Assembly (NCBI GenBank): GCA_036172245.1
Contig: JAYWIR010000077.1
Coordinates: forward strand, 310,001-363,177
Origin: Raillietiella orientalis
Taxonomy: Eukaryota
Reading direction: 5' to 3'
DNA length: 53,177 nucleotides
Shown piece by piece: positions 1-53,177 of the stretch. The notes beneath the pieces were generated by a model that was not told the DNA's origin, made no database searches, and saw only the letters and a program-made list of their open reading frames with translations. Every line of letters begins with the position of its first letter. Position 1 is the first letter of the stretch. A program made the position numbers and the translations under genes.

Positions 1-3000
1 TGGAATTTTTCGTGGGATTTCTACGTGCCTACCCATATTGTGGTTATCTTATCATGATAGCTGTTGCTGAAACCTCCATTAAAAATATGAACAGAAACTA
101 TAGAAAAGTATGTCATTTCATTTCTCCAAAGGACCATTTCTACAAAAAAAATGCTTCAGTCTTTTTGCCGATTTTCGTTCATGAAAGTTCTATGGATTAT
201 CTGCTTTTACAAAACTATGTATGACTGATATGTAGTGCGGATCCTTGGATGTAAAGTAGTGCTCTGCATTTAATACAGAAGTACCAAGCTAAATACTCTA
301 CTCAGGTGACAAGTAAATATACTCAGGGTCAATTCCCACATATTGCAAATTTAGGTTACCTGCAGTTGTAGAAATGAAATCATTTTTTTTACACTGGCTT
401 GTTATTTGACTTTTATCTTCAATCTAAAAAAATTGTCACGTTCATTAAGACAGTGGTCAATACTGTTTTCATAGACTCCAAAAATTACTTTTTCCAATGA
501 ATGAACCTGTGAAAAAGCAAGAGTGATGCAATGGATATGGTATCCGTATATATATGTATGCATATAAGTTTTTATAACTATCAATTTTTGGTGAAAACTT
601 TTATCCTGAAAGAAAAAAATTTTTTTTCGATTCTTGAAGTTTGAAAATTTCAGAATATATATATTTTTTATCCTGCAAGGTGGTTTTTTGGTTTTCAAAT
701 CAAAATCTTTTGGAATGTTTCTTATTACATGCTGCTTTTCTTGAAATAATAATTTGATGAATCCATGTGGAAAAACAAAAGATGAAAAAATTCGTTGAGC
801 TACCCTAGGTCCAACTGGTAAAATACCTTCACTTCTGTGAAGACTCTATTCAGAACGTTTACAGAAGTACTGTAGAATCAACTATTTGTTCCTTTTGACT
901 AGTTTCCTTGAATGCTTGTCCATGGGTTATCTGTAATCTTGAAAAAAAAATTAAAATGCCACATTCAGGAAAACCATGTTGATTGTGATTGCAGAGGACA
1001 CAGATGAACTTGTGAAGCCATTTCCATTTCTAAACTCACTCGAACTCCAAAGTGTTTATTAGAACAATGTATTCTATATGTTACAAAATCTAATGATTCC
1101 CACAGTGATAATAGGAACAGTTATTTGCAAAACCCAAACTGAATAAATTACATCACAGTAAGGAATTACTGGCAAGAACCATTACATATAAATGAAGTAT
1201 TTTGCATACTTTGAAATGTTCAAATACTTCACCTGATAATCGGAATAGCGCGACTCTTAGCGAGAAAAACTGACATACGTATACAATCGTAGTGTTTATC
1301 CTAATCTTAACGGTGAAAATCATGATTCTAAAATTAAGAGTCGAAAGATCTCACATTTGATTTTTCTCCCTTGAAACATCACCATCAGTAGATATCGACC
1401 TTTCCATAAGGCTATCTACTGAGTTTTTCGAGCTTAAGTATAAGTCTGAGCATATGTGAGAGACAAATGCAAGCAATACTTTTTGAAACTTGAATCTGTG
1501 TTAGGGCGAGTGGTTGAAGGAAGACGAAAACATTTAATTTTCTACTACCATCAGCGGCTTACAGAAATGATTAAAAAGTCATTAAAGAAGTGTGATTTTC
1601 ATGAGTAAATATAAAGTGTAGGTGTAAAATAATATCAAAAAAAGGCAATTTTATTGCGGGCAAGAATATACACCTAAGGACTAAAAAGACATCAAAAGGT
1701 ATTCTCATACTGCATCTCAAAGTCAGAGTGAATTGAAAATGCTTTTATTCCGAATCGACTATAGACTATAGATGGGTTTATTTCATCATGTAAAATCATT
1801 TTTTTCAGCAAAAGAAGCTATTTGATGGGAACTTGGAAGTACATGTGAGAAAATAATTAACAAATGATAATGAGTTTGAAACGTACACTTGAAGATATCG
1901 TAGATAAATTTCTTTTATTCTTTTGTTAATTACATTAATTTTGAAATATACTTTCCTCTTCAAAGTTCATTCCCTAAAGACTGCATTCTTATTATTAACT
2001 ACACTGTCTGCATGAAAGTGTTATTGTTTATGATTAAAACCATACGTGCAAATTAGGATGATAAAATTACACGTGTTTTGTCCTTTAATCTTAAAAACAT
2101 CTGAATTATGGCTCTTTTAGTGACACCAAAATATTTCTTGGAACGTTATAGGAAACTATGAGTGTATGCAACACACGTAGAATCCTATCAGCAATAATAA
2201 AGAAATGAATTATTTTCGAAACTGTATATTTACCTAGTATTCCAGTGTAATTTTGTCGTCCATCAGCAAATCTTTTTATCGACGATTTAACTGAATTCAA
2301 AAGTTATGTGAACATTGATTTTGTATGGAAGAGGATAAGGACTTGCTTCCATATGCCTGTTTTATGCTAATTTAGAAACATCCGTACAGTCAACAAAACA
2401 CACATACATTTAACATTGCATTGCTTCAATTTATATTCAACTGTGATTGCATTCCAGCCTTTCACCTTCATCTAGGAGTAATACCCTGAATTCAAGTACA
2501 GGTAGCCTGTTTCGTCAAAAATCACAAAGAGTAATAGGGTGTTCTTAAAAATTTCTGTAATGATAAATTAGGTTTCAAGTTGATAGACACAGGAACTGAG
2601 AAAACCATTTATGAATTCCTCATAATAAGTGAATAATGAATGCATTAAGGAATAAGTAATAAATAAATTAACAATTGTTTTTCCAATAAAAAGTGCGACA
2701 ACAGATATTTCATTATCAGAAATATCAATGGAAAATCCAAAACATGCACAGACAGAGCACAGAGAATGATCGCATGTTTTCGCTAACACTTTCAAACACA
2801 TAATGAGAAACAACAGAGAGTAAGGAGGTCTTGCAAACTGCAGTTTTGAATTAGCTTTATACAAAGAGAAATGTATTTTTTTTCTTATGAAGTATGAGCA
2901 AATCTGATCTACTAGAATAAATTCAAGTAGCTATTCTTTTTAATTCACCGTATCTTATAAATCTGTGTCAAGAGTACAAAATTCTGAAAAATCTTAGTGA

Positions 3001-3911
3001 AAACTAACAATGTCAAAATATGTCCTGATATAGAAAATACTGTCCGGTAAGAGCTATTTATTTATTTGAAGCATGATTTATTTTACAATTCGCAACCGAA
3101 TCACTAAATAAAAATATTGATTGCCTTTATAATCTTTAATCAAGTGAAGAAGATGTACTTCATTCATGCAATCTTTAAATTCATTCCGTTATTCATTATT
3201 TTTCATTCTTTCTTACTATCTAGTTTCCCAATTACGTTTTTTTTTGGTACAATTTGTATTTGACCACTAAAAGATGCCACGTGTATGATGTCTACGAATC
3301 TTCGTCTCATTCTATATTATCTCGAAAATTTAGGAATTCAAATACATAGATGTTCTGCACTATGTAATTATGCTCGCCCATATGAGGAGAATTTTTATTC
3401 GAACTTTCCTGTATGATTTTGTAAAAAGAAAAAATATTATGTGGATAAATGTTTGCTCATTCTTCAAAAATTTTGACAAAATCTAGTTTCATTGGAATAG
3501 TTAACAACCAGTTTCAAGCAATACGATATTAGAATAGGATATTATCAAAACATCTGAAGTCATAATAAATAGCTTCCATAATCCTGAGGTGATAAGGAAT
3601 TTTCTTGCTTTTATGATGTCAAGTTATTTATTCCCCAGAATGCATACTTTTTTTTCTGTATTGACGAAGAAGGATTTGGTAATGGTGATGTTTTTCGCAT
3701 GTATCGTTTCATGGAACTTGAGGAAGAAAAAAAAATAAAAACAATGCAAAACTATTTTGATTCCTTGTTTTTGAAGAGCATTGAATGATCTCAATGCGTT
3801 GCTGCTTATACATATCTGGTGCGGCGGGTTTTCATGCTGACGTATTATTGGCAGTTGTAATGATATTTGATAAGTGTTACTTGTGTGACGTTTGGACAAA
3901 ATGCGATAGAA

Positions 3912-5594
3912 ATGGCTAAACATAAGAAACATAAGAGTAAGAAGAAGAAAGCTCACACTCATAATACTAGTTCTGAAAATTCCGATGATGAATGGGTCGA
4001 GGTTACAGGTAGCCCCATTGATAATGAAGTTAAAGGTGCTAAAGAACAAAAAATACATGAAGAGAAACAGTGGAAAGATTTCTTCAGTGATAAAGCATCA
4101 TTAAAAGTACGTGAAATTAAACAGGAATCCTCGTTTGTTGATGTTGGGCAGTCCGACAGAGAATTAAATCCTTATTGGAAAGATGGAGGATGTGGTCTAC
4201 CCATGAAGAAGCCTAGCTTTGTGAAGAATCCTGTAGTAGGAGATGGAGGAGCGAGCTGGAGAATGAAGGCCTTGAAACGCGCCAAAGAAAGAGCCCAAGA
4301 AGAAGGAAGAGATCTGCAATCTGTTATTGAAGAAAGATGGGGTTCAACGTTCTCTTTTAAAGCTGATAAAGGTGTGAAAAACTTTCAAAGAGAGAGTGAT
4401 ACCACAAAAGGGAATTTACGAAAATGGCAAAAAAGCACGTATGCTGAAATAAACTCACCAATCACCGACTTTTCACCGGAAATTTCTTCGTCAGCCGATG
4501 TTTCTGTTGATGTATCTTCAAATGCAAATGAACTCAGTGCAAAAATTCTGAAAGCAGAGTTGATGGGACATACACAGTTAGTTCAAAAACTCAAAAAAGA
4601 TCTTGCTTCAATGCCTGCAGAAAGATGTGCACCATCCAATACAGCACTTTTCAAAAACAAAACTCAGAGCCTGACATTAAAACAAGACAACAGACACAAA
4701 AGAATTAAACAAAGAAAATTACTTGAATATGAAGAAATGCCTTTGAGTTCAATGTTCATTCAAGAGAAAATCACAAATCCAGCAAGGAAGTACCTCAGTG
4801 ATTTGTCTGCAGAGACCAGTGATGAATTGATCAATGCGATGAATCAAGAAAGCAGGTTTTATCGACTCAGCACAGAGTACACTTTGAAGAAAACCAAATG
4901 TAGTAGTATGTCATTGGATACATGTCAGTTATGTTTTGATAGTCAAAAAATCAACAAGCATCTTATAATAGCAGCAGGCAAACATACATATCTTGCTTTA
5001 CCGAAATACAAATCCTTGAGAAAAGGGCACTGTCTGATTGTTCCATTACTTCATGTAGGATGTTATCTGTATCTGGAAGAAGATAGTTGGGTAGAAACAA
5101 AGCAGTTTATGCAATCTCTGGTTGAAATGTTCAGAAATAATGGAGATGACTGTGTGTTTTTTGAAACAGTGATTTCTCTGAAGTCTTATCCTCACACAGT
5201 TCTGGAATGTATACCAATACCCAATACCTACACTGAAAGTGTGTCAATGTTTTTTAAAAAAGCACTTTCTGATTGTGAAGCAGAATGGTCTCTGAACAAA
5301 AAAATCATTGATTTGACTAGCATAGACGAAGTTCAGAGGAAATTGCCTAAAGGCTTGTCATATTTCTTTGTTACTTTTTCACAAAATGGAAACCTAGGAA
5401 GAGGTTTTGGTCATGTCATAGAAGATGAAAAGCTGTTTCCAAGTTATTTTGGTAAAGAAGTTCTTGGAGAAATGCTAGATCTGGACTATCATTTGTGGCG
5501 GAAAATGTTACCTGAAGACCTTGGAGCTCAATTGCAGAAAGTGATGGAGTTTTCTGAACTTTATAAAGACTTTGATTGGACCTTCCATCAGTAA
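3912..5594 (+). CDS. CWF19L2: CWF19-like protein 2 (CwfJ family, intron-lariat spliceosome), intronless, ~560 aa
   Basis: Lys-rich N-terminus, RELNPYWKDGGCGLP and VGDGGASWRMKALKRAKE motifs, and CwfJ C-terminal domains (CQLCFDS, GHCLIVPLLH, FFKKALSDCEAEWSLNKK, LPKGLSYFFV, GFGHVIED, FDWT). First in-frame ATG is at 3912; the ORF track starts at an upstream TTG. Confidence 0.95.
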   Translation: MAKHKKHKSKKKKAHTHNTSSENSDDEWVEVTGSPIDNEVKGAKEQKIHEEKQWKDFFSDKASLKVREIKQESSFVDVGQSDRELNPYWKDGGCGLPMKKPSFVKNPVVGDGGASWRMKALKRAKERAQEEGRDLQSVIEERWGSTFSFKADKGVKNFQRESDTTKGNLRKWQKSTYAEINSPITDFSPEISSSADVSVDVSSNANELSAKILKAELMGHTQLVQKLKKDLASMPAERCAPSNTALFKNKTQSLTLKQDNRHKRIKQRKLLEYEEMPLSSMFIQEKITNPARKYLSDLSAETSDELINAMNQESRFYRLSTEYTLKKTKCSSMSLDTCQLCFDSQKINKHLIIAAGKHTYLALPKYKSLRKGHCLIVPLLHVGCYLYLEEDSWVETKQFMQSLVEMFRNNGDDCVFFETVISLKSYPHTVLECIPIPNTYTESVSMFFKKALSDCEAEWSLNKKIIDLTSIDEVQRKLPKGLSYFFVTFSQNGNLGRGFGHVIEDEKLFPSYFGKEVLGEMLDLDYHLWRKMLPEDLGAQLQKVMEFSELYKDFDWTFHQ

Positions 5595-5710
5595 TTGATT
5601 CCAGAGAATGTGTCAAATATAACATCTTTTATCTTTGTGTGATTGAGGGTGTTTGTATTGTCAAACAACAAATATCAAGTGCAAATTAATTGCAGCACTC
5701 TGTAGGTATT

Positions 5711-6871
5711 ATGATGGCATGGAGGGAAGGTGGGAAGCAGTTGGAATCTGAAGTGTGTAGCTGCATTGAACCTCACCTTTATTTGGGAGGAATCAAAGCT
5801 TCAATGAATGTTCTATTGTTGGAAAAGTTGCATATAAAGTATATTCTGACCTTGGATATTTACCCAATACCACAACATGATGATAAAATTAAATTCCTAC
5901 ACATTCATGGTAGAGTGAAAGATTTATTTTATACGAGAACTTAACAAATTATCAGTGACAGATACCCTGAATGCAGATCTTTTATCTCATTTTGATAATA
6001 CCTTTAATTTCATCTGTGAAGGACAACAGCAAGGTGGAGTTCTGATACACTGGTGAGTAATGTATTAACTATTCAATATCATGCTGTAAATAGTGTTCAA
6101 GGAATTTCCCGCAGTGCTACTGTGCTGGCAGCATATTTAATGCGGAAATATGATCTTTCTGTAGATCAAAGTCTGGAAAAAATTCGAAATAAGCGATCTT
6201 GCATTAATCCAAATCCAGGATTCCAGAAACAACTGCATCTGTATAGGTATTTGGGGTGCAGGCTGGACCTTGATAAAGCACCATATAAATTATATTTGCT
6301 GAAGAATTTTGTATCCAAGTTAGCAGCAGGTATTACTTGTTGCCACACATTCTATCACACACCTTTCAGAACGCAGAATATCTATGCTGTCCTCTGCTCC
6401 CACTTGGAAAAATTCCACTTGTGATACTCAAATCTACTACAGATGTTGTTTGTGCAGGTTGGCTAAAGTAGTTTCTTTGTACTGGTTCAATCTGGCTGTT
6501 TAGAACAGTCATTGGCTCAAAGTGTAATGAACTGGGACATAGAAAAAATATGGACATGGTTTGGTATGATCCACAAACTTGTGTTTCGGGGTTTGCTGAA
6601 AACCAAGATTGTTGTCAAGGGATATTTTTGGAACCAATGACTTGGATGAAAGAAATCTACAAATCGTTTGAAGGCAAACTATATTGTCATAAATGCCACA
6701 CAAAATTAGGAAATTTTAACTGGCTTGCAGGTTTGAAGATTTGTATATTTCTCATATGGATGATGTGTTTATGCATCAGGATATCAGTGTTCATGTGGTG
6801 CAAAATGTCTCCCTGGTTTCTACATCACGGCACGTAAGATTGAAAGGAGCAGAATTCCTACGTGGATATAA
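5711..6871 (+). CDS. DUSP12: Dual-specificity phosphatase 12 / YVH1. Exons 5711-5909, 5956-6052, 6094-6329, 6370-6457, 6504-6730, 6780-6871
   Basis: Five GT-AG introns (46, 41, 40, 46, 49 nt) splice in frame. The spliced protein has IEPHLYLG, catalytic HCVQGISRSAT, INPNPGFQKQL and the C-terminal Zn-binding domain (YRCCLCR...FLEPMTWM...GKLYCHKCHTKLGNFNW...QCSCG). Confidence 0.93.
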
Positions 6872-6999
6872 TGCTTAATACATTAGTACCCAAGGAAGAG
6901 AAAATGATTCTTGGGAACAGCATTCAATATAACTCTTGATTCACAACTTCTTCGTCACGAGCTCTTAATCCAATACATTGCATCATGCACGCAAACAAA

Positions 7000-9900
7000 A
7001 AAAGTATAGTACTTCACTCTCATTATTTGCTTTACCTTTCCACTAATTGGACAATTATACACGAAAACAAAACTAGACATTTAGATACAAGCGCTCACTC
7101 AGTGTTGCCGCCAAACTTGAATCAGGAACTCCGGTAAATAAAAATCCATCCTCAGAGAAAGCAAGTGTTAGTGCATCTATAGCATTGTACACCACGTCTC
7201 CTCTTGAAAAAATCGAATTGATCCATCATTTTATATCGGAAAAGGTAAATGTGGACCCTCTGAGACTGGAAATTGATTTCTCCTTAACTTGCACGCGAAA
7301 ATACAGTACTGTCCAGAACTACACGAATCAACACGTGTATATATTTTAAACAATCTGCGTTTTCTATATTGAGAATAGAAGTAAGTAATGTAACCATACG
7401 GTTTCCAAGAATTTCTGCGACTTAGAATCCTACGTGATTTGAATGGAGGTGGCAATGAGGCTGATGGACCTTTTCGATACGGAGAGATTAGGAAGATGAG
7501 AAATCTTTTGGTTTGAGAGGATTGCGATCGGTATTGACGGTGAAGCAAATGCGTCCGTAGTGGTACTGCTGTTGCTGACTGTGGCATCTGTCACTTTATT
7601 TAAACGCGAGCTTAGAGAATGGGTGCAATGGCGAAAGGGGAAGCATGAGGTGAGGATGTAAGTTCTACAGGCTGCAAGTGAAGGATGAAGTTATTAGGTA
7701 AGCGTAATTAGGAATTGGTTGAAAGAAAGGTTCCGAATTGAATCCTGGAATGATGTTGCTAGTGATATGGAATGGTTTCTTGAGGTTGAGTAAGGGAAGA
7801 AGAGGACTTACATTCTTTGCATGTTCTTGCAGAGGAAGGATGCATACTTTCAAGGTGTGAGATTTGTTAAGGAAAGGTACTGTTCTTCCTGCAGTTCATG
7901 AAATTCCCTCGGAAATGTGAGAGTTCATTACGTTGCTGTGAATTCGAACACATAGGGAGGTATTGGAAAGCGTACGAGTAGCAGATCTGCTTCTATTTCC
8001 AAAGTTGGATAGATGGAATGCGTCTGAATGGAATTCTCAGGAGTTCGCTGTTTGCCCTTCCGATCTTGGAGGGGATGACGAGGAATTGGTCTTGGGAGAG
8101 AAGGTGAAAAATGGTGGTGGAATATTGTCTCTTTATTTTAAGAAAAATAAGGATTTTCTGTCCACTGAAGACCATTGACGTCATGGGTATTCCTAGGAAG
8201 GTGAGGAACGAAGTGTTTGGTTGTAATACATGTGGTTGTGGAGTAAGGTGTGATGCGTCTCGATATGGGCGCGATGGAGTGCTGCATGAACTGTTGGAGG
8301 ATTTTCAATCGTTTGAGGTTCCTGTAGTTGTGTGGCGAAGCTGGCTTATGAGAGGGCAAATTGTAGGCTGATGAGAAGTGGCCGACAGCATGCTATGCTC
8401 AAGCATTCTCTTCAGTTGCTCCAGGCTGGTGTGCAAGCATTCGTGAAGCAAATAGAGGTGCAATATGCTCATTGTTGTCATGCGCATATAAGAATGCAGC
8501 GGGAAGAAAGAATACTGTTGCAGTGTGTGGTACAAGGCCCAAAGAATACGAGGAAGCATCTTTCTTGGATTTATCTCTCTTTCACCATGGAAAGAAATAT
8601 CAGCAATAGTATGCAATTCTGAAAACTCCCCTCCTTGAACGGATGAAATCACTCTGATTGGTGAAGCAATTTTAGCATATGTACAGCCTAAGCGTGTACA
8701 AAAGCAAGGTGTTCGAGCACACGACGAAGAGGGAGTAAACGAGATCAGCCAGCCTGCCTGCTCGGCGCCTTTTGTGGCAGAGTATAAAAACATATGAAAT
8801 TACTTTTCTTATTTCTTCTATCACATGCCTTCATGAACATATCAATCAGTGCACGAACTTCTATAACAATCGTATGATTCACTCTAAGAACATCTTCAGT
8901 ACATACACACACATGCACACACAGTATGGGTACACATGCTGTATGTGGGTCTAAGAAAATTTTATTTCATTTTCGCTTTAGTGTACAACGAGTCGGAATG
9001 TGTTGATTGAAAGTGCTGGAACTTGTAAATACTGGCAATTTGTTGATCAGAGGTTTAGGAAATTAGGATCCCTTTAAAGTGAGACAATAAAGAACAAAGA
9101 GGGTTTCGGGAACAGCATAACCGTCTGTAGATAGCATTTTTGGTTCTGAATTCATTTTTGTATTTGCTGTTCCTTTTTATTTTTGATCTCTTTTGAGAAA
9201 CCTTCCTGGTGAAGTTTACCTTTTGCGAATTCACTTGCCATCCAATGAATCTGATTCTACTTTTGGTTTCCTCGAATGCACTCGATGTGTGGATAAGTTG
9301 TTCTTGGACTGCAAATGAGCATAAAGTGATACAATTGCCCTAATGGAGTTCTGCTTGTGTGTTTGAAATCCAGTACCTTCCTGAGATTCCTCATAGTACT
9401 TGCATGCCGTTTGGTTTTGGAAGGTTGTGCTTAAGTTGGTGGTCATGAATGCTTTTCAAATCTCCGAAGCAACACTCCAATGGTGTTCCTAAAAACGACA
9501 AGTGACCTGTATTGGTGAATGACAATAGATTTCCTATTCGCATTCTGCCATATGGCCCACAGAAACAGGGCCTCAGCATCAGTTCTACGAGAACCATCAT
9601 GTTATTTTGGACAGCTGCAGTCACAAACGTGTATCAGTTTTGAGAGGAATCCTTCAAAATGGACGTACTAAAGTACTTCTGGATATATTTTCTGAACATA
9701 CATTTTGTCAACAATGTTTAGCGAAGATTATAAATATATATATATATATATATATATGCACCTTTCGTAGTCATGGAAATCAACTTACACATATCACAAA
9801 TGCATAAGAAACCTTTATACAAGCCTCAAATTTAAAACTTTTTCATTCCATAGGCACAAGGCATTGTAGTGAATGTGTCACGAATAAACGAAAATGCACA

Positions 9901-12900
9901 TGTATCCGCTTGCTTTCATTACCAAGTGTGATGGGTGGAGGATCTGGTTTCGAATGGTAACAAATGCAGTTCCTCTACGTTTAGCCGCAGGTCCTTGCAG
10001 CATTTCGTGGTTTCATAGGAACCGTTTGTTAATCGGCAAATACAAATGCTAAACAATGCTGAGAATTTCAGCATCCACTAGTTGGAATCTCTGGTTGCCT
10101 ATGGAACAAGTCCATGTTCTATCCATGTAGAGAATCTGTGCATTCTCCGATATTTTAGGAGGTTGAGATGTTGTTCTATTCTTTTTGCTTGCTGAAAACA
10201 TGCGTGATTGATTGAACCCTAATTTAGTGGGAATGCGAGTGAGTTTTCTTTCGGGGTGGTGGTGCAGTGACCGAGAGGAGCAGTGGGCCACGTGCCTCGA
10301 ACTTGAGGATGGTGGAGATGCCACCCGGGTACTTCGGGACGTTTATTAAAAAAAACGTTTCACTCGTCATTACAGTGTGTGGTACAAGGCCCAACTAACG
10401 GCCACATAATGCCGGACCTGCCGGGACACCGGGACGCAGCCCGGTGTGACTCTCCTCGGCAGTGGAAGGGGATGGGGAAGAAAACAAAAAGAAAAATAAA
10501 CCAGTAAACCAAAAAAAAAAGAGTTTTTTTGGGGAAAGGAAGGGATCACAGTCCACTGGGAGGAGGGTCCATCCTTAGCAGGATATCCTCGATGTCCATC
10601 TTCAATCTTCCCAGCTGGAGCCATCCAATAGCTCTCCGCAGGAAGCGAACAGCATACGGGATGACAGCCATCGCATTTGAATCCACTCCTTCGCCGCAGG
10701 TATCGCTCCAGGCCGCCACGATGCCTCGAATACAGCAGAGTGCTGCCACGGCTGCAGCTGGCTCAAGGGCGTCCCGAACGAAGAGAAGACGGAGAACGTC
10801 GCTGGGTTGGCTGCCCACAGGGAGACCGAAGGTCGTCCCGAACCGTTCCCAGAGGGGACGGAGGGCAGCACAGTCAACAAGTAGGTGGGAGAACGATTCC
10901 CGCTCTCCGCACCTGGCACACTGAGGATCCACCGCTCCCCTTGTCCAGTGGAAGCGGCGTGCGTTGCAGGGTAAACCCCAATGCAGCAGTAGCAGCGCCG
11001 ATTCTTGCCACTTAAGGGGCAGGATCCTCGATTCCAACAACACCGGGGGCCACTTCAGCGCATCCATGGGGATGGCGAGCAGCTCACCCCATCGCAAAAG
11101 TCCTCTCGGCTGGACGCTCGGGGCCGTGGCGTGGGTCCGCCAGTTCTCTTGTTGTCCAGCCGCTTAACATCTTCTCCCTGCCTGCGATTCGGCAGGAGAC
11201 TTGCCACCTCGGCTTCTGGATGCCGCTAAGCGCTCTCCGGAGGTAGGGCATCGCCGTAGCAAGGGGGGTCGTCTCTGCCCACGTGCAACCCGCGGGAAAT
11301 TCAAGTATTTCCCGCAGGGTGCGGCGGGCGTATGGGCCGACACGCAGGCAATTCATGGGGTCTTCACTCCTCTGGTTTAGCTTAGCCCAGGTGCCAGCAG
11401 TCTCCTTCAGCCAGGCGGAGGAGTTGGCGAGGCTACAAACCATCCAGCTGTTCTCCTTCGCCAGGGTTGCCATGAGCCCGGGCAGTAGGCCGCATCTTCG
11501 GATCTTCCGACCGGAGCACAGAAGAAAAGACGCGAGTCCTTCGCACCGGGACACACGACTGGCGAGGAGGCGAGCCGGAATGCACCAAGGGGTGCTCCAC
11601 ATCTTCGCTGCGATGGCGAGGGTGCGCCATCGCAGCTGAATTTCCACGCGCTCCAGCGTCAGGAGGCTCGAGACCTAAGACCGCCGTCCCGACGTGGAGC
11701 GCACAAGTCCCTCAGAGGTACTTGGGGCCTGGATGCTGGAGGATGGTGGAGCAGAATGAATGAATGGCCCGATTTCGAAGGAATGGTATTCATTCCTTGA
11801 GCACCATTTTCACGGATTGCGTGAAGTCTCTCCGAAAAAACTGCTGCTGATTGCAGAAATTTCTTTGCACCACATATGCTGGAAGGGTACGATCCTAGGT
11901 ACAGGATGGGGAAGAGGAATAGGTATGGAACACCTGCGGAGTGTCCATATCAAAAGGAAGATGGGGGCAATCGAGTGAGAATTTGAAATAAGGAGTCAGA
12001 TAAGGCAAGCAGTCGGTTGAAGGCCATGGAGTGCTGCGTCAACAAACGCGGTGATGTAATGGGGAATGGAAGCAGGAAACATGCTCGTGAATAGGAGACA
12101 GACGGGGATGGTAATGATTAGGGAAGTCGACGAAAAAGAAACATCTCTTTTGAAAAAAGGGAAACACGGACTTTTGTGATTTCTTTGCAGCATTGGCTCC
12201 TAAGAAACCAATTGCGTTGAGGCGGGGTGCTGCTATGGCGTGTAGTTCGGTTTTATCAACAGAGTTTGAGTAAAAGCCGAATGGTGGGTGAGCCCTGCAC
12301 GGGGTGAAATATGAACAGAAGATGAATGCGAGTTAGAAGCCTTCAGGAAAAACAAATGCAGTGATCGGAAATTGGAAAATTTTTAGTATTCTTGAGAAAA
12401 GGGTACTTGGAAATCGATACTCTCGTTTCCATTCTGTTTTTTCCAGGCAACTCACCAACGTGGATAACCTGAAGAGTGTAAGTTGAGTGTGTTTCTTGCA
12501 TGCGCAACGGGTTAGAGAGAGGAGTGTGGATGGTGCTTAGGGAGAATGAAGGATGAATCATGGTTGTGCATTGGTGAAGGGGCAATGGTTGGTGGACTGG
12601 CGTTGCATTGATCTTTTCATGTACATACAGGTTCTGTTAGTGAAGTTGTAGGGTTGGATGAGGACCATGGCTAATTTATAAAGATCTGTTCGTGAGGAAT
12701 AGAGATGAGCTTACTTTGGGTATTTAAGGGTGTAAGAATTTGGACACATATGCCAGGTAATGTGGTCACATGCGACTGAATCTCAGAGGGATACCCGGTG
12801 AATGAAGGATGTTCAGGTTTCGAAAAGTAGAAGGAGAGACATAGGGTCAGTGTGTTCCTTTTCTAGGTATGTAGAATGGTAAGTGAGATGAATATTGAAT

Positions 12901-13500
12901 GCTTCAGCAAGTCTGCATGGAAAGTGACCTTGGAAGGATGCAAAAAAAAGAGCAGATGATGGGAATGGATATGGCGCAAATGTGGCTTGATTTTCGATAA
13001 TGATGAAAGCTAAGGCAATAAAGATGTTGATTGATAGAGTATCGGAGGAGGCACCTGAGTTAATGACGATGGTTTTCGATAGTGATTTGATTCTGGTGAC
13101 GAGTCTGTGCAGAGGACCGTTGTGTAGGGATAGTAAAAGTTTTGAAGACTAAAGTTTGCATGGATGCAGTAAGATGGAATATCTGGTGGAGGGATGGAAC
13201 ATGGACAGCGAAGAGGAGATGGTGTTTACCATGAGTTTTCTGTTTCGGTGAGCGGTATGGAGGCTGATGCACGTACAAAACGGGATGTGAAGAGCATGAT
13301 TAGATGGTGGATGGCAGCTCTAGAGAAGCGAAGGACCTAAAGCCAACATGTGGGTACCATGTGTGGAATAGAATCAGCTACTTGAATGTCAAAGTTTCGG
13401 TGTTCCCACTCGACAAGGTTTCTTTCTTTGCAGTCATCTGTATATGGTACTCATTTAGGTTGTTGAAGTCAAGGGGTCGACTAGGGTCGAGTTGAGTGGG
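7000..13500 (-). mobile_element. Heavily degenerated RLE-type (NeSL/Utopia-like) non-LTR retrotransposon, split by the Tx1-like insertion at 10318-11738; outer boundaries approximate
   Basis: Minus-strand remnants run in the expected order: possible Zn-finger region (~12.5-13.3 kb), SPIRVISSVQGG (GVxQG-like, ~8.65 kb), AYAHD (YADD-like, ~8.48 kb), SIQLWK (SxLxPWQK-like, ~8.0 kb), ARLNKV (~7.6 kb). Many stops and frameshifts. Confidence 0.5.
10318..11738 (-). mobile_element. 5'-truncated L1/Tx1-clade retrotransposon (copy A): ORF2 C-terminus and 3'UTR, with 13-bp TSD
   Basis: CAPRRDGGLG motif and zf-RVT-type CARCGERESFSHLLVDC. Perfect flanking direct repeat GAGGATGGTGGAG at 10305-10317 and 11739-11751. 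Near-identical to 35.13-36.53 kb. Confidence 0.9.
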
Positions 13501-16479
13501 CACGAATCTGTGCCGCATGCCGCAGAGCATTTTTGAAATAGAATTCCTCGTTTAGTTACAGTGGTAGATTGCTGGTTAAGAAGTCCACAGAGATAGCATC
13601 ATCCTGGATACCAAGGAAGGGGCCAGCTCGTTACTGCTATGCGTCTTTTGACGCTTTGACCATGCGATTCGTGCTGGGAAGTGGTACGAGAAGAAAAGCA
13701 ATTGCGGCGAACCACGTTCCCCATTTCGTATGGTAAGTGCATTGAATAAGCAGCGTCCGTGTTCCTGAACATGGGATGCACTTCTGGCGGTAACCGGGAA
13801 CAATAAAGTGGAACGTTTGGAAGTGCCTTTCATGCTCCTGTGTGCAGTCTCTGAGAGCCAAAGTTGAACGGCTCTTTGATTTCTGGATGATTAATAACGC
13901 TGCAAAGCAAAAGTCCAAATTCCGATCCAGCGAACTATTCAGCGGATCATGCACAGGAAGAAAATCGTCTGCGTGTTCATCAAGGACAGCGTGGAAGCTT
14001 TCTTCCCCTTTGCGGCATTTGGGAACACGAGATCGTGGAAGAAAGAGCGCGCCGTGATTCCTGTCCAACGAGTCCCAGTCGAACTCTGAAAGGGACAGAC
14101 TGTTCGCTGGGATGCCAACCACGTGTTGCCAAAACCTACTGAACCCCATAACCTCACGTACCAGCGCAAACAGTGGATCGACGGGTGAACGATCGATTTC
14201 ACTGCGTCCACGAGGAGAAATCCAAGGGCATGCAGCTCGAGAAACCAACGTTGACGTCTTTATTCCGATCGAACAGCTCTCGAAATGGAGGCAACGGAGA
14301 TGGGAGCCTCCGGTTTGTCTTTTGAATTTAGCGCAGGGAAAACCGGAATGTTGAGGGGAGCTTCCTGCCTTGAACTCCGTCATGAATCCAAGGAGGCACT
14401 GACCGTTGTGTGCAGCTTCATTAGCATCGGGCAAGCCTCTATCCGTTCAGGGCCCCTCCGACAAAATGAAGGGGTGCTCACGATTCTTTCAAGGAAGCTG
14501 CGGACTGTTCCCTGCAGCGCGCTTGTCGTTGCGCTAGAGGTTCAAAAACCTGTGCTAGGGGAGCCTTCATTTGAACTGCTTAGCTCTGACAACAGACATT
14601 TCGCTTGCAGGGCATAGAAGTGGTGGACGTTCACATAAGGAGGAAGTGCGTGTCTACGCACTTTTCGAATGCATGCAGGAGCGAATTTTTAGTGAAGGGT
14701 CACGAAAATTTGCTGCTTTTCACTGAAGGAAGAAAGGAGTTACAGTACAGTATTCTATATGAGAAATGTACGCCTCGTGCTAAAGACGGTACAGTATTGC
14801 AGCGAATGAGATTCTTTGTATTCAATCTGAGGTGCAGATGGCTGGAACGAAATGGCATGTATGTCGTTTTAAGTGTCATCTCCTCAAACTATCATATTTG
14901 AATGTGTCGAGAAGTGATGGGAGACGTATGAGATTTCCGATATGGTAAGGACACCAAAGATGCAATGCAGGACAGCTGTGTTCTGTGCATGCGAGCTGAA
15001 CTGCGGTTTTGCCCTTCGTGAAACCTTTTCCTGCTTGCTTTACGTTCTTTTTTTTTTTTTTGGTAATCTTCTCTTTGCTCTGCCTCCTCTTTTCTCATTT
15101 TACGGTCTTCAGGTTTTCGAATGACTTGATTTTCTCTTTGACAAGTTTTCCGCATCCAGTGGCCCCCCTTCCGTAAGTGCATTCTTGGTTTCCAGTTATC
15201 TCCTTAGATCTGCTGGCCTTTTCAAGATTGGCTCCTGCATCTCGTCCGTTGTTTGCGCATTCTGATCATTGCAGGTCGCTTTTACTTTCGAGCTTTTGAT
15301 ACCCCGGTATTGTACAGACATTCGGTGGATGGCTGCATTCGTTGCAGCGTGCAGCTGGACATGCATCCACTCGATGTCTGCAGCTGCTGTGTACAAGACG
15401 AAAGTGAGGAATGCTTCCTATGCGTGACTTGAAAGTCGTCCGACAAGGTCTCCAGTTGCGCGATCTGTCAGCACTCTGGGTAGTGGCGTACAGATTGATC
15501 TTGACCAAGCGCCTCTCCCGAGGTGTTCCCGAGCAAGTTTCCCGTTCACTTCGATTTCCACGCACACAGAGGTGCTCTCAGACGGTGTTTTGCTCCATCT
15601 CAGAGCTGAGGCCGAAAAAGGGGGTCGTCGTCGCAGTTCTTTCATTCAGTTTCTTCAACAAGCAACCGCTTAGAGAGGTAGCGTCAACGACAGGACCATC
15701 GAGCATTCTGGTATGATCACAGTCTGCGCAAGTGGTGAGGTTACGCGCAAGCGGCAATATCGTTCCCCCACCCCCTTCGAATACACAGTTTCTTTATAAT
15801 GATATACATACATGTCTCGCACTGTAGTGTTTTTGCGCCCCTTTTAGGATAACTTCGGGGTTTTCACCGGGGTTCGTTTTCAATTCCATTCACGTTTTCA
15901 ACTGCTAAGTGGCGTGCCTTTGCCCTAAGAACGTGACCGTTGATCGCATTTGGCGCAGCTACGGCGGCTGACGCGTAGAACGCTGCGTCCTGCTGCCGCA
16001 GGCGCGTTTACGTGCCTAACCATATGGTATGAGGCTTTGGCTGGCTCGTCTCTTTCGCAGCACTGGGCGGTCTCACTCTGGGCGTGTGTCTGATGAAGCC
16101 TCCTGCAATGAACAGGCACTGCCCATTCTTCACTACATGGAAGGGCGGAGGATGTAAAGTTCGCCGATTTTTAGTGACGCAAACAGTAGAAAAACGGCTC
16201 CCAGATACACTTTAGTGGTTTGCACCTAGCCAGTCTCAACCTAAAACTTACGCTTCCCAGTAATGCGGTTTGCGGTCATCGCAGGGGTCAGCCTTTGGTG
16301 CAACGACCGAGCATTACTCTGGAGGACTCGGTCGTGATCAGGATCTCGAAACCAAAGTTGAGGGACCAGAAGCTACGGGAGAATGCTTCACAATACGAAA
16401 TCGAAAATGCCTTTTTTTGTCTAAAACCTGCATTACGACTCATGGCGAAGCTTATACTGAGTGTCCGAAATGGACAGTA

Positions 16480-17389
16480 GGAATCCTCGACTATCGAATC
16501 CATCGTACACGCAAAATAGTAAACCGCGTGCACAACCCATGATTCCATTTCGTCATTCCCACCTCGTTTCTAATTTGTGCGATTTGAGGCCACCGATCGG
16601 ATGTTGGTGAAATGATGAACAGTACCGTGAATTACGTTTACTGAGGCATACATTCGGGCTGTCGATTTAGCACCAGTCAGATGCAGCAATTCGTGCTCAA
16701 TATTTGGTTCACATACACACATACAGTCCTGTTCTTACATTTGCGAAACACAGGAGATCTGTTTTGCTGCCAAGTCAGCTGATTCCACATTCCTTCAGAA
16801 TCACCGTTTTTCACAATCCTAAAATCTTCCTCCTGTCCGGCAGTTGTCGCAACAACAAAATTATTCGAAATATATAGTCTCCAGCTATTTCGGAATTCAA
16901 CACATTCGACTCCTTTTGATCAGAAAAAGTATCCGTAAGAGGTTCCAAAGATATCCTCACACCGTACAACTTTACATACTCAAACAGTCTCGACATTCCA
17001 CTCAGATTCCAAAATCCAAGCAACGTACTCGTGGTGCGCTTATGGAAATCGGTATGATACACAAAGCAACCGACATAATAACCTTCACCACCAACAAGCC
17101 TCAACTCTTGACGAACAGTAGAAGCACGCTTCGTAAGATGACAATCCCTAAACCGAATACGCGCACCAGAACGCAACACCTTCCCAATCCAGGAGGAAGC
17201 ACGTCCAAAATTGCCACGATCTTTAACACGCCTCCTCAGAGAATTACGCTTACGATGATTACCACGAGAATGCAATGCACGACGTCTACGACGCTGTTTA
17301 CGTAAAGAAACATTCCTAAGATCAGCACGATGAGGTGTACGTGTCGCAACAGGCATCCTCACACCGCAACCTCTTGTATCCTCATGCAT
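16480..17389 (-). pseudogene. Endogenous CRESS-DNA virus capsid (Cap)-like gene. ORF 17389/17356 to 16811, probably continuing through frameshifts to ~16480
   Basis: Arg-rich N-terminus (RKQRRRRRALHSRGNHRKRNSLRRRVK), then SRLFEYVKLYGVRISLEP, which resembles the circo/CRESS Cap 'LF-x-x-Y-R-I-x-G-V-K-x-x-F-x-P' strand. Lies head-to-head with a Rep gene. Downstream frames give RTVCVYV and WVVHAVYYF. Confidence 0.7.
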
Positions 17390-17546
17390 TCCAAAATGAA
17401 GGGAACAAAGAGAATACGAACCCCCTGACCCTCACATTCCGCTAATTTGACACCGACTAGGCAAAAACCACTTAAAAAGTGCAGAGGATGACCCTGAACT
17501 CGGCAAACCGTATCAAACCAAAACACACACACCAAAAGGTTGCAAC

Positions 17547-18050
17547 ATGCCGTACGCAAAGTGCACGCTGCGGTGCTTCACCCCAAACAACTGGATAACC
17601 GCAGAAGAAACACAGGAAAGGTCACTTCGAAAAGGAAAGCACGGAATGCTCGGAAAAAAAGCAAGCTCCACAGCAACCCCGCATCTCCAGGGATGCTTCC
17701 AAACAGCAATACCCTCCACGATACCTCAGCTAAAAGGAATCCAACGTTTCTCAAGAGCTGCCGTGCAAACCTCCAAACGAAATCCTCAACGCCAAAAGAC
17801 CGCCATGCGAAAGGGGCCCACCGAGAAACGAAAAACCTCCTACTACACAAGATCAAGAACATCCATTGCAAGCACGAGTGAACACGGTTCATTTCAGATC
17901 ATCGCATACGGAAAAGAGGGAAAAAAGAAAAATCGTTCTGCGAAAACGAACCACAACCATTCGAAAAACAGAAAGCCTTCAACATCGGCGGTATAAGACT
18001 CGGAAAATCGTACTCTCCAAACAATCCAACGATCCTCAACGCATTACAAC
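17547..18050 (+). pseudogene. rep: Endogenous CRESS-DNA (circovirus/cyclovirus-like) replication-associated protein Rep, frameshifted and interrupted
   Basis: RCR motif I CFTPNN (from 17574; consensus CFTLNN) and motif II TPHLQG (17676-17693) at canonical spacing. A degenerate motif III region follows (RAAVQTSKRNPQRQK). Walker A GGIRLGKS lies at 17987-18010 in a shifted frame, just after RKTE. Confidence 0.85.
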
Positions 18051-18051
18051 C

Positions 18052-19200
18052 ATGGCAAACCTCTACCCCTTGAAACCTCTCTACCGGCTCCTGGCAGCCC
18101 ACGCATGGATCTCCTGCCGCCCAACGAACTTTGACTCCTGGCGGCAGGAACCGTTGCATGCCTGGGCAAATAACAGGATGTTTCGCTCTTGGAACTCCGT
18201 TGCGCCAACCTCTCCCCGTACTGCAAAGTGGATGACGTCTGGAACAGCTGGAGAAGTGGATTCGCCTGGCCGTCACACCCCTCGCCGACGCGCTGTCAGC
18301 CCTCAGGGCAAGTGACGACAGCTGCGAACCGGCGAGATGGGAGGTCGCCTGCACCATCGCAGGAACAACACGACCCATTGGCGGCTGGAGGAATTGCGAG
18401 CTGGCGGACGCCGCCACGCCTCGCCACGTTCCGAAGGGACTCCTTCGATGGAGTGAACACTTGAGTGTGCCCCCCGAAGAACTTGTGGTCCCTCCCTCCT
18501 GTTTGAACACTTCTGTGTTCCCCCTTTCGTGGAAGCAGGACGTGATCATGCTGGTGCATTGGGGGTTTCACTCCAACCAGCGCACGAACCGTGTTTCCGG
18601 GGGAGTTGTCTCCCCAAACTGCAAGCGGTGCGGGGAAGTGGAAACGCTCCCGCACATGCTCCTGGACTGCGGTGCCCTTCTAGGACTTTGGCGGAGGCTG
18701 GCCTCAGCTCTCCTGCACCAGGGGAACACCGCGAGGGACTTGATGCGTCGCTTCTTCACGCCAGGCGGCCTGTCTTTAGGTGCTGTCATCGCAACGGTCT
18801 GTTGCACCCGCGCCATCGACAAGGCCCACCGAGAGCTGGAGAAGCTGGCGATTCGTTCTCAGGCCACCGGAATAGCCGGCGTGAGCATGGCGTCGGCTGC
18901 CGAGTGGGCCCATCTGCCAGTGGACGTTAGGAGCGATATCACCGGCATCCATCGCCGGTTTTGAAAGGAAGGAACGGCGTTACCAAAGACCCCTGTCCCC
19001 TGCCCTCCATATTTTCATTTTTATATATATATTTTTTTAAAGTAGTGTATATGTGGTCCCCTCCCTCCCGTTCCGGACTTTCGGCATACCGACCTGCGTG
19101 TCGGGGATCCCACCCCCTTCGTCTCTTGTTTTTCCTTTGTCCAGGAACTCTGTTCCCGGATAGTTTCTTAATAAACGCCCCGGCGCACCCGGGTGATAAA
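18052..19200 (+). mobile_element. 5'-truncated L1/Tx1-clade retrotransposon (copy B) inserted in the viral rep gene
   Basis: HAWISCRPTN, GLLRWSE and CKRCGEVETLPHMLLDC, then a pyrimidine-rich 3'UTR ending AATAAACGCCCCGGCGCACCCGGGTGATAAA. Confidence 0.88.
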
Positions 19201-20199
19201 CAGCCAAACCGTCACATCGGAAGGCATTCAGCCAACAGCACACCAAATAAAAAAAACAACAGGCTGATGGCCGTGGCCATCACATGACAACCACGCATTG
19301 CGAAAGGCTCGAAGCCAGCCACCGAAACAACCAGGTTGCAGAGACAACACAAAAAAAAACATCACAAACAATTTGGCAAGCAATCCAAACAAAAACCAGC
19401 AAACACGAGAACCAAAAGAAAACAAATCCAAATGCATGATAACCGCGGGGATAACACCAAACCCGCAAAAGACTCAGGTGAAAAAAAAAAAAACAAAATA
19501 AATCACCCTCAAAAAAAGCACTGCATGTTGTGTTTAGACACGAAGACAAAAGAACATCCAAAACCAAATCAACCAAACCAATCAATCAAAACCAAAGAAA
19601 GAAGTCACCCACGACAAAACAGGGACTCCACCAGAACAAACCACCGTCCAGTCAAAACAAAAAGTCCAGTTGAAAGCAACAAAAACAAAAAGCAAGGCAG
19701 CTGAGCATTTCAAAGCACCAGAAAAAGAAGGCAGGCACCCACAACGACCGCCTCCCCTTGGCACAGAAGGTATGAGCCAAGATGAACGGCCCTAGACGAG
19801 CACATTGCCCGCAAACGAGGCGGCCCACAGAAGACGGGCAGAATCAACGGGACAACTTCATCATCCCGACACACTGTCAGTCGCGCTGCAACCGTTTCAA
19901 TGGCAAACGTGAAGAGAACCAGGAATCAAACAGGAGACAAGGAAAGTAAGCCCTCGAAAACGAAGACGCGTCTTCGTTTTCGGGCTACAGACGGAAAAAG
20001 GAAAAGCTGCTCTTAGAGCAACAGGCCCGCTCGGCAGTAGCGAGCGCTGAGCTCAGGAGGACCTCCGGAAGGGGCGTGCCGGGGGGAAGAACGCCTCAAC
20101 CATGAAGAGGAGCGCCACTCTGGCAGTGGCATGTGCCGATGATGGACGAGGGATCAAGCAGCGCATCCAGAAACTGTGGATTCCAATGCAGTGTAGTTG

Positions 20200-21900
20200 A
20201 GCGTACTGACATCAGAAACCTGTTCACTTGGCCCGCCAAGTGCAACTCGGGAGGTGGGAAAAGGGAGAATAGGGCGTCACGGTTCCGCGACCAGGAGCTT
20301 CCTCGGGGGGAAGGGTGGCTCCCGGGGCGATCGTAGTGGCTGCGAGAAGGTCGTAGCGAACTTCCTATGAAAGTTGGATGGCAAACGGAAGCGACTTTTC
20401 AAGGGAAACGTGTGAAACACAAAGACAAACTTGGCAAGCGGAGAGCCCGCTGACCAGGGCGCCCCACGGACGACCGGCGGAATCTCCGGGGCAACCCGAC
20501 CTTCTGGTCCGACTTCCGGATTCGTTGCAACGCCTGCAGTGGCACGCTTGAAGAGAATTAGGAATCGAATGGAAGGCAATGGAAAGATCTTCCCCGGTGG
20601 ACGGGGCGGGTTTTTCGTTGTGGGCTGCCAAGAGGAGAAACGGATAGGTTGCAGGGAAAGGGTTGGCCCGCCAGTGGGAAGGGAGCGCTTTTGTTGTGGA
20701 AGGATGAGGAAGCGCTGCGATGTCCTGCGGTCAGTTTTGCGTCTGCGCACTGCATGAAGGAGTGCAGTGGAAGCAAAAGTCTACGTTGTCCTAAGGATGC
20801 AAAGGGTGAACCAAAATTCCTGGGTGGGTTCCCCATCAAAAAAAGGATTAAAAAAAAAGGTGGGGATTTCTGTTTTCGTTGAGTTTTTTTTTCTTTGCGC
20901 TATTTTTTTGACGTTTCTTTTTTCTCGGTTTTTTTTCTTTTCTTTTTTCTTCTTTTTTTTCTTTTCTTTTTTTTTCGTTTCTTTTCTTTTTTTTTCTTTT
21001 CGTTTTTATTTCCCTTTCATTTCTTTTTTTTCTTTTTTTTCTTTTTTGCTTAGAAATTCAGTGTGTGACCTTGTTGCAGAGATAAATTCCGACGACCTGC
21101 TCACACTCCTACGGCGACGGTCAATTGGGGACAAGATGACTAAGTTGACTGAGTTGCAGATTGAAATCTTGAACAAAATGCCATTCCTGCGGGCCACGAA
21201 TGCAAATCCACACGAAAGCGGAAAACGACGTTGTGACCGGAAACTGAAAGAACTTCCCGGAATTGGGATCCCCGTGGAAAAAAAGGGACAAAAACTGGGG
21301 AATTGGAGGCCACTGGGATGGCTATGCCTGGCCGACAAAATTCCAGTGCACAAGAATACGACTATTTGGGGAAATGGACCGAAAAAGAATTCCGACCATG
21401 AAGGTGGATGGGGGGTGATGGGGAGTACATGGGAAATGTTCATCTCCGAACGTTTGGGAGGACAAGGATTGCTCCTGGAGAGAGCGGCGGTAGCGAATGA
21501 GCGTGGTCGGAGTGGTTCGATGGTCGGTTCTGCTGGATGGATCGAGCAGTGACGCGAGCGGTGCAACTGTTCCTGGTCGCCTACCTTTTCGACTGGTTGC
21601 CTTCTTCTGGCTGTCTCCAGGGATGCAATTGGATTCCGCAGTTTCCAGTGGTGGATGGAAGGTTTTTTTTTTTTTTCGTCACCTCTAAGGCATGTTTCCC
21701 CAAGGTAAGGACTTCGCCTCTGCTTCTGCGCAGCACTTCCTGTCCACACTGAGGAATCTTGTCTTTGGAAAATGAGGTGAAAACTGATTGTGGGATGTGT
21801 GGTTTCCATGGTTTTTTTGTTGTTGTGAGTTCTAGTGCGCAGGATTCGCAATTTGCTCCGTGCATTCCTAGAGAGAATGTTTTTTTTTTTTTCTGAGATT
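20200..21900 (-). mobile_element. Old degenerate APE-type LINE fragment (endonuclease to start of RT)
   Basis: Minus-strand KNILSRNARS (ILSWNVRS-like), ETTH, CTGILSARH (GDFNAxH-like), GPEG and RPIL remnants in the expected order. Matches are weak. Confidence 0.4.
20880..21050. repeat. Poly-pyrimidine (T-rich, TnC) low-complexity tract
   Basis: About 170 nt of almost only T and C; it produces the spurious poly-Phe ORF at 20767-21552. Confidence 0.85.
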
Positions 21901-21926
21901 GTGATGGTTTCTGTTAACGGGGACGT

Positions 21927-24900
21927 TGATCATCCAGATTTTCCGGGGCATTCCTTGTCGAAATTGAAAACACAAAAGTATTGCACAATATGGTCGTCAT
22001 ATGCTTTTCTTGGTTGCACATTTGGTGCTGCCACTTTCGGGAGACTTGCCGTGAACCAGTGCAGAGACTGGTGAGGTCCTCTCCGTCACCTAAACGGAAG
22101 GAAGAGACGAAAGAAAAATAAACCAAAGGAATTGAAAATTGGGGGAAGGGGATGTTTCTTGGGGAAGGGAGGGATGGGAATGTACCACTGTTTGCCTGGA
22201 TCAGAACTCGGCATCCTGTTCAGGATACTGACAATGGCTGCTTTGAAATTTCTTCGTTGTGATTAATTTGACACGCTCTGGAAAAAGATCGTTGTCGAGT
22301 GCAGGACATTACTGCTGTTTTGCCTTCTTCTTTTGGCGTTCCACCACGCCACGATTCCGCGAGCACAGCTGAGCAGTGCTAGAGACGCGGCGTAGGGCAG
22401 AGCATTACGTCTGAAGATGGCCGTAAAATATTTTTAGGGCCGCCTGCCGTTAGATTTACAATGGACAAGAGTCGATCCCAAAGTTCACGGCGGGCGACGC
22501 AGTCCAATACGAGATGCGGGAAGCCCTTTCACCGCACTCTGCACAACGGGAATCCCCACTCCCTAGTGTCCAGTGAGAGAGGCGTGCTCTGCATGGGATT
22601 CCCCCATGCAGCAATAGAAACGCCGCCTCTTGCCACCCCATTGGAAGGGAGCTCCTGTGCCAATATGCTGGGGGCCACTTCACATCCTCCGGTTGCATTC
22701 CGAGCAGCACGCCTCAGCGCATGAGTTCTTTCGACGCGACACTCGAAGTCGCAGCGTCCACTGCCTGCCGAGTTGTCCACGCTTTCTTTAGTTTTTTCCT
22801 GCCTCCAATGATGCAGGACACTTCCCACGATGCTCGTCCGTTTCTATCTCAAGCGTATCTGAGGTAGATCAGCACGGGAGCAAGGAGGATGGAGGAAGGC
22901 CACAGCAATTTGCGTGGGTTGTTTACCATCCGCCGCAGGAGCCGTCGAGTGCAAGGACCTCGTCGGAGGTAGGTGGTTTCCACCTCGCTCGAACCATCGA
23001 TTCTTCCTCATGCGGAAACTGACTCCTGAAGCCAGGCAGTACAGTTCGCAGGGAGGCACGAGTTCCACGTGTTGTTCCTCATGAGAGCTACCATGTGGCG
23101 CAGCTGATGGCCGCATTAGCCCAGATTGCGTTTGTATGTTACGACGATCGAGGACAATCCTTTGCAGCCGGTCACTCTGCTGGCGAGGAGTCGAGCGGGT
23201 TCGCACCATGGCGTTGTGCACAACTTCGCCGCAAGGTCGAGTCTTGGAAATTGGAGCTGTCGCTCCATGAGCTCCAGCGTAAGGAGACCCAATCCACCGT
23301 CCCTGCGTGGAGCTCAGAAGTCATTGAAGCGGATGCGCTTCCTCGCTGTGCCCCACAGGACTTTCCTCAGGAGGTCCTCGATCCGTATTTTTATCACGGG
23401 TGGGGCGGGGCATGGAAAATGTAAAGGGAGAAGGAGAGGGGCTGCAATCGTGTTCCGCACCGCGGCCCGTTCCTACAAGTGAAGCTTGCCGTTCCCGAAC
23501 GGGCCGATCACCAAATCCACCTTTTGGAGACGGTCGGACCAGGCTTCTGCCGCGCAGAAGTCCCTCAACGCAACGTCAAGGTACTTAAAGCACCCGCCCG
23601 TGGGGATCCCCAAGCGGATCCATTCCGGCAGTCCAGCCCACGCCGAGCCGACATAAATCAAGGACGACTTGGCTCTGTTCACTTCCAGGCTCTTCCCACA
23701 GCCGAGCAGCCCTAAGAAACCGTCGAGATCGGAAGCCGAGGTGGACTCGGGGAGCAGCAGCAGAAGATCCGTCTGCGTAGGACGACACGGTGGGCATGCC
23801 GGGAAACGTACTCGGCAGAGTTTCCAAAGTCTCGCTGTATGCTGTCAGCACCAACTCAAATTAGATGCTGAACAGCAGGCGGCTCAGGCTGTCATCCTGC
23901 CTTATGCCACGCCGAACCGGCGCACGCTGAAACAAATATGTATGAGCGCGAAGCGCCACAGGGATCGCAGATAGGCCAGGAAGACGGTCGGAAATCCCAT
24001 GCGTTCCAGGAGTTCCAGAAGGAGTTCCTGGGGCTCTGGTAGCTAGCAAAGACTGGCTCGATTTCACGGGCTGGGAGTTCCAGAAGGAGTTCCTCGTCGA
24101 CGCAGTGAAATGCTTTACTCAAATCGACCGCGAATGCAAGGGCTCCGGACCCGGCTCTTCCTCGTTGACCTTCCTCTCTCTGGTCAGAGGAAACGCGAGG
24201 ATCCTCTTGACCTGTCTGACCTTCGCGCTGTAGCGGCTGCCACCATGGTTCTTTCGGGAAAAGCGTAGGTCTGTTCCGTACTGACCACGGATTCTGCCAG
24301 CCGTCCAGGTCGCTCAGTTGGGTCGCTATAATTTGGCAAGCGAATTCGCGTCTGCATTCAGTAGAGTGATGGGCCACCAGTTGCCTACGTTGCGAAAGTC
24401 TCCTCCTTCCGGAAGGAGACGTGCTTTAGCTGACCGGAACGAGTTGGGAACGTCCCCTCGTTTGCGGATCAGCATGCCTAGTTCGAGCACCAGGGGGACC
24501 AGCTCTGCCGCGAAGCATTGGTAAAACTCCGCGGGCTTCCCCTGGTGCCTTTGTTTTTTTGAACTTTCCGATTGCAGAGATAATCTCCGCCGTCGAGAAA
24601 GGCTCCTGGAGGTGGTTCCGATCCTCATCTCTCAACGCTGGGGCACCCTCTGGAAGCAATCGCCACGCAAAGGCGCGCTCGGGTCTTGCTCTCGCGTAAT
24701 GTGAGGAGTAAAAAAACACGCAAGATGTGGCTTACCTGCGCTGGGGATGAGCATTCTCGGCCTTGGGCGTCCGGCAAGCTGGCTGAACCGGATCGTCAGG
24801 TCTGCCCTTCGGCCCCAGCTCTGCGTTCCGCCAGGCGTCGGACGTCGGCATTCCTGGAGTAGAGACGGAGCTGTAGGTAGGCCCCCAATGCTTCGCCAAA

Positions 24901-25320
24901 ACCCGGGAGAAGACGGTTCAGGGGTAACTGGTCGCAGAACTCTCGGACTGAGCTCTTCATTTCGTCCCAGTCCGGGGACATCCGCAGCTGGAATTCTCTC
25001 AGAAGCGCGCCGAGATGCTCCGCTGCTCCTGAGAGGCGCAACCAGTCCACTGGCAGGAGCCACGTTTGAGAGGGCTGACCTCTTCCTCGCGGGTGTATGT
25101 CGAGCACAAGTCGCGGATGGTCGGACAGCTCTGATAAGAGTGCTCCACGATTTGCCACCCGTACGCGCACAGGTGGTCGTCGAGGAGCATGCGATGAATG
25201 CTGTTCGCCGCCTCGGCATCTGCGGCCAACAAGTTGCGCGTGTGCATGGCTGCGCACATCTCGTTGACCATGCGCGCTCGTATATCGCGCGCACACCTGC
25301 CACCAGGCGAACGTTAAAGT
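21927..25320 (-). mobile_element. L1/Tx1-clade retrotransposon (copy C): near-complete degenerate ORF2 and 3'UTR. Its 5' part probably resumes at ~26690-27200
   Basis: EN C-half (FNV...LSDHPRL...TWLL), linker WDEMKSSVREF, RT (KAPG, WPITLLNADA, VDLSKAFH, RRGIRQDD, SYADG, FKYL) and zf CAECGER. Confidence 0.85.
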
Positions 25321-26690
25321 TTTCCACTCGGTCACGCCGGGCCGTTTGTTTTCATAAGCCAGTTGGGAAGGAAAGTTCCCAATCGCCGAATACAAGATGC
25401 AAAGGGGAGGGTCCTGCGACACGCAGGCCGGGAAAACGAGATGTCGAGAACGGGTGAGGGAGAAGGGGACAAACAAAGAGAAAAGTAATGAGACTGGGTT
25501 AGTTGTGGGACTGGGATCTTGGGACGCGCTCCGCACGCACCGGGAAACCAGTCAAAGAAAAGGAAAATACCGGGAAATTTGTGGAGCGACCAGGCACAGG
25601 GAATCAAGAAAAAAAAAGAATTTAATGAATAAGGGGGGGGGGGGGGTAAAGGGATCTCCTTCTTGGTTTTCTCGTCAAGCTGATGCCAGCTTGCAGCCGC
25701 ACCGACTTACGTGGCTGCCATCGCGGTGACATCCCTTCACCGCCTGGAGGTCTCCACCACATTTCGGGATGCGACGATGGCGCGTATGCAACCTACGGTT
25801 GCGATCACCGCGCTAGTCGTTTGTCTTGTCGGTGCGAAGAACCTCCGCAACACATCTCGAGCGGTGTCCTCCTGGTGCAGCAGTGCTGCTATCAGCCTTC
25901 GCCATCGTTCATGAAGCACACCGCAGTCTAAAAGCAGGTGCGAGAACGACTCCGTCGACCCACACCTGCCACAGTTAGGGGAATCAATCCCACGGGAAAC
26001 ACGATGCCGTCGCTCGTTGCACTGGAAACCCCAGTGCACGAACGGCAGCACGTCCATTCTCCAACCAATTGGAAACACGGATGTGTAAGCACAGTTTGGC
26101 GGGACCACTGACACTTCTGGGGCGATGTCTAACAGTTCGCCACACCGAACAAGTCCCGAACAAGCAGTTGTGCGCAAAGTAGCAGCATCTGCCACCTGGC
26201 GCGTGTTCCAGCCAGCCACCGAGGATGTAGTGCAGGAAATCTCTCATCTCGCCGGCAGGCTACTGTCTTCTCTTGCCCTGAGGGCAGACAGCGCTGCGGC
26301 AAGGGGAGTGGCGGCTACGGTGCACCACTTCGCGACGTCCCCGGCTATCAGGTGCGCCCTTCGCACGTCTGCCTCGGCCAGCCAATCTCGCCGCGTGTCT
26401 TCGGGCAACGCAGTGCGTGCAGCGACGTACAGCTCCAAAGCGACAGCGACCCTCGGCGCTGGTTGCTTATTTACCGGGGCTGTTTCGCGCGTTCGGGCTG
26501 CTCGCCTGCCTACGATTCTTTGCCTGAGTGGCGGTCTCGAGCAAATCCGGTGGCCGGAATCTTCCACTGCCTTGCTTGTCCGCTTTCGGAATGGGCGCTG
26601 CACACTGGCTGCTGCGTTTCCGTTCCAGGAAGCGGGAAACCGCGTCTAACCGTACACCGCCCAGTGTGAATTCCGAGGCGGAACACTTCA
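25321..26690 (-). mobile_element. 5'-truncated L1/Tx1-clade retrotransposon (copy D) nested in the endonuclease domain of copy C
   Basis: CGRCGSTESFSHLLLDC. The 3'UTR has the CTGCGT hairpin and the degenerate end AACAAACGGCCCGGCGTGACCGAGTGGAAAA. Possible decayed TSD (minus strand ACTTTAACGTTCGCCT vs ACTTGAAGTGTTCCGCCT). Confidence 0.8.
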
Positions 26691-29600
26691 AGTCCTCCGT
26701 CGCACGCGTAACCATTCCTGTGTGAAGAGAAGCGCGCGCAGTTTCCATCCGCCACCGGGATTGTGGGCGCACTTGGGGGCAGGAGGCACCGTCGCAGCTG
26801 GAGTCTTTCGGTTGCTCTTCCTGGTTTGCATCTGACTGCCTTCCTCGTGCGGGATTCGCGTCCCGTGCACTTTTATGTTCTGCCAATTCGTTGCGTGCAG
26901 GTGGCTTCCTGGGCGGGATGCCCGCAGCGACGCGCATCTCTAGCAGTGCTCGTCACTTACTGGACCTCTGCTGCACGAACCCGCATTTCTTCCGATGTTT
27001 TCGCTTTCGTGCACACAGTGTTCGCCATGTTGCCTTTTGCTACACGCGAGCTTTTCGAACCGTGCCCTCACCTCCGTTTGCGGATATGTAGCGGGAATCG
27101 GGATGCTGGCAGCAAAGAAAGCATGTGCAGGAAGCGTTCAGGGAACCGCGCAACCGCTCCCATGCGTGCGGAGGTCAGGCGTGTTTTCGACGCCGGCTGA
27201 GCGAACGAAAATGCGAAACGTATGACGTGCGAGATGCGACAGGCGTCATCACGTCCTGCAACCCATCGACGTTCCGAGATTAGAATATTCCGTTTAACGC
27301 CTCTTAGCGAGTAACGTGCCTTTCGAACCATCTTGGAAATCGTTTGAATGCTCGGTGGTCGTGTTCCTGAATGCTGCGTCTCGTCCTTTCCTCTCTCCTC
27401 ATTCTGAGATGCACTTTCCCTGCAATCTGCTCTGCGATCCGAGTGGCTAGCATCCATCGTTCTACCTTCCGAAGACACTGAATGCAGAACTCGCTTGGGA
27501 TGGTGGCGTATTGCGCCACGTTCGAGGCAGGGAGTTGCGCTCTTTGCCTCATCCGTTTTCCTCAGTGCTGTCAGATGGTGGGCGACCTCGAAAGCATTCC
27601 GTGCTTGCCTGGGCGCTCGCTGGAAACCGTCGCGTTTCCCCGGGCGCTTCCTTTGCCAGAAATCGGGAAACTGGCTTCCGGATGCCGTCGACCGGACGAT
27701 CGTGCCACGGAAGCCAGAACGCACCGCCGCAGCTGCCAACGACGTCCGCTTGCCTGCGATTCGAACGAAACTGTGCAATTTCTTGCTTGCTGTACTACGC
27801 ACTCAATCCCGCCACCGTGCCCCGGAATGGCACGATTCGCATTCGAAGGGTTAGCGCACAGAGGTTTTTCTAGCATGTGTTGATGACAGGGGTATCAGCT
27901 GCAAGCTGCTCATGCCTGCTGTCGTTTCTTCTGCTGTTCGACGACGAAGAAAACACTCACCTCCGCGGCTCCCGCGTACTTGGAAGTGTGGAACCTCTGA
28001 TCGGGAGAGGGTACTTTGTTCCCGAAGTGAGCGCACGTGGACTCCCGGTGCGAGCAGTCCAGCTGCCGTAGACTTGCGGACTTGTGTGCTCTCCTTGCGT
28101 CGCATTCGGGTGACCGCCGCGTGTCTGGCGTGCACGCAAGTTTCACGCTCCATCCGTGGCTACGGATGAGAGGCAGAGGCCCCATCGGAAAGAGAACCCT
28201 TGCGTTGGGAGCATGAGAACGTCCCAACTCTGCTGCTCACCACTGAGAAAGTAGCTGTGGGAGTCGTGGGGCGTGTGCCGTGACCGCTGGTTAACCAAAG
28301 GATTTGTTGGCTTCCTGCGAACGTGGCTACAGTAGCGGATGCTCAGCCTGGAATGGTCGGATGGGAGGTGGAAATTGCAATGATGCGCGGCGAGGAATGG
28401 GCGATGGCGAGTTGAAGAAGGCTGGAGAGACGCACGCTGTGTGCTTTCCATCCGTACCTGTTTCGAGTCCGGAAGTATCCTTCGTGTCGTATTTGTTGCT
28501 CCTTCAGGGCATATGAGGTGAACCAAGAGGCACGTTTGTTTGTGGTGGCAACGATCGCGCTGGTGGTGAGCAGGCTGGTGAGCGTTATTTTCCGATGGAA
28601 TCCTTTCTTCTTGTTTCGTGATTGCTTGCATTGCGAGTGAGCGCTGTGTACCGCGGGACAGTCGTGTTGGTATTTCGATCGCGCTGACGGGTGCTGCGTG
28701 GTCGGTCGGGAAGGGTTCCCGGATTCCATGTTGATGCTGCTGGGCAGCTGCACTGTCGCCGTTGACGAGGAGTACGAGGTTGTGGCTTCACAAGTTTCTC
28801 GCTGCTGGAAAGGATGGCGGCGCATGTGACACTGTGAGTTGCGGTTGCTAAAGCAGGTAGGGCGTGGGATGCTGCATCTCAAGGAGTTGTCCAGCTAGGG
28901 TGGCTATCACGTTGTACTTGGTGTCGCTCGTGTCCTCGCAGCAACGTTCCAGGTTCCGCAGTGGGGTATGCGATCGGGTGTGCAATTGGGGGAATTTGCC
29001 TGAGAATTGATGTGGATGGGTTGCGTCCTACTCTGCAGCGACGAAATGATTGGCATCGATGTCGCGCTGGCGATTGCCGATCCTTGGGTGTGGTGCGAAG
29101 CAGGAATGACGTGAGGGAGAATATCGGTTTTTGATGGTGCTTCCCTTTGCACGGTTGGTGGGGTTTCTCCATGGGCGCGTCGGGATGGTACGTACTGCGT
29201 GTGCCGAATGTTGGTGTGGTGCTGTCGGAAAAGGTTTGGATAGGGATGGTGGGGATGTTGGTTGGTTATCGCACTGTGTTGCTGATTTCGGACTTTTTCG
29301 TGATTGCTGACTCGGCATGGTTGTGGAAGAGGTCCAATGTTGCACGATGTCCTTTGCGGAGAGGCGCATGCTGGTTGCGAATAGGATTGTTGGTCGATTC
29401 GAGTGATGGTGTTGAGGAAGAAGACTTGAGACCTAGTCATGGTTTTGGGGGGTTTTCGGTGTTCAGCGGAATTTATTATTATCATTAATATTTATTAATG
29501 GAATGTAACTAGTATTTAATGGCGGAAAAATAATTTCGATTTCGAAAAGGCAAGTCTTCTGGATCATCCTGATGGAAGAAACGGTGCTGCGATTGAGAGG

Positions 29601-31020
29601 TACTTGGAGTTTGCTTTTCAGCTTGTCGATTTTTATTTTAGTCTGTAGGCAGCCCAGGTCTCCATCTTCCTTAAAGTTTCTGATGGTAATGGTAATCCTT
29701 GCGACATTCTTCAACGCCATATGGTGACAAATGCATGAAGCAATTCCCTTCCCATCCGGTTTCCTAGTTTTGACCTCACGTTGCCTTTCAGCCAAGAGAT
29801 CAGTTGAGCATCAGACGTCAATGATTACTAGGATCTTGTATTGGTTCAAATTATCCTCATGTTGTTAGCCCGAAGGATTCGGGTTTACTCCACCTGGTTG
29901 TCACATGAAATGAAAATGGGACAATTTCGAATTGACTCATTTTGCAAACAGTTGTTCCACGTGACAACGGAGCTCCTCACGAATAACGTGGTTAAGCATG
30001 AAAATGCTACAAGCAGTGCTTCGAAGCGTTTGAAGTACGTAACTGATAAATGTTTACAAAAGGGAGTAACGGTGAATTCAAAAAATGAATGTCATCTTGA
30101 TATGCATGCCCACGATTTGATTCAAGAATTACAAGAGCACATTTACGCTTATTTAGGTTATAAAATGAAAACGTTTGCAGTCGGAACACGCCGCCCACCA
30201 CGCAATGGAGAAGCTGGAAGAATAAACCGTGCAACACGAAGAAGGAAGATGTTTGTCCAGGGCAAAATCTACGGCATGTTAGATCACTCCCCATATTAGA
30301 GGTGAATGCATCACTGGTACCAAAACAAACACACCCGATGGCAAAATGTGCCACGACCCTCATGATGCCTTGTTTTATGGTTCTTATCAACAGCCTTTCA
30401 AAATGAGGACGTGAAAACACAATTTGTTCATTTCTTCCCTTATATTTTAATGCAGTAATAAATAGAGTGAAGTGAGGCCACGCTTAACCAAGCTACTAGA
30501 TCAAGAATTGAAATGATATATATCTATATAGAAATAGTATACATCATAATTTTACATTGTGAAAGAATGTTATTCCATAATTATATAGAGAAGATTTGAA
30601 AAACTTGGTCAACGTATTTTCTATTACATTGTGATGAAAAATATTTTCATTTTTGCTTCGGTTTCGGGCGACAGCGAGTATCCGACTTTCCAGATCTTTT
30701 TTTTTTTCAAGGAGTTGACGAGGAGAAGAGAGGAATTTTGAGGCGAGGGGTGGATTTTCCACAAAAGGAAAAACGTTTGAAGGGGTTCGACCAAAATTGG
30801 GGGAACTCTTAGACGAACTCCCTTGCCGGACGCTTGCGAGGTTTCCCCAGAGCTTTGCAAAGACCGCAAGATCTCTTCTTTCAGTTTGGGAAGAGGACCA
30901 CAAGCCCGGTTCGATTGGATGCTTGGATAAATGCAGTGCTGAAAGGATGGGAAAAAAGGGCTTGGAGCATTTCAGGAGCAAGCAGTTGCATTGCAATCGG
31001 AGGAAGCAATTTGTGGAAAG

Positions 31021-31473
31021 CGAAAATCCTCATTTATAGGTATCCTCCCAATAAAAATAATAAAAACATTGAAATTTGCAACAATCACATTGATTATCTC
31101 AGAAATTTTCTTATTCGTTTCCTTCTTTGGATCATTCTTCCATTCCAGACCAACAGTCAATCTACAATTTCGATTTTCCTGACCTCCACCCAATCTTGCC
31201 CTACCCTACACCACAGAAGTTGGCACCATACTTGGCACCATTCTCCGGCTAAGATCAGTTATCTCAGTTACATGAACACATCACTCTCTCTCAAAAAGAA
31301 ACGATTCCCTCTCATTTTTATCCCTACTTGTTACTATCACAAGTGGATTCATATTCCTTACAACTCAAGCCATAGAATACTTCATACTCGAATTCTCTAT
31401 TACAGATTCAATTTTCCGTTCAACATTCTTCATCGCAACAGGATTCCACGGTTTGCACGGTTTGCATCTCATT
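31021..31473 (+). pseudogene. cox3: NUMT cox3 fragment
   Basis: IISEIFLFVSFF.SFFHS, SVTWTHHSL, TFFIATGFHGLH (with a 9-nt tandem duplication GLH-GLH). Confidence 0.93.
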
Positions 31474-31934
31474 CCACCCCACATCTCCATCAACAACCAC
31501 CCAATCCCCATCAATAAAATTCCATCTCCAATACGATTACTCAAAAAAGAAATCATTCCTCCATAATTAGAACCGCAATTCATAGAAAAAATAACCAAAC
31601 AATAAGAAATAATATCCAACCCATCCCAACCCAAAATAACAGTCACTAACCTGCCGCTCATAATCAACAGAAATATTCTCACTACAAACCAAAATACTCC
31701 AATAGAAAATCACTTCTTCTTCCACTCAATATATTCCCAACTATACATCATAACCAAAAAAGAAATAACCATCACATGCCTCATAAGAAAGAAACACTTA
31801 TCGTACAAAACAAACAACAAACCTCATTCCATTCCTCCCAACCTTATCAATGATCACTCTATTAACACCACCCTACTTCAACAAACAAAGCACAAACCCA
31901 CATTTACAACTATCATCCTCACCCACACCACCAT
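31474..31934 (-). pseudogene. nad5: NUMT nad5, 5' part only
   Basis: ILGWDGLDIISYCLVIF...SNRIGD motif; ATG at 31934. Confidence 0.92.
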
Positions 31935-31990
31935 GTAATTCAAATTAATTGCGATACCACAAATCGTTATTCTCATTAAACTATCTTGAC
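31935..31990 (-). tRNA. trnH: NUMT mitochondrial tRNA-His(GUG) pseudogene, apparently lacking a T-arm
   Basis: Minus strand GTCAAGA TA GTTTAATGAGAAT A ACGAT TTGTGGT ATCGC AATTAATTTGAAT. Anticodon GTG at 31958-31960; canonical position between nad5 and nad4. Confidence 0.75.
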
Positions 31991-32850
31991 ATCAATACAA
32001 AAGCATCATGATCCGAACTACCCTAGCTACTACACTCATTACAACAACATCAAAATCTTTCATCGTCAACACAAACCCTGCATCCACCGCTATCCTTCCA
32101 TGACCACATTTACTATTCCTACATGTACTGTACTTTCACCAAACAACCCCAATCTTAAAGGACACGACATATTTAAAAAACACAAAATCATAATTAATCC
32201 CCGCTACAACTTCATCTCATTCCACCCCTCGAATACATTGACCGTCTCCCTAATAATTCAAACATTAAACCACTAATAAAAAAGAAACCAGACGGCACAT
32301 AACCCTGAGCCACCATCATCAAAACACATCCCATCAATCCCATCTCCCCCCTACAATAACCCTTATATGACAAATCGATGAATAAGCCACAATTACCTTA
32401 TAATCTACCTGTCGAAAGCACATCAGTCCCCCCACACACACCACCTACCATACTTACCCCTACTAATCATAACCGTACAACTGCATAATGATACTTCCTA
32501 AACAACCGTACCATCCCATACCCCCCCCCCCCCCCCAAACTTCAACATAACCCCAGCAAGGATTATAGAACCATAAGAAATACACTCTACATGAGCTTTT
32601 GCAAGTCATAAATGAACTCCATAAACTGCAACTTTACAACAATCAACACCATAGGGGTCATCCTACCCTCAAAAAATAGATCAAATATAACAAAATTAAC
32701 CCTCATAAATCGATAAATCACGAATATACCCAAAATCAGTCTCATTCCCCTCAATATCCCCCTCCTGCACTCCCCTGCGTCACCCAAAAAAATAACACCA
32801 CTGTCATCAATAACAAACAATATCTCACTCCATCAACGATATAGCGCCTC
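31991..32850 (-). pseudogene. nad4: NUMT nad4 with internal deletion
   Basis: KAHVE...GSMILAGVMLKFGG, CFRQVDYKVIVAYSSICHM, FFEGSMTP. Confidence 0.92.
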
Positions 32851-33080
32851 CACCTAAACATTGCTCCTTACATAAACATCCCATTACCCACAAAAACACA
32901 ACTCCCCAACACACCCTTCCCCAGCCACAACCCACACCCATCGCCATAAATAACATAAACATCACAATCCCTAACGTCCAATAATATTAATAGATTGACG
33001 ATAATCATTACCAAACCACCGCCTAGCAAGAACAATCCAACATAACCCTATAGCCCCCTCGCAAATACAAAGTGCCATCA
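32850..33080 (-). pseudogene. nad4L: NUMT nad4L (boundaries approximate)
   Basis: Position upstream of nad4 and a GEGCVG-like (CEGALG) remnant. Confidence 0.55.
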
Positions 33081-33319
33081 TAATTAAAATTTCACATCCA
33101 CTACCGCTTACACGCATTTCTACCAAAAAAAAAAATAACCCAAACAACCCAACATTATCATTTCCAACCTTAAAAGTCCCCTTACAATATGCCGCTTTTA
33201 TTTAGAAAAAATCTTCATAAACCCAATCAAAATACAATGACTATACCCATCTCTACTACTGAATCAGTCCTGGATATATCTCCCAACAAATCTCCAGATT
33301 AAACCATCATCTACACACC

Positions 33320-33744
33320 CCTTGCATACTCATAATTACAACCACATCTCTCCTTTACTGTTCACATACCAACCCAATAATCATAGCTCTCTTCCTAGCC
33401 ATAACTTCACTAACCATTTCCATCACCATCAACCTCCTTTCCATAACATCACGACACGCCGTCATCATATTCCTCGACTACGCCGGAGGAATCCTAACCA
33501 TCTTTTCTGACATAACATCTCTAACATAGAACGAATTACCTTAATTCAATTAGACCCCATTATTACTGCTCTTACCCAATTCACCTCAACCCACTTCCCC
33601 CTCTTCACCCCACTCATCAAAAATCGTACTATCACTACCCAACATTCCAATAACCTGATTCCTCGTATCCTACCTAATACTAACATTAATCATTATCCCA
33701 TACATAATTTTGCAAACTGAAACACCCCTCCGCTCCCTTCTTTC
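33320..33744 (+). pseudogene. nad6: NUMT nad6
   Basis: NPMIMALFL...FLDYAGGILTIFSDMTSL and a terminal PLR-like motif directly upstream of cob. Confidence 0.85.
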
Positions 33745-34290
33745 ATGACAAACCCAAACAAAAAAATGAACCACACAATGAACATACGCATACCATCAAA
33801 CGTTTCCTACTCTTGAAACCTGGGCTCCATAATAGGAATCTTTCTAATTACCCAACTGTTTACAGGCATCATCATTTCTATACATTACACCCCCATACCT
33901 CATCAATCATCAACATGATGCACAACACCAACAACGGATGACTCGTACGATACGTCCACGCCCACACCGCCTCCTTCTTTCTCATAGCAATCTGCCCACA
34001 CACTTTCCGCGCATTAAACTCCTTTTCCTACAAAAACACTGCAACCTGAATATAGGGATTACTTCTACTCATTTTACTAATAGTAACATCGTTTCCTAGG
34101 TTATGTCCTTCCTTGAGGACAAATATCTTTTTGAGCCGCTACAGTTATCACCAACCTATTTTCCACCATCCCTCTCATCGGACAACGCATCATCTCATTT
34201 TTATGAGGATATTTCTTCGATTCTTTTCCCTACACTTCATCTTACCCTTCGTCATAATACCCATCTCTCTATCACGCCTATTTTTCCTCC
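33745..34290 (+). pseudogene. cob: NUMT cytochrome b, 5' half
   Basis: [55 protein letters not shown]. Confidence 0.96.
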
Positions 34291-36529
34291 GGTCGGTAGC
34301 TGCTGCTCGACCATCGAGCGCTACGCGATACTGCAGTTAAAGCCATGTCCGCGCGAGAAGGAGTTCGCATCCATGGACCGCCCGAGAGCAGCGGGTAGGT
34401 CTGCTCCGAAGTCGCAACAGACTACGCGATCCTTCTCCCAGTCGCGCGACCCAAAGCTTCGAGCACAGCTCGATATCAGAATTCACCAAGGTGATCGGAC
34501 GTCAGTTGTTGAGGTATCGCAAGTCCCCGCCTTTCGGCAGGAGACGCACCTTCGCTGACAAGATGCACCAGACTGAGAGACCTGACGCTCGGCCTCTTGC
34601 TCTTGGCAGCACCTACTTTGAGTGGGTGCTGAGGGCGTGCAGGGAGACTCTAGCTCGCCTGCCGCGAGCGTGCCCAAGCACACCGTCCGCGTCAGAGTAT
34701 GCAGACGAGGGCTGCCGCTGCTCTCCAAGTGCACTCCGCCTTCGGCGCTCGAAACTTTCTTCTGGTAGCTAAGCCATGGAACAGGACTCGAGGTGAACAG
34801 GACGAAGTCGTCCGTGGTAGCAGTCGGTGCGTCGTGGCAGGGTAGCAAGACTGGATCCGCTCGGGTGTCCCCACGGTTGGGTACTTTACGTACCTCGGTG
34901 TGCCGTTGCTGGACTATTCTCCTGAGGAGGAGGCGTCCAGCTGCCTCCAGAAGGCAGAGAAGGCGATCGGCCCGTTCCTGGCTGGCAAGTTTTTCCTGCC
35001 GGAACAGGCCGCGGTGTGGAACACCTTCGTGGCCCTCCTCCTCCGCCCCCTGCTTTTTGTTTGCCCCACCAAGCGGTGTAAAGAAGAGGACAAAGGAACT
35101 CCTGAGGACCGCCTTGTAGGGCGCAGGGAGTCCCCGAGTCCGCCTGAAGCACTTGCGCGCTCCACGTCGGGACGGCGTTCTTAGCCTCCTGACGCTGGAG
35201 CGCGTGGAAATTCAGCTGCGATGGCGCACCCCCGCCATCGCAGCGAAGATGTGGAGCACCCCTTGGTGCATTCCGGCTCGCCTACTCGCCAGTCGTGTGT
35301 CCCGATGCGAAGGACTCGCGTCTTTTCTTCTGTGCTCCGGCCGGAAGATCCGAAGATGCGGCCTACTGCTCGGGCGCATGGCAACCCTGGCGAAGGAGAA
35401 CAGCTGGATGGTTTGTAGCCTCGCCAACTCCTCCGCCTGGCTGAAGGAGACTGCTGGCACCTGGGCTAAGCTAAACCAGAGGAGTGAAGATCCCATGAAT
35501 TGCCTGCGTGTCGGCCCATACGCCCGCCGCACCCTGCGGGAAATACTTGAATTTCCCGCGGGTTGCACGTGGGCAGAGAGGACCCCCCTTGCTACGGCGA
35601 TGCCCTACCTCCGGAGGGCGCTTAGCGGCATCCAGAAGCCGAGGTGGCAAGTCTCCTGCCGAATCGCAGGCAGGGAGAAGATGTTAAGCGGCTGGACAAC
35701 AAGAGAACTGGCGGACCCACGCCACGGCCCCGAGCGTCCAGCCGAGAGGACTTTTGCGATGGGGTGAGCTGCTCGCCATCCCCATGGATGCGCTGAAGTG
35801 GCCCCCGGTGTTGTTGGAATCGAGGATCCTGCCCCTTAAGTGGCAAGAATCGGCGCTGCTACTGCTGCATTGGGGTTTACCCTGCAACGCACGCCGCTTC
35901 CACTGGACAAGGGGAGCGGTGGATCCTCAGTGTGCCAGGTGCGGAGAGCGGGAATCGTTCTCCCACCTACTTGTTGACTGTGCTGCCCTCCGACCCCTCT
36001 GGGAACGGTTTGGGACGACCCTCGGGCTCCCGGTGGGCAGCCAACCCAGAGACGTTCTCCGCCTTCTCTTCGTGCGGGACGCCCTTGAGCCAGCTGCAGC
36101 CGTGGCAGCACTCTGCTGTATTCGAGGCATCGTGGCGGCCTGGAGCGATACCTGCGGCGAAGGAGTGGATTCAAATGCGATGGCTGTCATCCCGTATGCT
36201 GTTCGCTTCCTGCGGAGAGCTATTGGATGGCCCCAGCTGGGAAGATTGAAGATGGACATCGAGGATATCCTGCTAAGGATGGACCCTCCTCCCAGTGGAC
36301 TGTGATCCCTTCCTTTCCCCAAAAAAACTCTTTTTTTTTTGGTTTACTGGTTTATTTTTCTTTTTGTTTCTCCCCCCATCCCCTTCCACTTCCGAGGAGA
36401 GTCACACCGGGCTGCGTCCCGGTGTCCCGGCAGGTCCGGTATTGCGTGGACGTTAGTGGGGCCTTGTACCACGTTCTGTACTGACAGATGAAGCGTTTTA
36501 ATAAACGTCCCGGCGTACCCGGGTGGCAT
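34291..36529 (+). mobile_element. L1/Tx1-clade retrotransposon (copy E) with an inverted 5' segment (34291-~34565)
   Basis: Minus-strand RT start (VRLLPKGGDL...RPITLVNSD) is followed by plus-strand EYADE, YLGVPL, zf CARCGERESFSHLLVDC and a 3'UTR ending AATAAACGTCCCGGCGTACCCGGGTGGCAT. Confidence 0.9.
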
Positions 36530-37125
36530 CACCGACCGACACTATGGACGACTTCGCTCCACCCACTTCCCCCTACCTTAGCCCTGTTCACCTACAGGCC
36601 CGCTGCGATAAGGACCTATGGTCTTCTCGCTCCTCGGTTGGTGGTTGCTTTCGTTTGTGAGTGTGCTGTGCGGAGATTCGGTGGTGGGTAGGGTAGTGGG
36701 TAGTAGCCTAACACCACATCACGAACGAAGGCCGTGTGTCGATGTCCGCATCGGCCCTAGACGCTATGGGAATGTGGGGGCCCGCCATTGTAGATTTGTC
36801 CCCCGCTCCAGCGAGGGCATGGCACGCCGCGGCTCCGTTGCCTGCAGCCATGTCCGAGCAAACGATTTGCTTTTAAGAAGGCTATAATACCTTCTTCACA
36901 GGGTAGGAATCGCTTACACCTCAGATTGCGCGCGCGCCTTCCTGAAGGAGCTGCGCGCTCTCAACGTTAAACAGGAGGAGCCTCGAGCAATGACCTTTCG
37001 CAACGGGGGTCAGTACCCTGAGGTGGTTTGTAAGGAAGCCTGAACGACTGCTGAGGGACTTTTAAGAACTCCCGTTGTGATGGGAGGCAGGAGGCTGCTA
37101 CCGATCATTGTGGACCGCTAGGTGG

Positions 37126-38350
37126 TTTATCACCCCGGTGTGCCGGGGAGTTTATTATAAAAGCAAACATACAAAGTGTAGGGCCATCGGCCCTACAACG
37201 TCCTAGAGAGTTCGGAACCTATCGAGTACTGGCACGCACGCTGCCGAGCTTCGCCTCAGCAGCGGAGGGGAACAATCCCACGTAGACAGCAAAGAGCTGC
37301 TGGAACTACGGCAGGCGAAAGGGCGTTGCTCACAAAGCGGCGCTTGAACGCGTCTCTGGCAGCGTTCACTGGTGCACCTAGGGCCGTTGCGGATGGCAAC
37401 CACAAGGGCCGGAGGGCAGCACAGTCAACGAGCAGGTGTGGGAGGGATTTTCGCTCCTCGCACCTGCTGTAGTTCGGGTCCATGCCCTCCCGGGTCCAGT
37501 GAGACCAACAGGCGTTGCGCAGGATGCCTCAGTGCAACAGCAAAAGTGTCGACTCTTGCCACTTCAGGGGGAAGGCCCGGTTCTTCAGCACTGGGGGCCA
37601 CTCGTGGTCTTTGTGCGAGATTCCCAGCAGCTCACTCCAGCTCGATAGTTCCTTTGGGCGCAGCGTCCGTGAGCTGGCCCGTGGTCCGACCAACTAATTT
37701 CTACCCTCTTCCACCGATCTCACATCGGACCTTCCATTGGGCCGGCTGACTACTGCCCCGGTGTTCCCTGAGATAGGGTACAGCTGCTGCTAGGGAAGTC
37801 CTTTCTGTCCACCCACGCTTGATGGGCTGCACGATGACGTCTTCCTGCAGCGAGCGGTTGTTATAAACAGAGTACAGCAGTCTCTGAGGCATCTCCTGGC
37901 TCGGTCGTTATTCCGGGTCCATGTGCGAACGGTTTCCTGTAACCAAGCGCTACCTTTCGCGGGCAGGCTGGAAATCCAGTTGTTCGTCCTGGTCAGCTTG
38001 GCCACTCGCCGAAGCTCCACTCCGTAAGGGAACAGGTAGCGTCTTAGGCCCCGCGGCATGAAGAAAGACAGTCCCGCGCAGCCGCTGGCTCTCTGAACCC
38101 AGGCGTCGTGCAGGCGGCTCGCACCACTCGGTGCTCCACATCTTCGCTACTAGGGCGGATGTCCTCCACTGGTGCCGGTCGGTGCGCCGTCGACCGGACG
38201 GTCGGATCGGATCCCCTCGAGAATCCCCACGGGCGGGTACTGCAAGTACATTGGCGTTCCGTTGGGGGACTTCTGCGTTGCAGAAGTCTGATCCGGCCGT
38301 CTATAAAAAGTGAAGATGGTCGTTCCATAACGGCGAATTTCACTGGAACG
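37126..38350 (-). mobile_element. L1/Tx1-clade 3' fragment (copy F)
   Basis: MWSTEWC, WPPVLKNRAFPLKWQES and LPHLLVDC. End motif on the minus strand AATAAACTCCCCGGCACACCGGGGTGATAAA. Confidence 0.85.
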
Positions 38351-40195
38351 AACGGGCGTCGTTGTTTGTTACCCGGTTGCTCCGGGACGTTTATTATAAC
38401 AAATCATCTGGGAACATAGTTCCCAGGCAAGGGAAACAGAAGTTAAGGGGGAGGGTTTCCCGACACGCAGGTCGGGCATATTGAAGGCTCGGAACGGCAG
38501 GGAGGGGACAATAAATAAATAAAAATAGTGGACGGGTAGGTACAGGGGGTCTGCAGCTTCAGCCGTTCCTATTCTCAGAACCGGCGGTGAATCCTCACTT
38601 CTTCGTCGAGGTGTGGTCACCCGGAAGCCAATTCCAAATGGCAGGCTGCACTGTCGGGGATCGATGTTGGGACCGCTCGCAGCTGCAATACGTGGCGGCG
38701 GGCCCTGACAATGGCGCGGACGCAGCAGATGATTGCGACGACCGCTCCCAGAGACAGGCCGTGAAGAAGCGGCGCATCCAGTCCATTGCGGTGTTCCCTG
38801 GATGCAGGAGCGCTGAAGACAGCCGCCGCCACAGTCCCTGGAGGGCACCGCAGTCGAATAGCAGGTACAGGAGCGATTCCATCGCTCCGCATTTTGCACA
38901 GTTGGGGGACGCGACTCCTGCGGAAAGCAGGTGCGCGCGCTGGTTGGAATACAGACCCCAATGCACCAGCAGAAAAACGTCATGTTTCTACCGGAGGGGG
39001 AACACAGTCGTGTGCAAGCACGGGGAAGGGACCACAAGTTCTTCGGAGGGCACCCTCAGGAGCTCGCTCCACCGAAGAAGTCCCTTGGCACGAATGCGAG
39101 GCGTGGCAGCATCTGCCAGCTCGCCGGTCCTCCAGCCGCCCAGGAGTCGGGTGTCGCCTGCGATGGCGCAGGCGACCTCCCACCTTGCCGGTAGGCCACT
39201 GTCTTCTCGTGCCCTTAGGGGAGACAGCTCTTCGGCGAGGGACGTAGAGGCCAGGCGAGTCCATTTGTCCTGGTTTTGCAACACTTCCTCCACTGGAAAG
39301 TATGGAGAAAGGTACACGCAACGGAGTTCCAAACGGGACACATCCTGTTGCGCTGCCCAGGACGATAAGGCTTCCTGCCGCCAGGCGTTAACGTTCGTCG
39401 GCCGGCAGGAGATCCACGAATGCGTTCCCAGAAGCGAGGCGAGCTGCCTCAGCGGGAAGCCGAATCCTCTCATGGCGCGCTCCGTATGCAGGTGCAACGA
39501 ACGCAGTCCGTCGCCACTCGTGCAGCGCCGCAGCAGCAACCGTGCGGGAGCACACCAGGGAGTCGTCCAAAGCTGGGCGAAAGCGCCAGCATGAGAAACT
39601 GCACTAGCAGTCCGATCCGCTCCAGCGTCAAGATGCCCAAGCCCGCATCCCGACGATGAGCCGCCAAGTCCTTGAGTAGGATCCTGAACCTCGCCGGTCC
39701 CCAGAAGGCGTTCCGCAACAGGCGTTTCGCCCGGAGCTTGACCGAGTAGGGAGGGGGACAAACGGAAAAGAGGGGACGGAGGAGCGGGGCAACGAAAATG
39801 TTCCACACGAAGGCCTGCTCCGGCAGGAGGAAACTGCGACCTTGCAACGGGCCCAGAGCAGTCTCGGCCTTGTGAAGGTAGTCCGACCGCGCTTCTGCTG
39901 GACAGAAGTCGCCTAACGGAACGCCAAGGTACTTAAAGCACCTGCCCGTGGAAATCCCCAGGCGGATCCAGTCGGACTGCCGCTCATACGTAGAGCCAAC
40001 CGGTACAACGGTGGATTTCGGTCTGTTGACGCTCACGCCCGCTCCCCGACGAATGAGCACGAAGAAATCTGCGAGACTGGGCGCCGGGGTGGACGTGGGC
40101 AACAGGAGAGGTAGGTCGTCAGCATGGGCGGCCACGGCCGGCGTTCCCGGGCAGGAGCTCGGCAGGTTGGCCCGGGGAGTCAGCCTGTACCGTGC

Positions 40196-43100
40196 CTTTC
40201 TGTGTCTCCTCCAAACTGCAGTATCCGTTTTTCATCTCTAGAACAAACTACAAAGTATCCTATTACTGCCCCAAACCCACCTTATATTCGCCTTAGAACA
40301 ACTCGTGCCTTTCGAGTAGCTATCCCCCAACGGTTGCATCCGTGCTCCCTCCGCGAAAAATATTCCGCCGAAGTGCGATCCCTCGAAAAGATCCCCGATT
40401 CGATCGGGATACCATGCGAAGCTTCACCTGTGGCGAACGCTCCACATACCGTAGATAGCTCCACACAACAAAATTCTTTTCCAGCGATCCACAAACGAAA
40501 CAACCGCTTCCCACCTCTCACTTTGCATCCATCACACACCTCCGCATCTCGACAGCACAAAAGACCTCCTCCAACGTTTCATCGCAATCCAGTACCACCT
40601 AGACTCCATCGATCTTCTAGACAGTGTTTAGCTGCACCACCACCCAATCGGACCCTTCCTGGCTATCCAGCCTCTCCTCCAACCACCGCCCGTCCTACTA
40701 CCCCTCCAATTACGAACCTCCCACTCCCACCAATTGCTAAGCGGCTCTTACACCTGACAACGTCCTTTTGGTTCGATTTCCCGTATCTCGCACACTATGC
40801 TGCATACTGCCATCCTGTCCCTGGAGAACACAAACTCTCGATGCAAGCAACACACTTCGGTGTCACTTGACGACAGCACGCAAGCTTCCTTTCCACAAGC
40901 ACAGGTCACTCTGTAGGAATTGCAACTCCGATCCTACTCAACATCACCCGCGCTTCGAACACTCCGCTCGCCCTCAACCCCCCACGGTCTCCCTTTCTTT
41001 TCAATGTAACATTCCTAACTGTATGGCCACTTTTCCTTCTATGCGTGGATTACACATATGCGATGTCATGGCACATACGCCTGCCAAATCAAAGCAACAA
41101 ACCCCTCTCCCCATTTCGCACTTCTCGTCCGATACCCACTTTCAACCGTTTTGATGCGATAGAGACACCCGGACCCCCCACACCTGTAGCCATAGAAACA
41201 GCGCATCCTATCCCTACAACAGCCCGTACGTCCACAAGATCAGTACCTCCCATAGTTCCATCAAATTCATCTTCCTCCGAAGCCTTACAACAGCAAGAAC
41301 AACCGATACGTCCGACTGACTCCCTTATACCCCTTGCACTCAACCAACAAACCTGCACCTTACGTCTACGCTGCACAACAGGTTCTGCCAAACACCCAAC
41401 ATATACTACACACGAGCACACATTCCGTCCTTAGTTCTTACACTCCGATCCTCACGACCCTTCTTGCACAATCGACGTCTAATGACACTTGGCAACGTAC
41501 GCTGCATACCCTCAACGAAATTATGAATACCACAACTCCGACATTCCACATACGCCCATTTAACCCTTCCACAAGGCCTACATCCTCTTCCGATGCCTTT
41601 CGCCTTACCTCACCGAAACTACTTCACTCCCTGTGTCGGCGGCGAAACCGAAAACGAGCCATTCGCACTCTTGTTCACCCGAATCCCATTCAATTTAACG
41701 GCTGCAAATCTATGGTTCAAACTATTTTTAGTGAAAAGTTCTCAGCAAAGACAATGAACGCGGACGTACTGCAGGAAAGCCCTTTAACCCTGACTTCTTC
41801 GGAAGTGAATTGCGCAAACATCACCCCTGAAGAAGTTCTGTGGACGTTGGGGAACTCCCAAGACACTGCCCCAGGAAATGACGGGATCCCGTACTCCCTC
41901 CTGAGGAAAGCAGACCCAGACGGATCTTGTCTTGCAGCCCTATACAATTCATGTGTCCGTCACTTGCGTATCCCTAACGACTGGAAAACATCACGCACAG
42001 TCCTAATCCCTAAATCTGGAGCATCTGATCCGGCAGATGTAACGCAGTAATCGCTCCATAGCAATCTCCAATACCATTGGCAAACTATTCTGCAAAATCC
42101 TTGAGAAAAGAATGCGCTCGTGGATCCTCAACAACGGAATCCTTGGACACCATCAAAAGGGATTTCTTCCCTATGATGGCGGGCTGGAGCAAAGCTTTGT
42201 CCTGACCACTGCACTCGAGCGCTCCCGAGTGCACCACCAAGACATCGCCATTGCATGGATAGACTTTAAAGACGCGTTTACGCCCATCCCCCATCAGCCC
42301 ATTCTAGACACGTTGACCGTGCTAGGGGCTGGTAGTCAGTTCCACGGAATCATTGCGGAAATGTACTCGGAATCTACGACAACGACAGTGGCTTCGGGCG
42401 GACTTACGATCCCAATACTGATTCGTTCCGGAGTGAGCCAAGGTTGCCCCCTAAGTGGGCTGTTATTTAACATCGCTCGAGGACCCTTCATCAGAATCCT
42501 GAAACACCAACACCCCTCTATTATTCCGCTTGCTTATGCAGACGATGTTGCGCTTATTGCTAGCTCGATAAATGAGCTACAAGTGGCCGTCACCACACTG
42601 GCAGATTCGACCCGAGCTGCAAACTTGCAAATAAATACCGATGAGTGCGGCTCCTATCACTACGTAGCTTTCCCGCCACAAGTGCGAAATTCCCCAATAT
42701 CTGTGAACGGTGCAATAATTCCGTCCCTTTCCCTACAAGATACTTACAATTACCTAGGGAAACCGATTGGCTTCGATCCACTCATGTACGACGGAAACCT
42801 TTATTGCTCATTTCAAAATCATTGCCGACTCCTCCTTAGCCCCATGGCAGAAACTGGACGCCATCAAATGCTTTTTCTTGCCATCATTTATACACGACCT
42901 TCGTCTTGGCACAAAGCCACTATCGTCATGGGCCAAGATTGATAAATCAATACGGAATACACTGAAGCAAAACATTCTCCCGCGTACCCAAGGATCATCG
43001 AACGAATACCTATACGGAAGTGTTCGCGATGGATGCCTCGGGATAATGCCTCTTGTTGAAGAAGCACCAGCAAGGATCGCTTACTCTGCGTTCAAACTAT

Positions 43101-44498
43101 TAAGGTGCCCGCATTCCCATGTGACTGATCTCGCCTTCTCCTCCCTTTCCGACGCCGTACATAGGAAGGCTCACGTGCCGCCAAACCTGGTTCTGTTCTC
43201 TCGGTTCCTCAATGGATGCTGTTCGTCCCCCTTAGACCGCCCAAGTGATGATCCCCGCACGATGTGGTCCACACTACGGGAAGCAAGGAAGCACCTTCCC
43301 ATAACGTGGAATTTTGATGACAATAATGTGACGCTCTCTTTATCCTTCCCCGAACATGAAAACCCCCCAAATCCTCTCCTTTCGACAGCAGCGACAAGTA
43401 GCACGAACGATACGTGCTCACTTTCGAGAGCAAAAACGCTTATCACTTCTAGCCAAGCCAGACCAATGTGGGATAATAGAATGTGTAGCCTTCCACGAAG
43501 CCTCCTGCATGTGATGGATTCCGCTTTGCAGACTGGCGATTTATACACGGTGCCCGTTTGAACCTGTTATTTGTCAACGGAAATCGGAAAACGCCTAGTG
43601 AAATTGAGCGACGCCGAAGATGTGGTTACGTAAAAGAAACATTGGCGCATGTCCTGTGTCACTGTCCAGTTTATCTTGGGACAATGTTCACCCAACGACA
43701 TAACGTTGTTATCGACACCTTGTTCAAGATCCTCTCTCCTCGATGGCCCGTTGCCCAAAAGGATCGCCGAGTAGATGTGTTAAACTCCACTCTTCGCCCC
43801 GACATATTTTTGCAGAATGCGTCCACAGCTGTTATCATTGACGTTGTGATCTCCTTTGAAAATCGTACATCATCGCTACAGCGTGCAAGCAAGAGAAACC
43901 AAAATCCTGAAGTACGCAGAGATCGAGACCGCCCTCAAGAATCAAGGCTTGCGCACCATCAACCAAGCATCTGTAATTGGTGCGCTCGGATCATGGGATC
44001 CCGAAAATGATAAGCTCCTAAAATTGCTCGCAATTCCTCCAAGAACAATTACCGCGATCTCCAGGCATCTATGTACAGAAACTATAGAATTTTCCCGGGA
44101 CATATACATCAACCATATCTCCACGCCCAACCCATCTTCGTATCCAGCAGAAAACCTCGAAGGAAACCTTCGCCATGAAGGTATGTACCAAACACACGGA
44201 GAACTATGCCCTATATCCCAAATACAAACAGGAGTCCTCCCCTATCACAATGTAGGTCCGCAAGCAGATGAAATCCTTTTGGACGGTTCTTCCGCATCTC
44301 CAATAGCAGAAGCTATTCAGGTGCTAACGTCCCTCTAAGTGCTAATTTAATACACCAACCCTCTTTACAAGTTCCACCCTCAACAGCTGTGTATCCAAAG
44401 ACAATTGAAACCTCTGTAAAATTAAACTTTACAAACGTATTGTAAAACTACCCTTTATATAAGGTACAAATGTAATAAGAATGCCGTAATAAATAAAA
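40196..44498 (+). mobile_element. Near full-length NeSL/Utopia-like RLE non-LTR retrotransposon, frameshifted
   Basis: N-terminal Zn fingers (FQCNIPNC..TF...GL). RT: APGNDGI, QKGFLPYDG, AWIDFKDAF, GVSQGCPLSGLLFN, LAYADD, SSLAPWQK. CCHC remnant RCGYVKETLAHVLCHC. Restriction-like endonuclease HN...RPDI...IIDV...FEN...KILKY...GALGSW. The 3'UTR ends AATAAATAAAA. Confidence 0.93.
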
Positions 44499-44736
44499 CC
44501 TCATCACCAGCTCAAAGAAGATGCTGAAGAGCAGAGGGTTTGAGCTGTCCCCTTGCCTGATGCCCCGCCGTATGGGGACGCCGTACACGTGGCAGCCGCT
44601 GAAAGAGATACAGCATAACGTATGGTGCCAGCAGGAGCGCAAGTAGGCGACGAGGTGCGTCGGGAGGCCTAGGCGTCCCAAGAGCTCCAGAAGGAGGTTC
44701 TGGTTTGCGCAGTCGAATGCCTTGTAGAGATCGACC

Positions 44737-45422
44737 CTCCCCTTAAAATGGCAGGAGTCGGCTCTCCTGTTGCAGCACTGGGGACTCCCCTGCAACGCCC
44801 GCCGACACCACTGGACCTGGGGTGCGGTGAACCCCAACTGTGTTAGGTGTGGGGAACGGGAGTCCCTCCCCCACCTCCTTGTGGATTGTGTTGCCCTTCG
44901 GCCCCTTTGGTTCCGCTTTGCCGCGGCCATCGGAATTCCCTGCGGCAACCCCAGGGACACATTGAAAGCCCTCTTCGTTGCCGACGCCCTTCGGCCTGCG
45001 GCCTCGTTAGCAGCGCTGTGCTGCCTACGCGGGATCGTCGCCGCTTGAAGCAAGGCTACGGGAGGACCTCGCGATAAAGGTGCCATCCAGCACGCCGCCG
45101 AATTTTTGAGGAGGTCGTTGCGATGGCCCCACCTGGATCCAAGCACACAGAAAGAGCTTGCCGGCATCCTGCGAAGGATGCAGCGGCCCCAGCAGCAACT
45201 GTGATCCCTTCCCGTACCCTCCCACTTTTTCTTTTCTTTTTGCTTAGTTTTTTTGTTTCCCCCCTTCCCCCTGCTGCCGTGGTGGACCGTACCGGTCTGC
45301 GAACCGGTGACTCGGCAGGCTCTGTGTTTCTTCGTGCGTGGCTGGCACAATGGTCCAGCCACTGCACGTCTTTGTTAAAGTTTGTTTTTATAATAAACGC
45401 CCCGGCGAAACCCGGGTGAAAA
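44737..45422 (+). mobile_element. 5'-truncated L1/Tx1-clade insertion (copy H) with 24-bp TSD
   Basis: CVRCGERESLPHLLVDC and a 3'UTR ending AATAAACGCCCCGGCGAAACCCGGGTGAAAA. TSD TCGAA(T/C)GCCTTGTAGAGATCGACC at 44713-44736 and 45423-45446. Confidence 0.93.
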
Positions 45423-45962
45423 TCGAACGCCTTGTAGAGATCGACCGCGACCGCTAAGGCGCCCGGCGTTCCCTCGTGCCGCAAGCACCGTCGCTTGTCC
45501 TTGGCAGCGGCTCATCCGGCTGCCTGGCTCTGCTGCGCAACGCGTTGCTGCAATTCGAGCCATGTTCGTGCGAAGAAGAGATTCGCGTCCATGGACCGTC
45601 CGGGAACCGCATACGTGTGCTCCGGGCTTACCAAGGACTCGGCGATTCTCCCCAGCCGCGCGACCCACAGCTTTGAGAACAACTTGACGTCCGAATTCAC
45701 CAAGGTGATCGGACGCCAGTTGTTGAGCTGGCTCAAGTCGCCGCCTTTCGGCAGAAGACGCACGTTTGCTGAGCAGAAGGAAGCGGGAACATCTCCCGTC
45801 TTCCGCATCAGCGCGGAAAGGCTCAGCACCAGGGGGACGAGCTCTGCCGCGAAGCACTGAAAGAACTTCGCGGGCAGGCCATCCTCCCCAGGAGCCTTAC
45901 GCCTCTTCAGGCCCGTTATGGCGGAAGACACTTCTTCCACCGTGCAGGGCAAATCCAAATTC

Positions 45963-46770
45963 GTGCAGCGTTGTCGTGGAGCGCGTTCGCGGCTCCCCTC
46001 CTTCGCTCTCTACTTTCTGTTTGTACCGTCCCACCCCAGATTGGAAAGCGGACCAAGGACCCCCTTAGAAAAGCCCGCTGGGGAACAGGGAGTTCCCGAG
46101 TTCGATTCAAAGACTTGTGTGCTCCGCGTAAGGATGGTGGACTGGGTCTCCTTACGTTGGTCTCCTTAGGATGAAGCGTCAGCTCTGGCTAAGAAGACCC
46201 GCCCCCGCTGCGAAGTTGCGGATCACGCCTTGGTGCGCGCCTGCACCACTCCTCGCCAAGAGGGCAACGGCTGCGGAGCTGTGAAGGACTTCGGTCTTCG
46301 TGGCCAGCGAGACCAGTTTGAGGCAAGGTGGCCTGCAAACTGCGCGAGGTGGTTATCTTGGTACAGGACAACGGCAGGATATCCCGCCTACCCGTTAACT
46401 GCACTGCCTGGCTCCAGGAGTCGGTCACAGCATGGGGAAAGATCCACGGCTAAAGCGAAGCGGAATACGCCTGCCTGCCTCCGGAAAGGAAGGTACGCTC
46501 GGAGGGTAGAACGCGTGCGACCCACGCAAGCTGCTGCGGTCATCGTTCACCCCCCTTGCTCCAATGCAGCCCTCCTTACGAGAAGCAAAGGACAGCGATA
46601 TACCGGCGAGATGCGAAGTGCCCTGCCGCATCCAAGACAGCAAAAAACCTTTTAAGAGCGTGCACAACTCGGCAGCTAGCGGACGCTGCGACCCCGGGTG
46701 TACCGCCAAAAGGACTGCCACGCTGGGGCGAGCTGGTATCGCCATACCTCCGGAGGAGGCGAAGTGACCC
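45963..46770 (+). mobile_element. Degenerate L1/Tx1-clade ORF2 post-RT fragment
   Basis: WSAFAAPLLRSL...FKDLCAPRKDGGLGLL...LADAATP...GLPRWGEL. Confidence 0.8.
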
Positions 46771-47440
46771 CCAGGCTGGATTCGGACGGTGCGTTTTTAC
46801 GCTCTTCCCTCCCCCTACCCACCTTCCTCAGAGCGGAACTCGCCGGGCAGACTGCCTGCTATCAGGAACGCCTCCAGGATTCCTCGGACTACAGCGGGAC
46901 GCAGGCCCTCCTTTGGACCGTCGAGCGAGGACGAGCGCGCCGGCCGGCGGCCGCACGGAGGCGAAATGAGCATCTTTGGAGCACGGGGAACGCGCGCGCG
47001 CGCGCGCGCGACCCAACTTCCAGGTTCGGAACCGGTTCGTACGCGAACCGGCCGCAAAGTGGCTGGCTCGCGGCAAAGGTCGCTTGCGTGAGACGCGTGC
47101 CGATCGCGATCCGCACTTGCGAGAGTTCCTTCGGAAGGAAACGCACCGCCAGTGCCTTGGCACATTCCGCTGGGTCGAAGAGGGAGCCAAAAAAGGGTCT
47201 TTGCAAAGGAAAGCGCACTTTGAATCGGTGCCCGCAAAGACGGTTCAAGTGCCGAGCTGCTTTCCGGATGTCCGAAAGCCCGGGGTTCTTACCATCTTCG
47301 AACGCTTTCCTCGAGCTTGTTCGGCTATCGCCAAAACCAGTAGTCGGCAAAAAAAAACACCCAATCTTGGAAACCACACTTTCCGAGTAACATATAGCAA
47401 TTTATTTCGCACGCTTTTTGGTGTGAGGAAAAAGTGATGA
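46770..47440 (-). mobile_element. Probable 5' end and ORF1 N-terminus of an L1/Tx1-like element
   Basis: ORF 47377-46889 (FKVRFP...DPAECAKALAVRFLPKELSQVRI...QATF) loosely resembles Tx1-type ORF1 N-termini. It lies upstream of, and on the same strand as, copy G. Confidence 0.4.
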
Positions 47441-47803
47441 AATTTTTTCTTCTTCTTTATAATCACGGAACGATGCTATGAAACCAAATGCATGGGGGGT
47501 GGGGGTGGGGGTGGGTGAAAAACACAGACGATCACGATGTGCGCAGACAGCCGCTTCCCTGATATTCTCTCAGGTCCACTTCCTCTTCCTTGGCAACGCG
47601 AGCGTCATTCGCGTGTGGCACTATGACTGCTCGCACGATGCCACCTTAGCACATCTTCTCTGCTTAGTGTCTCGCCTCAATGTTTTGGGTGCTGGTCTTC
47701 CGATGGACTACGCCTCTGAAGTGGCTACAAACCCCATTTCAATAGAGTACCGGATCTCTCAAAACGTTCGGGTAAATGCATCCAGGAGGAGGCATTTCGC
47801 TGA

Positions 47804-50800
47804 TCAGGAAACCGCTGTTGTTCTGTGATTGGGGTTTTCCATCCACTGAAGGCTTGGAACGTAGGCTGTGTTACGAAAACCCATATCTGCTACGATCGGT
47901 TGTTTCGGATCAACCACTCTGGACTTCTTTTTCCCGGACAGTGAACTCTCCGACTCGCTGCTGCTTGTATCACTTTCGCTTTCCTTTTCCTTGGATCCGC
48001 GCTTCCTCTTTGCCGCCTTCTTCGTTACCGAGCTTCTCTTCTTCGTCTCTTTCGACTTCTTCGCCTTTCGCTCAGCCTTTTTCTTTTTGTGTCCACGTTT
48101 CACACCATCTTGACCCACGCCTTCGGCTTCCTCTTCTTTGTTGACCGTGGACTTCTCCTTCCTTCTCTTCTTGCTTTTTCGTCTCTTGTCATCTGGCTTC
48201 CTCTTGCGCTTTTTCCTATCTCCTGTTTTTCGCTTAGCTGCCACGCCATTCGGAGCCAGGTTCTCTTCATCCGACTCGTCAGAACTCTCTACATCCCCGG
48301 ATCTTTGCTTTGCATTCTTCTTTTTCTTTCGGGATTTCTTTTTCTGTTTTTTATTCTTTCTTGACGTTTTTTTGTGTGCTCCCTCCGATTCCGAATCTAA
48401 ACAAACATGAAACAAGAACAAGAGCACCCTTTTAGAGCAAACCTGGGCTGCCGGTGCTGCTGCTGCTGCTATTACTGCCACTGCTGCTACTACTGCTGCT
48501 GCTTTCCAGATTTTGAATCAACTCTTGAAGTTGCGGCTTCACGACAGCTGTTGGTTTGGTCTGCTGCTTCAAGTGCTCACGGAGCTCATCGCTGAATCGA
48601 CGAAAACATCGCAGTTGGAAAAGCTGGTATTTGTTTACTTACGTCAGGCCACCAAGCCCAATGGAGGTGAAAAAATTGATGACGAAGCGCGTGTTTCGAG
48701 GATTATCCCGTGGCAACAACCCAACAAAGCACTCCTGCAGTGTCCTGGTGTCAACGTGAAACTCAGGAAAACAAATGAGTTCTACTCACGGATCCTGGCA
48801 CCGCTCGTGGAGACGTGCTAGACCCATATCCTCTGCTAGTTCTTGGAACAGGATTTTGATAAAGATGCGACTGGATGAAGTGGTGTCATCCTCATTCAGC
48901 TTTACGTGAGTCAATACAGTCCACGGCAAGGCATCTGTGTACAACAAATGAGCAAAGAACTTGGCAGCATTCCTCAGCTTGTTGTTATCAAATCGATGGA
49001 TAGTGTCATAAGCATCTTGGAAAACCACTTCGAATTGCTCCTGGTACACTTTATCCAAATCACAAAATCTCTGCAACCGAAATGCAAAGTACTGAACAAC
49101 TTTCCATTCTGCTTTCTCACCTGGGCAAGAAGTCCAAAGAACTTTTCATAAGTTCGCATCTGAGCACAGCAATCGAGAATCATATGACAGAGTTCTTTTT
49201 CTTGGCCAGGACGCATCTCCATCTTAAGAAGCTTATGAGCACATTCCTCAAAGTCCAGGCTGGATTGGATTGTCAGATAAATGGTGCGCCGTAAAGACAC
49301 CAATTCAGTCTCTGTGCTATCTAAGATGTCCTTGTTCTTTCCTAGAACCAAACTGTGCGATGATGTTTCAAAGTGGACATGCACACTTGCCTTCCTCATT
49401 TTCTTCAGAACCTTCTTCCTCAGATCCACCTTCTCCCTCAGAACTCTCTTCAGAGCTGCCCTGATCCAGGATTTCCATTCTCATGGCACGGTACCGCTCT
49501 TCATTTTCTTCAAAAGCGGGATCCAAAGTAAAGATATCTGCAAAAATCAACCATCGACGATGCAAGCACTGCACAACTCCAACCAACTTAGAGTTTCCTG
49601 TCCATTAGTCACATCGTCCAGAGTTGTCAAATGAGTGAACTGATCTTCCTCATCAACAAGATCAAGTTCCTCTATGATGGATGGATTGTCTTTGAAACCA
49701 TCCTTCCTCACAGCGAAAATAACTTCGATCATGTACTGATACTGCATACAAAGATAACAAAAGAACAAGAATGCAGAGACGAAACACACGTACCCGTCGA
49801 TCCAAATTTGCCTCATGCAAGATATTACGCAACCTCTCAAATATGGCATGAACTCCCTTTGGAGATACCTCCATTAACTTCATGCCACATTCCTTCAGGA
49901 AACCCACTGCAATCTCCACAGAATCCTCAGTAGCATTTTCCAGAAGCAACGTGAGAATTTCCAAAGCCAACACCTCATGTGCCTGGTGCAAGAGTCACTC
50001 CACATCTACACACTGCCCACCACTCCCTTCCACTTACTACTTGCTGATTTATCAAATGAGCTAAAAATCGAGTGGCTGACAAACAATTTGCTTTGTTGTT
50101 CAATCTATAGCCCCGTTTAAACTGAATGATGAGTCGATGGAGCAGCAGCTCCCCAATCTGTGGGAACTTTGTGTTTATAATGGCCACCAGTGAAGCATAC
50201 ACATGTGTAAATGTGGGAGAAGCAGCTTGAGCTTGCATAATTGCTCTGCATAAAAGACCACGACCACGAATCAGATTCTCTTGGAAAAGTTCTTCCTTTA
50301 CTATGATGGTGATGTTTGATACATTCACTTTATTGATAAGTCCATTCAGTGACTTTTTCAGAGCTTCCCACGCCAATCTTTGATATGCTGGACTGGAATA
50401 AAGCAACAACACATCACCAACTGCACTCTGCAACTGACCCCAAAATCAAAATAAAGGAAAACTGCACGACTTCTACAAGGTACAAATCGTGTCCAGTACA
50501 TTCAAAGCAACCAACCTGGATTTATCTGTTATTTCTTTCTGCATCATTTTCAGCTTTGCTGGTGGAATGTATGCCCCTCCAGTTTTTAAAGTCAGAAAGT
50601 CATCCTTTGGCTTATTTGCATCGACATTTCTTACTGCACCATGGGTCTCTTCTACTTTGCCATCCTTGTTTGCATCAGGATCTTTATCAGTATGGTGCTT
50701 AGCATCAGACTTTCCCATTTTTTCCATTTCAACATGTGCTTGTGCATCACAACTTTTTTCAGCACCCTCAATCACCTTGCTTTCATTTTCCTTCACGTGT

Positions 50801-51462
50801 GCCTGATTGCTATCTGATTTGCAAATTTCCTTTGCATCATGGCGTCTTTCAGAATAGGAGTCTCTATCAGCATCACGACGTCTCTCTGCATTGCGGTCTC
50901 TGTCTGCATCATGGCGTCTCTCTGGGTTGTGGTCTCTATCAGCATTACGTAGCCTCCCTGAGTTGTAGCCTCTATCTGTATCACGGTGACGTCTCTCTGA
51001 ATTGTGGCTTCTATCTACATCACGGTGATGATGATGTCTCTCTGAGTTGTGGCTCCTATCCACATCACGATAATGGCGTTGTCTTTCTGAGTTGTGGCTT
51101 CGATCTGCTTCACGATGTCTCTCAGGGTTATGGTCCCTATCCAAATTACGACGCCTTTCAGGATTGTGGCCTCTATCTGAGTGGCGACGTCTCTCTGGAT
51201 TGTGTCCTCTATCTGAATCACGATGCCTTTCAGAATTGTGACTTCTCTCTGACTTGTGGTGTCTCTCAGAACCATGATGCCTTGTTACATTGTGATGTCT
51301 ATCCAAGTCACATCTTTCAGCATTTGGTTCCTGATCGGAACTTTTTTTCCCAGTTAGATTTTCTCCTGCACTGGAATCCTTTCCGGATACAGATGTCCTT
51401 GCCGAATCATGACACTTATTCTTATCAACAGTTTCGGCCAAATCCTTTGATGGAGAACACAT
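47804..51462 (-). CDS. CWC22: Pre-mRNA splicing factor CWC22 (MIF4G + MA3). Exons 51462-50516, 50392-50038, 49982-~49794, ~49742-49588, 49537-49391, 49341-49121, 49070-48790, 48744-48643, 48591-48443, 48396-47804
   Basis: [66 protein letters not shown] and [32 protein letters not shown] join in frame across short introns. The third intron's boundaries and the last exon's end are less certain. Confidence 0.95.
50850..51260 (-). repeat. Coding tandem repeat in CWC22 exon 1, ~36-nt unit (DRxHNxERRRxx), about 10 copies
   Basis: The translation repeats [10 protein letters not shown] / [10 protein letters not shown] / [10 protein letters not shown]. Confidence 0.9.
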
Positions 51463-52199
51463 AGCTGATACCCAGAACCAGTGGGACTTGCTTAACAATT
51501 TGTTCACACCGTATCTGTCCTACTATCCTGGTAAGAAACATGAACCCTTAACAATACATCTACACCAAGCAAACACTGCACAAAGGTCATGCCATGTTTT
51601 TCTATGGATGAAGAACATCGTAGAAGCAGAGAAAAAACTTGCAGACTCTGCTGCTGCCAAATCCAATGAACTCTGTTGCTAGAAATTGCTCTGTTGAGGA
51701 TCAGAAAAAAACTACTCAGGACAAAGGTCAAAACTTTTAAACAAATTCCAACGTATCTAAATTCTGAGCACATAATAACTGTGTAAGAAAAAAAAAAAAA
51801 AAAATGAGCGCTCGCATCCGGCTTCTTCCTGTCGCTCAGCTACTTCAAGGGCGACCCGTTTGAGCTGTGGTTTGCAAGAAAATGCTCTTCATCTACTGAC
51901 AACTCTCCTTGAGCTTTGCTCACTGAGAAGACAACTCTGAGGCAAATGTGTGGTAGCGGAAGGGACTTCATGGGCTTGGAAAGGAGTAATTCAGCATTGA
52001 GCGTGAACGGCAAAAGTCTCTGCGTGCTAACCGAAGGACCAGCTGAATTTCCCAAATTGCGAGCCGGAAAAGGATCAGTTTCGTGAGCAGATTCTGTCAC
52101 CGTTCCAACCAGTTTAGTTTTGGTAAGGCTACGGTACCGATTGATGAAAATGGGCCTCTGAAAAAATAGGTATCCACGAAACACATGCAATTCCTCTCG

Positions 52200-52600
52200 T
52201 AGACACTCCCGAGCAAAGCGTGTCCTACGGGCTGGAGCCGCCAAAACTGTATTCCAGAAGACTGCATACTGACACGGCCAACAAGTGTGAGGTTGAGAAA
52301 CTCTACAGGATGAATGGACGGAGGACCATTAGGGTTAATAATGGATCACCAGGAGATCAGATGCCAAATTGATCCCAACTTAGTCGAGAAGCATCTCCAC
52401 GAACAGCTGAAACTCTTGGAAGAAACGGGACAAGACTTGTGCAAAAGTATCTTCTCGGGGAAGAACACGTGTATAACTCCCCTGAAAACCACTTTCTTTT
52501 CTTCAGAGGGGGTTGCCATGCTGCTAAGAAACGCAAAAAATTCCATCATAGATTAACATCATAGGCCGCAACTGGCACAGTGAATCCTTCTAGGTTCTTA
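52200..52600 (+). mobile_element. Fragment of another NeSL/Utopia-like RLE retrotransposon (pre-RT region)
   Basis: EKLYRMNGRRTIR, IRCQIDPNLVEKH and FSSEGVAMLLRNAKNS parallel LCRRRNRKRAIR...ITPEEVLWTLGNSQDTAPG in the 40-44 kb element. Confidence 0.6.
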
Positions 52601-53177
52601 AGGCATGGACTTGATAGTTTTATCGGATATTATTACACATTCGTGTCTGACTGGTTGTGGGGCACTCAAGCATGTGTAATACATTCGTGTTGCATTTTTT
52701 TTGTTATTATACATATTTTTTTTAGTAGGTCGTTGAGTCAAAGACGTTTGCAATCACTTATGCGTCCTTGGACGAAAGCTCATTAATCAGAAGTTCATTC
52801 TCGAACAAGCCTCCGTGATAAGTTTTCAGATTCAGTAGTTGAACGAGAGTGACGCACTGAAATTCCTTGGCCATCTTGCAATTTCTCCGTCCGTTCCTGA
52901 ATGGACCGTTGAAGTTGCTGCCTGTTGTTGAATTCCGTGATGGCGAGAGAACAGGGCAGCACAAGTACCACGCAGGAGGCTGAAATTCACGAGTCCGCCT
53001 CAGCTTTAGCAAGTTTTGAAGAAAAAGCCATTCAAAATATGAATCAGGAGTAAGAGCGATTTTCAGCAAGACAAAAGGACATAATCCTTCCGAGCAAGCT
53101 ATGGAAGCGCAGCTTCCGAACGAGGAAGCTTCCCTTCTACGCATCTTACACGCCAAAGGAGCCCACAGCATGCAGTA

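What the first reader, a model, noticed from the sequence alone, without database searches (positions are those of the whole stretch)
16480..19400. Endogenous ambisense CRESS-DNA virus retaining both Cap and Rep
Seen: Rep motifs CFTPNN, TPHLQG and Walker A GGIRLGKS on +, and an Arg-rich ORF with a capsid-like LFEYVKLYGVRISLEP strand on -. They diverge from a ~160-190 nt intergenic region. Known: this ambisense layout and these motifs are characteristic of Circoviridae and related Cressdnaviricota, and endogenous copies are most often recognised from rep alone. Inference: a near-complete fossil genome of a probably undescribed ssDNA virus, which would tie that lineage to this invertebrate host.
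Basis: partly seen in the sequence, partly recalled or inferred. Interest (0 to 1): 0.85.

Follow-up and report, generated by a model that had tools for sequence, protein, structure and literature searches.

The report
Partial fossil of a small DNA virus
An arthropod chromosome holds about 1.25 kb of a small circular DNA virus: a dead front half of its replication gene, back-to-back with an intact arginine-rich gene that sits where a capsid gene would but resembles no known protein.

Summary
Partly confirmed. A profile I built from 74 natural CRESS-virus Reps hits only the plus ORF 17451-17993 among 1581 six-frame pieces of the window (E=1e-5, next best 0.59; 0 of 2000 shuffles reach its score). 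Pfam, PDB and the large protein searches all missed it.

The Rep is dead and incomplete. The catalytic tyrosine is missing. The Walker A sits in another frame and is not significant on its own. Nothing of the helicase beyond it is detectable. A host LINE 3' fragment fills 18063-19202, and 19203-19950 shows no Rep similarity and no codon periodicity.

The minus ORF (181 codons, 16814-17356) is clearly coding sequence: codon periodicity p=6e-10, codon usage unlike the host's, and a length reached by 0 of 3000 shuffles. It matches no capsid or any other protein in any search, including circovirus capsid profiles. "Capsid" therefore rests on position, the arginine-rich start and a weak language-model lead.

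No origin stem-loop was found, and read support for the junctions could not be tested.

This is a partial fossil of about 1.25 kb, not a near-complete genome. The scan had already noted CRESS-like fragments elsewhere in this genome.

The parts
16814..17356 (-). Intact 181-codon arginine-rich ORF (stop at 16811-16813), in the position and orientation of a CRESS capsid gene. It has no detectable homologue.
   Evidence: ORF. Codon periodicity chi2=54.5, p=6e-10 for 16893-17356. Third positions are T .49, G .29, A .15, C .07, against host exons at A .20-.35, T .27-.34. The 206-codon stop-to-stop frame is reached by 0 of 3000 shuffles. No homologue. ESM atlas lead of 0.94/0.92 to Cressdnaviricota clusters.
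16940..16987 (-).
   Evidence: A loose pattern fitted afterwards to this stretch occurs in 2 of 121 natural capsid candidates, both circovirus-like (L004, L008), at a similar relative position. Profile and hhalign comparisons give nothing.
17357..17546 (.). 190-nt spacer between the two start codons. No origin stem-loop is recognisable.
   Evidence: DNA fold z=-1.35, with 20 of 200 shuffles folding as well. No inverted repeat in the spacer. No NANTATTAC match here; the 2 matches in the window lie elsewhere.
17544..17813 (+). Remnant of the Rep HUH endonuclease domain: motif I at 17574-17591, motif II at 17676-17693, and a motif III position that lacks the tyrosine. It lies in ORF 17547-17993 (stop 17994-17996).
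   Evidence: hmmsearch --max with a profile of 74 natural Reps: E=1e-5, 21.2 bits, profile positions 34-122; next best of 1581 pieces is E=0.59. 0 of 2000 shuffles reach 21.2 bits; 1894 were scored, maximum 15.6. 16 of 36 conserved columns are identical.
17987..18010 (+). Walker A-like GGIRLGKS, in a different frame from the endonuclease remnant.
   Evidence: It aligns to the P-loop of the Rep profile (positions 183-202) and is colinear with the N-terminal match, but scores only -1.8 bits, E about 100. Third-position A+C enrichment supports this frame over 17904-18023.
18063..19202 (+). Host LINE 3' fragment (end of ORF2 plus the 3' UTR) that abuts or interrupts the Rep remnant. It is not viral.
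   Evidence: 71% identical over 1135 nt to 38363-39435 on the minus strand, with further copies sharing the same 3' end. Weak zf-RVT hit at E=0.029, and siblings at 2.6e-4. It lacks the A/C skew.
19203..19950 (.). A-rich, A/C-skewed low-complexity tract. It was claimed as the rest of Rep, which is not shown.
   Evidence: No Rep-profile match better than E=1.4. No codon periodicity, p=0.73-0.91. Composition is A .40-.53, T .09-.14.

Best explanation
This is an endogenous fragment of about 1.25 kb (roughly 16811-18062) from an ambisense CRESS-DNA virus. It spans the 5' parts of both genes and the spacer between them.

Shown:
- The plus-strand part is a dead Rep. Its endonuclease domain is recognisable with motifs I and II, but the catalytic tyrosine is gone.
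- There is at least one frame shift before a degenerate P-loop.
- The gene stops being recognisable where a host LINE 3' fragment begins (18063).
- The minus-strand ORF is real, intact coding sequence with non-host codon usage.

Inferred:
- The minus ORF is the capsid gene of the same virus. This rests on its head-to-head position 190 nt from rep, its arginine-rich start, and third codon positions that carry the mirror image of the strand bias seen in rep.
- The locus no longer works as a virus: no active Rep, no helicase, no recognisable origin.
- Whether the capsid-like ORF is expressed is unknown.
- The route of entry is unknown. It could be direct integration of viral DNA, or LINE-assisted copying.
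For: Rep homology:
- Custom profile from 74 natural Reps, leaving out the 3 loci found through the window's own 17-mer. It gives 1 hit among 1581 six-frame pieces at E=1e-5, next best 0.59.
- 0 of 2000 shuffles reach the score.
- phmmer of the 93-residue remnant against 76 natural Reps: 75 at E<=10, best 25.1 bits, E=8e-8.
- All 4 of these natural Reps that I scanned carry Pfam Viral_Rep and RNA_helicase.

Motif chance: per-codon rates give, by my calculation, about 1e-4 expected pairs per window.

Coding status of the minus ORF:
- Periodicity p=6e-10, among the 6 strongest periodic blocks of the window alongside host exons, mitochondrial-derived genes and a LINE RT.
- 0 of 3000 shuffles reach its length.
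- Third positions differ from 3 host exons.

One replicon:
- In 51 natural ambisense CRESS genomes, Rep third-position A+C correlates with capsid third-position G+T (r=0.68, p=4e-8).
- The window pair (0.69 and 0.78) lies at the same extreme as the most skewed natural genomes, such as L062 at 0.66/0.79.

Other support:
- Language-model lead for the minus ORF: 0.94 and 0.92 to Cressdnaviricota clusters, one with 29% Circo_capsid.
- Host setting: CwfJ and DSPc genes at 3864-6421, MIF4G/MA3 gene at 48789-51519, LINE copies and a mitochondrial insert in between.
Against: - Pfam finds neither Viral_Rep nor RNA_helicase nor any capsid family, at E<=1 or at E<=10 on subpieces.
- PDB phmmer finds nothing relevant at E<=10.
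- The search for homologous proteins gives nothing at E<=10 for either ORF.
- The exhaustive phmmer of the minus ORF against 1.84 billion proteins gives 0 hits at E<=0.001.
- The minus ORF matches none of 1060 ORFs from 232 natural CRESS loci (best E=0.16), none of 17 capsid-cluster profiles (best E=0.29), and not the circovirus capsid profile.
- Arginine richness is not unique. Three other six-frame pieces reach 16 Arg in 50 residues, against 17 here.
- The language-model recognition value (2180) is below the tool's 2300 mark.
- The Rep remnant has A+C of 0.64 at first and second codon positions, outside the natural range of 0.47-0.56. I cannot explain this.
- No origin stem-loop was found.
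Confidence: 0.72

Rival explanations
1. One reading: a near-complete fossil genome (16480-19400 or beyond), with the Rep helicase continuing to the right of the LINE insertion and the capsid gene continuing left to about 16480.
For: The A/C strand skew resumes after the LINE (19203-19950), so the LINE could be an insertion into a skewed block of about 2 kb. A possible 6-7 nt target duplication exists (GCAAACC at 18054-18060, CCAAACC at 19204-19210; sequence).
Against: No Rep-profile match right of the LINE (best E=1.4, and to the wrong part of the profile). No codon periodicity there. The tract is more skewed than the coding parts and looks low-complexity. Other skewed, non-periodic blocks with no Rep-profile hit occur elsewhere in the window. 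Left of about 16890 the skew and periodicity stop. A 6-nt repeat in A/C-rich DNA is weak evidence.
Confidence: 0.08
2. The Rep remnant is real, but the minus ORF is not the capsid gene of that virus. It could be another captured gene (for example a capsid or nucleoprotein of an unrelated virus) or an unrelated ORF that happens to lie next to it. This genome is reported to hold clusters of mixed viral fragments.
For: No sequence or profile similarity to any capsid. Earlier notes on this genome describe clusters of separately captured fragments (unchecked here). Lower atlas hits include astrovirus, tombusvirus-type and anellovirus capsid families, which share arginine-rich arms.
Against: The 190-nt head-to-head spacing is the standard ambisense layout. 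The ORF's third positions carry the mirror image of the strand bias in the rep frames, as in natural ambisense genomes. The top three atlas clusters are all Cressdnaviricota.
Confidence: 0.18
3. A variant on origin: the block is a LINE-made chimeric retrocopy. The reverse transcriptase started on LINE RNA and switched to a Rep-sense read-through viral transcript. That would join the Rep 5' part, spacer and antisense capsid directly to a LINE 3' fragment.
For: The Rep remnant and the LINE fragment are on the same strand and directly adjacent, with the LINE's own 3' end at 19202. Earlier notes report LINE-associated viral captures with target duplications elsewhere in this genome (unchecked here).
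Against: No direct repeat of 8 nt or more between 16500-17000 and 19180-19300. It needs a transcript running antisense through the capsid gene, for which there is no evidence.
Confidence: 0.12
4. The capsid-like ORF is kept by the host (exapted), while rep has decayed.
For: It is intact over 181 codons with strong periodicity. Meanwhile rep has lost its tyrosine, has a frame shift, sits on the longest branch of the tree (3.26 against a median of 0.47) and has abnormal first- and second-position composition.
Against: Its codon usage is still unlike the host's, so there is no sign of long residence under host mutation pressure. The rep ORF is also open for 150 codons. No expression data and no orthologues are available. 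The ORF may be C-terminally truncated: 181 residues, whereas most arginine-rich natural capsid candidates exceed 220.
Confidence: 0.1
5. Chance motifs in low-complexity A/C-rich DNA, or an assembly chimera with contaminating virus.
For: The standard searches all fail. The composition favours T, P, H, Q, N and K codons.
Against: Profile E=1e-5 and 0 of 2000 shuffles. Motif-pair expectation about 1e-4. A contaminant would have an intact Rep. The block is joined to a LINE family with at least 3 other copies in the same window.
Confidence: 0.03

Closest known systems
Endogenous circovirus-like / CRESS-DNA elements (CVe) of invertebrates (Dennis et al. 2018, PMC6069186; passages read)
   Same: A rep-derived sequence embedded in an arthropod contig and flanked by host DNA, highly divergent and on a long branch. 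That paper reports 93 such sequences from a screen that included 307 invertebrate genomes.
   Different: In that screen every newly found element was rep-derived and none had homology to circovirus cap. Here an intact arginine-rich ORF sits in the cap position. It too has no homology to circovirus cap, so a screen of that kind would not have seen it.
Circoviridae (Circovirus, Cyclovirus): ambisense genomes of 1.8-2.1 kb (figures from PMC6069186)
   Same: Rep and the second ORF diverge from a short spacer. Rep motifs I and II are present. In a 90-column tree the remnant groups with two circovirus-like genomes, L008 and L009 (support 0.77).
   Different: No Circo_capsid similarity. No origin stem-loop. 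Only about 1.25 kb is present. The placement rests on the longest branch in the tree and is weak. The best pairwise Rep hit (L055) belongs to a genome with a tombusvirus-type coat protein.
Natural strand-skewed ambisense CRESS genomes in IMG/VR (for example L062, L060, L050, L017)
   Same: The same direction of strand bias at third codon positions: Rep A+C up to 0.66 and capsid G+T up to 0.79.
   Different: Their capsids and Reps are not close to the window's. Their Rep first and second positions are normal (0.47-0.56), against 0.64 here.

Membership tests
CRESS-DNA virus Rep (HUH endonuclease + SF3 helicase; Pfam PF02407 + PF00910) | Significant match to a Rep endonuclease-domain profile | tested here: met
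   The custom profile of 74 natural Reps gives E=1e-5, 21.2 bits. Pfam's own PF02407 gave no hit at E<=10, so membership holds only at the level of a decayed remnant.
CRESS-DNA virus Rep (HUH endonuclease + SF3 helicase; Pfam PF02407 + PF00910) | Motif I (FT.NN type) and motif II (HLQ) in one frame at the usual spacing | tested here: met
   CFTPNN and TPHLQG lie 28 residues apart and align to the corresponding profile columns. The motif definitions are recalled. The alignment itself is from the calls.
CRESS-DNA virus Rep (HUH endonuclease + SF3 helicase; Pfam PF02407 + PF00910) | Motif III with the catalytic tyrosine (Y..K) | tested here: not met
   The profile's Y-C-x-K columns align to A-M-R-K. 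The lysine is kept and the tyrosine is absent.
CRESS-DNA virus Rep (HUH endonuclease + SF3 helicase; Pfam PF02407 + PF00910) | SF3 helicase Walker A | tested here: inconclusive
   GGIRLGKS fits G....GK[ST] and aligns to the profile's P-loop colinearly. It is in another frame and scores -1.8 bits.
CRESS-DNA virus Rep (HUH endonuclease + SF3 helicase; Pfam PF02407 + PF00910) | Walker B, motif C and the rest of the helicase | tested here: not met
   No match to profile positions 203-317 in any plus frame of 17400-18062 or 19150-20100.
Circoviridae | Capsid of the Circo_capsid family (PF02443) | tested here: not met
   No Pfam hit. A profile of 13 circovirus capsids does not list the ORF at E<=20. 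hhalign probability is 0.6%.
Circoviridae | Origin stem-loop with a conserved nonanucleotide between the 5' ends of rep and cap | tested here: not met
   The nonanucleotide consensus used was recalled.
Circoviridae | Rep groups inside the family in a phylogeny | tested here: inconclusive
   FastTree on 90 columns places the window with L008/L009 at support 0.77, on the longest terminal branch (3.26). The reference set is unnamed metagenomic genomes.
Endogenous viral element | Viral sequence contiguous with host DNA and carrying disabling changes | tested here: met
   Contiguity holds in the assembly only: host genes on both sides and a LINE family with siblings in the window. Rep has lost its tyrosine and is frame-shifted.
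Endogenous viral element | Junctions supported by reads | not testable with these tools
   No sequencing run could be listed and no genome is held for this window.
Jelly-roll capsid protein | Eight-stranded jelly-roll fold | tested here: inconclusive
   AlphaFold2 without an alignment gave mean pLDDT 47.6, pTM 0.33. That is too poor for a fold search, so none was run.

The most novel reading that the evidence does not exclude
The minus ORF is the intact capsid gene of an unsampled arthropod CRESS-virus lineage, with no relative among 1.84 billion proteins. The host keeps it open (exaptation) while the neighbouring rep has decayed. If so, it is both the first sight of that capsid family and a case of capsid domestication from a CRESS virus.
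Probability: 0.1. Interest if true: 0.7.

Novelty: new member of a known kind. Interest (0 to 1): 0.4.

Why it matters
CRESS-virus fossils in invertebrate genomes are well known, but they are recognised almost only through rep (PMC6069186).

If the neighbouring ORF is the matching capsid gene, this locus ties an otherwise invisible capsid family to a Rep lineage and to an arthropod host. It also gives a query for finding that family elsewhere.

The case shows a practical point as well. A decayed, compositionally skewed Rep escaped Pfam and the billion-protein searches, and was recovered only by a small focused profile run without speed filters.

As a fossil alone it is ordinary, and it is not the near-complete genome that was claimed.

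Tried and rejected
Sequence and family searches that gave nothing relevant:
- Pfam on 7 and then 8 pieces.
- PDB phmmer, four queries; only chance hits to CTP synthase and an LRR protein.
- The search for homologous proteins for the capsid-like ORF and for Rep.
- The search for related loci with the window's own ORFs in viral contigs and the capsid-like ORF in metagenome contigs.
- The exhaustive phmmer of the capsid-like ORF.

Other dead ends:
- ESM atlas for Rep reached only 0.78, a lead at most.
- The AlphaFold model of the minus ORF was too poor (pLDDT 47.6), so I ran no fold search.
- Sequencing runs: none was listed, and no RNA holder was listed.
- No whole genome is held for this window.

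Ideas tested and dropped:
- Hypermutation by G-to-A and T-to-C transitions. In the minus ORF the skew sits at third codon positions, so there it is codon bias rather than editing. In rep, 20 inferred changes at conserved columns were 5 G>A or T>C, 2 the reverse, and 13 transversions, so it is not a transition-only process.
- The skew tells which strand was packaged. Among 167 natural loci with a one-strand stem-loop motif, Rep third-position A+C is 0.50 when the motif is on the Rep strand and 0.51 when it is opposite (p=0.48).
- A target-site duplication around the whole block plus the LINE. None of 8 nt or more was found.
- The capsid gene continuing in another frame (16677-16919). No periodicity, p=0.79.
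- The FEY... stretch as a capsid signature. A pattern fitted afterwards occurs in 2 of 121 natural candidates, but profiles do not support it.

Earlier-findings look-ups by place, sequence and relatives returned nothing for this locus.
Full report
THE OBSERVATION

- The plus ORF 17451-17993 has a Met at 17547, CFTPNN at 17574-17591 and TPHLQG at 17676-17693.
- A second plus frame (17882-18070) holds GGIRLGKS at 17987-18010.
- On the minus strand an ORF runs from Met 17356 to 16814 (181 codons, stop at 16811-16813). Its first 50 residues contain 16 arginines. It carries LFEYVKLYGVRISLEP at 16940-16987.
- The two start codons are 190 nt apart.

The block is strongly skewed. The plus strand is rich in A and C over about 16800-18060 and again over 19200-20000.

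STANDARD SEARCHES ALL FAIL

- Pfam gave no Viral_Rep, RNA_helicase or capsid family for any piece, at E<=1 or at E<=10 on subpieces.
- phmmer against the PDB gave nothing relevant at E<=10.
- The word-indexed search of 5.8 billion proteins gave nothing at E<=10 for either ORF.
- The exhaustive phmmer of the minus ORF against 1.84 billion representatives gave 0 hits at E<=0.001.
- Pattern-based locus searches with the window's own ORFs found no relatives.
- E-values in the very large databases need roughly 35-45 bits, and HMMER's filters remove weak, compositionally biased matches. I therefore built a focused test.

A FOCUSED REP TEST

- An exact 17-base stretch of the window (17676-17692) found seven IMG/VR loci. 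Three of them are CRESS genomes of about 2 kb.
- The Rep of one of these (L004) then brought in 80 loci.
- I built a profile from 74 full-length natural Reps. I left out the three loci that had been found through the window's own letters, so that the shared TPHLQG codons could not bias the test.
- I ran this profile without speed filters against all 1581 six-frame pieces of 20 residues or more in the window.
- Exactly one piece is significant: 17451-17993 (+), at E=1e-5 and 21.2 bits. It aligns profile positions 34-122 to nt 17544-17813. The next best piece has E=0.59.
- None of 2000 residue shuffles of that ORF reaches 21.2 bits; 1894 were scored, with a maximum of 15.6.
- phmmer of the 93-residue remnant against 76 natural Reps gives 75 at E<=10, the best at 25.1 bits and E=8e-8.
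- All four of these natural Reps that I scanned carry Pfam Viral_Rep plus RNA_helicase.
- Independently, composition-matched simulation gives per-codon rates of 6.0e-6 for FT.NN and 6.8e-6 for HLQG. From these I calculate about 1e-4 same-frame pairs at 20-45 residues apart over the whole window.
- The Rep endonuclease remnant is therefore real.

HOW MUCH OF REP IS THERE

- The alignment covers motif I, motif II and the motif III region. The columns that hold the catalytic Y..K in the family read A-M-R-K here, so the tyrosine is gone.
- 16 of 36 conserved columns are identical.
- The P-loop is in another frame. It aligns to the right place in the profile (positions 183-202) and is colinear, but scores only -1.8 bits.
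- Third-position composition supports that second frame over 17904-18023, so there is at least one frame shift between about 17815 and 17900.
- Nothing matches the helicase beyond the P-loop, neither before 18062 nor in any plus frame of 19150-20100.
- From 18063 to 19202 the sequence is a LINE 3' fragment. It is 71% identical over 1135 nt to a copy at 38363-39435, shares its 3' end with further copies, and carries the end of an RT-type ORF.
- The A-rich tract 19203-19950 has no codon periodicity (p=0.73-0.91). Similar skewed, non-periodic blocks occur elsewhere in the window. I cannot show that this tract is viral.
- The spacer 17357-17546 has no stem-loop and no nonanucleotide.
- "Near-complete genome" is therefore not supported.

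THE MINUS ORF

The ORF is clearly coding sequence.
- Over 16893-17356 the three codon positions differ sharply (chi2=54.5, p=6e-10). Third positions are T .54, G .29, A .11, C .06, while first and second positions are nearly even.
- In a scan of the whole window it is one of the six strongest periodic blocks. The others are two host exons, two mitochondrial-derived stretches and a LINE RT.
- Its 206-codon stop-to-stop frame is reached by 0 of 3000 dinucleotide-type shuffles, whose median is 66 codons. The rep-side frame of 181 codons is reached by 72 of 2999.
- Host exons in the window have A/T-rich, roughly symmetric third positions, so the ORF's codon usage is foreign.

Every test of what the ORF encodes came back empty.
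- No similarity to 121 capsid candidates (best E=0.32), and then to 1060 ORFs from 232 natural CRESS loci (best E=0.16).
- No hit from five and then 17 capsid-cluster profiles (best E=0.29).
- No hit from a profile of 13 circovirus capsids. hhalign probability against ten named circovirus capsids is 0.6%.
- The FEY... stretch resembles a segment in two circovirus-like capsids (2 of 121 candidates, using a pattern fitted afterwards). That is not significant.
- AlphaFold without an alignment gave pLDDT 47.6, so no fold comparison was made.

The positive evidence for "capsid" is fourfold.
- The head-to-head position 190 nt from rep.
- The arginine-rich start. 46 of 121 natural candidates have 10 or more Arg in their first 50 residues.
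- The language-model lead of 0.94/0.92 to Cressdnaviricota clusters, with a recognition value below the tool's mark.
- The composition argument that follows.

ONE REPLICON

- The minus ORF's third positions are rich in T and G. The rep frames' third positions are rich in A and C (A .41-.47, C .28-.30, T .10-.11). That is the same bias on one DNA strand.
- In 51 natural ambisense CRESS genomes the two measures are correlated (r=0.68, p=4e-8).
- The most skewed natural genomes reach values like the window's: L062 has 0.66 and 0.79, the window 0.69 and 0.78.
- This fits both ORFs coming from one strand-biased genome.

It does not explain one thing. The rep remnant is also A/C-rich at first and second positions (0.64, against a natural range of 0.47-0.56). 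I tested two ideas about this and dropped both.
- Transition hypermutation: of 20 inferred changes, only 5 are G>A or T>C and 13 are transversions.
- A link between skew and the packaged strand: no difference in 167 natural loci (p=0.48).

CONTEXT

- The block lies in a repeat-rich tract of about 40 kb, between host genes at 3864-6421 (CwfJ, DSPc) and 48789-51519 (MIF4G/MA3).
- That tract holds several LINE copies and a mitochondrial DNA insert (COX3 at E=3e-33, and cytochrome b).
- A dead Rep joined to a host LINE family argues against contamination.
- Read support could not be checked.
- A LINE-mediated chimeric origin is conceivable, because rep and the LINE piece are co-oriented and adjacent. 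No flanking duplication was found.

PLACEMENT

- In a 90-column tree the remnant groups with two circovirus-like genomes (support 0.77). It sits on the longest terminal branch, 3.26 against a median of 0.47.
- Its best pairwise hit belongs to a genome with a tombusvirus-type coat protein.
- I do not assign a family.

COMPARISON WITH THE LITERATURE

- Dennis et al. 2018 (PMC6069186; found in the listing, passages read) screened 675 animal genomes, 307 of them invertebrate.
- They found 93 circovirus-related sequences in invertebrates.
- All newly identified elements were rep-derived and none had homology to circovirus cap. The authors note that divergent invertebrate lineages may have capsids with no detectable homology.
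- This locus fits that picture: a known kind of fossil, with a possible orphan capsid gene attached.
- Earlier notes of this scan report CRESS-like fragments elsewhere in this genome. I did not check them.

VERDICT

- This is a real but partial and dead CRESS-virus fossil of about 1.25 kb.
- The capsid assignment is plausible but unproven.
- The near-complete-genome claim is rejected.
- Interest is moderate. It rests on the intact orphan ORF.

Noticed in passing
window 31000-34000: Mitochondrial DNA insert (NUMT). Read with the invertebrate mitochondrial code it gives COX3 (E=3e-33) and the start of cytochrome b (E=1.5e-7). G content is very low, 5-7% on the plus strand.
   Followed up: partly
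window 10352-11668 and 35183-36499: A 1317-nt inverted repeat, 97% complementary, carrying LINE ORF2 ends (zf-RVT). It is much younger than the 71%-identical LINE pair at the finding.
   Followed up: no
window 28000-29500, 20500-22000, 12500-13500, 7500-8500, 40500-41500: Further blocks with strong strand skew: G/T-rich on the plus strand in the first four, A/C-rich in the last. They have no strong codon periodicity (none among the blocks at p<1e-4) and no Rep-profile hit. Their origin is unknown.
   Followed up: partly
window 19955-19982: A perfect 28-nt palindrome at the right edge of the A-rich tract, seen as a self-hit. Unexplained.
   Followed up: no
window 16201-16320: A short stretch with marked three-base periodicity just left of the finding: A+C is 0.72 at one phase and 0.40 at the other two. 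No family hit. Not examined further.
   Followed up: no
window 3864-6421 and 48789-51519: Host genes flank the repeat tract. On the plus strand are an ORF with the CwfJ C-terminal domains and one with a dual-specificity phosphatase domain. On the minus strand are exons of an MIF4G/MA3-domain gene.
   Followed up: partly
L055:898-2301 (minus strand): This natural IMG/VR CRESS contig has the Rep that is the window's best pairwise hit. It encodes a tombusvirus-type coat protein (Viral_coat S domain, E=1e-14), which makes it a chimeric 'cruci-like' genome.
   Followed up: no
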